The translations under genes were made by a program, and so were the position numbers. The notes below the pieces were generated by a model that did no database searches, was not told where the DNA came from, and saw only the letters and a list, made by a program, of their open reading frames with translations. Below, one piece after another: positions 1 through 64,000 of a stretch of 64,000 nt of DNA; position 1 is the stretch's first letter, and every line of letters begins with the position of its first letter. Source of the stretch: Ignavibacteriota bacterium (GTDB lineage: Bacteria; Bacteroidota; Ignavibacteria; UBA10030; UBA6906); the NCBI GenBank assembly GCA_963801355.1, contig CAWDEM010000008.1, positions 960,001 through 1,024,000 on the forward strand, given 5' to 3'.

Positions 1-635
1 TGCAAGGAGCGGAAAAGCACCGGGGCCTCACTCCGTTGTTGCGGCGTGAGGTATGTATTACGGGAGCTCAGCGCGAGCCCGTCGGCTTCGCGGACAGTCG
101 GCACTATGACCATCCGGCAGTCGATGTTCAGGTCGTTGACCATCCGTCTGATCACCGCCACCTGCTGTGCATCCTTCTGACCGAAGAAGGCCATGTGGGG
201 TTTAACGATATTCAGAAGTTTTGTCACGACGGTGGCCACGCCGCGGAAATGGCCGGGACGGGAGGCGCCTTCAAGCGCCGTTGTGATTCCCTCGACTTCG
301 ATGAACGTCGCATAGCCCGCGGGATACATCGCGCCGGGCTCCGGAGCAAAGACGAGGTCGACGCCGGCCTCCGATGCCATCTGCATATCTCGCTCGAGCG
401 GGCGGGGATATCGGGAGAAGTCCTCTCCCCGGCCGAACTGTGTGGGGTTGACGAACACCGAGGCGACAACTACATCCGCCTGGCTTCGCGCCTGGCGCAT
501 CAGCGTCGTATGACCTTCATGAAGGGCGCCCATGGTGGGGACAAGGGCGATCTCCTTGCCGGCGGCGCGCCATGCATCCGCCCGGCGTTGAACGACGTCA
601 GGGAGTTTCTCAAGGACGGCGCGTGTGCCACTCAT
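1..635 (-). CDS. panC: Pantoate--beta-alanine ligase (3' end runs off the window)
   Basis: Not in the ORF track. Manual translation from ATG at 635 gives [10 protein letters not shown]...[41 protein letters not shown], the PanC HIGH-like and SxFVNPxQF signatures. Confidence 0.95.
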
Positions 636-643
636 GGGGCTGT

Positions 644-1486
644 TCACTCCTGCCACATGGAGAGCAGCTGGTACACCGTCTGCCGCATCTCCTTCCGGTG
701 GACCACCAGATCGAGGAAACCGTGTTCAAGGAGGAACTCGGCACGTTGGAAGCCGGGAGGCAGGTCCTTGCCGATGGTTTGCCGTATCACGCGGGGGCCC
801 GCAAAGCCGATGAGGGCTCCGGGCTCACCGATGTTCACATCCCCCAGCATCGCATAGCTGGCCGTAACGCCCCCCGTGGTCGGATCAGTCAGAATGGAAA
901 TGAATGGAACGCGGGCATCCGACAGGCGGGCCAGCTTGGCGCTTGTCTTCGCCAGCTGCATCAGCGACAGCGCACCCTCCATCATCCGTGCTCCTCCGCT
1001 GGACGACACGATGACCAGCGGGGTGTGCGATTTCCAGGATTTGTCAACAGCCCTTCCGATTTTCTCCCCTACCACCGATCCCATGCTACCCCCGATGAAT
1101 CCGAAATCCATGGCCGCCACCACAACGGGGAGCTTCTGGATTGTCCCGTTCCCCCACCGCACGGCATCGTACAGGTGGGTTTTCTTGATCGCTTCAGCGG
1201 TGCGATCCTTGTAGCGTTTGGTATCGACGAATTTCAGCGGGTCGCTGGAGCGCATCCGGCGGTCATGTTCCTTGAAGGAGCCGGGATCCAGCAGCAGTTC
1301 GAGGTACTGCGTGCTGCCGATCCGGAAATGCGCCCCGCATTTCGCGCAGGTATAGAGGCTCTTCTGCAGTTCCGTCTTGTGGATGATCTCCCCGCATCCT
1401 TGGCACTTTGTCCAGAGCCCGTCGGGGATATCCCGTTTTTGCGTTTCCGCAGCAATATTATCTTTCGATCGTTTGAACCAGGACAT
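644..1486 (-). CDS. accD: Acetyl-CoA carboxylase carboxyltransferase beta subunit
   Basis: LWTKCxxC...CxKC zinc finger, [44 protein letters not shown]. Start placed at MSWFKR (1486). Confidence 0.96.
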
Positions 1487-1490
1487 GGCG

Positions 1491-2192
1491 TCACTCCGGT
1501 TTGCGGAGAAAGAACTCCTTGATGTATCGAGGTTCCAGAACGGCAACATCCTCATTGGCCCCGGCGGCCAGCAAGGCGGCACCGCATTGCGCCACCGCGA
1601 CCGCAGAGCATTGAGCGACAGATTCCGGCACGAGGAACGCACACGCGTCATTTCCGCCGGCAGAATTCAGTACGCCCCCAACGGAGATCCGGGCATCGCC
1701 CGTTATCGCGATTTTCCCCGGTGGCATGAGCTCGGGCAGGCGGCGGATCTCTCCATCGCTGACGTCCGTGAGGGCGCGTGGGCCTCCGGGTGTCAGGTCA
1801 AACAGCTGCCAGTAGACTTCTTCGCGCCGCGCATCAAGGACCGCAAGAATCTTCCCGATGCCGGCATCCCGCACTTCCGGAACCGCACGCCACGCGAGGG
1901 CCTCCAGCGTGGGAACGGCAACCACCGGGACTCCCGTCGCGACGTGCAACCCTTTGACGACACTCAGACCTATTCTCAGTCCTGTAAAGGACCCGGGGCC
2001 GATAGAGACCGCGATCCCCTGCAGGGCCTGGAGCTTCACCCCTGCGCGTTCCAGAACGTCATCAAGGAAGCCAAAGAGCTTTTCGGCGTGCGCGTACCGC
2101 TCCAGGACGGATTCTTCGGCGAGCACCGCGCCGTCACGCAGCAGGGCCACGCCGCAGACTGCTGTGGCGGTCTCGATGCCGAGGATGGTCAT
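1491..2192 (-). CDS. tsaB: tRNA threonylcarbamoyladenosine biosynthesis protein TsaB
   Basis: ILGIETAT, GPGSFTGLRIG, LDARREEVY and LEPRY motifs. Start overlaps the tsaE stop. Confidence 0.95.
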   Translation of the reverse strand: MTILGIETATAVCGVALLRDGAVLAEESVLERYAHAEKLFGFLDDVLERAGVKLQALQGIAVSIGPGSFTGLRIGLSVVKGLHVATGVPVVAVPTLEALAWRAVPEVRDAGIGKILAVLDARREEVYWQLFDLTPGGPRALTDVSDGEIRRLPELMPPGKIAITGDARISVGGVLNSAGGNDACAFLVPESVAQCSAVAVAQCGAALLAAGANEDVAVLEPRYIKEFFLRKPE

Positions 2193-2626
2193 CGTGTGCT
2201 CTCGTCCGGTTGCCGGATGGTGATCCGGCGCTCTGTTGCACCACCGCAATGCTCGAAGGATATAAGATAATGGCCTGAAGGGAGGAGATCAAGGATATGT
2301 TCCGCCCATTCGATAAAACAAATATAGGGGGGGCGAAAGTACTCCACCAGCCCGATTTCGGCCATTTCCCCGCGCGAGGCAATACGGTACATGTCCGCGT
2401 GAACAACCGTCACCGTTCCCGCGGGGTATTCGTTGATGAACGTAAACGTGGGGCTCCCGAAGTGGCCAGTCGCGCCCAGCGCAGCACAGGCCCCGGACAC
2501 GAAACTCGTCTTCCCGCTCCCGAGAGGACCCATCAGCGCAACGATGTCCCCGGGTTTCAGCATTGCGGCGAATCCCGCTCCTGCGGACTCGGTCTCTTCG
2601 GCGGCCTGTGTGACGACCGTGATCAT
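2189..2626 (-). CDS. tsaE: tRNA threonylcarbamoyladenosine biosynthesis ATPase TsaE
   Basis: GPLGSGKT P-loop, SPTFT, HADMYRI, IEWAE. Confidence 0.95.
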   Translation of the reverse strand: MITVVTQAAEETESAGAGFAAMLKPGDIVALMGPLGSGKTSFVSGACAALGATGHFGSPTFTFINEYPAGTVTVVHADMYRIASRGEMAEIGLVEYFRPPYICFIEWAEHILDLLPSGHYLISFEHCGGATERRITIRQPDESTR

Positions 2627-4191
2627 CCGCGTGCTTCCATTCTGACCACGGGAAGGATCACCTCTTCCATCGACACCCCGCCATGCTGGAAACTGTCGCG
2701 GTACTGCGCAAGGTACTTATGGTAGTCGGTGGGATACACGAAGTAGTAGTCCTCCTTGGCGAAGATATAGTTCACTGCGACCCCCCGTTCGGGCAGCCGG
2801 AACTCCGCCGGATTCTTCACGAAGATTGCGGTCTTCTCATCGACCTTCAAGTTTCTCCCGTACTTGTACCGGAGATTTGTTGATGCTTCCCGGTCGCCCA
2901 ACACTTTCGAGCCCCGCAGGCTTCTGATGCTGCCATGGTCGGTGGTGAGCACAATAGTGACGTTCTTGTTCCGCGACAGTGTCTTGAGCATGCCGAACAA
3001 CGACGAGTGCACAAACCACGAGCGAGTCAACGAGCGGTAGGCGGATTCGTCCGGCGCGATCTCCTTGAGCAACGACGAATCGGACCGGCCGTGTGCGAGC
3101 ATATCCACGAAGTTCACCACGATCGACGTCAGGGGGGTCGCCGCGTAGGAATTGATGGTTGATTCGATGGTGCGTCCGAACTCGGGATCAAGGATCTTCA
3201 CGTACTTCGGCTCGGGTTTCAATATGATCCGGCGGCGTTCGAGGAGTTTTTCCAGGTACTGCCGTTCGTAGCGGTTTCTGCTGCTTTCATCGTCTTCCGC
3301 TTTGTCCCACAGTTCCGGGTTCCGTTTTTCCAGATCGGCCGGAAACGATCCGCTGAAGATGGCGTTGCGTGAGTACGGCGTCGCCGTCGGCAGGATGCTG
3401 TAGTAGTACCGGCGCGACATATCGAAGTACTCGCGGAGCAGCTCTTCGAAGACCAGCCATTGATCCAGTCGCAAGCAGTCGATGATGAAGAAGACCACTG
3501 ACCTGCCTTGTTGCAGCTCGGGAATCACAAACCGGTCCACAACTTCATGCGAGAGTGCCGGGCGGCCCTCCGGTTGCTCCATCCAATCGCGGTAATTGCG
3601 TTCGATGAATTTGCCGAAGGCAAGGTTGCATTCGCGGAACTGATCCTGCAGGGTCTGTCGCAGCCCGAGTTCCGGATGCCGATCGAATTCCAGTCCCCAG
3701 CCGACCAGACGCGCATAGATGTCGATCCACTCTTCATAGCCCGGCGATTGCATCAAGGCGAGAGAGATCTCGTTGAATTGCCGGATGTAGTCTTTCGACA
3801 GGGCCGCGCCCGTAATCTTCCTCCCCTCCAGGAATTTCTTGCAGGCCATCAGGACCTGGCTCGGGTTCACGGGTTTTGTCAGGTAGTCGCTGATTTTGCC
3901 GCCGATGGCATCTTCCATCAGCGATTCCTCTTCGTTCTTGGTAATCATGACGACGGGCACGGCGGGGCGGATTTCCTTGATTTCCTGGAGGGTCCGCAGT
4001 CCTCCCATGCCGGGCATCATTTCATCGAGAAACACCAGGTCATACGGGTTCTGTCGCACCATGCCCACGGCATCTTCGCCGTTGGTGACGGTTTCTACGG
4101 TGTATCCCCGCTCCACGAGCAACCGTACGTGAGAGCGGAGCAGGTCGATTTCGTCGTCAACCCAGAGTATGCGTCCCTTGGATTCTTCCAT
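2623..4191 (-). CDS. porX: PorX-type response regulator (receiver domain + PglZ phosphodiesterase domain)
   Basis: N-terminal REC domain (WVDDE, FLDEMMP, YLTKP). C-terminal PglZ motifs DCLRLDQW, PTATPYSRNAIF, TTDHGS, QHGG. The tsaE adjacency is typical. Start placed at MEESKG. Confidence 0.88.
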   Translation of the reverse strand: MEESKGRILWVDDEIDLLRSHVRLLVERGYTVETVTNGEDAVGMVRQNPYDLVFLDEMMPGMGGLRTLQEIKEIRPAVPVVMITKNEEESLMEDAIGGKISDYLTKPVNPSQVLMACKKFLEGRKITGAALSKDYIRQFNEISLALMQSPGYEEWIDIYARLVGWGLEFDRHPELGLRQTLQDQFRECNLAFGKFIERNYRDWMEQPEGRPALSHEVVDRFVIPELQQGRSVVFFIIDCLRLDQWLVFEELLREYFDMSRRYYYSILPTATPYSRNAIFSGSFPADLEKRNPELWDKAEDDESSRNRYERQYLEKLLERRRIILKPEPKYVKILDPEFGRTIESTINSYAATPLTSIVVNFVDMLAHGRSDSSLLKEIAPDESAYRSLTRSWFVHSSLFGMLKTLSRNKNVTIVLTTDHGSIRSLRGSKVLGDREASTNLRYKYGRNLKVDEKTAIFVKNPAEFRLPERGVAVNYIFAKEDYYFVYPTDYHKYLAQYRDSFQHGGVSMEEVILPVVRMEARG

Positions 4192-4207
4192 GCGCTTCCT
4201 CCCTCCA

Positions 4208-7200
4208 CTACTGAATCGAAATATGAATATCCAACCCCGCCTCGTTGGTCTTGCTTCCCGGGATGCGTGAGCCTGAATCGTCGGGTTCAATACTGGTGTA
4301 CCGGAAGTACACCGATGCGGTCACACGCTGGCTCAGCACATACTTGATGCGCGGTTCCATGACCGTGCGCGTGGTGCCTTCCAGCGGCGTTCCCTGTATG
4401 TTGATGTCGAGCTTTGAAACATCGTACGTCAGGCGGGAGTTCTTTGTGACCGAATAGGAGAAGCTGATATCGATGTCGTTGTTCAGCGCAAGGCCGAAGA
4501 ACGGGATCTCAAACCCCCGCCGGGAGTACGATGACGTGATCGAGAGTTCCCGCGAAAAGGCTTCCACGATATTCCGGGAGGACGTCGTCAGGTCGTACGA
4601 CGTCGTACTGTTGATGCGCACATTGGCGCCGAAGCTCCCCTTCCACAGTTCCTTGAACGTGAAATTCATCCCCACGATCGGCGAAAAACCGTACATCACG
4701 CGCTGGCCATCGGTCCGCTCCCCGCCCCCGCCGGGGCGATTCTGGTACTGGCGGGTATAGTTCGAATTGTAGGCATGATCCAGCGACATGCGGGTCACGA
4801 AGCTGGAAAAGAACGGGATTTTTTCCAGGCCGTCCCAGCGAAAGCTCCAGTTCACGCGGGGGGCGAAATCGCCGAACACTTTGCGCAGGATGGGCAGCGC
4901 TTCGAAGCCCTCGATGAATGCCTGGTTCAGTTTCTCTTCGTCAGTTTTGGTGTCCGACAGGTCGGACTTGAGTTCGGCGTAGCGCTTGCTCACATCCTTG
5001 AGACTCGTCTTGAACGAACTCAGGAACAGGAAGTCCGGGAGGGTCAGAAACGACCGGTCGACGCTTCCCGACGTGGTTGTGTTCAGCAACGTCGGTACAC
5101 CGAGGGAGTCGGTCTGCAGATTATCCGTGCGGTTGTATGCCCAGCCGACGTTCCAGTTGAGGTCAAGCCGCGCGCCTTCCCAGAGTGCACGCGACGTTTT
5201 GAATGTCAGCCTGTTGTTCTGCCGGAAGGAATTCACAAGCACTCCTCCCGGCGCACGGAGTCCGGGTTCGACATCCCAGCCAAACCACGGGAACTTCGGG
5301 CGTCCGCCGAAATTCACCAGACGACCGCTGGGGTCGCTGATGAGCCCTAGCTGGTACAGACGGGAAGGACCGTATTTGATGTCCGCATCCTGAATGAACG
5401 GCAGACGTCCCCAGAAATTGACGAAGCCGGCGGAGCCGACCACTCCGCTGTTTTGCGAACTGTTGGTCTGCGTAAACGACACGTTCACGTTGTCATAGTC
5501 CAGCAGCGGGATCTTGATGAAGATGCGCGCGAGACTTCCGAGTTGTCCGAGGAGCTTGTCCAGTCCCCCGCCAGTCGCCGTGGAATCCGCCACTTTTGTC
5601 GTATCCGTGGTACCGGTCTGTTCCTGGTTTTCCCCGCTCCCTCTCCTCCCGCGGGACGGCGCCGGGGGAGCTGTTGTGGCGGCGGGCTTGGTTTCGAACA
5701 ACGGGTCAAAGAGCTGCTTCATCCGGAAGTTCAGTGACAGGTTGATATTCGCATTGTACCCGGCGGACTTGCCGAGATCTCCGCGGGTCAGGGTGTTCTG
5801 CCAGCTGTAGTCCACCCCGTAGGATGCCTGGATGTCAAGGAAGCGTTTGATGTTGAAGATGTTCGGGATGTTCGGCTTGGAAACGAAACTGTTCCGCTGG
5901 CTGTAGCGCGTGTCCTCCCCGAAATCGATCAGGTGATCGCCGAAGAAGATGTCGCCCATGATCTGAGAAAACGAACGCTGCTGCTTGAACTGATCGAGTT
6001 CGAGGTTGAGGAGGCTCGACTCCACGCTCACGGAGTAATCGCCGGAGGGATTGATCATACCGCCCTCCGTGAACTTCCAGGAGAAGCCAGCCTGACGCGA
6101 CGCCGAGAAATTGCGGGAGATGATCTCCTGGGCCCCGACGGTCCGCTGCAATGACCTGTCGCGCGAACGCATGGCGTTGAACGCCCAGTTGAACGTCGTC
6201 GGCGAATAGTAGATCTTGATGTCCTTGTACTCCTCAAGGAACCAGACGCCGTCGAACAGGCTCTTGAATGGCTGGACGTAATAGTCCGAAGGGAACGTCA
6301 GGGCATACGCAAGGCGCGCATTCCAGGACCACGTAGTGCGGTCAACGAGCGCAGGGCTGTGTTCCGTCGAGCGCGTGTAGCTGAAGCCGAACGTCAGCTT
6401 GTTGAATGTATCGCGGATGTACCATGCGTTTGACGGGACGTTGATGCGGAAGCTCGGGGCGGCGTAGGTGTCCGTTTTCCTCATCGTCTCGGATTCAAGG
6501 ATCTCCTTATCGGCGGCGGCCTGCGCTTCCTGCTCGGTGCCGCCGTTTTGCAGCACCCTGTTCTTGCGTTGTTCGGCCGCGGCGCTCACGAGCACGTCGG
6601 AATTCGGCTTGTAGCGCGGCGTCATTTTGCCTTCGGTGTGCGAATAGGAAATGGGGATGGAGGTCCCCACCCAATCGTCGGAGAGGAGCTTCTCCAGCTG
6701 AAACGACGTGTTGAGTCCCCAGTTGGTCGAAAGCTGCCGGGAGCCGAAGCGCGCTTCCAGCGTATGGAAATTCGGGTCCACCCTCGAGTAGTTGAAAGAC
6801 ACCGCCCCGATGTCCGCAAGCTTTAGCTGTGTGTCAAACCGGTACGCCCAACCCGGAGTATCATCGACCGATGTGAGGCGCATTTCGTTAAACCAGACTT
6901 GTCCCACCAGGAGCTTGCCGGGAACCTTGCCCGCCGGGTCATCTCTCCCTCTCCGCGGGTTCGCGTTTGTCACGCCGACGGAGAGGTAGACGATTTGCGT
7001 CAGCGAGGGATTGCCGAGTACCCGGTACGTCGAGCCAGGAGGTCCGCCGGGAACGGGTATGGGGTCAGAGAGTTTACCGACCGAGTCGCGTGCCTGCTTC
7101 GCCGCCGTAATGTTTTCGAACTGGATGACCACATCGTTCGCCGGATCCCATCCGGGCCTGACGGGAGCACGGTACTCGTAGTAGTTCAGACTGTCAAGTC

Positions 7201-10200
7201 CGAACCGGAAGAAGATCTCCGCATCGTACTCGGTTGCGCTGATATACCTGAATGTCGGATCCCCGTGGACGAACATCTTCAGGGTTTTGTAGTTGAAGAG
7301 GTCGAGCGCGCGATAGGTGTAGAATTTCACTGCCTGGCGGGACTGCCCGGGGGGTAGACCTTCGAGCTTCAGTGCAAGTGACTGCTCGTTCGCATACACT
7401 TCCTCCTCGGGCCGCGTGCGATCACGTTCCTGGGTCACGCCCGGAGGCGGGTTGTACTCGGGATTGTCTTCGATGCTGACCACTGTGACGTCGAATAACG
7501 AATCTCCTGCGTCGCGTGCGAGTTTCTGCCACTGATTCCCGACCAGGGAAAAGTCGGCGATGCGGACGGCAATGGTGTCCGTGGCATTCACAAAGGCGAC
7601 CCGTATGAACTCGATATTCTCCTGGGAGGGAGTCCCCACCTGCCGTTCATATTCGCGGACGGGGATCCGGAACTGGTACCATTTGGAATAGCTCCCGTCC
7701 TCTTTCTGGCCGCCGCCGCCCACGATGCGCGGATTGTTGGCACGCACCGTATCGAGCAGCAGCTCGTACTCGAAATACGAATTCGCAAGATCCGGGACCC
7801 CGTTGGCATTCAGATCTTCGGTATCGGGGATACGGCCGGATGGGCCGTCTTTGTTGTTCTCTGTGCCGTTAATATGCGAGAAATCCTCCGCAGGCGTCCC
7901 GACGGTGGCATTGGTGTAGTAGTAATCGTCGCCGGAAGGATCGCCTTGCATGGCAGGGTATTTGGCAACCATCGCGGCATACCGGGCGCGCTCCTGGTCA
8001 TCATTCAGCATGTCAATCCCGATGTCTTCACCCTCCTGCAGCACACCGTTCGGGTAGGAGCTCAGCACGAGATCTTCGGAGTTCAGTGAGCGGTTCGGAA
8101 TGGCATCCTCGCTGATCGCCCCCATATCGATGATCATCTTTGTGCCCGGAGGAGCGCGGTCCACACGCATCCAGATCTCGATGAAGTTGACGTTCTCCTT
8201 CGAAAGGTTGATTGCCGAGACCGACAGGGGTTTCATGAGGGCGCCCCAGTTCCTGAACGGCGTCAGGGTGTTCTCGATGTCCGTGCTGTAGTTGTACTGC
8301 CCTCGCAGCGAAGGGTAGTAGCGGAAATCCAGAACGGTGGCCTGGTCGTTGGCGGCATTGCCCGGCTTCTTGCGCGGGTAGATTTCCGTGAGCGGCACGT
8401 CGGTGGGAATGCGGTTGAACCAGACCATCCGGCCCCTGGACAGCGCTTTGGTCGTATCCGGAAGCGTTCCCCAGTGGAAATTGTCGCCGAGCGGACTTGA
8501 GAGGGACCACGCGGCGTATGAGATGCCGACGGGTATTGCCCTGCGTGCCGCCTCGAAGTCGTCGATATACGCGATGCCTTCACCGTTGTCGCTCGGGATG
8601 GTACTTTTCTTTGTGTTCGGGTCGGGCGACATATAGGCCGCTTCACCGCTCACTTTGAGCTGGGATGCTTCGCGGGTCTGGAAGATCGGCAGCGCATCGA
8701 GCGCCCGGGTGAGGAATGGCAGGTCGAACGTCGCCGCCCCGTCGATGCCCATAATCGTGTTGTTGTTGGGCTCTTCGCCGAGGCGAACCTTGTCGCTCAG
8801 TGTCTGTTGATTCAGGTTCATGATGGTGAACCCGAAATTCAGATTCTGGGATATGGCAAGATCTCCGCGCGCGCCGAGGAGGGTCTTGGATGCCAGCTGG
8901 AACAGATCATTCTGTTCGTATTTGATCTGGAGGTTGGCACCGGGTACGAGCGCGCGGTCGTTCTTGATGACCACTTCGCCGATAATATAGTCGACGGTAT
9001 AGTCGATGTTGGGGGTAAGCGCACGGCCGTCGAGCAGCACCTGCACGCTCCCTTCCACCACGTTGAACCCCAGGGAGTATCGTGACGTCGCCTCGCCCGT
9101 GGCTTTCCCCTTGATCAGATACCTGTTGCGCAGGGCCTGCTGGGCAAACGTCACGGTCGTGTCATACACTTCCGGATACAGGAACTCCGAGGTGTCCGCC
9201 AGAACGTTCCCCTTCTCCGCAAAATACGCCTTCACGCCGTCGTCAAACGGACGCAGGACCGGGAAGATAATTTCAGCGCGTGCCTGGTTGACAGTTCTCC
9301 CCGAACGATAGTCGAATTGCCCGTCGCCGTTCGGCGCGGGTGTGTCATCGGCGTTGTACTTGTCAACGCCGAACACGCGCAACAACGGTTCGTTCAGGAT
9401 GCTGTTCTGATCTTCCCCTCCCGGAATTCTCCGGACGATATCAAGGGTAAACCCCTCTTTCTTCGCGTTGCGCCCGATTCCCTGAATTGGATAGATGTTT
9501 TTGAGCATCTGATTCCAGGCGACGGCGTACGAGCGGCCGTTGGACACGAGGTTTTTCGGCTTGAGCATTTTCAGGATCAACCGGCGGGAGAGAGCAGTAC
9601 TGTCGGTACCGAGATCACGCGCGAACTCTCCCGTCTGCACGCCGGCGGCATTCCGGTACGCAATGGCCACGATCTGCTGGTCGCCGACGCTTGCGTTCAG
9701 GGAAACCACCCCGAGGTACCCGTCGCCATCCAGCTCGTACTGGGAGCGGTCGAGCTTGATGAACGGGCCGGTCTCGATTTTTCCCGGATCGTCCACCGTC
9801 CCCCTCAACGCTTCGGGGTAGCCCCCTCCGATCGCAGGCAGGGTAATAAATGCGATGCCTTGCCGTTCATTCGGATCCGGTATGCCTCCCTGCCGCTGCA
9901 CCCACACTTCCTCTTCGACGATCTGCCCGTCACTGTTGACCAGCGGAGGCTCGTTGAGGTAGTAGTCCGCATACCGCGCGGCGTACGAAACATCCACAAA
10001 GAAATGATTCGTGGCATACTCGTACGCACGCATTTCGAACGTTTGCTCCTTCGCACCGCCGGACACCGCGACTTCTTTGATTTGTCCTTTCTTTTGCGAT
10101 GCGAGGGCCGTCAGGGTGAGCGGCCCCATCTGGAATTTCGCCTTGGCGCCGAACAGTGCCTGGCTGCTGCCGATAAACGACGAGGGGGTCTGGAGGGAAA

Positions 10201-11239
10201 CGTTGCCGGCTTCCACGCTCTGCACGACTTCGTCGTCGTAACCGGTGTATTTGATTTTCAGCTGATTCTCGTATTCGAACGTGCGTTGCGTGTTCCAGTC
10301 GGCCAGAATGTTTAGTTTATCGCCGATCGTGCCGTTCACGTTCACCTGAACGTCCTGGCTGAAATCCGGTTCGTTGCGGCTCTGATCGAGACGGGAGATG
10401 GTTGTCTGGTCGGTTTGGGTGTTGCGGAATCCCGCCTTGATGTCCACCGCGCCGCTGATGCTCAGGTTGATCTCATTCTTTCCAAAAATGCTGAAGAGCG
10501 GGTTCGGGGGGACGGGAATGCTGATCTTGGTGATGTTGCTGAGCAGTTCACCGAGATCATCACGGGCAACGAGCGCCTTCGGCCGTCGCGCCTCGTCAGC
10601 CATGAGTTTCCGGAATTCATCTTTCTCCCTGAGCCGGATGTAATCGCTGAGCGGCAGTGTGAGGGGGAAACGGACATCCTGTCCCCCGACGCTTTCCCTG
10701 AAGCCGACCCTGGCGCCGGTTGAGTCGATGCTCACATCGCGCTTGTAGCCCGGTGCTTTCCGCGCGCCGAAGAGCGGATATGTTCGCCGGGGGAAGTATT
10801 CCACATGCAGGGGATCACGCCGGTAGTCGTTCCACTGGGCGATGCGTGCCGAGGAATCCAGGCAGACCACGTATGTCGTGTCGATTTTCATGGTCTGGGT
10901 CTTCAGGGAGTCGCGACGGAGGCTGTCGGCCAGCATGGTTGCGCGCAGACTGTCAGCAGCAGTGCGGTATTTGGTGGTGTCGGTTCTTGAAGTGTCCTGC
11001 TGCCCCGGAAACAGCGGTGGCAGTCTTTTCGTAGTATCCTGAAGCCCGGGGAGACCGGACGGCGGCGGAATCCCCTGTTGTTGCGGCGTGGGTGTCCCCG
11101 GTGGTTGCGGTGGGGCGTACGCAAACGCAAACACCGCGGCACTCAGTACCAGAACGGCGGCGCTGCCGAATGCTGTCCAGAAAGCCCGGGATTGAAGAGG
11201 CAAGAGATATGTGGCGTATTTTGGCCGCAAGGAGTTCAA
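4208..11239 (-). CDS. sprA: T9SS outer-membrane translocon SprA/Sov
   Basis: About 2340 aa. VNVNGTIGDKL, FEYENQLKIKYTGYDDE, VEAGNVSL, AYIDDFE, PDTEDLN, VWFNEMRL; beta-strand-rich C-terminus. Confidence 0.92.
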   Translation of the reverse strand: MNSLRPKYATYLLPLQSRAFWTAFGSAAVLVLSAAVFAFAYAPPQPPGTPTPQQQGIPPPSGLPGLQDTTKRLPPLFPGQQDTSRTDTTKYRTAADSLRATMLADSLRRDSLKTQTMKIDTTYVVCLDSSARIAQWNDYRRDPLHVEYFPRRTYPLFGARKAPGYKRDVSIDSTGARVGFRESVGGQDVRFPLTLPLSDYIRLREKDEFRKLMADEARRPKALVARDDLGELLSNITKISIPVPPNPLFSIFGKNEINLSISGAVDIKAGFRNTQTDQTTISRLDQSRNEPDFSQDVQVNVNGTIGDKLNILADWNTQRTFEYENQLKIKYTGYDDEVVQSVEAGNVSLQTPSSFIGSSQALFGAKAKFQMGPLTLTALASQKKGQIKEVAVSGGAKEQTFEMRAYEYATNHFFVDVSYAARYADYYLNEPPLVNSDGQIVEEEVWVQRQGGIPDPNERQGIAFITLPAIGGGYPEALRGTVDDPGKIETGPFIKLDRSQYELDGDGYLGVVSLNASVGDQQIVAIAYRNAAGVQTGEFARDLGTDSTALSRRLILKMLKPKNLVSNGRSYAVAWNQMLKNIYPIQGIGRNAKKEGFTLDIVRRIPGGEDQNSILNEPLLRVFGVDKYNADDTPAPNGDGQFDYRSGRTVNQARAEIIFPVLRPFDDGVKAYFAEKGNVLADTSEFLYPEVYDTTVTFAQQALRNRYLIKGKATGEATSRYSLGFNVVEGSVQVLLDGRALTPNIDYTVDYIIGEVVIKNDRALVPGANLQIKYEQNDLFQLASKTLLGARGDLAISQNLNFGFTIMNLNQQTLSDKVRLGEEPNNNTIMGIDGAATFDLPFLTRALDALPIFQTREASQLKVSGEAAYMSPDPNTKKSTIPSDNGEGIAYIDDFEAARRAIPVGISYAAWSLSSPLGDNFHWGTLPDTTKALSRGRMVWFNRIPTDVPLTEIYPRKKPGNAANDQATVLDFRYYPSLRGQYNYSTDIENTLTPFRNWGALMKPLSVSAINLSKENVNFIEIWMRVDRAPPGTKMIIDMGAISEDAIPNRSLNSEDLVLSSYPNGVLQEGEDIGIDMLNDDQERARYAAMVAKYPAMQGDPSGDDYYYTNATVGTPAEDFSHINGTENNKDGPSGRIPDTEDLNANGVPDLANSYFEYELLLDTVRANNPRIVGGGGQKEDGSYSKWYQFRIPVREYERQVGTPSQENIEFIRVAFVNATDTIAVRIADFSLVGNQWQKLARDAGDSLFDVTVVSIEDNPEYNPPPGVTQERDRTRPEEEVYANEQSLALKLEGLPPGQSRQAVKFYTYRALDLFNYKTLKMFVHGDPTFRYISATEYDAEIFFRFGLDSLNYYEYRAPVRPGWDPANDVVIQFENITAAKQARDSVGKLSDPIPVPGGPPGSTYRVLGNPSLTQIVYLSVGVTNANPRRGRDDPAGKVPGKLLVGQVWFNEMRLTSVDDTPGWAYRFDTQLKLADIGAVSFNYSRVDPNFHTLEARFGSRQLSTNWGLNTSFQLEKLLSDDWVGTSIPISYSHTEGKMTPRYKPNSDVLVSAAAEQRKNRVLQNGGTEQEAQAAADKEILESETMRKTDTYAAPSFRINVPSNAWYIRDTFNKLTFGFSYTRSTEHSPALVDRTTWSWNARLAYALTFPSDYYVQPFKSLFDGVWFLEEYKDIKIYYSPTTFNWAFNAMRSRDRSLQRTVGAQEIISRNFSASRQAGFSWKFTEGGMINPSGDYSVSVESSLLNLELDQFKQQRSFSQIMGDIFFGDHLIDFGEDTRYSQRNSFVSKPNIPNIFNIKRFLDIQASYGVDYSWQNTLTRGDLGKSAGYNANINLSLNFRMKQLFDPLFETKPAATTAPPAPSRGRRGSGENQEQTGTTDTTKVADSTATGGGLDKLLGQLGSLARIFIKIPLLDYDNVNVSFTQTNSSQNSGVVGSAGFVNFWGRLPFIQDADIKYGPSRLYQLGLISDPSGRLVNFGGRPKFPWFGWDVEPGLRAPGGVLVNSFRQNNRLTFKTSRALWEGARLDLNWNVGWAYNRTDNLQTDSLGVPTLLNTTTSGSVDRSFLTLPDFLFLSSFKTSLKDVSKRYAELKSDLSDTKTDEEKLNQAFIEGFEALPILRKVFGDFAPRVNWSFRWDGLEKIPFFSSFVTRMSLDHAYNSNYTRQYQNRPGGGGERTDGQRVMYGFSPIVGMNFTFKELWKGSFGANVRINSTTSYDLTTSSRNIVEAFSRELSITSSYSRRGFEIPFFGLALNNDIDISFSYSVTKNSRLTYDVSKLDINIQGTPLEGTTRTVMEPRIKYVLSQRVTASVYFRYTSIEPDDSGSRIPGSKTNEAGLDIHISIQ

Positions 11240-11347
11240 TTCGATTCTCGCAAGGTTCGCACACCCGGACTACCGGCAGCACCGCCCTCGCGCACACCTC
11301 GTATCAAACGAAATCGATATTGGACTCCTTCAGTGATGCAGTGCCGA

Positions 11348-11376
11348 ATAATAGCCAAAAGGATTGAAAAACGCAA
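11348..11376 (-). promoter_or_regulatory. Putative sigma70 promoter for the sprA operon
   Basis: Minus strand TTGCGT-N17-TATTAT. Confidence 0.55.
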
Positions 11377-11381
11377 GCAGT

Positions 11382-11410
11382 TTGGAAAATCCCCTCCCCT
11401 CCGCTATATT
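11382..11410 (+). promoter_or_regulatory. Putative sigma70 promoter for lptFG
   Basis: TTGGAA-N17-TATATT, ending 8 nt before ATG 11419. Confidence 0.5.
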
Positions 11411-11418
11411 ACGTGGCC

Positions 11419-12813
11419 ATGATCCTTTACCGGTACATCCTCCGTGCCCACCTGGGTCCCTTCATCTTCTCGCTGGGGACCCTGATGTTTATTTTCCTCC
11501 TCCAGTTCGTCATGAAGTTCATTGACCAGCTGGTAGGCAAAGGGCTGACGGCTTGGGTGATCATGGAATTAGTGGCCCTTAACCTGGCCTGGATGCTGGT
11601 CCTTGCCGTTCCAATGTCCGTGCTGGTCTCCACGCTGATGGCATTCGGCGACCTTTCCTCGCGAAATGAGATTACCGCCATGAAAGCCGGCGGTGTCAGC
11701 ATTTACCGTATGATGCTGCCGGTGCTCCTTGCCGGAATCGTCGTAGGCGGGATCATGGTATGGTTCAACAACCATGTGCTCCCCGAATCCAACCATCGAC
11801 TGAAGGTGCTCACGACCGACATCCGGAGGAAGAAGCCGACCATCGCCCTTGTCAACGGCGTGTTTTCACAGGACATCCCGGGCTACAGCCTTCTAGTTCG
11901 AAAGGCTTCCGAGACCGGGAATGACCTTGAAGGCGTGACGTTGTACGACTATACTGACCCGTCGACGAACATCGTGATCACGGCCGAACGGGGGAGCATT
12001 GCGTTTTCGCCGGACTACCGCAAGATACTGTTGTTTCTCGAGCGCGGAGAGATCCATGAGCTGAATCTGCAACAAATGAACAGCTACCGGACGATCCGCT
12101 TCACCCGTCATCGCATTGCGATGGACGTTGAAGGGTTTGATTTCGAACGCTCCCAGACCTCAGCCTTCTCGCGTGGCGACCGGGAAATGGGAGCCCGCGA
12201 GATGCTGGTCGTGGTGGACAGCCTCCAGCGGGAGCGAGGTGTCGTGATGCAGCATCTTGCGGAGATCACCGCAAGCGAAATGACGACACTGGCTGACGGC
12301 CGTTGGCGTGGTGCGCTGCCGGGCGGGGGGACTCCCGGTGGCGGTGACCCTCAGACGGCATTGATACGGGCACGATCGCTCAGCGCTGCCGTCACGACCG
12401 ACCTTTTCCGGGTCGAGGCACTCGAGCGGCAGATCGACCAGTATTGGGTGGAGATTCACAAGAAATACTCCATCCCGGCGGCATGCATCGTGTTCGTCCT
12501 TGTCGGACTTCCGCTCGGCGTCATGGCACGCCGGGGAGGGTTCGGCATTGCCGCATCATTGAGTCTCGGGTTCTTTGTCATATACTGGGCGTCTCTGATC
12601 GGTGGGGAGAAGCTCGCCGACCGGGCGATCCTTTCCCCGTTCTGGGGAATGTGGATCGCAAACATCATACTCGGGGCGGTGGGCGTCTACCTCACCTATC
12701 GTGTGGGGCGAGAGGCATTGCTGATCGACTGGAGCATTTTCAGCCGTCTTGTGCCGCGCAAATGGCGCACCTCGCTTCCCGATGAAGCGCAAACCGGTGC
12801 CGTGGTCAGATGA
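11419..12813 (+). CDS. lptF: LptF/LptG (YjgP/YjgQ) family permease
   Basis: ILYRYIL, SSRNEITAMKAGGVS, EIHKKYSIPAAC, 3+3 TM layout. An alternative GTG start lies at 11413. Confidence 0.85.
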   Translation: MILYRYILRAHLGPFIFSLGTLMFIFLLQFVMKFIDQLVGKGLTAWVIMELVALNLAWMLVLAVPMSVLVSTLMAFGDLSSRNEITAMKAGGVSIYRMMLPVLLAGIVVGGIMVWFNNHVLPESNHRLKVLTTDIRRKKPTIALVNGVFSQDIPGYSLLVRKASETGNDLEGVTLYDYTDPSTNIVITAERGSIAFSPDYRKILLFLERGEIHELNLQQMNSYRTIRFTRHRIAMDVEGFDFERSQTSAFSRGDREMGAREMLVVVDSLQRERGVVMQHLAEITASEMTTLADGRWRGALPGGGTPGGGDPQTALIRARSLSAAVTTDLFRVEALERQIDQYWVEIHKKYSIPAACIVFVLVGLPLGVMARRGGFGIAASLSLGFFVIYWASLIGGEKLADRAILSPFWGMWIANIILGAVGVYLTYRVGREALLIDWSIFSRLVPRKWRTSLPDEAQTGAVVR

Positions 12814-13895
12814 AACTCATTGACCGCTATATCATCCGCCAATTCCTGTCGACCGCGGCCTTTTCCCTCCTGGCCGTGCTTGTGGTCTTCATCGTCATCG
12901 ATTCGATGGAGAAACTCGACGACTTCATCGACCGTCAGGCGTCGTGGGACATCATTTTGCTTTATTATTTCTATTTCGTACCGGAAATCATCAAGCTGAT
13001 TATTCCGGTCGCCATGCTCCTTGCCAGCCTCTTCGTCACAGCCCGCCTTTCCACGCAGAGCGAGTGGACCGCTCTGAAATCAAGCGGCGTGAGCCTGTAC
13101 CGGTTGATGGTGCCCTTCCTGGTAGTGGCATTCACGATCAGCCTGCTCTCGGTGTATTTCAACGGGTGGGTCGTGCCATTCGCCAACAAGAAGAAGTACA
13201 CGATCGGGCGGGTCTATCTGCACAAAGACGTGGTCAGTGCATCGGGTGCGAATATTTATATCCAGGATACGCCGACGAGAATCCTCTCACTCGGCTATTT
13301 CGACGACACACGAAACCTCGCGTCGCGGGTGAGCATCCAGGACTTCGACGTGGCTGACCGCACCGTGTTGCTGACGCGCGTGGACGCGTCGACAATGGTC
13401 TGGGATTCCACGCAGCAGCAGTGGCTTCTGCAGAACGGCACCCGCCGGTGGTTCACCACCGGGCAGGAGCGGATGGAGTCTTTCGTGACACAACCTGCCG
13501 GTCCGCTCCACTTCAATCCTGAGGAGCTGCGCAAGAAGCAGGAAAAGCCCGACGAAATGAGTTACTACGATTTGAAGGATTTCATCCGGAACCAGCAACG
13601 AGCGGGGCAGGATGTCTCGCGCTGGCTGGTCGACTTCTATAGCAAGATCTCTTACCCCTTTGCCACGGTCATTGTCGTGTTGTTCGGTGTGCCGTTTGCA
13701 TCCATCCGCCGTCGGGGCGGCATTGGCGTGCAATTGGGGGTGTCGCTGCTGATCTGCTTCGTGTACCTGATCTTCATGAAAGTCAGCGAAGTATTCGGGG
13801 ACAACGGTGACATTCCCCCGTTGCTGACCGCCTGGTCTGCAAATATCATCTTCTTTGCAGCGGCGGTGGTCGTGACGCTGAGGGTGCAGAAGTAG
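12810..13895 (+). CDS. lptG: LptF/LptG family permease
   Basis: MKLIDRYI, SEWTALKSSGVSLYR, KPDEMSY, PLLTAW. ATGA overlap with lptF. Confidence 0.88.
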   Translation: MKLIDRYIIRQFLSTAAFSLLAVLVVFIVIDSMEKLDDFIDRQASWDIILLYYFYFVPEIIKLIIPVAMLLASLFVTARLSTQSEWTALKSSGVSLYRLMVPFLVVAFTISLLSVYFNGWVVPFANKKKYTIGRVYLHKDVVSASGANIYIQDTPTRILSLGYFDDTRNLASRVSIQDFDVADRTVLLTRVDASTMVWDSTQQQWLLQNGTRRWFTTGQERMESFVTQPAGPLHFNPEELRKKQEKPDEMSYYDLKDFIRNQQRAGQDVSRWLVDFYSKISYPFATVIVVLFGVPFASIRRRGGIGVQLGVSLLICFVYLIFMKVSEVFGDNGDIPPLLTAWSANIIFFAAAVVVTLRVQK

Positions 13896-14029
13896 TGGGG
13901 TCAGACCCGAACCAATTGTCAATAGTCAATGGACTTTTGACTATCATCAATCGGTTGGGGTCAGATCCGAACCAATTGTCAATAGTCAATGGACTATTGA
14001 CTATCATCAATCGGTTGGGGTCAGATCCC
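13896..14029. repeat. 60-bp tandem repeat (about 2.2 copies) with REP-like GGGGTCAGACCC core and internal hairpin
   Basis: Unit tggggtcagacccgaaccaattgtcaatagtcaatggacttttgactatcatcaatcggt repeats at 13896 and 13956, with a partial copy at 14016. Lies between convergent genes. Confidence 0.92.
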
Positions 14030-14905
14030 TACCTTGACTTGTACCATCCCCATCCACGCATAATGATCTCCAACCGGCATGAGTCGCATGCTGGCGGACG
14101 CTTGCGCGCGATTGTAACGGATGGCCGACCAGGCTGCATCGCCAGCGGCAAGGAGATGGTTCACTAGAGCCACGGTGATCCAGCTCGTCGCCGTGGTGTA
14201 GTATGAGTTTGCCTTCCCCCGTTCCCCGGAATACCAGAGGAAACTCGGCGTCAGGGGATCTCCGTACGCAAACGTCGGCGGAGCATCATCCCATCCCTGG
14301 TTGAACTGAGGATATTTGCCGATCAGCTCGTAGTACTGCTGTTCGTTGTACGCAGGCAGCGTATGCGAATAGTAGCCGGCGATATCCCGCTCCATCCGGT
14401 TGATCTCGTCCCAGTTCACCTGCGTCCACGGACGGTCAAAGGGATCCATACCCTCGGTGCCGGGTTTGCGCCAGTTATAGACTTTCCCGGGCGCGGTGAG
14501 CGTCTGCGCATATTCGGCGTACTTCACCACACTCCAGTGCTTGTTGGCGAAGTCCTGGAATAAATCCGTCTGCCTGTCCCCCTTCTTGTCATACTGATAC
14601 GCCGCGATCCATGCGAGGGCATCCACAGCAACGAAGAGTGCCGCCTCCCAATAGCTTTCCGTATAGATCTGTCCCGAGCCCGGTACGAGGGCCGACATGC
14701 CCGCAGCCAGCCAGGGAGATCGTCTGGAGGGCAATGCCAGCGGGGCTTGATCCTGACGGAGGTCAGGGGCATCCGCGAGGCGCTGGAGTCCGAATAGATC
14801 CACGCGCAGATTTCCTGTCATCGCTGGGGGATGTTGTTTCTCTTCGGCCCAGAGCGTCCCTGCGGAGATGAGGAGTGCACAGCCGATGACACGCAAATGA
14901 CTCAT
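14021..14905 (-). CDS. Hypothetical exported/outer-membrane protein
   Basis: Signal peptide, SPWLAAGMSALVPGSGQIY motif, C-terminal beta-strand. Last gene of the porU-porV run. Confidence 0.7.
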   Translation of the reverse strand: MSHLRVIGCALLISAGTLWAEEKQHPPAMTGNLRVDLFGLQRLADAPDLRQDQAPLALPSRRSPWLAAGMSALVPGSGQIYTESYWEAALFVAVDALAWIAAYQYDKKGDRQTDLFQDFANKHWSVVKYAEYAQTLTAPGKVYNWRKPGTEGMDPFDRPWTQVNWDEINRMERDIAGYYSHTLPAYNEQQYYELIGKYPQFNQGWDDAPPTFAYGDPLTPSFLWYSGERGKANSYYTTATSWITVALVNHLLAAGDAAWSAIRYNRAQASASMRLMPVGDHYAWMGMVQVKVGI

Positions 14906-14917
14906 CCTGACTTTCTC

Positions 14918-17900
14918 CTAATCAAAGTCGAAGCCGAACAGAATGCCGAAGTAGAAGCGCCATTCTCTGCCGTATGTTACGGTCTGGTCGCGGCTCCGGA
15001 TATAATGGTCAAACCGGTTGAACCCGTACGCCGCGTTGAAGAAGATGCGAGTCGGGTACATGTAGTATGAAAACGATTCCAGGCGCAACTCCACGCCGGC
15101 ATCGGTCTTGAAATCCTTCAGGCGGGGAGACGAGGCCGTCCATGCATTGCCCGCGTCGGCGTATATCGAGGCATAGAGTTTGTCAAAATAGAGCTGGGCC
15201 ACACGCACATCGATGTTATGTACGAGCGGGAAGCGGTATTCCAATCCGGCCGAAGCCATCTCGTTGCCGCCGAGGGCATAGAACGGATATCCCTTCATCC
15301 CGATCAGTCCGCCCGCGTAGAAATCAAAGAACTCATCCACCTCCGGCCCCAGGATTGAGCCGCCGCGCAGTTTGAGTGTCAGTGTGTGGTTCTTGAAAAA
15401 GAACGGCATGTACTCCTTCCACTGCGCGTCGATCCGGGTGAAGTTCACGTTCTTGTACACGGGCGTCAGGCCGGTGGATGTGACTTCATATTCGCCGTCG
15501 CCGTTGAATTTGTTTAACTCGCGGTCGATCCTGAGACGGATGCGCCGCCCCATCGGATTGATGTCCTGCGTCCGCGCGGGGACGATCGCGTCGACGAGCA
15601 TAGTCAGGGAAAGATCGTTCGCAATGAGATAGAGGTCGCTCGAGCTGCCGATCAATTGCGGCGGCGGGTCCTGCGTGAAGAACGATCCGATGCTTGACGT
15701 ATACCGGCTGTGCGCCCAGCGGAACTCCGCATCGACGAACTGAGAGAAGACCGGTTGCCGCAGGGCAAGGTCGAACTCCAGCAGGTTGTACCCCACGTCG
15801 ACAGGTATGGAGTAGGCGGGAAGGCTGATGACATTGTCGGTCTTGCGTGTGATATTGTAAATCTCAGCGGTGGCCGTCGGTTCGAAGCCAAGCTCATAGA
15901 GCAGCGGTATGCGTCCGCGGTAGGTGAACTGGAAGAAGATATCCCTCTCCATCTGCCGGTTGATCGTTGCCCCCGCGAAGAAGCCGGTCTTGTCCAGCAC
16001 GTCATTCGAAAACGCGTAGACCCCCGCTTTGATGACGTCAATCCCCTTGCTCTTCGGATTGTAGTTATCCACCCTGATCACGGGGACGAACATCGTGCTG
16101 CCGAAGATGGCCTTGTGCGGCTTCTTGTCCAGCGGCGCGAGCTGCAGATCGTCGTAGTTCTGCAGACGGGACAGCGCGGCACCTCCGTTCAGCGGTGCAC
16201 CGGCGAGCGCGGCCTGCGGGGATTTCCCCGTGGGCACGGTGGAAAGCCATCTGATATGCCGGGCGGTCGGCAGGCAACGCCTGAGGCCGGTCGAGGGAGT
16301 AGATCTTGTATCCGCCGGATGTGTACGCTGCATACGTCAGAGTCCCGCCCGCGCTCATGGTCGGATAGAACGCGCCGCCGAGAACGTTCGTCAGCTGGCT
16401 GATTTCGCGCGTGGAGAGGTCGTACGCGTAGATGTTGAAGATGCCCGTACGGTCAGAGCTAAACACAATCTTTGCGTTGCCCTCTGCGAACCGTGCCGCG
16501 CGTGAATCGTCACCGCCCGTGATCAGGAACTCCAGGTCCGTGCCGTCGGGTCTGACCCACGCGATGTCCCGCCCGTCGCGTACGGAGTAGTCGAAGAGGA
16601 TACGTTTTCCGTCCGGGCTCCAGCAGGGGTTGTACACCTGTTCGCCGTTGCTGTATGGAGTCACCCGCCGGATTCCCGAACCGTCGAGGTTTGCGACCGC
16701 GAGATTGGATGTTCCGTCATGGTTCGTCACGAACACGATCTGTGTGCCGTCCGGAGACACGGAGGGATTAATTGCGCGCGCTCCGGTGGTGACCCGGCGT
16801 TCATCTTCCGACTTCAGGTCGTATTCAAAAATGTCAAACTGGAACGACCAGTGCGGGTTGTCTCTGGTTGCACGGCCGTAGTAGAGTTTCGTTCCGTCGG
16901 GCGACCAGGCTGGAGCGGTGCGGACGCCGAACTTCAGCTGTTTCTCTTCCTTCGTGGCGACATCGTACACGTACAGCGAGGAAAGCGCAAAGTAGTCGCC
17001 GTTCTTCGCGCTGGTATAGGCGAGCATCGTGCCGTCGGGAGAGTAGACCGGATAGAGGTTGGCAAACCCGAGTGTCGCCGGCACAGGCTGCATCGGCGCG
17101 AACTCCCTGGGATGGAGCATGCCTTCCAGTTTCTGCTCCTCGCCTGCCGCGGATGTCGAGGATTCTTCCTTCACATCAAGCTGATGCCCCTGCTGCAGTT
17201 CCCCCTTAAGGGGGCCCACACGCGCGGCATAGTCGCGGATCACGGCCGCCTGCCATTCGTCGTAGACCTGTTTTCCGTCTTTCCCAATGGCGCGTTCTAT
17301 CGCCCCATCGATCGTCATGGCGCTGAATGAGGAAAGATTCCGGGAGATCTCCAGGAGTTTCTCCGCACCATATGTCTGTGCAATGTAGCCGACGAATGCA
17401 AAGCCTGCATTGTACGAGGATTCGTTCCCCAGGCTCGTTTTCCCGAACACCCCCATCTGCTCCCACGACAGCATGTTTCCATCGAGCGCATAGGACCGGA
17501 GGATCATGTCGCGATGCGAGTCCCAGAAATCGTATGCAAGATGCGGATGATTGTACTGTGCGACTCCCTCGGCAAACCAGGCGGGCACGACGAATCCGGA
17601 GAACGGGTACGACGCGACAACGTTGGGGTAACCGTACAACACGTCCACACGGCGCTCGGCCTCATAGTTCAACCACTGGAGATAGAACGATGGCATCCGC
17701 CTGCCGAACTTCATGGTTGTCTGGATTTGGATAATGTGCGTGAACTCATGTGTGATGACGTTCCGGAGCCAGTTATGTGTCCCGCGCAGCTCAAAATCCA
17801 TGCTCGGCGCGAAGATGTCGATCTTGTTGTCGTAGAAATACGCCGCACCGTTGGAAATGTCATCGTAATCTTTGATGATCAGCGAGACTTTCTGATCCGG

Positions 17901-18248
17901 CTTGTGGTTGTAGAACGTCGTGATGGGTTCGAAGATCTCTTCCGCAATTTTGGAAACCACCCGTGCGGTCCGCTCGGCACCTTCATGGTAGTGCACGAGG
18001 AAATGTTCGCTTTCGATGGTGCTCCAGCTGAGTTCCGGATGCGGGAAGTCTTCCTGTGCAGAGGCAGGGGCGAAGGCAAGCAAGAGGGAGATGAAGATGG
18101 CGAGGACATGTACATTCGCATGTGGGATTGCGTCGCCAGAAGAGGGCTCGCAATGACTGGGCACACCCGTATGCAAGGGTGAGATTGCGTCGCCGGAAGA
18201 AGGCTCGCAATGACAGAAGGCCAGTGTCCTTGTCATTCGTGGCTTCAT
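14918..18248 (-). CDS. Metallopeptidase (MA-like HExxH) + PD40/TolB beta-propeller + Omp85/BamA-like barrel protein, split by one frameshift near 16245
   Basis: THEFTH...WFAEGVA, repeated WSPDG motifs, barrel with GGLIGMKGY loop and FYFGILFGFDFD C-terminus. ORFs 16065..18248 and 14918..16333 join by removing one base near ggaaagcc. Confidence 0.75.
18126..18214. repeat. Two copies of a palindromic GTCATTGCGAG...GCAATC element, 57 bp apart
   Basis: gattgcgtcgccagaagagggctcgcaatgac (18126-18157) and gattgcgtcgccggaagaaggctcgcaatgac (18183-18214). Confidence 0.88.
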
Positions 18249-21200
18249 CAGTGCACGACGGCGATCTTGATGACGGCGGTGCCGTTCGTCGTAGCGCCCG
18301 TGGCATTCAGGTGGGCGAAGTAGATGCCGCTCTGCACGCCGGTGACGTCCCAGACTGTTTCGTTGTCCCGTCCGCCCCAGCCGGGCGCGTCGAATTCCGT
18401 GACAAGATCCCCCGCGAGGTCATAGATTTTGATATGCACCTGCGCATCTTCGTTGAGGTAGTAGCGTATCTGCGTGGTGCGGTCGTAGACCGGGTTCGGC
18501 CAGTTGTATGCGCGGACTTTCGCGAAGAACTCATTGCTCAGCGGTGCGCCGGTGATTCTCGACATGTCAACTCCAGAGTGCAGGGCATCATGCTGATATT
18601 GTGGCCAGGGATAGAGGCTTGCCTTCGCGTTCCCGGATGTGCGGCCCGTTAACCATGCCGACACCGAGCCGGTCGCTGATGAAGCCACTGCAAGGAACAC
18701 CGAATCACCGGAGGTGAAGATCGCAGCCGTCTGCTTCCCCTGCCCCGCCACAAGCGGAAAGCCCCGCACCGGTTTCCCATGCCCGTCATACGCCACAACC
18801 AGTCCCCCGAGTGAGACGCCGACGACGTCCACACTGCCGTTGCCGTCCACGTCGCCGAGGATCGGGGGGGATGCGAGAGGATGCTCAGCCGGGAGCGTGA
18901 CGGGAAATCCGTCCAGGAGCACGCCGAGGGCGTTATATGCCAGGATCCGGTTGTCGCTGAAGACCAATATGTCGCGTTGCCCATCGCCGTCAAAATCTCC
19001 GATCGCGGGGGGAGCGTCGATCCGCTCGCCGGCCATCACTGGAAATCCGGCCATTGGGGCAAGATCCGCATTGAGAAGGAAGAGCCACCCGTCGCGAGTA
19101 GTCACGGCAAGATGAGGTACAGGAACGCCCGATGAGAAAAACCAGCCGATCGCCGCAGGACCGGCGATGGGATGCCCCAGACGGGTCTTATTCTCTGCAG
19201 GTAGCGGGCCGGCAAGTCGCGGGTCCGCAAAGGTCGCCACGGTACCGTCGCTGCCTGTTACGAGGCCGGCGTACGGGGCGGGAAACGCACTCACTCCTGA
19301 AACCGCTCCATTGGTGTCGGCCAGCAGTCTCAATTCGCCTATGCTGCCGCCGTCGTTGCCGAAGAGGTGTACGCGGCCGCGATCGTCGCCAAAGAGCAGG
19401 AGATTCCCGGAGACGGCGGGTGGAATCGTGCCTGAACCGTTCAAGGTGATCGTGAAGAGTGAATCCGCAAGACTGTCGGCATTGGCGTCACGTGGGGTCA
19501 GGACACGGGCATGCAGCGTTGCTGCGTTATCTCCTATGAGAATTTCTTGAATCCCATCGCCGTTCACATCGGCCAGCAGCGGCCCCGGCACGAACCCCGC
19601 CGCCGGGGTGTTGTCCTGCGCGATGCGTCCGTCACTGAATCCGCCCGGCAGAGCGGGCTTGCCGTCGGGGAGCCAGCCAAACAGCCGGGCGTCCACAGTC
19701 GCCGGATACAGCTGGCTTGCACGGGGTGACGGTACGGTATCTTTGAGCGTTGAAACGACAAGGGCGGGGGGTCGTCCGGCGGAAAGCGGCCCGACGACAA
19801 GCGATGGAGCCGGCAGCCGCTGATTGGTCAACCTGGGGAACCCGGGCAGCACGGTGACTCCGCTATCGCCTATGCTGACCTGCACGGTCATGTACGGTCC
19901 GCGCACGCTGAAATTCTTCATGACGACGTGGCTTTCGCCGTCGTCATTGCTGCGTGCCGGGGGGAACGATGCCGAGGAGAACTCATTCGTGTTCACAGGT
20001 GAATTGCTCCCCGCGTACCAGAAGTCGAGCGGTGTACCGGTCTCGCTGCCGCTCCCCGCAGTGAACGACCCGTAGCTCTGGCCGAGGTCCTGGGATCCGT
20101 CCGCTTCTTCCAGGTCCACGCCGCGGTGTTGCGGATCGGCGTTCACACCGTTCGTTGCAATGTTCGCAGCGATAATCCGTTCGTCGATATGCCACACCAG
20201 CACCCCGCCGTCATAGAATGCCGAATCATCCACACCACCGGGGAGGCTCCAGTCCAGATCTTGCACGTCGGTCACATTGCCCTGCAACGAGGAAACGTCA
20301 AACGCGTTAAAGCCGGCGGTGTCTTGCTTGAACGTGAGCGATGTGGTGACGTTGTTGTACCTCATCGTCACAGTCTGTCCGTTCCTTTGCGCATCCCTGT
20401 TCCGGTTCTCGACCAGGTAGTATTCTCGCGGGCCGATGGGGACTCGATAGATGGTATCGGCAAGCGACACGGCCGGAAGTCGGAGCAGCGTGCTCCCGTT
20501 TTCGACAGTGATGGGGTCGATCCATCCGAGCCAGTACTTTTCCCAGGCGGAGGGCTCCGGCGGGAACACGCCGTTGAAGCTGAAGATTCCCTGGCCGTCC
20601 ATGAGGCCGAATCGTCCGATCGCGGTGGCACCGGTTTTTGTATCGAACAGATCCGGCAGACCAAGGAAGTTTCCCAGCGAAGCACAGAGCAGGCCGTTGA
20701 TGCCAAACTCGAGGAAGACATCTCCGCCGACGCCGGGGATGGAGCGGCCTTCTGTTTCAGGGAGGACCAGCGAGTTTCTCACATAACTGCCGCCTTGCAC
20801 CGGGATGCCGGGAGTCCCCAGTGCTTCCTGGAGCGCCGATTGTCCCAGATACAGCGAAGGAATGTCCCGGTCCGTCGGGTCGTATCCCAGAACGGACACC
20901 AGATCGATGTCCCGTCCGACGCCGGCGTGGAATATCACAAACGCATCATACGCGGCAAATGACGGAACCAGGGAGAGACTGTCGACCTTCCGCCAAGTAT
21001 CCCGTGCCAGCAGGGCCACCGGAGTATTGGGTCCGGTCTTCAAGGGTGAATACGTGCTCATCACATTGGGCAGCGTGACCACAACCGGGATGAGCGTTGA
21101 AGTGACGACAACCTTTCCTTTGGACGCTCTTTGAAAGTAATTGGCAAGAAAAGTCAGGTGATCGGTGAAGTAGGCGGCATTCCTGGGAGGGGCATCCACA

Positions 21201-21442
21201 GGGATGTTGCCCGAGGTGACATGCGATGTATCGAACTGGCCGTTACCTGTTGTCCGCGTGTCCGTGTCCTGCTGAAACTGCACCATGACTGCGAGGACGT
21301 TCACGGTCATTGCCGCGTTGAGCCTGGCGCGGGGGGCGGTTGACGCGTCACCCGCATGGGCGGTGAGAGGATGGTACAGGAGTTGCGCAGGCAGCGCGGC
21401 CGGGATCAGGAGAGCGAGAAGGAGGGTTCGCAGTATTGTCAT
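18248..21442 (-). CDS. T9SS cargo: M6 (immune inhibitor A)-like domain with degenerate zinc motif + FG-GAP repeats + CTD
   Basis: Signal peptide; IFHAGVG, LGLPDLFDT, GLMDGQG, WEKYWLGW, EYYLVENR, GVLVWHIDE, VDLEEADG (M6 hallmarks); DVNGDG/DFDGDG repeats; YNWPNP...SGIYF CTD. Start placed at MTILRT. Confidence 0.78.
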   Translation of the reverse strand: MTILRTLLLALLIPAALPAQLLYHPLTAHAGDASTAPRARLNAAMTVNVLAVMVQFQQDTDTRTTGNGQFDTSHVTSGNIPVDAPPRNAAYFTDHLTFLANYFQRASKGKVVVTSTLIPVVVTLPNVMSTYSPLKTGPNTPVALLARDTWRKVDSLSLVPSFAAYDAFVIFHAGVGRDIDLVSVLGYDPTDRDIPSLYLGQSALQEALGTPGIPVQGGSYVRNSLVLPETEGRSIPGVGGDVFLEFGINGLLCASLGNFLGLPDLFDTKTGATAIGRFGLMDGQGIFSFNGVFPPEPSAWEKYWLGWIDPITVENGSTLLRLPAVSLADTIYRVPIGPREYYLVENRNRDAQRNGQTVTMRYNNVTTSLTFKQDTAGFNAFDVSSLQGNVTDVQDLDWSLPGGVDDSAFYDGGVLVWHIDERIIAANIATNGVNADPQHRGVDLEEADGSQDLGQSYGSFTAGSGSETGTPLDFWYAGSNSPVNTNEFSSASFPPARSNDDGESHVVMKNFSVRGPYMTVQVSIGDSGVTVLPGFPRLTNQRLPAPSLVVGPLSAGRPPALVVSTLKDTVPSPRASQLYPATVDARLFGWLPDGKPALPGGFSDGRIAQDNTPAAGFVPGPLLADVNGDGIQEILIGDNAATLHARVLTPRDANADSLADSLFTITLNGSGTIPPAVSGNLLLFGDDRGRVHLFGNDGGSIGELRLLADTNGAVSGVSAFPAPYAGLVTGSDGTVATFADPRLAGPLPAENKTRLGHPIAGPAAIGWFFSSGVPVPHLAVTTRDGWLFLLNADLAPMAGFPVMAGERIDAPPAIGDFDGDGQRDILVFSDNRILAYNALGVLLDGFPVTLPAEHPLASPPILGDVDGNGSVDVVGVSLGGLVVAYDGHGKPVRGFPLVAGQGKQTAAIFTSGDSVFLAVASSATGSVSAWLTGRTSGNAKASLYPWPQYQHDALHSGVDMSRITGAPLSNEFFAKVRAYNWPNPVYDRTTQIRYYLNEDAQVHIKIYDLAGDLVTEFDAPGWGGRDNETVWDVTGVQSGIYFAHLNATGATTNGTAVIKIAVVH

Positions 21443-21481
21443 AGAGGATCGTTTGTTCGGGGTCTTCGTATGTACCAGGGT

Positions 21482-21525
21482 GTGCTTGCATCGCTCGCCC
21501 CTCCGGAGGGGGGCGACGCAAGCAC
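21482..21525. repeat. GC-rich intergenic hairpin (REP-like)
   Basis: gtgcttgc...cgcccctccggaggggggcg...gcaagcac inverted repeat between porV and the next gene. Confidence 0.55.
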
Positions 21526-21540
21526 GATCGCCCTTCATTC

Positions 21541-22656
21541 TTACACGCCTCCCCACGCGATCAACAGCGAGAAGCGGATGGTATCGGACAGTGGATGATT
21601 TTCCGAGGCCGAGATATAGCTGAAATCGAAGCCATAGATATCGTACCGGATGCCGGCGCCGAACGTCATGAATTTCCGGTTGCCGAAATCCTTGTGCTCC
21701 TGGAAAAAGCCCAGGCGCAATGCGATCAATCGCGGGGATCCGTACCAGTACTCAGCACCACCGCTGACGATCACTTTTTTCAGGCCGCTTGAGTCGCCCC
21801 ACGCGCTGATCAATGCCTTATAGAAGGGGTCCGAGGTCCCGTCCGCGTGACGGCGCACAAGGAGGCGGCTGAAGTCGACGCCCAGCTGGAGGCTGTTGAA
21901 TTCATCATCCAGCACTTTGTATCCCATGCCGACCCGGAGGTTTGTGGGGAGGGGGTCGGCCTGTGCTGCATCGACGTATGTTACTTTCGGGCCGAGGTTC
22001 GAGAGGTTCACGCCCGCGCTGAACCGCTTGCCGATGTCGCCGAGGAGGGGCACCTCGAGTGCTTCGGGGCGGTACATCATTGCCAGGTCGAAGCTCACCG
22101 TCGAGGCAATCCCGTTCCCCGCTTCCGACTCCGTGCCGATGGGCGAGAGGGCGCTATGGATGAATCGAACGTTGAGGCCCACGCCCAGATCGTCGAACGC
22201 CTTCGTTGCATAGCCGGCGGTGACGGCATACTCGAACGCCTTGAACTTGTCGATGACGGTCGGACCGTCCGAGCCCGTCACGGCGAATTCCCCCAGACTC
22301 AGGTAGGTCACGCTCGCACCGATTGTCCCGCCGATTTCCTCCAGGTCCATCCTGTAATTCAGGTGATCATAGAAGAGATCGGGCAGATTGAACTGCGGCA
22401 GCCAGTTTGCGTGCGTGATACTGACCTCCTGTCCCTTGAGGAAGGCCAGTTGGCCGGGATTCCAGTAGATGGCGGATGCGTCATCCACCCATCCGGTGCC
22501 GGATTCTCCCATCCCGCTCGCCCGGGAATTCGGGGCTATGAGGAGGAACGGAACCGCCGACTCCCCTTGTGCCCGGACTTCGGTCAGGGTCATCACCGAC
22601 CCTGCGACCACAAGGGCGAGCCCAATCGCAGTGCGGAACCGCATGATCTTCTTCAT
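21541..22656 (-). CDS. porV: T9SS outer-membrane shuttle PorV
   Basis: AVPFLLIAPNSRASGMGE, YWNPG, NLGPKVTY, PLPTNLRVG, GNRKFMTFGAG, HPLSDTIRFSL. Directly downstream of porU, RBS upstream of 22656. Confidence 0.92.
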   Translation of the reverse strand: MKKIMRFRTAIGLALVVAGSVMTLTEVRAQGESAVPFLLIAPNSRASGMGESGTGWVDDASAIYWNPGQLAFLKGQEVSITHANWLPQFNLPDLFYDHLNYRMDLEEIGGTIGASVTYLSLGEFAVTGSDGPTVIDKFKAFEYAVTAGYATKAFDDLGVGLNVRFIHSALSPIGTESEAGNGIASTVSFDLAMMYRPEALEVPLLGDIGKRFSAGVNLSNLGPKVTYVDAAQADPLPTNLRVGMGYKVLDDEFNSLQLGVDFSRLLVRRHADGTSDPFYKALISAWGDSSGLKKVIVSGGAEYWYGSPRLIALRLGFFQEHKDFGNRKFMTFGAGIRYDIYGFDFSYISASENHPLSDTIRFSLLIAWGGV

Positions 22657-22732
22657 ATGTACTCCCTTCAAGTGAAAAGATGAACGCTGTGCATCACCCA
22701 CCCACACTGCATCTCCACCACACACAACACTC

Positions 22733-25700
22733 TCAACGCACGATTGCAAGTCTGCCGATTGCTTCGCTTGCGAATCGGCCGTCCACCGTGCGCACAATCG
22801 TCTTATACAAATATACGCCATTGGCGACTTTGTCGCCTTCCCGGTCGCGCCCGTCCCAGGGCACACGCACCATCAACTCTCCGACCGATGTCGAGTGCAG
22901 TTCCTGGATCAAGCGGCCCGCGATGGTATAGACCTTGATTTCCACATCCAGGGGAGACTGCTGATTCTGGCGGAACGTGAACTGTGTCTCGTCACCGAAT
23001 GGATTGGGATAATTGAACATATCCGAAATGCTCAGCCGGTCCGAGGATTCAACCATGAAGTACGTTTCAGCCGACGCAGAATTGTTGTACGAATCCCAGG
23101 CGCGTACGCGGATGGTGTTCCGCCCGAGCGGCAGGTCTGAAAGTTGCAGCTGCACTACACCTTCGCGGAAATCATCGCGCTTGCTCGTGTAGTATTCCGT
23201 CAGGTCGAGGCTTTGCACGCTGTTGTTGACCCAGCCCTCGATGCGGTGGCCGATACCCGCGGTGGATGTGTTGATGCCGTTGGCATCGCTGAGGTCGACG
23301 ATAAGCGTGGGGCGTTCCGTGACCACGTCGCCGGGGCGGAAGCTCCGGTTTCCGAGCGCAATGCGGATGGTCGGACCTTCGCCGTCAGAAGCCGCCGTGG
23401 AATCCGTGCCGTTGATGCGTACGGCACTGGTGAAACCGGCACCGTCGTCCTCGGTCCGGCTTACATAGGCCACCAGGCGGCCCCGGCCTGTGGTGTCGGC
23501 GTAGGAGATATCCTTCGGGACAACGAAGCTGGCGCGGAATCCGCCCTCCGCAACCGAGTTCTCCCCTTTGTAAATAGTGGCTCCCGACGACTGATACTGC
23601 CAGTTGTACCCCGGATAGAAGTTGACAATGGTCTGCTGACGGGTGACGTCGTTCACGCGCAGGGTGAGTGTACCGGTGAAGCCCGCGTCGCGGTTGTTGG
23701 CTGCATCGCGCACCGTGCCCGTCACCGTCACGTGGGAAAGCGCCTTCAGGGTGATCGGCGTGGTGCGCGCCGCCCCATCCACGCTGTCCACGGGCTGTCC
23801 GTTGATGCTGTCAATGGACGCGAACCCGCGCGGGAATGCCAGGCGCATGGTCGGATCACCCATGAAGAAGAACTTCTGATCGTTGTCGTAGTTGAAACCC
23901 GCTGCCTTGTAGAGGAAGAGCGCGGTGGCCGGACGCTCCAGAATGATGCGGTTGTACGGATCACGGACGAACATCCGGCGATACGTCCCCTGGTTCAGTG
24001 CGGCATTGCCGCTTGCATACACCTTTCGTGACGCGGAGATCACGCCAGAAGCCCCGCCGTCCGGTTTGTTCATCAGCAGCTCCGACCCGGTGTAGTTCTT
24101 CGGGTCGTCGAACTGTGAGAAATTGCAGGTCGCCAGGAAAAACACCGAGAGTCGATCGGTGTTCGTCAGCTGGGGAATGGACGTGTTGACTTCAAAGACC
24201 AGCTCGTGGGCCCACACTTTCGGGTTTCCGTGACCCGAATAATTCACCATCAACGCGCCCTGGTTGATATTGTCAATGATGTCCTGGGCGGCCCCCGGTT
24301 TACGGCGTCCCTGCGAGGTGTAGACTGTCGGGTATTCGGCGATGTAGATCTTCTTCTTCTCGAACTCTTCCGGGGTGAAGTTACGCGCGAGGGTCTCGGC
24401 ATCATCGCTGTGCTCGGTCCGGTCGCCCACCTCTCCTCCCTCGGACGTCCACGCGTCATCTCCCACAAACAGCATGCGTGTCTTCCAGCTGTCGCGCGCG
24501 CTCTGGTTTTCATAGCGGATGATCTTGTCCACCACCGTGTTCGCTTCGGCCACGGTGCGGGATGATATCCGGCCGCTCACGAGCGAGGGCACCATGCCGG
24601 AACCGAAGGCAGTAAAAAAATCATCCGTTGCATAGCTGTTGACGTCGTGACGCGATTCCGGTGTCTGCCAGGTCGGCACGTACGTCGATTTCGAGCCCAG
24701 GATTCCCTTGTAGTCGTATGACGCCCCGCCGAAGAAGAGCACGAATTTCGGCTGCGGGGTCCAGCCGTTGAACGCATACTTCAAGAAGTCGCGGATTGCG
24801 GTCACATCCGGAACACCACCGCTGAATTCGTTGTAGATGTGCGCGACGTCGATGACCAGGGTCTTCACACCGCCCCCTTCCGGCCGTTCGCGATACGCTT
24901 TCAGCCCGTCAGCGGCAGCCTTGAACTCTGCGCTCGTGACGATGATGAAGTCTGCGCCTTCTGCATACCCGTGGAGATCCTGGTTCGACATTTTCTGAAT
25001 GGCAGCGGGGGTCTTCCACGCGGAAGATCCCGCCGCGCAATATTCGCTGACGGAGCCCCCGGTCAGAGAGGCTCTGAACATATAGGACCCGCCGACGTCG
25101 TTGATCAGTTTCACGTTTGCGTAGTCTGTGACATCAAAGACCATCGGCATTGCGGAGAACTGCTGCAGCCGGAACTCCGCAACGCCGGTGGTGTCGGGGG
25201 ACCGGAAGCGCAGGTAGTTGTTCACACCCCAGAGCATGCGGGGGAAGAGAATCTCGATCCAGTCAATCCATCCCTCCGATGCGTTGCTCGGAGACGAAAA
25301 CGCGATGTTCAGCTGGCTTGTGTTATTGCTGAGCGACGATGTGCCGAGCGCCTGCCCTGTGTATCCCGTGGCATACAGGTAATCGAAGCCGGGAGCCAGG
25401 GCGTACACACCGAGCGTGGTCCCCCCCTCTCTCACGGTGAATTGCGGGGAGGTTCCGTCATGGGCTACAAGGGAGTACCGGTACGTGATAACGTCATTCG
25501 GCACAAGACCGGGAAGGAGGTTGACATAGGTGAACGATCCGCTCGGCCCGCTGAGCGACTGCCCGAGCCAGTCCTTGCCGGAACTCAAGACGTTCACCTT
25601 TTCATCTTCGATGAAGAGCGCATCCACGAACCGTTCGACAACGACGTCGGCGGACGCTGCAAGCGATGGTTGCGATTGCATGCGTTTTCCCGGCGTCCCG

Positions 25701-26827
25701 CCGAACGTCAGCCAGTAGTAATTGACATCGCTGTAGTGGTGGATATAGTGTCTCGGGGCGTGGGCGGCGGCATCGTAAGCAATCCCCCGCGTGCCGCGCC
25801 CGTAGAAAACGACATAGTCTCCGGCGCCCATCTGGCCGTCACTTTCCCCTTCCACGTAGATGGCATTCTCCACAAGGTCGGACGGCCGCGGCGCCGCATT
25901 GTTCTCCGGAACTTCTCTTCCGCCGTTGCCGTAGATCTTGATCGTGCGGGGGTCGACGGACCCGGCATTGATGCCGGCGGCCGCAAGGTACGCTGCGTCG
26001 ATCTTATATATTCCCTCTCCCGTGACGGTCAGGCGGTACCAGTCGCCGGCCGCCAGCACGCTGGGGGATGCTGCGATTTTTGCCGGCGGGGTGGCATCGG
26101 ACTGCAGGCGCCGGAGCATGTCGGGGTTCGCGACCGCGTTCGACAGGAAGGTCACATCGCCGCTCCGGACGGGTTCCGGCGGACCGCCGGCAAAGGTGAC
26201 TTCCACGACGATACGGGAGTATGTGCGCAGAACTCGTGAGCCCGGGTCATATTGCGCGGGCCAGATGTGGACGGCGCCTATCAATGCACTTCTCACATTT
26301 GCAGGAGCGACAAGCTGCGCGATGGATCCCGGAAAGATGCCGGACGGCATGTCCTGGCGTTCCGCATAACCGGCCGGTTCGAGATAGCCGTCGCGTTCTT
26401 TGAGTGATGGCACGGGCAGGACCGCAACGCCCCGCACCTCTTCATAATCCGCGGCCACCACCCGCACCGAATGCGGGCCTGGAGCCGGGAACGCAAGGGG
26501 GATGTGACGCCACGGGAGATCCGGCAAGCCGGCCTCCGTGATGGGTGAAGGTCTGACACCTTCGTCGATGACGACGCGGAGGTAGCTCCTGTCTGCCACC
26601 ATCACCGTGTCGAACCGCATCGACGCCGGACGGAATTCCACGCGCAGTGTGTTTGCTCCGGTGGCGCTCGTGGTGACTTCGGGATCGCGCGGCGCCCGCG
26701 CCTGAACCTCCGCTGCGGATGCCGGACCCGCAAGAGCGGCAAGCAGCGCGGTCGCGCAGGCGAGGACGCACGCCTGGCCACCCGGCGCCATCCCACCCGA
26801 TCGCAAACGGCGGTTCAGCACGGTCAT
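22733..26827 (-). CDS. porU: T9SS sortase PorU (peptidase C25)
   Basis: IYNEFSGGVPD, FGGASYDYK, TDDFF, catalytic NYSGHG and ATCNFSQFDD, GDP, RAWDSYNNS, C-terminal YPNPF CTD. Confidence 0.93.
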   Translation of the reverse strand: MTVLNRRLRSGGMAPGGQACVLACATALLAALAGPASAAEVQARAPRDPEVTTSATGANTLRVEFRPASMRFDTVMVADRSYLRVVIDEGVRPSPITEAGLPDLPWRHIPLAFPAPGPHSVRVVAADYEEVRGVAVLPVPSLKERDGYLEPAGYAERQDMPSGIFPGSIAQLVAPANVRSALIGAVHIWPAQYDPGSRVLRTYSRIVVEVTFAGGPPEPVRSGDVTFLSNAVANPDMLRRLQSDATPPAKIAASPSVLAAGDWYRLTVTGEGIYKIDAAYLAAAGINAGSVDPRTIKIYGNGGREVPENNAAPRPSDLVENAIYVEGESDGQMGAGDYVVFYGRGTRGIAYDAAAHAPRHYIHHYSDVNYYWLTFGGTPGKRMQSQPSLAASADVVVERFVDALFIEDEKVNVLSSGKDWLGQSLSGPSGSFTYVNLLPGLVPNDVITYRYSLVAHDGTSPQFTVREGGTTLGVYALAPGFDYLYATGYTGQALGTSSLSNNTSQLNIAFSSPSNASEGWIDWIEILFPRMLWGVNNYLRFRSPDTTGVAEFRLQQFSAMPMVFDVTDYANVKLINDVGGSYMFRASLTGGSVSEYCAAGSSAWKTPAAIQKMSNQDLHGYAEGADFIIVTSAEFKAAADGLKAYRERPEGGGVKTLVIDVAHIYNEFSGGVPDVTAIRDFLKYAFNGWTPQPKFVLFFGGASYDYKGILGSKSTYVPTWQTPESRHDVNSYATDDFFTAFGSGMVPSLVSGRISSRTVAEANTVVDKIIRYENQSARDSWKTRMLFVGDDAWTSEGGEVGDRTEHSDDAETLARNFTPEEFEKKKIYIAEYPTVYTSQGRRKPGAAQDIIDNINQGALMVNYSGHGNPKVWAHELVFEVNTSIPQLTNTDRLSVFFLATCNFSQFDDPKNYTGSELLMNKPDGGASGVISASRKVYASGNAALNQGTYRRMFVRDPYNRIILERPATALFLYKAAGFNYDNDQKFFFMGDPTMRLAFPRGFASIDSINGQPVDSVDGAARTTPITLKALSHVTVTGTVRDAANNRDAGFTGTLTLRVNDVTRQQTIVNFYPGYNWQYQSSGATIYKGENSVAEGGFRASFVVPKDISYADTTGRGRLVAYVSRTEDDGAGFTSAVRINGTDSTAASDGEGPTIRIALGNRSFRPGDVVTERPTLIVDLSDANGINTSTAGIGHRIEGWVNNSVQSLDLTEYYTSKRDDFREGVVQLQLSDLPLGRNTIRVRAWDSYNNSASAETYFMVESSDRLSISDMFNYPNPFGDETQFTFRQNQQSPLDVEIKVYTIAGRLIQELHSTSVGELMVRVPWDGRDREGDKVANGVYLYKTIVRTVDGRFASEAIGRLAIVR

Positions 26828-26842
26828 ACCACCTTCACATAA

Positions 26843-26882
26843 ACAAAAAACCGAACGTTAGAAGACATCCATAACATTCGGC
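26843..26882 (-). terminator. Intrinsic terminator inside the porU leader
   Basis: Minus strand gccgaatgtta-loop-taacgttcggt stem followed by a T run, ending about 15 nt before the porU ATG. Confidence 0.7.
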
Positions 26883-26892
26883 CGCAGATGGA

Positions 26893-27006
26893 GTCCATGG
26901 AAGTGCCAGCCTTTGTGATAGACAATGTTCGTTAAAGGGATCCGCTCTCTGCGGTCCGCACCATACAACCTTTAACCAAACACCTCTATAGGCTGATCTC
27001 CACGAC
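26893..27006 (-). ncRNA. Candidate structured RNA (long irregular rod), family unassigned
   Basis: Nested complementary blocks gtcgtggag/cttccatggac, cagcct/aggctg, ataga/tctat, gtgtttggttaaagg/cctttaacgaacat, with an apical ccgc-agaga-gcgg hairpin. Lies between a promoter and a terminator. Confidence 0.55.
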
Positions 27007-27027
27007 TTATGAAAGTTCTCGAATACA

Positions 27028-27056
27028 AATATAGAAATCGGCACCCTGAATGTCAA
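27028..27056 (-). promoter_or_regulatory. sigma70 promoter for leader RNA/porU operon
   Basis: Minus strand TTGACA-N17-TATATT. Confidence 0.75.
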
Positions 27057-27082
27057 GCGCTGCTCTGTCCCGGCGCCGTAAT

Positions 27083-27111
27083 TTGATTGTTCGCGCAGAA
27101 TTGTGTACATT
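27083..27111 (+). promoter_or_regulatory. Putative sigma70 promoter for glgA operon
   Basis: TTGATT-N17-TACATT. Confidence 0.5.
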
Positions 27112-27169
27112 TCTCGACAATGTACTGTAACCAAATGCGTAAACCCAATTATCACACCAACTTCGCAGT

Positions 27170-28654
27170 ATGCCTCGTCCCCTAAACGTTCTCTTTCTTT
27201 CGAGTGAAGTGGAGCCTTTCGCCAAGACCGGCGGGCTGGCCGACGTGTCTGGCGCGCTCCCCCAGGTGATCCGGGAAATGGATCACGAAATCCGCATCAT
27301 GATGCCCCGCTACAGCTGCATCAATGAGCGGAAGTCCAGGCTGCACGAAATGATCCGGATGAAAGACGTCATGATTCCGGTCGGGAAACAGCAATACGCC
27401 GCCAACCTGAAATCATCATTCATCGATACGACCCACAGCAAGGTTCAGGTCTACATGCTGGATAATCCGGAGCTGTTCGGCCGGACGGGCCTGTATGTCA
27501 ATCCCGATACCCGCAAGGACTATCCCGACAACGACATCCGGTTCACGTTTTTCTGCCGCGGGGCTCTCGACATGCTCAAGCGCCTCGGCTGGGCTCCCGA
27601 TGTCATTCATTGTAACGACTGGCCGACGGGACTGGTTCCTGCGTTCCTGAAGACGCTCTACGCGAACGACCCCTTTTACAAAGACACGCGCTCCGTCTTC
27701 ACGATCCACAATATGGCGTATCAGGGAGTGTTCCCCCACACTTCATTTGCGCGTACGCTCCTCCCCAAAGCCCTTGACTCCGAACAGGGGGTCATCGCGT
27801 TCGGCAATCTCAATTTTCTGAAGGCAGGGCTGGTGTTCGCCGACGCGATCACCACCGTCAGCGAAAAATACGCGGAGGAGATCCGCTCCTCCGACGAATA
27901 CGGATGCGGCTTGCAGGACATCGCGGAACGCCGCGCGCACGTGCTCCGCGGGATTCTGAACGGCGTGGATTACAGTGTCTGGGATCCTGCGGTGGACGAG
28001 CTGATACCCCACCGGTATGACGTGAAGTCCCTCGATCTCAAGGCGGAAAATAAGCGGGCCTTGCTGCAGCGCATGGGGCTTCCGTACGACGCCGCCGTGC
28101 CCGTCATCGGGATCATCTCCCGTCTTGCAGATCAGAAGGGTTTCGACCTGATCGACATGATCATGGATGACCTCATGAAGATGCATGTGCAGCTGGTGGT
28201 GCTGGGAACCGGAGAAAAAAAGTATCACGATCTCTTCGAGAAGGCCGCGCGGAAGCACCCCGGCAAAGTGGGTGTCGCCCTCCGTTTCGACGACGAGCTT
28301 GCGCATCTCATCGAAGCGGGGAGTGACATGTTCCTCATGCCTTCACGCTACGAACCATGCGGTCTGAATCAGATCTACAGCCTGCGGTACGGCACCGTGC
28401 CGATTGTCCGTGCCACCGGCGGGTTGGATGATACGATCACGGAGTTTCAGCCGTCGACGGGGACCGGCACGGGTTTCAAATTTGCCCGTTATGACAGCGG
28501 TGAGTTGTTGAAGGCGGTGCAGCGGGCTGTTGCAGTCTTCGCCGACACGACCGCCTGGCACAAGTTGATGAAGCACGGCATGGCCCAGGATTTCTCGTGG
28601 GAGACTTCCGCCAAGAAGTATATCCAGGTGTATAGGAGTCTCGCACACAAGTGA
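27170..28654 (+). CDS. glgA: Glycogen synthase (GT5)
   Basis: KTGGLADV, HCNDW, FTIHNMAYQG, SRLADQKG, PSRYEPCGLNQ. Confidence 0.95.
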   Translation: MPRPLNVLFLSSEVEPFAKTGGLADVSGALPQVIREMDHEIRIMMPRYSCINERKSRLHEMIRMKDVMIPVGKQQYAANLKSSFIDTTHSKVQVYMLDNPELFGRTGLYVNPDTRKDYPDNDIRFTFFCRGALDMLKRLGWAPDVIHCNDWPTGLVPAFLKTLYANDPFYKDTRSVFTIHNMAYQGVFPHTSFARTLLPKALDSEQGVIAFGNLNFLKAGLVFADAITTVSEKYAEEIRSSDEYGCGLQDIAERRAHVLRGILNGVDYSVWDPAVDELIPHRYDVKSLDLKAENKRALLQRMGLPYDAAVPVIGIISRLADQKGFDLIDMIMDDLMKMHVQLVVLGTGEKKYHDLFEKAARKHPGKVGVALRFDDELAHLIEAGSDMFLMPSRYEPCGLNQIYSLRYGTVPIVRATGGLDDTITEFQPSTGTGTGFKFARYDSGELLKAVQRAVAVFADTTAWHKLMKHGMAQDFSWETSAKKYIQVYRSLAHK

Positions 28655-29250
28655 TAGACGGACGCATCGCGGTTTTTTTCGATCGTGACGGGACGCTGAT
28701 TGAGGATGTGGGATATCTACGAACACCCGATGAAGTCCGTCTGATCCCGGGTGCGGCTGCAGCGGTCCGTCTGTTGAATGAGCGGCGGATCTTTACCTGC
28801 GTGGTGTCCAATCAATCCGGTGTGGCCCGCGGATTCTATACCGAAGCGGATCTGGTGCCGATTCATGACCGGCTGCAGAGAGAACTTGCCTCGGGGGGGG
28901 CACATCTCGACCGCATCTATTATTGTCCGCACCACCTGACGGAGGGGCGCCCACCGTACAACATCGACTGCACGTGCCGCAAGCCACGCACCGGCATGGT
29001 GCAACGGGCCGCTTCCGAAGTGCCGATCGCACTGGAGAAGTCGTTCGTCGTCGGCGACAAGGTGTCCGACATCGAACTCGGCAAGGCCGTCGGCGCGCAG
29101 AGCATCCTGGTGCTCACAGGTTTTGGCCGCCCATCGCTGGTGGAGTCTCGCGAGAACGGGATTTTCCCCGACTATGTCGCTCCCACCGTGACCGAAGCGG
29201 TTGCGTTCATCATGCAACATCTTGAAGGAGTATCTCATCCTCATGCATAA
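28651..29250 (+). CDS. gmhB: D-glycero-D-manno-heptose 1,7-bisphosphate phosphatase (HAD IIIA)
   Basis: DRDGTL, SNQSGVARG, CPHH...CTCRKP, VGDKVSD. Confidence 0.85.
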   Translation: MIDGRIAVFFDRDGTLIEDVGYLRTPDEVRLIPGAAAAVRLLNERRIFTCVVSNQSGVARGFYTEADLVPIHDRLQRELASGGAHLDRIYYCPHHLTEGRPPYNIDCTCRKPRTGMVQRAASEVPIALEKSFVVGDKVSDIELGKAVGAQSILVLTGFGRPSLVESRENGIFPDYVAPTVTEAVAFIMQHLEGVSHPHA

Positions 29251-30442
29251 CGGTATCAGTCGCGGCCTGTTCCTGCCGCTTGTGCTGTCCGTGCTTACCG
29301 TGCTGTTGTCCGCGTGCAGCGACGACCCGACAGAGCAGAACGCTCTCCTTACACCCCAACTCCCCTTCATCGAGATGTCGGTGCGCGAAAGCACCATTGT
29401 CGCAATCGGAGGTGCTACGTTTAAACAACCGGTCGCGATGAACGGCTCCGTAAACCTCGTGGGACGCACGGGAAACTACACCGCTTCCACGGTGCTCGCA
29501 TTTTTTTCCAACTACTTCCCTACCCGTGACACCGTGAATGTGGTCTCCGCGACACTCTACCTGCACGGGGCGACGTTCTACGGCGATTCCACGGGTCAGC
29601 TGAGCTTTACGGTACACCGGATTGAGCGTTCGTGGAACCAGGTGACATTGACCTGGGACAGTGTACAAACCGGATTTTACGACGCCTCCGTGGTTCGTGG
29701 AACCTATGCCGGCACCATCGGAGCTGATACCGAACAGGTAGCGATCGAGCTCGACACAACCATGGCGCGCCAGTGGCTGTTCACACCCCCGACGACCGAC
29801 AACATATACCGCTACGGGATGATCCTTGTGCCCACCGCATCGGGGACGGTCGTCCGCGGGTTTCGGTCGTTCGAAAACGACTCCTCCAGCTGGAACCCGA
29901 GCGTTCGTCTCATCTGTCGGAACGTTGCGGGCACGGTACTCGACACGACAACCTACTACCTCGGCATCGACACCTTTGTCGGGAATATTGACAATCTCGA
30001 CACGGATTCAAAACTCTTCTACGTACAGGCGGGAGTCGTCTACCGCAACATCGTGAATTTTGACGTCTCGTTCATTCCGAAGGGAGCCATTGTCAACGCG
30101 GCGGCACTGACGCTGCAGGGCGACGCGGCGACGACCAGGGTCAACCGCTTCGCGGGAGATACGGCCATTGCGGTGCACCTCATGCAGGGTGCGACGACGA
30201 GTTCCGATTTCAATGCCTCCGGAGTCTCCATGCGGCTCGTGCCGGGGTCGTCAACGACGTACCGCGCCGATATCGCCGCGGATGTGCAGTCGTGGGTGCG
30301 GGGATCAAATTACGGGGTCCTGCTGCGCATCGACGGCACGCGCGAGTTTCAGTCGTTGGATCTTGTGACAGTGTGGAACCACCTCGCGGATGCGTCGCGT
30401 GTGCCGCGCCTGAAGATCATCTATTCCGTGCCGAAGAATTGA
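29243..30442 (+). CDS. Lipoprotein, possibly DUF4270-like
   Basis: Lipobox LSAC followed by acidic SDDPT; beta-rich; PRLKIIYS C-terminus. Family inferred from size and glgA context. Confidence 0.65.
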   Translation: MHNGISRGLFLPLVLSVLTVLLSACSDDPTEQNALLTPQLPFIEMSVRESTIVAIGGATFKQPVAMNGSVNLVGRTGNYTASTVLAFFSNYFPTRDTVNVVSATLYLHGATFYGDSTGQLSFTVHRIERSWNQVTLTWDSVQTGFYDASVVRGTYAGTIGADTEQVAIELDTTMARQWLFTPPTTDNIYRYGMILVPTASGTVVRGFRSFENDSSSWNPSVRLICRNVAGTVLDTTTYYLGIDTFVGNIDNLDTDSKLFYVQAGVVYRNIVNFDVSFIPKGAIVNAAALTLQGDAATTRVNRFAGDTAIAVHLMQGATTSSDFNASGVSMRLVPGSSTTYRADIAADVQSWVRGSNYGVLLRIDGTREFQSLDLVTVWNHLADASRVPRLKIIYSVPKN

Positions 30443-30455
30443 GGAGGCCAACCAC

Positions 30456-31709
30456 GTGAGCAGACGGAACACATTCCTGGCGCTGACCATCGCGCTGGCC
30501 TCACAGACCCTTCTGGCGGGGAGCGGCGGATCCATTTATTCCCTCATCGGCATCGGTGACCTCAGGTATATGCCCGGTGTTCGCGCCACCGGGATGGGTT
30601 ATGCAGGGTACGCCCTCACCAGTCCGTATGCTATCAATACGCTGTCGCCTGCGACATGGGGCAAAATCGAACGGCCGCGCGTTGAGGCAAGCATGCTGTA
30701 CGAGGGCTTCAAGTCATCCAACGTGACGACCTCCCGCTTTCTCGCCCGCGGAGACGTCAGCAGCGCAATCCTGGCCTTCCCCCTGTCCACAGCGCGGGGC
30801 ATCGTCCTTGCCGCGGGATTCACTCCCTTCAGCAAGGTGGACTATGACACCTACTCCGCCGCCGGATATACCACGGCGACGGATACGATGGAATACAGCC
30901 TGCACCATACCGGGACGGGCGGGGTCAGCAAAGGGCTGATCGGAGTTTCCTACACGCCTCTCCGCGGCTTGAACCTCGGGGTGTCGGTCAATTATCTGTT
31001 TGGCACCATAGAACGCGCCATCACCATGACCCCGCGTGCTTCGACATTTAGCCCCGGGAGCCGGAATGAAGAAACGACATTGAGCGGCCCGACCTTCACT
31101 CTCGCGGTGATGGTGGACAGCCTTGAGGGCGTCGCCGGGTTTCTCCGTCCTTTCGCGTTCGGCCTGGTTGCCACCACGCGGTCAAACCTGACCAGCACGC
31201 ACAGGTTCACTTACACGTACAGCGGTCTCCAGGATACGTCGAGTGAGGAAACCAATAACATATCGATCCCCGCATCGTTCGGTGTGGGCGTTGCGTATTT
31301 TCCGTCCGAACGGTGGATACTCGCGTTCGACTACTCAATGCAACCCTGGGCCAGTATGGAGTTCCGGGGCCGGACACCGGACGGTATCCGTAATTCATGG
31401 AGGGCGGGATTCGGTGTGGAGCGTTTGCCGGCGCGCGAAGCGGGCGTGCCGCTGCTTGACCGGCTCGCCTACCGTCTCGGCTTCACGTATGAGTCCACCT
31501 ACTACAGTCCCAACGGTCTGGGCATTGATGCCTGGGCGGTGACGGGAGGTCTCGGACTTCCGGTGAGTTCCGACGCGAGGCTGAATCTCGCCATTGAATA
31601 CGGGTCGCGCGGCATGGTCGACAACGGCCTGATCAAAGACAACATACTGCGGTTCTCCGCATCGCTCTCCATCAGCGAATTGTGGTACCAACGCCCCGAC
31701 GAGGACTAA
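30456..31709 (+). CDS. FadL-like outer-membrane beta-barrel
   Basis: Signal peptide, [11 protein letters not shown]...GMG...INTLSPA hatch motif, alternating beta strands, [21 protein letters not shown]-terminus. Confidence 0.75.
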
Positions 31710-31710
31710 G

Positions 31711-33009
31711 ATGCTCACGCTGCAGCAGCAGGATCCTGAGGTTTTCGCGGCGGTCCGGAGTGAGACCCGCCGCCAGAACACCACGCTGGAATTGATCGCT
31801 TCGGAAAACTTCGTGAGCCAGGCCGTGCTGGAGGCGGTCGGCTCGCCGCTGACAAACAAATACGCGGAAGGATATCCGGGCAAGCGATACTACGGCGGCT
31901 GCGAATTCGTGGACCAGGCCGAAACCCTTGCCCGCGATCGCGCCAGGGAACTTTTCGGCGCAGCCTACGCCAATGTGCAACCCCATTCCGGGTCCCAGGC
32001 AAACATGGCGGTGTACTTCACTTTTGTGAAGCCCGGCGACACGCTGATGGGGATGAACCTCTCGCACGGCGGCCACCTCACACACGGCTCACCGGTGAAC
32101 TTCTCCGGCCAGTTCTACCGGTTCGTTCCGTACGGCGTGCGCGCCGACACCGGGATGATTGATTTCAACGAAGTGGAGTCGCTTGCGCTGAAAGAACGCC
32201 CCAAAATGATCACCGTGGGCGCAAGCGCATACTCGCGGAACATAGACTATAAGGCATTCCGGGAGATTGCTGACAGGGTGGGGGCTTTTCTCTTTGCCGA
32301 TATCGCGCATCCGGCCGGACTGATTGCCAAGAAGCTGTTGAACGATCCCCTGCCCCACTGCCATGTCGTAACATCCACGACGCACAAGACGCTGCGCGGA
32401 CCGCGTGGCGGGCTCATCCTTCTCGGTCAGGATTTTGACAACCCCTTCGGCCTGGTCTGGCAGAAATCCGGCCGCACCAAGCGTATGGCCGAGCTGATCG
32501 ACTCCACGGTCATCCCGGGCATCCAGGGCGGACCGCTGATGCACGTCATTGCGGGGAAAGCGGTTGCCTTTGGCGAGGCGCTCGCCCCGGCGTTCGAAGT
32601 CTACGCACGGCAGGTGATCGCGAACGCCAGGACCCTTGCCGCGGAGCTCGTCGCCTCCGGGTACACCGTAGTTTCGGGCGGAACCGACAACCATCTGATG
32701 CTGCTCGATCTGCGCAACCGGAATATCACCGGCAAGGAGGCGCAGGAATCGCTCGACCTGTCGGGCATCACCGTGAACAAGAACGCAGTGCCGTTCGACG
32801 ACAAGAGCCCGCTCATCACCAGCGGGATCCGCATCGGCACACCAGCTCTCACAACGCGCGGCATGAAGGAACCTGAAATGAAAATGGTGGCGTCCTTCAT
32901 CCACCGGGTCTTAACAAACCCCGGCGACACGCGCGTGCATGCCGCGGTGGCTGCCGAGGTGGAACACCTATGTCTGGAATTTCCTCTCTATCCTTTGCTG
33001 CAGGTGTAG
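31711..33009 (+). CDS. glyA: Serine hydroxymethyltransferase
   Basis: [41 protein letters not shown]. Confidence 0.97.
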
Positions 33010-33036
33010 TGCGCATCCGGCGGAGTCTGTCGGTCT

Positions 33037-33831
33037 ATGGCTGAATCACCCCACACGGAACCGGAAGTCCAGGAAAACCACGAGATGTCGTTCTTCGACC
33101 ATCTCGAAGAACTCCGTTGGCGGCTCATCAAAGCGATGATCGGCATTGTCCTGGGCATGATCTTCTGCTGGATCTTCATTGATTGGATCATGAACCAGGT
33201 GCTGCTCAAACCGGTCCTTGCCGTCAATGCGGCACTGCCGCCCGGGCAGCCGCCGTTCACCTTGCAGAACCTCAAGCCGTTCGGGCAATTGTTCCTGTAC
33301 ATGCAGGTGGCACTGATCGGCGGTGCGATCATCAGCGTCCCGAACATTCTCTATCAGATCTGGGCGTTCATCGCCCCCGGTCTGCTTCCCAATGAACGGA
33401 AGTACATCCGGGCGATTGTTTTCTTCTCGTCCTTCTGCTTCCTGTCCGGCATCGCATTCGCCTACTTCATCATGTTGCCGGCTGCTCTGAGTTTCTTTTC
33501 GACATTCGGAACCACCGCGATCGAGAACAACATCGCCATCAATGAGTACATGAATTTCGTCATCAGCGTGATGCTGTCCGCGGGCGTCGTGTTTGAACTG
33601 CCCATGGTCTCCTGGTTCCTGTCGAAGCTCGGCATCCTGACGCCCAAGTTCATGCGCCATTACCGCCGTCATGCCATCGTGGCGATCTTTATCCTCTCGG
33701 CGTTTCTGACTCCCGGCACTGATCCCGTCAGCCAGGTGCTGTTGGCCGTCCCCCTGATGGGGCTGTACGAGATCAGCATCCTGGTTTCTGCATGGGCATC
33801 GCGGAAGCGTGAACAATCCCTGGCATCCTAA
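33037..33831 (+). CDS. tatC: Twin-arginine translocase subunit TatC
   Basis: SFFDHLEELRWRL, YQIWAFIAPGL, FELP, LYEISI. Confidence 0.95.
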   Translation: MAESPHTEPEVQENHEMSFFDHLEELRWRLIKAMIGIVLGMIFCWIFIDWIMNQVLLKPVLAVNAALPPGQPPFTLQNLKPFGQLFLYMQVALIGGAIISVPNILYQIWAFIAPGLLPNERKYIRAIVFFSSFCFLSGIAFAYFIMLPAALSFFSTFGTTAIENNIAINEYMNFVISVMLSAGVVFELPMVSWFLSKLGILTPKFMRHYRRHAIVAIFILSAFLTPGTDPVSQVLLAVPLMGLYEISILVSAWASRKREQSLAS

Positions 33832-33846
33832 CCAACCGACGGACGT

Positions 33847-34830
33847 GTGAGGCCCGGTGTGACACTGCAAGAAATCGTGCAACCTGTTGAGCAGCACCTC
33901 ACGCTATTCGACCGTCATTTCCGCGAGGCCATCCGATCGCGCATCGGGCTTGTGGACCTGGTGACGCGCTACATCGTCCGCCAGAAGGGCAAACGGGTGC
34001 GCCCCATCCTGGTCCTGCTGAGCGCCGACCTCTGCGGCGGGATCAACGAACGGAGCTACCGCGGCGCAACGCTGGTGGAGATCCTGCATACGGCGACACT
34101 GGTCCATGATGACGTCGTGGACAACTCCGACACACGCCGCGGCCTTGCATCCATCAATGCCATCTGGAAAAACAAGATTGCGGTCCTGATGGGAGACTAC
34201 CTGCTCTCGCGGGGACTCCTTCTGTCGCTGGATCACGATGACTTCGGATTCCTGAAGATCACCTCCCAGGCCGTCCGCAGGATGAGCGAGGGAGAATTGA
34301 ATCAGATCGCCCGTGCGCGAAAGCTCGACATGGACGAGGCGGGGTATCTCAAGGTGATCGGTGACAAGACGGCCTCACTCCTCGCCACCTGTTGTGAGAT
34401 TGGTGCGTCGAGCGCCACTGCCGACCCCGGGCGCCATCGCCTGTTGCGCGACTACGGCGAAGCGGTCGGTATGGCATTCCAGATCCGCGATGATATTCTT
34501 GACTATGTCGGGAGGAAGAGCATCACCGGGAAGCCCACCGGCCTCGATCTGAGCGAAAAGAAGCTCACGCTGCCGCTGATTCACAGTCTCACGGTGGCGC
34601 CGCGGGCGGAGGGGAAGGGTGTTCTCGGGATGATCAGAGACGGGGGGAAGAAGCTCAAGGAGCGCGATGTCGCGGCGTTCGTTACCCGCTACGGGGGGAT
34701 CACCTACGCTCTCACATGCGCACGTGGGTATGCCCGGCATGCCCAGGAACTCATCGCGGAGTTCCCGGATTCGCCGGCGAAAACGTCACTTCATGCATTT
34801 GCGGATTTCGTGATCGAGCGGGACAAGTAG
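33847..34830 (+). CDS. Long-chain polyprenyl diphosphate synthase (IspB-like)
   Basis: GKRVRP, LVHDDVVD, RRG, KTASL, FQIRDDILD. Confidence 0.92.
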   Translation: MRPGVTLQEIVQPVEQHLTLFDRHFREAIRSRIGLVDLVTRYIVRQKGKRVRPILVLLSADLCGGINERSYRGATLVEILHTATLVHDDVVDNSDTRRGLASINAIWKNKIAVLMGDYLLSRGLLLSLDHDDFGFLKITSQAVRRMSEGELNQIARARKLDMDEAGYLKVIGDKTASLLATCCEIGASSATADPGRHRLLRDYGEAVGMAFQIRDDILDYVGRKSITGKPTGLDLSEKKLTLPLIHSLTVAPRAEGKGVLGMIRDGGKKLKERDVAAFVTRYGGITYALTCARGYARHAQELIAEFPDSPAKTSLHAFADFVIERDK

Positions 34831-34832
34831 GC

Positions 34833-35405
34833 TCAATAGTCCTGCGGACGCACGGTCAGCACCGGGCAGTGGGCATGACGCACAATACGGTCAGCCGTGC
34901 TCCCGAAGAGCATATGCTCCACTCCGCTGTGGCCGTGCGTCGCGACGACGATCAGGTCGACCTTCCGCTCTTCCGCTTCAGTCAGAATTTCGTGATGCGG
35001 ATTTCCCGTACGCACCGTCGTGGTGGCATCCACCCGGCCGGCGATTTCTTTGTCCACGAGCGCCTGCAACTCTTCCGAACCCTTCTGCCGTAGTTCATCC
35101 TCGACCCCAGGCAGCACGACCTGCCCGAAACCCAGATCGGCCGGGTAGATTGTCGGTTCCACCACGTACACCAGATGGAGCCGCGCGCCGAACTGTACCG
35201 CCATCGGGATCGCATACTTCAGCGCATTCTTGGAATGCACCGAGAAGTCGATGGGGACAAGGATAGACTTGAGGTCGAGCTCGGGTACGGGGGCAGGTTG
35301 AGCTGCCGGTGCGGGCCGCGGACGGAGTTTCTTCGTCGAACGCGCTGCAATGCGCACGCGGAGCGGCTTGGATGGACGTGAAGGCTTACGGGCGGACTTC
35401 TTCAT
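34833..35405 (-). CDS. Universal stress protein (single Usp domain, basic N-terminal extension)
   Basis: ILVPIDFS, DLIVVATHG, FGSTADRIVRHAHCPVLTV. Confidence 0.9.
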   Translation of the reverse strand: MKKSARKPSRPSKPLRVRIAARSTKKLRPRPAPAAQPAPVPELDLKSILVPIDFSVHSKNALKYAIPMAVQFGARLHLVYVVEPTIYPADLGFGQVVLPGVEDELRQKGSEELQALVDKEIAGRVDATTTVRTGNPHHEILTEAEERKVDLIVVATHGHSGVEHMLFGSTADRIVRHAHCPVLTVRPQDY

Positions 35406-35459
35406 CGCACACCTCCTGCGTCAGGGAATGAACGTCAGCTGTTGAATGATCTCCAGCTC

Positions 35460-36434
35460 TTAGTGATGCCTGGTTCTTGGAGACCCTTGGCTCTTGGTGA
35501 TCCTTACCTTTTCTTCATAGACGAATGACAGCCATTTGTGCGGATCGTTTGCGTTCTGGACGACGTCAAAGAACGCCGATTGCAGACGTTTCGTGACCGG
35601 ACCGGGCTTGCCCGATCCGACCGGCTGCTTGTCCACGCTGCGGATCGGCGTCACCTCCGCCGCAGTCCCTGTAAAGAACAGCTCGTCGGCCACATACACC
35701 ATTTCCCGGGGAATCGCCATTTCCTTCACCGTGATCCCCAGCTCCTCAGCGAGCTGCATGATGGAGAGACGGGTGATGCCGGGCAGCAACGCCGAGCTGT
35801 ACGGCGGTGTGTGTATGATGCCGTCGCGCACGACGAAAAGGTTTTCCCCGCTCCCCTCACTCAGATACCCGTTCGTGTCCAGAGCGATGGCTTCACTGAA
35901 GCCGGCCTGAAGGGCCTCCACCTTCATGAGCTGTGAGAGCAGATAATTGCCTCCTGCCTTCGCCATTGTGGGGAGGGTGTTGGGGGCCGGGCGCTGCCAG
36001 GTGGAGATGCACACGTCGATGCCATCCGCAAGTGCGGCCTGACCCAGGTACGTGCCCCACTCCCAGACCGCGATGACCGTGTCCACGGGGCAGTTAAGGG
36101 GATTCACGCCGACATCGCCGTACCCCCGGTAGATCACCGGGCGGATGTAACATGCGCGCATCTTGTTCGCCCGGATCGTCTCCATCACCGCATCAGTCAG
36201 CTGCGCTTCGGTGTACTTCGACGGTGTGCGGTAGATTTTTACGGAGTCAAGCAACCGTCGCATGTGCGGCTGCAGCCGAAACACGGCAGGTCCTTTCGCC
36301 GTGTCGTAGCATCGAATGCCCTCAAACCAGCTTGTGCCGTAGTGGACGACGTGGGAGAGCACATGAATCTTTGCGTCGTCCCATTTGACCAGCGAACCAT
36401 TCATCCAGATTGTGTCGACTTTCTTGACCGGCAT
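35460..36434 (-). CDS. ilvE: Branched-chain amino acid aminotransferase
   Basis: HYGTSWFEGIRCY, YIRP, AKAGGNY, EGSGENLF, LPGITR, TGTAAEVTP. Confidence 0.95.
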   Translation of the reverse strand: MPVKKVDTIWMNGSLVKWDDAKIHVLSHVVHYGTSWFEGIRCYDTAKGPAVFRLQPHMRRLLDSVKIYRTPSKYTEAQLTDAVMETIRANKMRACYIRPVIYRGYGDVGVNPLNCPVDTVIAVWEWGTYLGQAALADGIDVCISTWQRPAPNTLPTMAKAGGNYLLSQLMKVEALQAGFSEAIALDTNGYLSEGSGENLFVVRDGIIHTPPYSSALLPGITRLSIMQLAEELGITVKEMAIPREMVYVADELFFTGTAAEVTPIRSVDKQPVGSGKPGPVTKRLQSAFFDVVQNANDPHKWLSFVYEEKVRITKSQGSPRTRHH

Positions 36435-36461
36435 GGTATCCTCGTGTTCTCGAAAGAAGTG

Positions 36462-37583
36462 CTACCGGAGCGGCATCTGGTACAGTCGATGCCTCTTGAT
36501 GACCTCTCCGTTCATCATTTGTGCTCCACGATTCATCATCACGTTGTCCTCCAACACCCAGCTGGCCTCGCCGTGGGGCATTCCATTCCTGGTAATGCGC
36601 CTGCCTGTTTCGTAAAAGAGAATCCCGCCGATGCCAGAATTGCGGTACTCCGGCAGGACGCCCAGCATGACTATCCGGGCATACGTGATCCGCTTCTTGA
36701 ACAGCAGGATTCTGACAACAGCGGGAAGCAACCAGCCGTGTTTGTTGTCCTTGAAAATCTGATTGTAATCAGGCAGCGTCAGACCGAACCCCACGGCTTT
36801 CCCCTTGACCTCTGCAATGACGACGAGTTCGGGGTTGACGATCATTTTCAGGTCGGCGGCCATGAAGTCGAATTCTTCGTCGGTGAGGGGCACGTCGCCC
36901 CAGTTCGCTTCCCACCCCCGCGTGTAGAGGATGTGGACCTTTTCGACATCGTTCGCGAAATCCTTCATGTTGAGCGATCGGAAGACCAGCCCCTGGCGTT
37001 GTTTTGCAGCCTCCGACACCCGGACGAACTTCTCCGAAAACACCTTGTCACTATGGAGATACCACGTGAGGAGATCCTTTGCCTTCGCAAAGCCATAGGC
37101 CTCGGTGAACTCCGGATAGTACGGGGGGTTATACGACATCAGGATCGCCGGCGTCCGGTCAAATCCCTCCACGAGCATTCCGTACTCGTCATTGACCGAC
37201 GGACTGGCGGGGCCACGGATGGCATCCACCCCTTGTGCGGCAAGCCATTTCTTTGCCGCGTCGAAAAGTGCGAACGCGACTTTCTGATCACGTATGCATT
37301 CGAAGAAGCCGAAGAACCCGATATTTTCGTTGTGTTGCTTGTTATGATTGTGATTCACGATCGCGGCAATCCGTCCGACCACCTTTCCCTCGCGCTCTGC
37401 CAGGAAAAACTCAGCTTCGGCATGTTTGTAGAAGGGGTTTTTCGAGCGGTCGACCAGCTTGCGCCGGTCCATCAGCAGCGGCGGCACCCAGTTGGGGTTG
37501 TTCTTGTACGGCACCCATTGAAACTTCACGAACCGCCGCATGTCCCGTGGAGAGCGCGCCGGTCTGGTGATCACATCCGCCAT
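36462..37583 (-). CDS. GNAT-fold acyltransferase, probable bacterial ceramide synthase (bCerS family)
   Basis: WVPPL...NPFY, GRIAA, FFGFFEC, RGP...GMLVEGF, YNPPYY, SWVLEDN pattern; directly downstream of spt. Confidence 0.72.
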   Translation of the reverse strand: MADVITRPARSPRDMRRFVKFQWVPYKNNPNWVPPLLMDRRKLVDRSKNPFYKHAEAEFFLAEREGKVVGRIAAIVNHNHNKQHNENIGFFGFFECIRDQKVAFALFDAAKKWLAAQGVDAIRGPASPSVNDEYGMLVEGFDRTPAILMSYNPPYYPEFTEAYGFAKAKDLLTWYLHSDKVFSEKFVRVSEAAKQRQGLVFRSLNMKDFANDVEKVHILYTRGWEANWGDVPLTDEEFDFMAADLKMIVNPELVVIAEVKGKAVGFGLTLPDYNQIFKDNKHGWLLPAVVRILLFKKRITYARIVMLGVLPEYRNSGIGGILFYETGRRITRNGMPHGEASWVLEDNVMMNRGAQMMNGEVIKRHRLYQMPLR

Positions 37584-37592
37584 GCGGACTCC

Positions 37593-38852
37593 TTACGTGA
37601 TGATCCCGAGTTTCTTGCCGATTGTGCCGAAAGCTTCGAGGATCCTGTTCAGGTGCACATCCTCATGTGTGGCCATGTAACTTGTCCGCAGCATTGCCAT
37701 CCCGGGAGGGACGCCGGGGCTCACGAACGCATTGACGAAGACGCCTGCCTCGAAGAGTTCCCGCCAGAAGATGAATGTCTGCGTATCTTCCCCGATAATC
37801 ACCGGCACAATTGCAGTCTGCGAATCGATCACCTTGAATCCCATCGCATGGAAGCCTTTGCGCATTTTGTCGGCATTGGCGATCAGGCGGGTTATCCGCC
37901 CGGGTTCTTGCTGCAGAATTTCCAGCGAGGCCAGAGCCGCTGCCACCGCAGCGGGCGTGGGACTGGCAGAGAAGATGAGCGCGGGTGCGTGGTGCTTCAG
38001 GTAGTTGATCACCGCCCTTTCACCGACCACAAATCCGCCAAGCGAAGAGAACGTCTTGGAGAACGTCCCCATCGTCATATCGACTTCCTTCTCGAGTCCG
38101 AAGTGGCTTGCGGTACCCCTCCCGCCCTTTCCGATCACGCCGGTTGAATGGGCATCATCAATCATTACGCGCGCATTGTGCCGGTGCGCGGCCTCCACGA
38201 GGCGGGGAAGGTCGACGATCGCCCCGGTGGTGCTGAACACACCGTCGGAGACTACGAGTTTCGCGCTCTCCCGGGGAAGTTTCGACAGCACGCGTTCGAG
38301 ATCATCCATATCGTTGTGCTTGTACCGCACGAACTCGGCGAACGCCCCCTTGGCCATGAGATTGCCGGCCACGATACAGGCATGGTTGTCCTTGTCCGAG
38401 ACAACGTATTCCCCCTTCTGCACCAACGTCGGAATGATCCCCTGTGCAGTCTGGTAGCCTGTGCTGAACAGAAGGCACGCCTCTTTGCCGAAGAACTTCG
38501 CCAGGCGATCTTCAAGCTGGATGTGCAGATCCAATGTCCCCGTGAGATAACGGGATCCCGAGCATCCTGTTCCGTACTTGAGCACCGCCTGCACTGCGGC
38601 GTCTTTCACGCGCGGGTCCGCCGTCAGACCGAGGTAGTTGTTACTGCCCGCCATGATGATTTTGCGGCCCTCGATTGTCACGACCGGACCTTCATTTTCT
38701 TCGATCGGGCGGAAATACGGATACAATCCCGCAGCAATTATCTCATCTGCGCGCGTAAAAGACCAGCACTTCTGAAACAGATCCACCGGCTGTTTTTTCG
38801 CCGAATCGGCAGAAGTGCCAGCGTGAGCGGCTGGCGCTGGGTGTGATGGCAT
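37593..38852 (-). CDS. spt: Alpha-oxoamine synthase, probable serine palmitoyltransferase
   Basis: [10 protein letters not shown]-terminus, [22 protein letters not shown] and GTFSK PLP motif resemble Bacteroidota SPTs; flanked by bCerS-like and CerR-like genes. Confidence 0.78.
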
Positions 38853-38903
38853 TGGATATCTCTGGGATCCTGGTACGGAAGATTGATTAGATGAAAGCAT
38901 TTT

Positions 38904-38932
38904 AATATACTTACACTGCCTCGAAAAGTCAA
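38904..38932 (-). promoter_or_regulatory. sigma70 promoter for spt operon
   Basis: Minus strand TTGACT-N17-TATATT. Confidence 0.65.
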
Positions 38933-38946
38933 TTATAAGGAACAGC

Positions 38947-39933
38947 ATGCACGCACTCGTCACAGGAGCAAGCGGATTCATCGGCAGTCATCTCGTTGAA
39001 CTCCTTCTCAAACGGGGTTACACGGTCCGATGCCTTCTGCGAAGGAGCAGCAGTACGGCCTGGTTGAAGGGCCTCCCCCTTGAAATCGTGTATGGTGATG
39101 TCTTTGATGTGCCGGCACTGGAAAAGGCCGTTACGGGGATGGATTACGTCTACCACTCCGCGGGCCTCACGAAAGCAAAAAAGAAGGAAGAATACTTCAG
39201 GGCCAATGCGGAAGGGACTCGCCTCCTGCTTGACGCCACGATCAACGTGAATCCCGGGTTGAAGCGGTTCGTGTTCCTGAGCAGTCAGACGGCGGCGGGT
39301 CCGAGCCCTACACCGGCACCCATTGCGGAAGTCGCCCCTGCCAATCCCATCACCACGTACGGTCGCTCCAAGCTGGCCGCGGAGAAGATCGTGCTCGCCG
39401 CAAAGGATCGCGTGCCGGTCACCGTTCTGCGCCTGCCGGCGGTGTACGGGCAACGGGACAAAGACATACTCGAATTCTTCCGGACAATGCGGAGCGGCAT
39501 CCAGCCTGTGGCGGGGTTTAACGTGAAATACGTGAGCCTGTTGCACGTCAGCGACGTCGTGCGCGGGGTTGTCATGGCCGGGGAAAGCTCCGTCGCCGCA
39601 GGTCAGCTCTATTTCATATCCAGCAGCCGTGTGTACGGCTGGGATGAGATCGGGAAAATCTCGCGCAAGGTCCTGGGGCGAAAGGCGCTTACCCTCAAGA
39701 TACCGGAATGGGGAATTTACACGGTTTCCGCCTTTGCCGAGTTCCTCGCGCTGTTCAGCTCGAAGCCGGCGCTTATCAACTTTGAAAAAGCCAGGGACAT
39801 GGTGCAGGACTACTGGACGTGCGATTCGTCCAAGGCCAAACGCGACTTCGGGTACGAGCAGCAGATCAGCGCAGAGGAAGGAATCAAGCAGACGATTGCG
39901 TGGTATGTGGAGAAGGGGTGGATTAAGGCATGA
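38947..39933 (+). CDS. Extended SDR (NAD-dependent epimerase/dehydratase family), probable ceramide reductase CerR
   Basis: TGASGFIG and YGRSK motifs; divergent from spt-bCerS. Confidence 0.7.
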
Positions 39934-39937
39934 ACAT

Positions 39938-39983
39938 GGGGTCTGACCCCTGTACACGTGAGGCGTATATGGGGTCTGACCCC
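39938..39983. repeat. REP-like doublet GGGGTCTGACCCC
   Basis: Identical 13-mers at 39938-39950 and 39971-39983 between convergent genes. Confidence 0.85.
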
Positions 39984-39988
39984 GATGA

Positions 39989-41467
39989 CTAGAATGGATT
40001 CTCCGTGGGGTAGTACGCACCCTTTGGCAAATTAAAGAACACCTCGCTCACCCCGAGCATCCGGCTCGCCGCGAACAGAGTCTTCCCCGCATGCTTGAAT
40101 GCAATGGCCGTGTGGTGCGGGAAGCGCTTCTCGATCAGCACGTGGCGGTAAAACCGGCCCATCTCAGGGATGGCAAAAACTCCGATGCATCCGAACGATT
40201 TGGGGTTTATCGCGAGCACTTCGCCGTTGGCAACGTACGCGCGCAGTTCCGCTGTACTCGTCGCCTGCAGCCTGAAAACCGAAATCGGTCCCGCCTTGAT
40301 TTGACCCTCGACCGTCCCGCGTGTAATATTCGGTTCTTTCCCCGGCTCCAGAAGCCGGTGCATGATCATCTGATGCTGCATAACGGGATTGATGATGCAC
40401 CCAGCGGATGTATTTCCGCAGTGGAACCCCATCCAGAGATCCGACAATGCATAACTCCCGATCTCTTCCCTGCTCTCCTCGTACATATCCTTGGGCACGG
40501 TATTGTTGATGTCCAGAATCGCCGGTGGAACTTCGGTCGCGCACACCGCCATGTATTCGCTCAATGCGCCGTAGATGTCCGCCTCACAGGCCACCGGGAC
40601 GCCCCTGGCTGCAAGGCGTGAATTCAGGTAGCATGGCACATGACCGAAGTATTTTTGAAATGCAGGCCAGCACTTGTTGGCGAAGGCGCAGTACTTCGCT
40701 GCACCGAGATGCGCATGCATGTACTGTTCCAGAGCGAATTCATACTGTGCGAGTTTCACAAGGAGCTGCGGATAGGTGTTTCCGTTTTTCAATTCGCCTG
40801 TCATCTCCTGCACGATCTTCCTGACTTCAGGAGAATCTTCCTGCGCCTGCACGACGTCCAGAAGATCCAGTTCGCTGTTCTCCATGATCTCCACCCCGAG
40901 GTCGTGCAACGGCTGGATCGGGGCATGGCAGGTCAGGAAATCGAAGGGCCGCGGGCCGAACGAGATGATCTTGAGATTGCGCACGCCGATGACCACGCGT
41001 GCGACGGGAATAAATTCGCCGATCATCGTCGCAACATCCTCGGGGTCACCGACAGGGTACTCGGGGATGTAGGGATGCAATCGGCGCAGACCGATGCTGT
41101 ACGAGGCGCTGAGCATTCCGCAATAGGCATCACCCCTGCCGTTGATGAGATCGTTTCCGGTGTCCTCGGCCGCCGCCACGAACATGGCCGGCCCTGTGAA
41201 TTTCTGCGCCAGCATCGTGGAAGGGCCTTCGGGGCCGAAATTCCCGAGATAAACAGCGATGGCGTTCACTCCCCTCCCCGACATTTCGTCGAGAGCCTTC
41301 AAGACATCCTGCTCATTTTCGATGATCGTCTCGATTTCGACAATCGGGATCTTCTTCGCCGCACAAGCCGCTGCGACTTTCTTCCGCCGCTGACGCGAGA
41401 GCTCAATCGGAAAACAATCGCGGCTGACCGCCACCAGGCCGAGCGTAACAACGGGAATATTCTGCAT
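39989..41467 (-). CDS. L-fucose/L-arabinose isomerase family protein, probable L-arabinose isomerase
   Basis: RGDAYCG, NKCWP, ACEADIYGA, FHCGN, FPHH motifs; last gene after araB-araD. Confidence 0.8.
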   Translation of the reverse strand: MQNIPVVTLGLVAVSRDCFPIELSRQRRKKVAAACAAKKIPIVEIETIIENEQDVLKALDEMSGRGVNAIAVYLGNFGPEGPSTMLAQKFTGPAMFVAAAEDTGNDLINGRGDAYCGMLSASYSIGLRRLHPYIPEYPVGDPEDVATMIGEFIPVARVVIGVRNLKIISFGPRPFDFLTCHAPIQPLHDLGVEIMENSELDLLDVVQAQEDSPEVRKIVQEMTGELKNGNTYPQLLVKLAQYEFALEQYMHAHLGAAKYCAFANKCWPAFQKYFGHVPCYLNSRLAARGVPVACEADIYGALSEYMAVCATEVPPAILDINNTVPKDMYEESREEIGSYALSDLWMGFHCGNTSAGCIINPVMQHQMIMHRLLEPGKEPNITRGTVEGQIKAGPISVFRLQATSTAELRAYVANGEVLAINPKSFGCIGVFAIPEMGRFYRHVLIEKRFPHHTAIAFKHAGKTLFAASRMLGVSEVFFNLPKGAYYPTENPF

Positions 41468-41477
41468 TGACTGCTCC

Positions 41478-42176
41478 TTATCGTTTCTTCTGTCCGTACG
41501 ATGCATCCGGGCCGTGCTTCCGGCCGAAGTGCTTCTGTATCATGTAGGCGGGGAGCGGCCGCGCTTCGGGGTTCAAGCGATAGACGCCGAGCGCCATCTC
41601 CGCCACCCGCTCAAGGGCTGCACTGTTGACGACCGACTCCCCGGCATTCCCGCCCCAGCAGAAGGGTCCATGCCCCGCAACGAGCACCGCAGGCATAGAC
41701 ACTGGATTGACCCCGCGCATACGTTCGACGATCACCTTTCCCGTGTTCCGTTCATAGTCATATTCCACCTCCAGCTCGGTGAGCAGCCGCGTCACGGGAA
41801 CTGCGCCTTGGAAATGATCAGCATGCGTCGTGCCGAGACACGGGATCTCCCTCGTCGCCTGGGCGAAGACGGTTGCGCAGGTACTGTGGGTGTGGGTGAC
41901 GCCGCCGATATCGGCAAGGCTGAGGTAGAGCTCGATGTGCGCCAGCGTGTCAGACGATGGCTTGAGCCGTCCTTCGACCACCTTTCCTTGCAGATCCACG
42001 ATGACCATGTCTGCCGGTTTCAGAGTCTCATACGAAACACCGCTGGGCTTGATCACCACCAGTCCGCGCCCCCGGTCGAACCCGCTTACATTTCCCCAGG
42101 TGAGAGTCACCAATCCCAATCGCACAAGGCTTTTATTTGCCTCCGCGACTTCTTTCCGCAGACCGGGGAGCATCAT
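41478..42176 (-). CDS. araD: L-ribulose-5-phosphate 4-epimerase
   Basis: TWGNVS, IKPSGV, PSSDT, HTHS, GTTHAD, RKHG..A.YGQ. Confidence 0.94.
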   Translation of the reverse strand: MMLPGLRKEVAEANKSLVRLGLVTLTWGNVSGFDRGRGLVVIKPSGVSYETLKPADMVIVDLQGKVVEGRLKPSSDTLAHIELYLSLADIGGVTHTHSTCATVFAQATREIPCLGTTHADHFQGAVPVTRLLTELEVEYDYERNTGKVIVERMRGVNPVSMPAVLVAGHGPFCWGGNAGESVVNSAALERVAEMALGVYRLNPEARPLPAYMIQKHFGRKHGPDASYGQKKR

Positions 42177-42233
42177 TCGGGCCTCCGGATTCCATGTCTC
42201 TTCACGCAGCGGAGCATCATGTGGGCCTCCGGA
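42167..42233. repeat. Duplicated RBS/stop-start junction between araB and araD
   Basis: ggagcatcattcgggcctccgga (42167-42189) and ggagcatcatgtgggcctccgga (42211-42233). Confidence 0.8.
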
Positions 42234-43932
42234 CTTCGTCTCTAAGTGTCAGCAAGTCTTTCATCACATTGTACAAGCCGCTAGACCCACTGGGTCCCTG
42301 CCATCGGGGTGTGCCGAAGGCATCGTGAAGTTCGCGGTAGAGCGTGTACAACCTGGTGTACACTGCATGGGAGTCTTCATCCGGGAGGTACGTGGTGCGT
42401 ACGCCTGTTATCGTGCGCTGGGCATCTTCCACTGTGGCATATCCTCCCGCCTCCTTCCCCGCGGCCACCGCTCCGAAAATCGCGGCACCGAGTGCCGGGG
42501 TTTGCTCGCTGCGCGAGACTTTCATCGGGCGCCCGGTGATGTCGGCGTATATTTGCATCAACAAGGGACTGCGCACAGCCAGTCCGCCGCAGTTGACAAT
42601 TTCTTTGATGGGCACACCGTACTCTTCGATGCGGTCGATAATCACGAGGGCGCCGTATGCCGTCGCTTCCATCAAACTGCGGTAGATCTCGTGAGGGCGG
42701 GTATGCAGTGTCTGTCCGAGAAGCAGTCCCGTGAGCCGCACATCCACGAGTATCGTGCGGTTCCCGTTGTTCCAGTCCAGCGCGAGGAGCCCGCTCTCCC
42801 CCGGTTTCAGCTGACTTGCCGCAAGTTCAAGCTGCCGGAAACGTTCGTCGGGCGTCGATCCGTACGAATCAGGCACCAGACTGTTCACGAACCAGAGAAA
42901 AATATCGCCGACTGCGGATTGCCCTGCCTCGATGCCATAGTAACCGTTGATGACAGATCCGTCCACGATCCCGCACACCCCCGGGATATCCTGCAGCTGC
43001 TGATCATGGGGAGAGATCATCACATCACAGGTACTAGTCCCGATAATTTTCACGAGCGTCCCGGGAGAGATCCCTGCGCCGACTGCACCCATGTGCGCAT
43101 CAAAAGCCCCGACGGCGACGGCGGTTTTTTCCGAAAGTCCGAGGGCATTCGCCCAGGCTGGAGCAAGGGAGCCCGCACGGCAATCAGACGTTGCGGCCTC
43201 ACTGTAGAGCTTCGCCCGCAGCTTCCCGAGTCCGGGAGAGAGCGCTTCGAGGAACTCTTCGTCCGGCAGGCCTCCCCATTCGCGGCTGAACATTGCCTTA
43301 TGTCCGGCAGCACAGACGCTCCGGCGGATTTTGCCGGGCGCGGTCTCACCGGTCAGAAGCGCGGGAATCCAGTCACACACTTCCACCACGCTTGCGGTTG
43401 CTCCAAAGACGTCCGGCGCAGTGTCCTTGAGGCGCAGGGTCTTGCTCCAGAACCATTCTGACGAATAGGTGCCCCCGATTTTCGCCAGGTACCGGAGGCG
43501 CATCTTTGCAGCCAGGCCGGTAATACGGGCGGCTTCTGCGAAACTCGTATGGTCCTTCCAGAGCCAGACCATCGCGGCGGGGTTATCCTTGAAGTGCTCG
43601 TCAAAGCAGAGCGGCATGCCATAGGAGTCGACCGGCATCGGGCTGCTTCCGGTAGTGTCAACGCCGACGCCCACGACCTGGTCGGGTGAGAAATCAGCAA
43701 GAGTGCGCCGCGCTTCGCCAATGACCTGGCGCACGGTGTACTCAATGCCGAGGAGGTAATCCGCGGGGTTCTGACGGGCCAGGTTCGGATCGGCGTGATC
43801 GATGATGACTCCCGCCTCGCCGGATGGATACGCAAAGACCGAGCTTGCCAGCTCGCGTCCGTCGCTCAGATCCACGAGGAGCGCACGGCAGGAGTTGGTA
43901 CCAAAATCCAGGCCCAGGGCGTAGTTGCTCAT
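42217..43932 (-). CDS. araB: Ribulokinase
   Basis: GLDFGTNS, DTTGSSP, WKDHT, YSSEWFWSK, DAHMGA, GTSTC, LDWNNGNR. Confidence 0.93.
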   Translation of the reverse strand: MSNYALGLDFGTNSCRALLVDLSDGRELASSVFAYPSGEAGVIIDHADPNLARQNPADYLLGIEYTVRQVIGEARRTLADFSPDQVVGVGVDTTGSSPMPVDSYGMPLCFDEHFKDNPAAMVWLWKDHTSFAEAARITGLAAKMRLRYLAKIGGTYSSEWFWSKTLRLKDTAPDVFGATASVVEVCDWIPALLTGETAPGKIRRSVCAAGHKAMFSREWGGLPDEEFLEALSPGLGKLRAKLYSEAATSDCRAGSLAPAWANALGLSEKTAVAVGAFDAHMGAVGAGISPGTLVKIIGTSTCDVMISPHDQQLQDIPGVCGIVDGSVINGYYGIEAGQSAVGDIFLWFVNSLVPDSYGSTPDERFRQLELAASQLKPGESGLLALDWNNGNRTILVDVRLTGLLLGQTLHTRPHEIYRSLMEATAYGALVIIDRIEEYGVPIKEIVNCGGLAVRSPLLMQIYADITGRPMKVSRSEQTPALGAAIFGAVAAGKEAGGYATVEDAQRTITGVRTTYLPDEDSHAVYTRLYTLYRELHDAFGTPRWQGPSGSSGLYNVMKDLLTLRDEVRRPT

Positions 43933-44060
43933 GGTCACCGAGTCCCGGCCGGATCAGCCGACGAAGTGTAATTGCTCATGGTCACAGAGTCCCGGCCGGA
44001 TCAGCCGACGAATGTAGTTGCTCATGTTCACCGAGTCCCGGCCGGATCAGCCGACGAAGT
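43921..44060. repeat. Triple 46-47 bp tandem repeat spanning the symporter stop to araB start junction
   Basis: gtagttgctcatggtcaccgagtcccggccggatcagccgacgaagt at 43921, 43968 and 44014, with small differences. Confidence 0.93.
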
Positions 44061-45801
44061 AGAGATATGCCACAAGTATCAGTACCAGCACCAGACACGA
44101 CAGCACAACATCGATCGTCGACCAGGAAGCGCGGGTGGCGCGTTTGTCAGCCTCGGTTCTCGTCGCATATGTCAACCCGCTGATCCTGGAATAGGACGGA
44201 GCCTCGGTCATATAGCTCACGATCACCATCACAGCCGCAGAGACGAGCAGAATGATAATACTGTAGTACTGGAAGAAGATGTTGTTCACGATCCAGAGAA
44301 ACGAGCCTTCCGCATACCGGAATCCCGCGATGAGTTTCACAGGCGTATCCACTGCGAGCCGGAGAATGCCGAGGGTGAAACCCACAATCAGAGCCGAGAG
44401 GCACCCCTTGGCATTCAACCGTTTGTGGAAGACACCCAGAAAGAACACCACAAAGATCGGAGGTGCGAGGTACGACTGCATGCCCTGCAGGTAGTCATAC
44501 AGTCCCCGCCCGCCCCGGATGACGGGAATCCAGAGGAGGCCGATGAGCACCATGACACCGGTTGCCACGCGTCCAACCCACACGAGCCGTTCCTGGGAAG
44601 TGTTGGGGCGCAGGCGTCCGTAGAAGTCGATCGTGAAGAGCGTCGCGCAGGCGTTGAACGCGCCGGCAAGTGAACTCATCAGCGCCGCAAGAAGTCCTGC
44701 CACAACGATCCCGCGAATGCCGACGGGAAGAACATTTGCGACCATAAGCGGGAATGCCTGCTGTGCGTTATCTCGAATCACTTTGCCATCGGGACCGATC
44801 AACAACGATTGGAATCCCGGGATCTTTCCGGAGACTGCGAGGGCGTAGCAGATAATGCCGGGGATGATGAAGATGAAGACCGGCAGGAGTTTGAAGAATG
44901 CTGCTGTAATGGTCCCGCGGCGTGCTTGGGTCTCATTCCGCGCGGTCAGAGCGCGTTGTACGATATACTGATCGGTGCACCAGTACCAGAGGCCGATGAT
45001 GGGTGCGCAAAAGAGCATCCCGATCCATGGGTACGCGTCGTTGAAGTACCACGCCATCTGGGTTGAGGTTTTAATGGGCGCCCAGGTGCCTTCCATTCCC
45101 GCCGGCACCAGCGGCTTCCAGAGGTTGAACATCTCCGAAGGAACGATGGCGCGCAATTCGGACCACCCACCCAGTGCCTGCAATCCGAACAGTGTGACCA
45201 ACGCCGAACCGATAATCAGAACGACCGTCTGTATGGCTTCGGTGTACGCGACCGCGGTCATGCCGCCGACAATCGTATAGAGTCCGGTGATCACGACAAC
45301 CAGAATCGAACCGATCCAGAACGCATCCAGGCCGGCGACATTCATTTCAGGCAATAGAACTGAGAACACGACACCGCCGGCAAAGATACCGACCGCGATC
45401 TTTGTCAGAACATACGCAACCAGTGAGATAATCGAAAGAACCGTGCGCGAGGTCGGTGAAAACCGGCGTTCCAGGAATTCGGGCATGGTGAACACCCGCG
45501 AACGCATATAGAACGGCACCATCACCCATCCCAGAACCAGCAGGCACCATGCGTGAAGTTCGTAGTGCGCCATCGCGACGCCGTCCGTGGCCCCCGATCC
45601 CGCCAGTCCAACCAGATGTTCCGATCCGATGTTCGACGCGAAGATGGACGCACCGATGATGAACCACCCCAACTCCCTGCCTGCCAGGAAATATCCGTCA
45701 GATGTGTTTTTCTGCTTCTTCGAAACCCAAACGACAATCCCGATGATGAGGGCGAAGTAGCCGAAAAGAACGATCCAATCGAGGGGCTGAAGGATGCTCA
45801 T
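44047..45801 (-). CDS. Sodium:solute symporter (SGLT-like sugar transporter)
   Basis: YFLAGR, ASNIGSEHLVGLAG, WYWCTDQYIVQR, AALMSSL. Confidence 0.92.
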   Translation of the reverse strand: MSILQPLDWIVLFGYFALIIGIVVWVSKKQKNTSDGYFLAGRELGWFIIGASIFASNIGSEHLVGLAGSGATDGVAMAHYELHAWCLLVLGWVMVPFYMRSRVFTMPEFLERRFSPTSRTVLSIISLVAYVLTKIAVGIFAGGVVFSVLLPEMNVAGLDAFWIGSILVVVITGLYTIVGGMTAVAYTEAIQTVVLIIGSALVTLFGLQALGGWSELRAIVPSEMFNLWKPLVPAGMEGTWAPIKTSTQMAWYFNDAYPWIGMLFCAPIIGLWYWCTDQYIVQRALTARNETQARRGTITAAFFKLLPVFIFIIPGIICYALAVSGKIPGFQSLLIGPDGKVIRDNAQQAFPLMVANVLPVGIRGIVVAGLLAALMSSLAGAFNACATLFTIDFYGRLRPNTSQERLVWVGRVATGVMVLIGLLWIPVIRGGRGLYDYLQGMQSYLAPPIFVVFFLGVFHKRLNAKGCLSALIVGFTLGILRLAVDTPVKLIAGFRYAEGSFLWIVNNIFFQYYSIIILLVSAAVMVIVSYMTEAPSYSRISGLTYATRTEADKRATRASWSTIDVVLSCLVLVLILVAYLYFVG

Positions 45802-45848
45802 TGGAGTGCACTCCAGGATAGTGAGAACGAAGGGTTTCTATTTCAGGA

Positions 45849-45910
45849 AGCAGTCAGTCCGGGAAGAAGGTCAGCAGTCAGACCCGAAAGAAGGTCAGCG
45901 TGTCAGACCC
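45849..45910. repeat. Degenerate about 24-bp direct repeats in the ara operon leader
   Basis: agcagtcagtccgggaagaaggtc / agcagtcagacccgaaagaaggtc / agcgtgtcagaccc. Confidence 0.65.
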
Positions 45911-45915
45911 AAGCC

Positions 45916-45944
45916 ATAATACAAGCATCTGGCGAAAAACGCAA
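45916..45944 (-). promoter_or_regulatory. Putative sigma70 promoter for the arabinose operon
   Basis: Minus strand TTGCGT-N17-TATTAT, the same boxes as the sprA promoter. Confidence 0.55.
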
Positions 45945-45957
45945 CTTCACCCCCCCC

Positions 45958-48543
45958 TCATTTGAGAAGAAGCATCTTCCCCCGCAACCGGGTTCCTCCC
46001 GATTCAAGGTCACTGAAATACACACCGCTTGACAGCCCCCCGGCATGCCATGCCACCGTGTAGTTTCCCGGCTCCTTTGGCTCGTTTATCAGCACTTCCA
46101 CCTGCCGACCGAGCATATCGTACACGGCGAGTTTCACCCACATCATACCCGGCCCGCGACCTTCCGACCCGGGCCCCCGGCCGCGCAGGGCGAACCCGAT
46201 ATGTGTTGTCGGATTGAAAGGATTTGGAAAGTTCGGATACAGGATCAACGATTCCGGGAGCCGGGACTCATCCTTGACGCCGACCAGAGTGCCGATGAAG
46301 TTCAGATACGCCTCGAGATTCGTGTAGCCGTCCTGACCCACAATGTTGCGATCTGAAGGATCCGCCAGGTTCAGGCCCTGTCCGATTTCCCAGAGATCCG
46401 GCATTCCATCGTGGTCCGAATCGGCCGGGGCCGGCTCCGAGTTGAGCAGGGGCCATCCGCCGACGTCAGTCTGTGAGTCAATAATGCCGGTGATCGGTGC
46501 AGACGCCGGGAATCCCTGCACAGACCTGTACGTCGGTCCTTCATACGTCGCCGTTCCGGTGAACACTTCGTTCAGCACACGCAGGTCTACCGAATCCCTT
46601 CGCGGAAGGATCGCTCCTGCACCTGCAAGCACTGAGGCGTACGCTGCTTCGGCTGTTTGCTGGTTGATAGGGCTGGATGGGAATGGGACGTCGGAGCGCA
46701 TCGCTGTCTTTTCCGCCACGGTTGGCCCCTGAACCCCGTACGTCCAGTTGTCCGCAGTGGCGGTTGGATATCCCTCCACGACATTGCCGCTCACGTGCCA
46801 GTATCCGTAGTCCGCCAGACCGTTTCTGGTGGATGGGTTGATGATTCTGTAGCGCACGCCGGATTTTGTTGCCGGACCCGGTTTGTAGTAGTTCGCCACG
46901 ATGTTGATGGTTGAGAGCGGACTGGCCCATGATGTGTCGTATGCTTCACCGCCATAGGCACTGTTGAAGCCCCAGTTGTAGATCACATTGTTCCGGTGAT
47001 CGGTATTGCCGCTCCCGGATGCGAACCGGGGATTTCGGCTGGAGTGGTGAGCAAGAAGATTGTGGTGATAGGTCGAGTTCGTTCCTCCCCAGATCCCGCC
47101 ATAGCCATGGGCGCCTTTGGGATGGTTGGAGTTGTAAAGGCTTTCGGTGATGAGGCACCATTGGACGGTGAGGCTGTCGCACCAGTACATCGAGAGCGTT
47201 TCGTCCTGGCTCCAGCTAGCAGAACAGTGATCGACGATAATGTTCTTGTACCAGCGGGCGCTCATCGCGTCGGATTCTCCCCCGCTCTCGTCACCCAGCC
47301 TCACTCTGAGGTAGCGAATGATCACCTGGTTCGCATTGACTACAAGGGGATATTTTCTGATGCAGATGCCGTCGCCCGGCGCGGTTTGCCCCGCAATGGT
47401 GATGTAAGGTTTGCTGATCGTGAGATTTGAATTCAACACGATCGTTCCCGACACGCGGAACACCACTGTGCGCGGTCCGCTTGCCTGTACCGCCGCGCGG
47501 AGACTGCCTGGTCCGCTGTCGTCCAGGTTCGTCACTTCATACACCGCACCGCCGCGTCCGCCGACGGTGAATTTGCCATACCCTTCTGCGCCCGGGAATG
47601 CAAGCTGTTGTTGTGCAGAAGATGTAGCGGTGAATGTTCGCTCGTTGCCATAACCGGCGCCTATGCTATTCATTGCATAGGCGCGAACGAAGTACAGAGT
47701 CCCTTCTGTGAGTCCGGTCAGCGTGCTGGTGAATATTCCGGTGCCGGTACCATCCGATGTTGTGTCGTTCTGGATTGTCGGGAGCGGTGAAGTGCTCCAG
47801 CAAACCCCACGTGACGCTACGGGCAGTCCGCCGTCCCATTGCACGTTGCCGCCGCTGGTGGCTGACGTCGGATTGATGTCCGAAATTGCCGCGGTCGTCA
47901 CGATCGGAACGCCCGTCGTATCCTCGGTGGTTGTCACTCCAGTGATGACGACGTTGCGAAGATACAGGTACTTCGAGGTGGATGCATTCGTGCTGTTGTA
48001 CCAGGGAGAGACCCGCACATAGAACGATTGCGTGCTGTGCACTTCAACGTTCAGCTCAAAGGCCGGTGAGGGGGCCAACCAGGCATTGTTCGGGAGGTTT
48101 TCGGCGCGCTGCAAAACCGCGCGAAACAGAAAGGTTGAATCGATGGCGCAGGAGATCGATGCACCCATTGTACTGGTGCCGCCCCCGCCGATGTCGAGTG
48201 TGAGCGAGGTAATCCGGAGAAACTTGCCTGGGGCGGGGGCGACAGCAAACTGCACGAACCTGGCGGAATTTTCGCCGGTTTCGTACGGCCAGGTTTTCTG
48301 GCCGAGATTCAGCCGTTGGCCGCCGCCGCTGGCTGCATAGTCCCTGACCTGGAGATTCACGGAGGAATCGGAGGCCGAATACGAGAATTGTTCCGGCAGA
48401 CCCGTGATCGCGCCCACGGTCCGGGACACACTGGTATTGGCGGTGATGTCCCAGGCCACGGAGGCGGTATCCTGAGCGCGGAGCATCCCATGGGTTGCGG
48501 TCGCCAGGCCTACAATAAGTCCAATTTGAAAGAAATTCTGCAC
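45958..48543 (-). CDS. Secreted pectate lyase (PL1) with unknown N-terminal domain, Fn3-like domain and T9SS CTD
   Basis: AFPGAEGYG...GGRGG, IAGQTAPG, IVDHCSASWSQDE, SRNPR, DSDHDGMPD; NFPNPFNP CTD. Confidence 0.9.
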   Translation of the reverse strand: MQNFFQIGLIVGLATATHGMLRAQDTASVAWDITANTSVSRTVGAITGLPEQFSYSASDSSVNLQVRDYAASGGGQRLNLGQKTWPYETGENSARFVQFAVAPAPGKFLRITSLTLDIGGGGTSTMGASISCAIDSTFLFRAVLQRAENLPNNAWLAPSPAFELNVEVHSTQSFYVRVSPWYNSTNASTSKYLYLRNVVITGVTTTEDTTGVPIVTTAAISDINPTSATSGGNVQWDGGLPVASRGVCWSTSPLPTIQNDTTSDGTGTGIFTSTLTGLTEGTLYFVRAYAMNSIGAGYGNERTFTATSSAQQQLAFPGAEGYGKFTVGGRGGAVYEVTNLDDSGPGSLRAAVQASGPRTVVFRVSGTIVLNSNLTISKPYITIAGQTAPGDGICIRKYPLVVNANQVIIRYLRVRLGDESGGESDAMSARWYKNIIVDHCSASWSQDETLSMYWCDSLTVQWCLITESLYNSNHPKGAHGYGGIWGGTNSTYHHNLLAHHSSRNPRFASGSGNTDHRNNVIYNWGFNSAYGGEAYDTSWASPLSTINIVANYYKPGPATKSGVRYRIINPSTRNGLADYGYWHVSGNVVEGYPTATADNWTYGVQGPTVAEKTAMRSDVPFPSSPINQQTAEAAYASVLAGAGAILPRRDSVDLRVLNEVFTGTATYEGPTYRSVQGFPASAPITGIIDSQTDVGGWPLLNSEPAPADSDHDGMPDLWEIGQGLNLADPSDRNIVGQDGYTNLEAYLNFIGTLVGVKDESRLPESLILYPNFPNPFNPTTHIGFALRGRGPGSEGRGPGMMWVKLAVYDMLGRQVEVLINEPKEPGNYTVAWHAGGLSSGVYFSDLESGGTRLRGKMLLLK

Positions 48544-48545
48544 TA

Positions 48546-48719
48546 TTCTATGTCAGGGACAAAACTCAGGCTTTTTTGTCTGGCTTTTAAGTCTGCGAAA
48601 AACCTCAGGCTTTTTTGTCTGGCTTTTATGTCAGGCTCTTTTGCCTGGGTTTTATGTCAGGGTTTTATGTCAAACTTCTACGTCAGGCTTAACTTCTACG
48701 TCAGGCTTTCGTATCAGAC
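48546..48719. repeat. Degenerate 13-bp tandem array (about 13 units, consensus TTTTATGTCAGGC)
   Basis: ttttttgtctggc, ttttatgtcaggc, ttttatgtcaggg, ttctacgtcaggc and similar units fill the intergenic region. Confidence 0.8.
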
Positions 48720-48736
48720 GTTGAGCAAGGCTCCAG

Positions 48737-50257
48737 CTACCACGGCAGATCGTACGAAACGCCGGCCGCGACATTGCCGCGCAGCTCGCGGTTAACGCTT
48801 GCAGCGTTGGACCATGTGTCGACGTACTTCATATCGGCATATTCATATGCCAGATTGAAATTCACATCGGCATATCCGATTCCCAGGCCTAGTGAATACA
48901 CTGCGTACTTCACCGCCTCACCGCGGATGGCATTCGACAGCGGTTCGTACACCTCATGATCCTCGCGTACCCCGCCACGGAGTGTCAGCCAGTCGTTGGC
49001 TTTGAATTCCGCCCCCACCTGCCACAACGAAGCGGACAGCCACGGGTTCGATCCCACTCCATCAGCCCCTGTATAGACGGCCAGTGCATACGAACGGATC
49101 TCATACCCGAGTCCGACCGTGAGACGGTCGCTCACCTTCACCGAAAGGCCGACAGTTCCCCGCCAGGGCAGTTTCACGTTATCTTCGCCGGCAAGCGTTG
49201 AAGTCCAGGCGGTATGCAGAGAATCCACCCGGTGATTCAGCGTGCTGACCGCCGTCACCGAGTCAGTGCGCATTTCGCTTGAGTACTTCCTCGTGATGGT
49301 GGTCGGCGGCTTGATGGCGACTCCGAATTCGTAGAACCGGCCGCTGTATTTGGCCGAGAGTGTGAATTCCGTGCCGCTGAATTCTGACGTTCCCGTTTTG
49401 GTGTAGCCGGTGACCGCATTCTTCGAGAGTCGCAGATAATTGTTGTAGAATGTCATGAGTCCACGGCCCACGCGCGCCTCCAGGTCATCCACCGTACCCT
49501 TCAGGAGCATCCCGCTGACGCCGACAGTCAGATTCTCAAGGATGCCGGCGGATGCCGCACCCCCATAGCCGTAGATCGAGCCGTCGCGCTTCTGATAATA
49601 TTGAAACCACTGGGTGCGGTACGGATTTGCAGCCAGCGTCGTCGTTGAAATGGTCCCGTTCAACACCGACAGCACCGACGGCGAGAAGCAGTTGTTGTTC
49701 TGGTAGAACCTATTGAGATTCGCGTACTCGACAACACCGAGTCCGGCAACGATCTTGATGTTGTCGACGGTGAACGGCACGGCGACAAACACCTGCATGG
49801 GAGCTGTTCGGGTCGTGGAGCGAGTCCAATTCGGGCCGATGTCGTCGAACGGCCGTTGCACGCTGTCGCTTGCATTGGCATTTGTCGGAATCGAATCCGG
49901 ATCGCTGATGTTGCCCGTGACGGCCTGCGTCAACAGATTGAAGGCCGAATGCGTCTGCAGTCCTCCATAGAGCTGATCCTGTTTCGTGTAGGACGTCTGG
50001 TACAGAACGCCGACGGACACCTGGATCTTCTCCAGGCTCTGGAGCATGGCAGGATTGGCGAACATCAACGAGACGTCGTTGTGCAGGCCGACGGAGATTC
50101 CGCCGGCTCCGCGTGATGCGGCTGACTGGAGCGTGGTGCGGTGCACACCCTGGATGGTGAGGGGGGTATCATAGCCCTGCGCAAAGAGCATATGCACCCC
50201 GGACACGCAGAGGATCAGGAGCGCGGCAATTGCGTATGCATTCAATGAGTGTCTCAT
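48737..50257 (-). CDS. OmpP1/FadL-like outer-membrane beta-barrel
   Basis: Signal peptide, ASRGAGG...FANPAML hatch motif, beta strands, aromatic C-terminus. Confidence 0.72.
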   Translation of the reverse strand: MRHSLNAYAIAALLILCVSGVHMLFAQGYDTPLTIQGVHRTTLQSAASRGAGGISVGLHNDVSLMFANPAMLQSLEKIQVSVGVLYQTSYTKQDQLYGGLQTHSAFNLLTQAVTGNISDPDSIPTNANASDSVQRPFDDIGPNWTRSTTRTAPMQVFVAVPFTVDNIKIVAGLGVVEYANLNRFYQNNNCFSPSVLSVLNGTISTTTLAANPYRTQWFQYYQKRDGSIYGYGGAASAGILENLTVGVSGMLLKGTVDDLEARVGRGLMTFYNNYLRLSKNAVTGYTKTGTSEFSGTEFTLSAKYSGRFYEFGVAIKPPTTITRKYSSEMRTDSVTAVSTLNHRVDSLHTAWTSTLAGEDNVKLPWRGTVGLSVKVSDRLTVGLGYEIRSYALAVYTGADGVGSNPWLSASLWQVGAEFKANDWLTLRGGVREDHEVYEPLSNAIRGEAVKYAVYSLGLGIGYADVNFNLAYEYADMKYVDTWSNAASVNRELRGNVAAGVSYDLPW

Positions 50258-51330
50258 TAGAATCCCGCTCCTATGCTAATGCGGTGGACACTCCCAAGTT
50301 GGAATTCGAGGGCGCCGTAGCTGTAGTCGACGGAGAGCAGTGCCCCGGCGATGTTTTGTTTGACTCCTACGCCCGCCGTAAATCCATCCGCATCATAGTT
50401 GAACTTGTATCCGCCGCGGAATGCCACGATGCCGGCGAACTCATATTCAACGCCCATGTGCGCCTGCTGTTCATAGTCGTTCGGCTGGAAGAGATCGAAG
50501 GCCACGCCGAACCGGTGCTCAGTACTTTCTAGAAGTAGCGGATTCGATCCCACGATATCGGCGGCGATCCCAACCCGCAGCGCAAGGGGAATCGCATTGG
50601 TCTCGGGTTCATAATCCACGGGGGACTCATCCGCCTTCTTGGTATAGGTGACATTGGGGCCGAAATTCTGCACCGATGCCGCAAGCCTGATGGACCGGTA
50701 GCCCGTGTTGTACTGCAGACCGAAGTCGAACATGATCCCGTTCGCCCAGGTATTCACGTTCACGGCATCTCCTTGACTGGTGTACGCGGCCACGGTGCTC
50801 CCGTTATAGAGGGACTCGTGAGCGAATTTTGCCGTTACACCTGTGGAGAATTTGTCGGTGAGCTGATAGGCATAGGTCAGGCCCACCATGTAGGCAAACG
50901 GCCGGAACGTCCTGCCGGTCAGCCCCGGATATTCGGTGTTATCCTTATAGGGAGAATCCCAGACCGCCTCGTCGATGCTGCCGAAATCGATGTATTGCAG
51001 CTGCAGGCCCACCGACCCCCAATCGCCGAGCGACGTCGCGAACCCGAGTGCGCCCTGCTGTGTGTCGAATATCCATCTCACATACGAGAGCGATGCCTCG
51101 CTGGTGCGTGTAATGCGGTTCTGGAGATCTGCGATGCCCGCGGGGTTCCAGAACACCGCCTCGGCCCCCGTCGCAAGCACGCTGTAGGCTTCGCCCATCG
51201 CGGTTGCCCGGGCGCAGGGCATGACTTTCAGAAACTGCATTGAGGTGCTGCCGACTTTTTGTGCGAGCACAGGAAGTGAGAATACGCTGAGCAGAATGAG
51301 CGGCAGGAGAGACCATATGACCTTTTTCAT
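50257..51330 (-). CDS. PorV/PorQ family beta-barrel (second PorV paralogue)
   Basis: KVGSTSMQFLKVMPCARATAMGEAY, FWNPAG, QNFGP, PLALRVG, VDYSY...HRISIGAGF. Confidence 0.85.
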   Translation of the reverse strand: MKKVIWSLLPLILLSVFSLPVLAQKVGSTSMQFLKVMPCARATAMGEAYSVLATGAEAVFWNPAGIADLQNRITRTSEASLSYVRWIFDTQQGALGFATSLGDWGSVGLQLQYIDFGSIDEAVWDSPYKDNTEYPGLTGRTFRPFAYMVGLTYAYQLTDKFSTGVTAKFAHESLYNGSTVAAYTSQGDAVNVNTWANGIMFDFGLQYNTGYRSIRLAASVQNFGPNVTYTKKADESPVDYEPETNAIPLALRVGIAADIVGSNPLLLESTEHRFGVAFDLFQPNDYEQQAHMGVEYEFAGIVAFRGGYKFNYDADGFTAGVGVKQNIAGALLSVDYSYGALEFQLGSVHRISIGAGF

Positions 51331-51347
51331 TGCTGTCATATCCTTTG

Positions 51348-53738
51348 TCAATGAATGATGACAAACTTGCCAGTCGCCGTTGTCCCCTTGTCGAGGTCTT
51401 CAACGACGTAGAAATAGACACCTGCCGCTATTCTCTGGCTGTTGCGTGAAATCTGGAACCACTCATGCGAATAGACGTTGGCCGAATGGTCGATCTCTCC
51501 GATAAGCTGACCGCTGTACGAGAAGACCCGGATCTTCGCCCGTTTTGGCAGTCCGTAGAAACCGATCTTGTCTTTGATATCGCCTTCCCTGGTCGATCCG
51601 CCGAAGTTGCTGCTGATGACCAGCGGATTCGGGGCCACGTACAGTTTGCCTCCGAGTTCGCTCACGGCACCCTTCTGCGTCGCGTGGTAGATCATGTTCG
51701 TCATCCCGCTCTTTCCGCCGAGCGAATCGACCGAAATGACGCAGTAGTAGTAATTCTCGCTCAGGATGCTTGCGCCGTCGCGGTAAACGTATTTGTTGGG
51801 ATAGGCAGGATCCACATTGAAAAACTTTGCGTCTCTGATCCTGACGCTGTCGAGCACGGTCCAGGGGCCAAGCCCGTCGGGCGATTTCATCACCAGATAG
51901 TGTTTCAGGCCCGCGCGTATCCGTCCGGTTGCCACGGCAGCCTGCACCGCCGGGAGGGTCCTGAAGTCTTCCACCTGCGGCCCCCATACCACTCTGTTCT
52001 TCGTGTCAACCCCATCCAGCACCTCGGCGAGGGGAGCCGGAAACGGGATGTAGCTGGTGCGGTACGATCCACTGGCGGCCGTGCTTTCCGGCTTGAACTG
52101 GACTCCATCGTACTTTGTCAGCGGCCTCCCGGTGTACATTTGGATTGCGCGGTCGGCGGCATCGCGCAGGGAGATGACCTTCGCCGCATCGGCCGACGAA
52201 ATCCCCTTTCCTGCCGACACGTACCAGGGCAGCTCGTGTGTCTGCAGATACTTGCTCCCCATCGTGGTGATCCCCGAGATGGCGGAGAGCCCCGGATAGG
52301 TCAGCTCATCGTACCAGCTCGGCACGGGATTGAAGAAGCCATTTGTCGAGGAGTTGGATCCGCCGCCATCTCTCCAGACACTGTCTTCGGCAACGCCCGG
52401 ACCATATCCCACGGCGTGCGCGATCGCGAACTTGAGGTGTTCGCCTTTCTTGAAGATGTACGGGCCGAATGACATGTAATGGAAAAAGGCGCCGGTGTAT
52501 CCGCTGGCGGAAGACGCGCGCGGCTTCATGCGCCCGTGCCAGTACTCGCGGAACGCGGTGTTGGCTGCCACGTCCACCATTGCACCGGGAAAGGGCTCGA
52601 TAGCGTACGGGGCATAGGCCTTCGACCAGTTGGCAGAATCAGGGGCGGAAGACCCCGTACTCACGCTGTTGATTGCCCCGGGATTGTGCACGGTAATGTC
52701 CAACCCGAGAGCGATCGTCCTGGCCATTTCCTGGTTGCGGTTGCCGTTTGTCTCGGTCGTGTAAGGTTGCTTAAATTTCCCGTTGGCATCCCACACGCGC
52801 GCGCTGTCATTGACGGTATACGTTGTCTGACTTCTTGGCTGGAGATGTTCGTAGTCATAGTGGAGCGGCAACACGCCGATGGCCTGCGGAGAATTCAGGC
52901 CTCCGCGGTTTCCCGGTGTTGACCATTCGTTGAAATACGATGTCCCGGCGCTGTTCGACGGATCCTCCGGGAATCCGTCGCGGGGATGCACATAGGTCAT
53001 CAGGCGGGAGTAGTTGTACCGCGCATACTCCTCCCGGCTGCGGCTGGTCGTGGAGGATTCATTCCACACGCCGTACTTTCGCATGAGTCCAAACGCCGAC
53101 GGGGAGAAAGCGTTCTGCGACATGACAAACCCGTCGGTATAGTCCATGGCGTCGTTGTTGACGATGTCGTACTCGTAGATGATGAACGCGTCGTATCCCG
53201 GATAGCTCCAGGCACGGCTCGTTTGTGTGACCTCAATGTTCATGGGAGGGGTGGTCCGGTACTTCGACACAATGATCTCCTCCGCTTCATCGGGATTCCA
53301 GGCGGGATTGAGCGAGCCGTCTGCACGCACCGGGTAGTTCTCCGTGCGCGTGATTTCTCCGGGGAGCACATACACCCCGGCGATAGCGGTGGCATTGCCC
53401 GAGCCGTCGGTGACACCGCCGCATGCCCGGAACTGGTAGGTGTCACCAACTTTGGCTCTCAGGACGAGGCCGGATCCCTGGCCGTTATGCTGGCCGAAAT
53501 AGATCTTCCCGTCGAGGGTCATCCTTGAGTTTGGCGGCCACTCCAGAGCGGAGGTCTGCTCGGCGATACCGACGGTGGAAGAGTTCGACCCTTCGAGGGC
53601 CCTTCCCAGTTCGCCGGTATTATAAATCGTCTGGCGGAGCATGCTGCGCGTATGTGTTTCGAACGCGCGCTGCTGTTGCGACAGCACCACAGTAGAGATC
53701 AGGACCGCCGCGAGACTGACATGTGCGATGAGTTTCAT
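51348..53738 (-). CDS. Hypothetical secreted protein with Fn3-like and T9SS-type C-terminal domain
   Basis: Signal peptide; YYYCVISVD; LYVAPNP...IRVFSYSGQLI...AAGVYFYVV...GKFVIIH. Start placed at MKLIAH. Confidence 0.75.
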   Translation of the reverse strand: MKLIAHVSLAAVLISTVVLSQQQRAFETHTRSMLRQTIYNTGELGRALEGSNSSTVGIAEQTSALEWPPNSRMTLDGKIYFGQHNGQGSGLVLRAKVGDTYQFRACGGVTDGSGNATAIAGVYVLPGEITRTENYPVRADGSLNPAWNPDEAEEIIVSKYRTTPPMNIEVTQTSRAWSYPGYDAFIIYEYDIVNNDAMDYTDGFVMSQNAFSPSAFGLMRKYGVWNESSTTSRSREEYARYNYSRLMTYVHPRDGFPEDPSNSAGTSYFNEWSTPGNRGGLNSPQAIGVLPLHYDYEHLQPRSQTTYTVNDSARVWDANGKFKQPYTTETNGNRNQEMARTIALGLDITVHNPGAINSVSTGSSAPDSANWSKAYAPYAIEPFPGAMVDVAANTAFREYWHGRMKPRASSASGYTGAFFHYMSFGPYIFKKGEHLKFAIAHAVGYGPGVAEDSVWRDGGGSNSSTNGFFNPVPSWYDELTYPGLSAISGITTMGSKYLQTHELPWYVSAGKGISSADAAKVISLRDAADRAIQMYTGRPLTKYDGVQFKPESTAASGSYRTSYIPFPAPLAEVLDGVDTKNRVVWGPQVEDFRTLPAVQAAVATGRIRAGLKHYLVMKSPDGLGPWTVLDSVRIRDAKFFNVDPAYPNKYVYRDGASILSENYYYCVISVDSLGGKSGMTNMIYHATQKGAVSELGGKLYVAPNPLVISSNFGGSTREGDIKDKIGFYGLPKRAKIRVFSYSGQLIGEIDHSANVYSHEWFQISRNSQRIAAGVYFYVVEDLDKGTTATGKFVIIH

Positions 53739-53768
53739 CGTGAGATTCCTGCGATGCGTGTACATAGG

Positions 53769-56690
53769 TTAGAAATCGATGGCGATCCCGAAATAGTATG
53801 ACCGCGGCGCGTTCTCATACAGTACGAACTCATGATTCACACCGTATGCACTGCCAATATTCTGGTCATCCCAGTAGAGCACACCGTGCGCCGGATCATC
53901 CCACGCGAAGTTCTCGTAATTCGCCAGATTTGCGTTCTGATCGATCTTGTTCGCGGTGTTGAACAGATAGTTGTAGTTGTAGATTCTGTCGTTAAAGAGA
54001 TTGAAGACCTCCATGTAGACCGTCGCTGTTGTGCCGAAGAACTTGGGGATCTGCTTGGAGATTCTCAGATTCGTATTCCACTCCGACGGAGTGCGGCGGC
54101 CGTTCACGTCGTTGGCGTTGCTGCTCGGGGTGTATGGGCGACCGCTCCGGATGAACGAGTTCACCGATGCGGTCATCCGTTCGAAGGGGTAGATGCCGAG
54201 CACTTCCGGACCGAATTCCTCCGGCGACATGTACGCCAGATTGATGATGAGATTGTGCGTCCGGTCGAAATTCAGGAGAACGTCCTTGATCGGCACTTTG
54301 GTCACGATATCCGTCGACACGGCGCCGGTGAGGTCTTTGGTGATTGCTACGGGGGCATTGGATGCCGAAGCGCTCTTTCCGGTGGCGACACTGAACTGGT
54401 AATTGACCGAGCCCGTGAAGGCGCCCCGCCGTTTCGCCAGCGCTATCCGGAATCCGCGTACGTCGGCATAGTCCCTGTTGAAATAGGAGAAATAGCTCGT
54501 TCCGGTCGACAGGTTTGTGAAGACCGCCTGCTCGATCAGGTCCTTGATGTCCTTATAGTAGCCGCTCACATCCAGCGTAACCCCTTCGGTGATCCCCTGC
54601 ATGACACCGACATCGTAGCTGTTGGTCACCTGCGGATGGAGGCGCGGATTCCCGAGGCTGTACACCGTGGCGGACGTCGGAGGGGGAGGATATTTTTCCG
54701 TCGAGCCGATTACATACTGGAACGAAGGCCGCTGCATGAATGAGCCGTAATTCAGATGGAACACCGTCGATGTCGACACCGGGAAAGACACACCGACGCG
54801 GGGCTGCAGGCGGCCGATCGGCTTACTCTTCTCCCGGGGGGCGCTGCCCGCATCAAACTGCAGTGTGGGGTTTCCGGCCTCGTCGCGCAGCAGGAAGGGG
54901 TCGAACTGGTCGATGTAGTATTCATTGTTCGAGTGCCAGAGATCCCAGCGCAGCCCGACGTTGGCAATCATCCCCTCGAACTCCATCTTGTCCTGTATGT
55001 ACGCTCCCAGCTCCATGGGGTACGCAGTGAACTGCTTCTGGGTGATACTGCCTTTGGAAGCGATGTTGCCGATATTATTCACGTCCAGGGAGTACAGGCT
55101 CCCCTGCAACCCGCCGTTGATCAGATGCGAGCGGGTGACCTGGCTCGTGAAGTTGGCATCCAGGGAGAGGGTTGTGGTCTTCTCGTCCGTGAAGTTGCTC
55201 AGGTTGTTGGCAAGGTAGAAATAGGTCTTGCCCGTCATGGCCTGATAGTACATGAAGTTCATCGTGCGGGTGATGATCGCCGTGCCCGTCTCCATGTTCC
55301 GCACCTGATCGGTGATGGTGTTGTACCACGGCGATGTCCCGACCCGGTTGTTGGTACGCAGGGCATTGAGCTTGACCTCGTAGAAGCTTTGCTGGCTCAG
55401 CATCTTGGTGAATCGCGCGCCGAGCTGAAGATTGGTGTTCTTCCGGTACGAAATGCCCAGGATCCGGTCCCAGATCCACTGGTAGAATCCCGTGCCCGTG
55501 CCGAGGATATTCCTGCCCTCGTACTGGTAGCCGGAGCTCAGTCGCAGGGCGCTGCTTGCACCCATGTCAAACACCACGTTCCCCATCACCTGTAACTTTT
55601 TGTCCGGCTCTTCCGTGGGGACGAGCGAATTCGTGATCTCCGACCGCCCCGCGAGGAACATCGTCACTCCTTCTTCCAGCGGACCGCCCAGGGCGCCTTC
55701 GACAGAGTAGTCGATCTGATTTTTCCAGTACTTCTTGTTCATGTCCTTCTGGGTCGCCAGCCCATAAATCGTCTGTGCCACCTGAATTGCCACGGCCGTG
55801 TCGCCTCCGAAGTCGGAATAGGTCCATCCCATGATGGGCTGGTTTCCGGTGGAAGCATCGCCGGTGAACCACCAGGCCGGATCGGCGAGTTTCTGCATGT
55901 ACGGGTTGGCGCTCTGGTCGTACACGCTCGGGCCGAAGTATTTCAGGCCGGGGGCCCGGATTCGTGATTCGAGGCGTCCCCGCCATTTGTCGGCCTTCCC
56001 CTCCTTCATGCTGATATTCACAACTCCCGATTGGGCATTGCCGTATTGCGCACCGAACCCGCTCGTGACCACCTCCACCTCTTCCACGGCACTCATGATC
56101 GGCCGGAATGCGGCACTGGCATCCAGGGGATTCACGATGCCCATGCCCTGCAGGGTGTAGTACTCCTCGTTCTCGCGGCCGCCGCGGAAGTGTCCGTCCG
56201 TGATGTCGGCCGCCAGCCCGATCACGTCGTTCACATCGCGCATGCCTGCCAGCCCCGCGACGTCATCCGAGCGCAGGATGACACTGGTGGAGGTTTTCTC
56301 TCGCTCCACATCCGGGCGGACAGCCTCTACGATGACGGCATCCTGCTCGATTGCAGTCGCCCTCAGCTGGAAATCCACAGCGGTCGTTCGGCCCGAGTTC
56401 ACGATCGTGCCCCGTTCGATCACCCGCTGGTAGCCGACCATCGAGGCCTGAACATCATAGCGTCCTACGGGGATGTTCAGGATGAAGTACGAGCCTTCGA
56501 TGTCGGTGGTCCCGCCCAGTTTGGTCCCGATGACCGAAATGTTTGCGCCCACCAGGGGTTCTCCGGTTTGCTGATCCTTGATGACGCCGGATATCTTCCC
56601 CGGTGTCTGTGCTGACGCAACAGACATGGCCAGCACCAGCACGGCAAGGGCGCACAGGGCGAGGCCGGACATGGAGAGTCCATTTTTCAT
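53769..56690 (-). CDS. TonB-dependent transporter with N-terminal carboxypeptidase-regulatory-like domain
   Basis: GKISGVIKD..TGEPLVGANI, HFRGGR, GFGAQYGNAQSGVVN, YIQDKME, QPRVGVSFP, GNPRL, C-terminal Phe. No SusC-type signature seen. Confidence 0.92.
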   Translation of the reverse strand: MKNGLSMSGLALCALAVLVLAMSVASAQTPGKISGVIKDQQTGEPLVGANISVIGTKLGGTTDIEGSYFILNIPVGRYDVQASMVGYQRVIERGTIVNSGRTTAVDFQLRATAIEQDAVIVEAVRPDVEREKTSTSVILRSDDVAGLAGMRDVNDVIGLAADITDGHFRGGRENEEYYTLQGMGIVNPLDASAAFRPIMSAVEEVEVVTSGFGAQYGNAQSGVVNISMKEGKADKWRGRLESRIRAPGLKYFGPSVYDQSANPYMQKLADPAWWFTGDASTGNQPIMGWTYSDFGGDTAVAIQVAQTIYGLATQKDMNKKYWKNQIDYSVEGALGGPLEEGVTMFLAGRSEITNSLVPTEEPDKKLQVMGNVVFDMGASSALRLSSGYQYEGRNILGTGTGFYQWIWDRILGISYRKNTNLQLGARFTKMLSQQSFYEVKLNALRTNNRVGTSPWYNTITDQVRNMETGTAIITRTMNFMYYQAMTGKTYFYLANNLSNFTDEKTTTLSLDANFTSQVTRSHLINGGLQGSLYSLDVNNIGNIASKGSITQKQFTAYPMELGAYIQDKMEFEGMIANVGLRWDLWHSNNEYYIDQFDPFLLRDEAGNPTLQFDAGSAPREKSKPIGRLQPRVGVSFPVSTSTVFHLNYGSFMQRPSFQYVIGSTEKYPPPPTSATVYSLGNPRLHPQVTNSYDVGVMQGITEGVTLDVSGYYKDIKDLIEQAVFTNLSTGTSYFSYFNRDYADVRGFRIALAKRRGAFTGSVNYQFSVATGKSASASNAPVAITKDLTGAVSTDIVTKVPIKDVLLNFDRTHNLIINLAYMSPEEFGPEVLGIYPFERMTASVNSFIRSGRPYTPSSNANDVNGRRTPSEWNTNLRISKQIPKFFGTTATVYMEVFNLFNDRIYNYNYLFNTANKIDQNANLANYENFAWDDPAHGVLYWDDQNIGSAYGVNHEFVLYENAPRSYYFGIAIDF

Positions 56691-56758
56691 TTGAGCTCCT
56701 TGGCACATAGGACAGATAACGATTCCTTCATGGCAACAGAGACAGAGAACGGCGGAGG

Positions 56759-58169
56759 TTACTTCTTCTGTGACGCATAGGTCAACTTCACATTGATCAA
56801 ACTCAAGTCTTTGACGTTGTCGAGTACATTAGGCTCTTCGACGTTGTTCGAATGTACAGTTGCGCACAGAGATGTTCGTCGCGGGAGAACGTTCGTACGC
56901 TTTGATCCAGATGCCGAACTTGCTCTTGTTGCAGGTGACATCCTGCACATCGATATTCCGCACGATCGGCGTGAACGCTCCGGTATCCCCCTCTTCGTAA
57001 TAGAAGTCAACCTTGATGACCGCCTCGGCGACCTGTCCGACCTGTACATTCCGCATGAAGATGTTTTCCAGCACTCCTCCGCGAAGGGCGTTGGTCTTGA
57101 TGCGCAGGGCACGGTCCAGGCGCGGGCTGTCCATAGTACACCGTTCTGCAAACACGTTGCGCACTCCGCCGCTGATTTCGCTCCCCAGCACCACCCCGCC
57201 ATGACCCTCGATCATGCGGCAATCGCGGATGACCACGTTTTGTGTCGGCACGTTGACACGCCTGCCATCGGCATTCCGGCCTGACTTGATGGCGATGCAA
57301 TCGTCTCCGGTATTGAACGTGCAGTTTTCTATCAGGACATCGGTGCAGGATTCGGGGTCGCAGCCGTCGTTGTTGGGTCCGAGTCCCTCCGCGGTGACGC
57401 CGACGATCGAGACGTTACGGGAGAGCACGGGATGGAGGAACCACATGGGGGAGTCCTTGAAGGTCACCCCCTGTACCAGGACATTTTTGCACCGGTAGAC
57501 CTGGAAGAAATTCGGCCGGAGATAGGCGCCTTCCCCCATGAGGCGCTCGCGCACGGGCACATTTCTGTCAGCCATGTCGAGGAGTTTTTTCCGTGCCGCG
57601 TTCTGGTTCTCCACCGCTTTCTGGTTGCCCCCCGCTTTCTTCCCGTCACGGGTTGTATTCCCCTTCCAGAACCACCAGTTCTCCGGGCTTCCCTGTCCGT
57701 CCAGAATTCCGTCGCCGGTGACGGCAATATTCTCCTGCTCGAATGCGTAGATGAGGGCCGAGTAGTTCATGCATTCCACCCCCTCCCACCGTGTGTAGAC
57801 CAGGGGGAGGTATTTCCGGGGATCCGTGCTGAAACGAAGTACGGCGCCTTTCAACAGATGGAAATTCACGTTGCTTTTGAGATGGATGGCACCGGTGAGG
57901 TACACGCCTGCAGGGACAACGACGCGACCGCCCCCGGCTGCATGGCAGGCATCGATTGCGCGCGCAAAGGCCCCCGTGCAATCAGTGTTGCCATCTCCCA
58001 CGGCATTGTAGTCGCCCACAAGGAAATCCGTGCCCGGAAACGAGGGTGGGACGATCTGTTTCAGGATTTCGGGCAACTGATCCCAACCGATTGGGGTCGT
58101 GGAGGGGGGCTGGGCGCAGGAGGCCTGTACGAAAATAGCGATGCACGGCAGCAGGTAGCGAAGTTTCAT
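56759..58169 (-). CDS. GH28 polygalacturonase, frameshift near 56850 affecting the last about 30 codons
   Basis: NNDG, GDDCIAIKSG, GHG and RIK catalytic motifs. The C-terminus continues in another frame (NVEEPNVLDNVKDL...). Confidence 0.92.
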
Positions 58170-58352
58170 GGTCAACGGTGCCGGTTGAAGTTGATAGAAG
58201 AGTGATGAAAAAGAACAGGGCGAGATGAATCAGTATCGCGGACGCCGATGACTGCGTCCAGGACTATGCTTTTCTAATAACTACCTCGGGGCGGGAGTAT
58301 TGAGGGACCTCCCTTTAAGCGTGTCCTTTAGCGATTACTTTGGGGTATTTTC

Positions 58353-58381
58353 AAGATATTGAATACTTGCAGACTTGTCAA
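58353..58381 (-). promoter_or_regulatory. sigma70 promoter for GH28-TBDT operon
   Basis: Minus strand TTGACA-N17-TATCTT. Confidence 0.7.
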
Positions 58382-58535
58382 GGACTTTTTCTCCTGAGAG
58401 CTTTCCCTTGTCAAGTCTATCCTTTACCAAGGGCTTTCCCTTCCGAGGGCTCTCCTTCTCACGCAGTTTTCCTTCCGCCGCCTGAACGAACGATTCCCGG
58501 CCCTTTGCAGACCACCGGCAGGAGTTATAGCTTTT

Positions 58536-59537
58536 TCACTGCGAAGGATGGAGGTTCGTCACGAAACCCATCTCTCCAAGCCACGCTTCACAGATCAAAG
58601 TCCAGAGACCGGCCGAGCCTGGGTTGTTTCGCAGAGCAATTTTGTGCTCCCCATAGGGGAATACGTGCAAACTTGCAGAGACACCCTTTTCCACGAGTGC
58701 CTGCTGGAAGAGCAGGCTGTTTTGTAGCGGAACGACATTGTCGTTCACCGCGTGCACGAGAAACGCCGGCGGGGTCGTGCTGGTCACCTGCGTCTCGTTC
58801 GAATACTTTTCGACAAGAGCGGGTGAAGCTTCCGGGCCGAGGAGGTTGCTGCGAGAACCAACGTGCGCAAAAGATCCCAGATTGATGACCGGAGAGATGA
58901 GTATCATGAAATCAGGCCGGAAGGAGACCCTATCGAGGGAATCGCCTATGGAGGCAACATCTTCTCCGTGTGTCCCGACTGTCGATGCAAGATGCCCTCC
59001 CGCGGAAGTTCCCATCACACCGATCCTGTCGTGCCTGATCCCCCACTGCGCGCTGTGCGCCCGTACGATTCGAATCGCCCGCTGCGCGTCCTGAAGAGGG
59101 GCAATCTGCCGCTCCACGAGGTCGGGGGACGTAGGGAGACGGTAGATCAACACAAACGCCGTCACGCCGAAGGTATTGAACCACTTCGCAAGTTGCAGTC
59201 CGGCACTCTCGTAGGCAAGTCGCTCGTATCCTCCGCCGGGGCAGATGACAACCGCGGCTCCTTTGTTTTCCGCGGCAGGCGGGAAGAACGCCAGCAGCCG
59301 TGGCACGCCAACCTGCGTGATACGATGATCGACGATCACTTCTTCAACAATGATTCCCCTGGAGTTCGGCATTTTCTTTTCCGGCCAGAGGCGGATAGTT
59401 TCTTGGGCGCCTGCAGTCTGGATAAGGCTCAACCCGATGACAATCAGCAAGCTGATGTGGAGGATCCCGGGGCGAGCAGCGAGAAGAACCGATAGTATCC
59501 GTGCGCACAGTGGGTGGGCGAATGTTCGCATGGTCAT
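58536..59537 (-). CDS. Alpha/beta hydrolase, probable pectin acetylesterase-like esterase
   Basis: CPGGGY, GTSAGGH nucleophile elbow, D..V and H triad region; pectin-locus context. Start approximate. Confidence 0.8.
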   Translation of the reverse strand: MTMRTFAHPLCARILSVLLAARPGILHISLLIVIGLSLIQTAGAQETIRLWPEKKMPNSRGIIVEEVIVDHRITQVGVPRLLAFFPPAAENKGAAVVICPGGGYERLAYESAGLQLAKWFNTFGVTAFVLIYRLPTSPDLVERQIAPLQDAQRAIRIVRAHSAQWGIRHDRIGVMGTSAGGHLASTVGTHGEDVASIGDSLDRVSFRPDFMILISPVINLGSFAHVGSRSNLLGPEASPALVEKYSNETQVTSTTPPAFLVHAVNDNVVPLQNSLLFQQALVEKGVSASLHVFPYGEHKIALRNNPGSAGLWTLICEAWLGEMGFVTNLHPSQ

Positions 59538-59686
59538 GTGCGTGTTTGTTTGAAAGAGGTGTTCATTATGTGGTGTTGCCGGTGACCGGGAGCCTTCCAT
59601 CAATTTCCCGCTTCGAAGTTTAGGAGGAGATGCTATGCCGTAACCGGCGTCATCCTTATGTACATTCAGAATCCAGATGGCAGCGT

Positions 59687-60675
59687 TCACTTTGCTGGCC
59701 GGACTGGTTTCCATCCATCCGAACCTGCAAGCACAGTCTGTGGAGTGATCTTCTCTGCTTCTTCCTTGCTCAGCTGGCGTGACCAGGGCACGCGCGTTGA
59801 CGGGCTGGCTCCCGGACCGTAGTTCTTGTACTCCAGGTACCGGGCGGTCAATTCGGCTTCGGGCTTGCTCCAGTTGTGCCATCCCTCCGGCAGGATATGC
59901 TTGCCCAGATCGCAGCGGATGAATGCAGTATATGCATAGAGCCGCCACGGACGGCCAAGGTAGACTTTCGTGGTCTCCGAGTCGGCCAAAAGTTTACAGT
60001 CCAGGAAAACAAACCCGAACTTCTGGGCTGCCGGTGTTGAGGCGGCCGTGATGTACGAATTCTTCTTGCACATGATCGTACAGCGCTCGAACACCGCTGT
60101 GCTCGGGCCGAAGATGAAATCGGTTGTTCCTTCGATATAGCAGTCAGTAAAATACTGCCGGCAGTATTCTCCGGCACCCAGGAGCGTGTCCTGGTTGCCA
60201 ATGAACCTGCAGTTCCGGAATACGCACCGGTCCCCTTCCACATGCATCGCCACCGCCTGTCCAACGCGGCCCGCGGAGTTGATGAACGTAATGTTCTCGA
60301 CGGTGATGTCGGTTCCTGAGATGCGGCAGGTATGCGAAGTAAATGTGCCGTGCTTCCGCCCGCTGGTGTCGAGCTTGCCCGAATAGTCGTTGTATGTTAC
60401 AATCGTGCTGTCCACAGACTCGCCCATCAGGGTGATGCGTCGTTTCCAGGAAGGGATTATCAGCTTCTCCTCGTAGATGCCATTCTTCACGAATATCGTG
60501 TAGTCCCGTTCGGAATAATCGCGGCAGGCGGTTACAGCATCCTGAATTGTTGTGAAATTCCCGCTGCCATCCTTCGCAACCACGAAATCGTACGCGGGAT
60601 CAGTGACTCCGCCTGATGCGCTCGCACAGGTCAGGACAAGAAGTCCAATCACGTGAACGGCTCTGATGCATACAT
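59687..60675 (-). CDS. Pectin methylesterase (CE8); start likely disrupted by an indel
   Basis: VAKDGSGNFTTIQDA, GQAVA, GNQDTL, EGTTDFIFG, YLGRPW. The RBS-proximal ATG at 60675 is out of frame with the GTG ORF at 60652. Confidence 0.92.
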
Positions 60676-62418
60676 GAGATTCCTTCCTTCATTTCAGACA
60701 GGAGCAAAGCTTTTTTCTCTTTGAGACAGGAAGCCTTCTGCTCATTTCCTGGGGGAATTGCGCGGACATGGAACCAGTCCACATCGGCATATCCCGCAGC
60801 TGCAGCCCGGGCAGGTGCCGAACTAAAGAGGCCTACTTTGGCGCCCACCCATACCCCTTCCCTGGCAACAAAGACTTCTCCAATCCGGGCGTAGCTGGCC
60901 CCGTCCAGGCTATAACTGAAGCTACAACGCACTTTGGGGATGATTTCTTCAGGGTTCTCCGGCTTCACATCAACGCGAAACGTCACTGTGGGGCCCTTCA
61001 CGTCCACCGAATCAATAGTCTGCTCGGGGCTCCCCTTGTCGGCTTTCCGGCAGACATTCTGAATCAGCCGGAAGCCATGCCTCGTCTTCTGGATGCCGAC
61101 ATAGGCATAGTCCATCCCGAAGATGATGAGTCCTGCGACCTCCCCCGCTTTCTTTGCGTGGAGGTCCAGGCGGCTGGTTGCGCTGAATGCGGGGGCAGGC
61201 AGTTTTTGGAGCATCAGGGCCGCAACATCCCAGAGATTCCGAGTCGAGTCTGTAAACAGCTGCGAGCGCAAACGCATGCGCCCCTTTTCCAGCGAGTACC
61301 AGTCGCTGTCCGGATTCCCGTTCCATTGCCATTGCATCCCGATAGCGGGGAAATCAAATTCATCGGATGTCTGCGGTTCGTCGCGCGGACCCTTGTAGTC
61401 GACTTTCGGTTTTCCAAACGACTTCACCGGCTCCCCGATGCCGTTCTTATCATAGTCGATTCCGATTACAGGCCAGTCGTCTACCCATCGCATCGGTTCA
61501 AGGTGGATTACCCGTCCATAGGCATAGCGGTCCTGAAAATGCACGAACCAGTCTTCGCCTCCGCGTGTATCCACCCAGGCTCCCTGGTGCGGACCGTTGA
61601 CGTTTGTGCTCCCCTGCTCGAGGACCTTCCTGTCTTCGTACGGCCCGAAGACAGACTTCGACCGCAAGACGGTTTGCCAACCCGGCTTCACTCCCCCTGC
61701 GGGCGCGAATATGTAGTAGTAGCCGTTCCGCTTGTAGAGTTTCGGACCCTCGATTGTGGGATGATTGGCGTGGCCGACGAAGACGACAATCCCGTCGTCG
61801 AGGATGGCAGTCCCTTCCGGGTTCATTTTGTTGATAGCCAGAATGCTCTTGATACCTGCTCTGCTGTTTGCCCAGGCGTGGACAAGATAGGCGGTGCCGT
61901 CGTCATCCCAGAACGGACAGGTATCGATCCACCCCGTGACCTTACGGATGAGCGTGAGAGGTTCCCAGGGTCCGGCGGGGTTCTTTGATTTCGTCATGAA
62001 CACACCGCGGTCGGGATCCCCGAAGTAGATGTAGAACTCCCCATTGTGGAACCGGATTGCCGGTGCCCAGACGCCCATGCCATGTTGCGGTGCATTGAAC
62101 AGCTCGGAGGGATACCGCTGGATGGCATGACCGATGATGCGCCAGTTCACGAGATCGCGTGAATGGAGCACTGGCAGACCCGGGAAGTGCGCAAAGCTCG
62201 AAGCGGTCAGATAGAAATCATCGCCAACGCGGATCGCATCGGGGTCGGAATAATCGGCATACAGCACAGGGTTAGAGTAGGTACCGTCTCCGTTGTCAGC
62301 GTGCCACACCAGACTGTCCGGCGGCGTTGTATCCGGCAGCCCGCCGGCGGCACCGCAAACAGCAATGGCGGCCGCGCTGACTGCGACCGCCATGACAGAA
62401 ATGGATGAACCGGTGCAT
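60600..62418 (-). CDS. GH43 glycoside hydrolase with C-terminal beta-sandwich; both ends likely affected by indels
   Basis: NPVLYADYSDPD, WAPAIR, IDTCPFWDDDG, IEGPK, HQG. The real start is probably MHRFIH at 62418 and the real stop near 60743. Confidence 0.88.
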
Positions 62419-62435
62419 GATGATACACCAGCTCG

Positions 62436-63370
62436 CTATTTCTGCAAAACCATTTTCAGTGTTCGCGAGAAGTTTCCGGCTTCGATCTTGTAGAAGTAGA
62501 CGCCCGACGGCATGCCGGTGGCGTTCCACGTTGCACTATGTATGCCTGCTTCCCGGAACCCGTTCACGAGCGTTGCGACTTCCATTCCGAGCAGATTGTA
62601 CACACCAAGTTTCACATTGCCGGCCTGCGGCAGTTGATAGCTGATCCCGGTCGTCGGGTTAAACGGGTTGGGATAGTTTTGCCCGAGTGCATACGTCGAG
62701 GGGATATGGTGGACCTGGTCGTCCACGGCGGTGGATGACGTTGTCGTTCCGCTGATTACAGCAAGCTGAGAGTAGACATACTTCGAAGTTGACGCCGCGC
62801 CGTTGTACCACGGGTAGATGCGGAAATACAGGGTCTCTGCCGGCGTTCACGGTCTTCTTGCATGGCATATGCGTACCGTTTCGCCCCGACGTTTGTCGCA
62901 TGGGGGAGGTTGATTGCCGTATCGGAGTTCAGAATGGTCTTCGCGACAAATGTCGGATCGGTTGAGAAGTAGAAATTCGATCCACATGTTGCCAGTGCCG
63001 CCGCCGGCTGACCAGAAACTGATTGAATCGGAAGTAAATGTGTTTCCCGGTTTGGGCGATGACAGCAAGCTGAATGTAGCGATCGGCGACTTCGGTGGTT
63101 TCCGGTCCCCAGGAGACGCCGGTTCCCGGCCACCACCTCATAAATGTACCGAGTGGACCGGCATTCGCCCCCGGTGTAATCACGGATGAAGAATGTCGAA
63201 CCTGAAATCGTGTCGGCCGTCAGCTGGCCGACGATCGTGGATGGCCTGACGCTGTCGGGGGCGACAAGATTCCATGTGACCGATGCTGGCTGCTGCCCGA
63301 ACGCGATGACCGGGAATATGCCCACGAGAATTGCGAGTGCTAAGAGAAGACGGGGTAATCGGGTTTTCAT
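62436..63370 (-). CDS. Secreted single-domain protein + T9SS CTD, broken by about 5 single-base frameshifts
   Basis: Signal peptide MKTRLPRLLLALAI with RBS; fragments tile across frames into YPWYNGAASTSKYVY...QNYPNPFNPTT CTD. Confidence 0.75.
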
Positions 63371-63507
63371 GGTCGCTCCTTACATGTGAATATGACGATC
63401 TGATGTGTCTTTTTGATTAACGTTGACTTTACCGTTGACTTCGAAGACGCTATTCCCGCGCAAGCCGGGGGCTCCGTTGTCAAGGGCAAGGCCAGGAGGA
63501 ATGATAA

Positions 63508-63536
63508 ATAATAAAGGTTTGCCCGGAAAGAGTCAA
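63508..63536 (-). promoter_or_regulatory. Putative sigma70 promoter
   Basis: Minus strand TTGACT-N17-TATTAT. Confidence 0.6.
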
Positions 63537-63669
63537 GAAAAACGACGAGCAGGGGGGCATTTGGTGAGGCGAAGCCTGACTTTTTCCATGGCAACGAGTG
63601 GGTCACCCCCCATCCCCGCAGGGCTGGGGCCAAGGGGTCTAACCCTTATCCTTGAACCTCCTGCATATC

Positions 63670-64000
63670 TTACCGCAGGATCATGAGGCGCTTTGTTTCC
63701 ACACAGCCATCCACCTGCAACCGGTAGATGTACGAACCACTGGAGAGTCCGGTCCCGTCAAACGTGACCGCATAATCCCCAGGCGGTCTCCGATCATCCA
63801 CCAGGACCGCCACCTCCCGGCCGAGCATGTCGTAGACGCAGATCCGCACCCACCTATTGCCTATTGCCTCGTGCCTACTGCCTGTTCCCGGTACTGTGTA
63901 GCCTATCGTCGTACCCGGATTGAAAGGGTTCGGATAGTTCTGGGCAAGGCTGAACGCGACCGGCATCTCCGTGACGGGGTTGTGTTCGACACCGGTCACG
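63670..64000 (-). CDS. C-terminal T9SS sorting domain of a protein starting outside the window
   Basis: FSLAQNYPNPFNP...VYDMLGREVAVLV...LSSGSYIYRL...KRLMILR. Confidence 0.88.
   Translation of the reverse strand, partial: VTGVEHNPVTEMPVAFSLAQNYPNPFNPGTTIGYTVPGTGSRHEAIGNRWVRICVYDMLGREVAVLVDDRRPPGDYAVTFDGTGLSSGSYIYRLQVDGCVETKRLMILR

What the first reader, a model, noticed from the sequence alone, without database searches (positions are those of the whole stretch)
48737..56690. SusD-free polysaccharide uptake cassette: TBDT + T9SS-CTD protein + dedicated PorV paralogue + FadL-like barrel
Seen: inside a pectin locus, four tightly coupled genes encode a TonB-dependent transporter, an about 800-aa signal-peptide protein ending in a T9SS-type CTD, a second PorV-family barrel and a FadL-like barrel. 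No SusD lipoprotein is present. Known: Bacteroidia PULs use SusC/SusD, and PorV binds CTDs and shuttles T9SS cargo at the surface. Inference: the CTD protein is a T9SS-exported glycan-binding lid held beside the TBDT by its own PorV paralogue, i.e. an alternative utilisome architecture. I regard this as the best candidate for an undescribed system here.
Basis: partly seen in the sequence, partly recalled or inferred. Interest (0 to 1): 0.82.

Follow-up and report, generated by a model that had tools for sequence, protein, structure and literature searches.

The report
Conserved four-gene outer-membrane pectin uptake module
Four tightly linked genes for a TonB-dependent transporter, an unannotated secreted surface protein and two small barrel proteins form a module kept intact in pectin-degrading gene clusters of several bacterial phyla, and may be an undescribed way of capturing sugars without the usual SusD protein.

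Summary
On the minus strand, 48737-56708 encodes four translationally coupled genes. They are a TonB-dependent transporter (TBDT, 979 aa), an 805-aa protein with no known family that ends in a divergent T9SS C-terminal domain (CTD), a PorV/PorQ-family barrel (364 aa) and a FadL/BamG-like barrel (506 aa). They lie inside a pectin/arabinan locus, and the canonical SprA, PorU and PorV are elsewhere in the window.

The gene order is almost invariant in related genomes from Ignavibacteriota, Calditrichota, KSB1 and Rhodothermota. The TBDT lies upstream in 61 of 61 loci, the PorV-like gene downstream in 59 of 60, and the FadL-like gene in 54 of 55. Pectin enzymes flank 46 of 56 loci. No SusD was found.

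The 805-aa protein is mostly beta-strand, is not SusD-like and matches no catalytic fold. A complex model places its CTD on the PorV paralogue (0.92 against 0.00 for controls), though similar PorV-CTD complexes have been solved. The single homologue without the barrels carries an ordinary CTD instead.

Anchoring by a cognate carrier is supported. A glycan-binding or lid role over the TBDT remains inference. I found no published description in nine full-text searches. Verdict: new variant of known kinds, high interest.

The parts
53769..56708 (-). TonB-dependent transporter (P0001, 979 aa; probable start at 56690). It has a signal peptide, a CarboxypepD_reg-like N-terminal extension (aa 39-127), a TonB-box-like DAVIVEA (aa 123-129, nt 56322-56342), then plug and barrel.
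   Evidence: The TonB box and signal peptide are read by eye against a recalled consensus.
51348..53765 (-). 805-aa unannotated T9SS cargo protein (P0002; probable start at Met10). It has a signal peptide without a lipobox Cys and a large, mostly beta-strand body (aa ~33-575).
51666..52040 (-). FN3-like domain of P0002 (aa ~576-700).
   Evidence: AF2 model and Foldseek FN3 tandem hits.
51351..51647 (-). Family-specific, type-A-like T9SS CTD of P0002 (aa 707-805), ending KFVIIH. It is predicted to dock on P0003.
50257..51351 (-). PorV/PorQ-family 364-aa outer-membrane barrel (P0003), the proposed cognate carrier and anchor of P0002. It is 25% identical to the window's canonical PorV.
48737..50257 (-). 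506-aa FadL/BamG-like outer-membrane protein (P0004), the proposed adaptor barrel.
56829..58175 (-). GH28 polygalacturonase-family gene directly upstream. It belongs to cluster c5, found in 30 of 56 related loci.
45958..48543 (-). PelZ-like pectate lyase with a T9SS CTD, directly downstream. It belongs to cluster c6, found in 25 of 56 related loci.
58536..62393 (-). BD-FAE esterase (58536-59948), CE8 pectinesterase (59687-60652) and GH43 (60600-62393).
39989..45801 (-). Inner-membrane SSF symporter (44047-45801), ribulokinase (42217-43938), L-ribulose-5-P 4-epimerase (41478-42176) and a sugar isomerase (39989-41506). Together these are downstream arabinose catabolism.
21541..22866 (-). Canonical PorV (NF033710 241.6 bits against a cut-off of 250), adjacent to PorU at 22733-26827. 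SprA is at 4208-11239. This is the T9SS machinery the cargo needs.

Best explanation
This is a pectin-specific outer-membrane uptake module built around a TonB-dependent transporter.

Shown:
- Four co-transcribed-looking genes are kept together across at least four FCB-group phyla and sit among pectin-degrading and uronate-catabolic genes.

Supported by a model:
- The 805-aa protein is exported by Sec and then by the T9SS.
- Its conserved, atypical CTD is captured by the PorV/PorQ-family barrel encoded next to it, in the way PorQ holds PorZ, rather than being cut off and passed on by the general PorV.
- This would leave the protein permanently anchored at the cell surface.

Inferred only:
- Its beta-sandwich body binds pectin fragments released by the T9SS-secreted lyases and hands them to the TBDT.
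- The FadL/BamG-like barrel acts as a structural adaptor joining the anchor pair to the TBDT, as BamG docks BamH onto BamA.
- TonB-driven import is followed by periplasmic GH28, esterase and GH43 trimming, then symporter uptake.
For: Anatomy of the cassette.

Conservation of gene order: of 300 genome stretches encoding a relative, 69 loci were kept. The TBDT lies upstream in 61 of 61 testable loci, the PorV-like gene downstream in 59 of 60, and the FadL-like gene in 54 of 55. The four proteins are 40-97% identical to the window's.

Pectin context: 46 of 56 loci with at least 3 kb of flank contain GH28, PelZ-like lyase, GH88/105, CE8, PL10, KduI, UxaE or UxaC clusters.

T9SS machinery is present in the window.

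The CTD is nearest to PorZ's: NCBIfam E 8e-7, PDB profile 5m11 at 0.017, and Foldseek 5m11 at 5e-6.

CTD conservation: 66% mean identity against 57% for the body. In the neighbouring PelZ-like cargo the figures are 35% against 47%.

Complex model of P0003 (aa 28-364) with P0002 (aa 575-805): ipSAE 0.92 in three runs, best of 3 controls 0.00, at least 98% contact agreement, partner pLDDT at least 83. That mark was reached by 116 of 157 solved complexes and 2 of 215 mismatched pairs. The contacts run through aa 707-805.

Natural exception: L018 is the only homologue without the barrels, and it carries an ordinary type-A CTD.

Precedents in print: PorZ is anchored by PorQ and PorU by PorV (PMC5562754, abstract and passages). 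Cognate PorV-like barrels are proposed to protect CTDs from cleavage, and type-B cargo genes cluster with PorP/SprF genes (PMC10202324, passages). BamG is a FadL-family barrel that anchors surface BamH to BamA (PMC12611786, passages).
Against: - There is no evidence of glycan binding, and none of contact between the 805-aa protein and the TBDT or the FadL-like barrel.
- PorV-CTD complexes are solved (8glj and others; PMC10994853), so the 0.92 score may reflect memory. It does not show specificity for this paralogue over the canonical PorV.
- The CTD-to-body conservation ratio (1.15) is matched by the heterogeneous c0 cargo family (1.18), so it does not discriminate.
- The L018 exception is a single case and carries an in-frame stop.
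- 10 of 56 loci showed no recognised pectin cluster.
- The FadL-like assignment rests on sub-threshold hits.
- The many invariant charged and aromatic residues among orthologues would also fit an enzyme.
Confidence: 0.5

Rival explanations
1. The 805-aa protein is a surface-anchored enzyme of an undescribed CAZyme family, a lyase or hydrolase acting on a pectin substructure. It would be positioned by the two barrels next to the TBDT, like SusG in a utilisome, rather than acting as a binding lid.
For: Orthologues share many invariant Arg, Asp, Glu, His, Trp and Tyr residues. Foldseek's only hits to the body are carbohydrate-active enzymes: dextran dextrinase 9ju0, GH94 phosphorylases and exo-arabinanase 8ic6, aligned over about 440 columns. 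Identity is high across phyla (at least 40%).
Against: Those structural matches are poor (TMq 0.19-0.23, rmsd 11-14 A). There is no Pfam, NCBIfam or PDB sequence hit in the body and no named Atlas cluster. In the wider family (103 sequences) the nearly invariant body residues are Pro, Trp, Gly and Tyr, with no charged catalytic candidates. The loci already encode a full pectinase set.
Confidence: 0.22
2. The genes are neighbours without forming one complex. The TBDT imports oligogalacturonides alone, as in SusD-free TBDT loci of Proteobacteria. The CTD protein with its PorV-like and FadL-like barrels would be a separate surface module, such as an adhesin to plant cell wall or a carrier set for the locus's secreted lyases.
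For: TBDT-only glycan loci exist (recalled, not searched). No TBDT contact was tested. Other TBDT-then-CTD-protein pairs without dedicated barrels occur in the same loci: L028, L029, L033, L051 and L057.
Against: The TBDT lies immediately upstream in 61 of 61 loci, with a median 28-nt spacing of aligned ends. All four proteins are conserved at similar levels. Fixed order and coupling across phyla are typical of subunits of one machine, though that is inference.
Confidence: 0.2
3. The 805-aa protein and the PorV-like barrel are this lineage's PorZ/PorQ, a general T9SS attachment-complex component, and only happen to sit in a pectin locus.
For: The CTD is most similar to PorZ's. The barrel scores slightly better for PorQ (85.5 bits) than for PorV (75.8 bits).
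Against: Both equivalog scores are far below their cut-offs of 220 and 250. The PorZ match covers only the CTD: 27.8 bits against 260, aa 692-805. The body is not the double propeller of PorZ (with PorZ's fold recalled). The linkage is to the TBDT and pectin genes, not to the T9SS core genes, which lie elsewhere in the window.
Confidence: 0.04

Closest known systems
SusC/SusD (RagA/RagB) utilisome of Bacteroidia polysaccharide utilisation loci
   Same: A large TBDT with a CarboxypepD_reg-like N-terminal extension comes first in the operon. It is directly followed by a surface-exposed partner gene and embedded among substrate-specific CAZymes.
   Different: The partner is not SusD: it has no SusD Pfam hit, is mostly beta-strand and has no lipobox. 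It reaches the surface by the T9SS, not by lipoprotein export. Two extra barrels are encoded. The TBDT fails the SusC/RagA model (39.7 bits against 368.25, N-terminal domain only).
PorQ-PorZ and PorV-PorU pairs of the Porphyromonas gingivalis T9SS attachment complex
   Same: A CTD protein is held at the surface by a PorV-family barrel through a retained CTD (PMC5562754 and PMC10202324, passages). Here the CTD is nearest to PorZ's, and a model supports docking.
   Different: Here the pair is encoded side by side, with a TBDT and a FadL-like barrel, in a catabolic locus. The body is unrelated to PorZ. Retention of the CTD has not been shown.
Type-B CTD cargo with cognate PorP/SprF-like carrier genes (for example SprB-SprF)
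   Same: Cargo and its dedicated PorV-like barrel are encoded together, and the carrier is proposed to anchor the cargo (PMC10202324 and PMC10994853, passages).
   Different: The CTD here is type-A-like: it has the PNP and GxY motifs and a terminal K-x-x-x-x-H. The type-B model PF13585 scores only 19.9 bits against 27. The barrel falls in the PorV/PorQ family, not PorP/SprF.
BamG-BamH in the Bacteroidota BAM complex
   Same: A FadL-family barrel is used as a structural adaptor that docks a surface protein onto a larger barrel (PMC12611786, passages). The P0004 profile hits a BamG chain at 4.8e-6.
   Different: P0004 is only distantly related: 40.1 bits against 250 for the BamG model and hhalign probability 60% to the window's own BamG. 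It is about 100 aa longer. The window has a separate bona fide BamG at 30456-31709. The adaptor role here is pure inference.
SusD-free TBDT carbohydrate loci of Proteobacteria (CUT loci; recalled, not searched)
   Same: A TBDT sits in a CAZyme locus without SusD.
   Different: Those loci have no T9SS cargo, PorV-like or FadL-like partners.

Membership tests
SusD/RagB (for the 805-aa protein) | Match to the SusD Pfam models | tested here: not met
   No SusD family at E<=0.01. None among 24 plus 103 aligned relatives by name or Pfam precomputation.
SusD/RagB (for the 805-aa protein) | Alpha-helical TPR-like fold and an N-terminal lipoprotein cysteine | tested here: not met
   The AF2 model (pLDDT 90.8) is mostly beta-strand. 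The signal peptide has no Cys lipobox (by eye).
SusC/RagA subfamily (for the TBDT) | TIGR04056 above its cut-off | tested here: not met
   39.7 bits against 368.25, covering only aa 38-130.
TonB-dependent transporter | Plug domain, 22-strand barrel and TonB box | tested here: met
   Plug in 17 of 24 orthologues (weak) and barrel model in 5 of 24 (best 4.4e-26). PDB profile hits PhuR, YncD and FepA. DAVIVEA at aa 123-129 was read by eye. The window protein alone misses both Pfam models.
PorV/PorQ family (for the 364-aa barrel) | NF033709 above its cut-off | tested here: met
   199.9 bits against 90. The ortholog profile hits PorV 6h3i_F at 2.6e-16.
PorV proper / PorQ proper | Equivalog model above its cut-off | tested here: not met
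   PorV 75.8 bits against 250 and PorQ 85.5 against 220. The canonical PorV is at 21541-22866 and is 25% identical.
PorV/PorQ family (function) | Binds a T9SS CTD | tested here: inconclusive
   The model supports binding: 0.92 against a best control of 0.00. A like complex is solved, and this is not a measurement.
FadL/OMPP1 family (for the 506-aa protein) | PF03349 above its cut-off, or a 14-strand barrel with an N-terminal hatch | tested here: inconclusive
   29.0 bits against 29.7, covering aa 57-124 only. The profile hits BamG at 4.8e-6 and TbuX at 2.6e-3.
BamG | NF053685 above its cut-off | tested here: not met
   40.1 bits against 250. The window's own BamG scores 247.8 bits.
T9SS type-A CTD cargo | TIGR04183 or PF18962 match, a seven-strand beta-sandwich at the C-terminus, and T9SS present | tested here: inconclusive
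   TIGR04183 scores 21.9 bits against 23, and PF18962 has no hit. The model shows a C-terminal beta-sandwich, and Foldseek hits the PorZ and PorU C-termini. SprA, PorU and PorV are in the window.
PorZ | NF052228 above its cut-off over the full length | tested here: not met
   27.8 bits against 260, covering only aa 692-805.
Known CAZyme families (for the 805-aa protein) | Sequence or fold match to a catalytic domain | tested here: not met
   No Pfam, NCBIfam or PDB hit in the body. Foldseek gives TMq <=0.23. dbCAN was not available.

The most novel reading that the evidence does not exclude
Non-Bacteroidia members of the FCB group (Ignavibacteriota, Calditrichota, KSB1, Rhodothermota) use a distinct class of TonB-dependent glycan importer. 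In it, the surface partner is not a SusD lipoprotein. It is a T9SS-delivered protein held permanently, through a dedicated CTD subtype, by its own PorV/PorQ-like carrier, and bridged to the transporter by a BamG-like adaptor barrel.

The pectin module would be one branch of a large paralogous family that shares this CTD: 1010 clusters at 50% identity with E<=1e-10. The other branches would serve other substrates.
Probability: 0.35. Interest if true: 0.85.

Novelty: new variant of a known kind. Interest (0 to 1): 0.72.

Why it matters
SusC/SusD is the accepted model for glycan capture in Bacteroidota. How their T9SS-bearing sister phyla, abundant in sediments, soils and hot springs, take up polysaccharide fragments is largely uncharted.

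A conserved four-protein module would give that question a concrete, testable answer. It would join a TonB-dependent importer to the T9SS cargo-carrier principle and to a BamG-like adaptor. It would also extend the idea of a cognate PorV-like carrier from secretion and motility to nutrient uptake, and assign a role to a large unannotated protein family.

Cultured hosts carry the module or are close to genomes that do, so experiments are feasible. Roseithermus sacchariphilus carries it in locus L061, and locus L025 comes from a genome assembly labelled Ignavibacterium album.

Tried and rejected
- The first AF2 run, with 24 close homologues, gave pLDDT 62. Its Foldseek hits were only FN3 tandems. 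It was superseded by the 103-sequence run.
- Foldseek of the good model gave no convincing match for the body.
- The Atlas search returned only unnamed clusters from Zixibacteria, Fidelibacterota and Gemmatimonadota at 0.92-0.93. There was no named look-alike.
- phmmer and hmmsearch of the four families against all 695 ORFs called in the loci (ORFs of at least 110 aa), plus the 37 called in the window, found no distant paralogous cassette.
- A profile of the neighbouring c0 cargo family matched nothing in the PDB apart from its CTD.
- hhalign of the TBDT profile against a Plug-bearing TBDT aligned only the N-terminal extension.
- CTD-versus-body conservation did not discriminate cleanly.
- Rfam found nothing in the window. 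Promoter and terminator scans were at chance level.
- Literature: nine searches found no description of a TBDT with a CTD protein and a PorV-like or FadL-like barrel. The Caldithrix genome paper (PMC5317091, passages) and the Roseithermus transcriptome paper (PMC7409140, term search with zero hits) do not mention it.
- PorZ/PorQ orthology was rejected (see rival explanations).
- I did not build a phylogeny.

Full report
**1. What is in the sequence**

Four ORFs lie head to tail on the minus strand:
- 53769-56708, 979 aa, P0001
- 51348-53765, 805 aa, P0002
- 50257-51351, 364 aa, P0003
- 48737-50257, 506 aa, P0004

The junctions are 3 nt apart or overlap by 1-4 nt. Each protein begins with a hydrophobic signal-peptide-like stretch, and none has a lipobox cysteine (read by eye; no signal-peptide tool was available).

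**2. Identities of the four proteins**

*P0001, the transporter.*
- In Pfam it hits only the CarboxypepD_reg-like N-terminal domain, with weak NCBIfam TonB-receptor matches.
- Of 24 orthologues including it, 17 hit Plug (weak, best E 0.0038), 5 hit TonB_dep_Rec_b-barrel (best E 4.4e-26) and 4 hit OMP_b-brl_3.
- The ortholog profile finds the RagA N-terminal extension (6e-6), the PhuR barrel (1.4e-4) and the plug regions of YncD and FepA.
- After the N-terminal domain comes DAVIVEA (aa 123-129), which reads as a TonB box against a recalled consensus.
- It is a TBDT but not a SusC/RagA-subfamily member: TIGR04056 scores 39.7 bits against 368.25.

*P0003, the PorV paralogue.*
- It passes the PorV/PorQ family model (199.9 bits against 90) but neither the PorV nor the PorQ equivalog.
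- Its profile hits PorV 6h3i_F at 2.6e-16.
- It is 25% identical to the window's canonical PorV at 21541-22866. That gene sits beside PorU (22733-26827), with SprA at 4208-11239.

*P0004, the FadL-like barrel.*
- This is the weakest call. Toluene_X scores 29.0 bits against 29.7.
- The profile hits chain 9hiv_F at 4.8e-6 and TbuX at 2.6e-3.
- 9hiv_F is a BamG-type chain, because the window's own BamG homologue (30456-31709; NF053685 247.8 bits) hits it at 3.4e-22 alongside 9n2d_B, named 'Bam G'.

*P0002, the 805-aa protein.*
- The body has no Pfam, NCBIfam or PDB sequence match.
- Its C-terminus scores just under the type-A CTD cut-off (TIGR04183 21.9 bits against 23).
- It is closest to the CTD of PorZ: NF052228 at E 8e-7 over aa 692-805, and 5m11 at 0.017.

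**3. Structure of the 805-aa protein**

With 24 close homologues AF2 gave pLDDT 62. With 103 sequences including distant paralogues it gave pLDDT 90.8 and pTM 0.92.

The model has three parts: a large, mostly beta-strand body (aa ~33-575), an FN3-like domain (aa ~576-700) and a C-terminal beta-sandwich (aa 707-805).

Foldseek against the PDB finds FN3 tandems, PorZ (5e-6) and PorU (2.6e-5) for the C-terminal part. For the body it finds only poor matches to sandwich-containing carbohydrate enzymes: 9ju0, GH94 phosphorylases and 8ic6, at TMq 0.19-0.23 and rmsd 11-14 A. Nothing SusD-like appeared among the 50 listed rows.

The Atlas returned only unnamed clusters and no named look-alike.

**4. 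The family**

A word-indexed search found 366 relatives. The best 120 are all at least 43% identical over at least 57% of the query (at least 95% for most), and are named 'hypothetical' or 'T9SS C-terminal target domain-containing protein'.

An exhaustive profile search found 3204 representatives at E<=1e-3, 1010 at E<=1e-10 and 60 at E<=1e-30. About 20 full-length close clusters are followed by many 600-880-aa proteins that share mainly the FN3 plus CTD part. One of these, P0169, aligns over 584 columns at 30% identity with hhalign probability 99.95%, so they are full-length distant paralogues. Fourteen of them had no informative Pfam domain in the body.

**5. Conservation of the cassette**

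A genome scan found 300 stretches encoding a relative, and 69 distinct loci were kept. The record titles name Ignavibacteriota (15), Calditrichota (5), Rhodothermota (3, including the cultured Roseithermus sacchariphilus), KSB1, and many MAGs labelled only Bacteroidota.

tblastn with the four window proteins gave these counts among loci with enough sequence on the relevant side:
- TBDT immediately upstream: 61 of 61
- PorV-like gene immediately downstream: 59 of 60
- FadL-like gene after it: 54 of 55

The only exception is L018, a second copy in the MAG that also holds the complete cassette, L014. Translation of L018 shows 62% identity to P0002, an in-frame stop, and replacement of the family-type CTD by an ordinary type-A CTD. 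Its neighbours are BNR-repeat CTD proteins.

**6. Genomic context**

I clustered all ORFs of the loci and annotated cluster representatives. The recurrent neighbours are GH28, PelZ-like lyase with a CTD, GH88/105, LacI, CE8, a GDSL esterase, GH43, KduI, a KduD-like SDR, UxaE, UxaC, PL10, BD-FAE and DUF4861.

Of the 56 loci with at least 3 kb of flank outside the cassette, 46 contain at least one of these pectin-linked clusters: GH28 in 30, PelZ-like lyase in 25 and GH88/105 in 23. Ten loci showed none: L013, L017, L018, L019, L024, L047, L052, L056, L060 and L069. Several of those carry only the unannotated c0 cargo family and a hybrid sensor. L061 was left out of this count because ORF calling failed there.

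For SusD, I scanned 113 of the 133 remaining flanking ORFs of at least 300 aa (62, 51). None hit a SusD family, nor did the 22 representatives. The 20 ORFs not resent break down as follows:
- 12 had already been scanned.
- 1 belongs to a cluster already annotated.
- 1 is antisense to the P0002 homologue.
- 6 are minus-strand ORFs of high-GC L061 that I judged spurious.

In the window itself, none of the 35 ORFs scanned against Pfam is SusD. The whole source genome could not be scanned.

**7. Is the protein held by its own PorV paralogue?**

The complex model of P0003 (aa 28-364) with P0002 (aa 575-805) scored 0.92 in all three runs, against 0.00 for the best of three controls. Contact agreement was at least 98% and partner pLDDT at least 83. 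In calibration, 116 of 157 solved complexes and 2 of 215 mismatched pairs reached the mark. These counts hold only roughly here because my own alignments were used.

The interface runs through the CTD, including K800-H805. PorV-CTD complexes have been solved (8glj found; PMC10994853, passages). The pass therefore shows a PorV-like binding mode, not specificity and not a measurement.

Three further observations are independent hints of a dedicated pairing:
- The genes are adjacent in 59 of 60 loci.
- The CTD is unusually conserved: 66% mean identity against 57% for the body, while the neighbouring lyase shows 35% against 47%. However, the c0 family shows a similar ratio.
- The one copy without barrels has a swapped CTD.

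The published precedents are PorQ anchoring PorZ and PorV anchoring PorU (PMC5562754), and the proposal that cognate PorV-like barrels protect CTDs from cleavage, with type-B cargo genes clustered with PorP/SprF genes (PMC10202324).

**8. Mechanism**

My best explanation runs as follows. T9SS-secreted lyases nick pectin outside the cell. The 805-aa protein, fixed at the surface through P0003, binds the fragments next to the TBDT. P0004 bridges the assembly in the way BamG docks BamH onto BamA (PMC12611786). TonB-driven import is then followed by periplasmic trimming and symporter uptake.

Only the gene-level facts are shown. CTD docking is model-supported. Glycan binding, TBDT contact and the adaptor role are inference. 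The rivals (surface enzyme, independent modules, PorZ/PorQ orthologue) are weighed in their own sections.

**9. Novelty**

Nine full-text searches found no description of this architecture. Subscription-only papers and supplements were not visible.

The components belong to known kinds: TBDT loci, and T9SS cargo with a cognate carrier. Their fixed combination, the new protein family and its CTD subtype are undescribed as far as I could see. I therefore rate it a new variant of known kinds, of high interest.

Noticed in passing
window 48569-48690 (intergenic between the FadL-like stop at 48737 and the lyase start at 48543): An array of about 7-8 copies of a 13-nt unit, with + strand consensus TCAGGCTTTTATG and a period of 13 or 26. 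It may be regulator sites or a promoter region for the lyase gene. It is unexplained.
   Followed up: partly
L018:722-3100: This is the only homologue of the 805-aa protein without the PorV-like and FadL-like neighbours. Only 721 nt lie upstream before the contig end, so TBDT presence is untestable. It is 62% identical, has an in-frame stop, and carries an ordinary type-A CTD in place of the family CTD. Its neighbours are BNR-repeat CTD proteins.
   Followed up: yes
related loci, for example L041:14859-16433 and L050:14741-16342 (cluster c0): An unannotated family of about 520 aa with a canonical type-A CTD lies directly after the cassette in 34 loci. It has no PDB sequence match beyond the CTD. 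Its glycine-rich repeats look beta-helix-like to my eye. It is absent from the window, where a PelZ-like lyase holds that position.
   Followed up: partly
L028, L029, L033, L051, L057 (upstream flanks): A second TBDT, with NTE and Plug or the TonB barrel model recognised by Pfam, is directly followed by a different T9SS type-A CTD protein of 552-1053 aa; the L057 protein carries CBM9 and the L051 protein fn3. No dedicated PorV-like gene follows. This suggests that TBDT-then-T9SS-cargo is a recurrent theme in these lineages.
   Followed up: partly
window 29201-31709 (+): A DNRLRE-domain protein (29201-30442) is followed by a BamG-family barrel (30456-31709, 247.8 bits against a cut-off of 250). 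This may be the lineage's BamH/BamG-like pair.
   Followed up: partly
window 4208-26827 (-): This is a T9SS core neighbourhood. It holds SprA (4208-11239), PorU (22733-26827), PorV (21541-22866), a T9SS-dependent M6-like inactivated metalloprotease (18248-21556), a peptidase-MA/TolB-like propeller protein (16065-18248) and an Omp85-like protein (14918-16333). LptF/LptG lie at 11413-13895.
   Followed up: partly
L014:1314-5091 and L017:18017-19222: Other FadL-family barrels occur near the cassette. In L014 a 498-aa Toluene_X protein sits beside a divergently oriented 731-aa TBDT. In L017 a 401-aa FadL-like protein follows CsgG-like and response-regulator genes.
   Followed up: no
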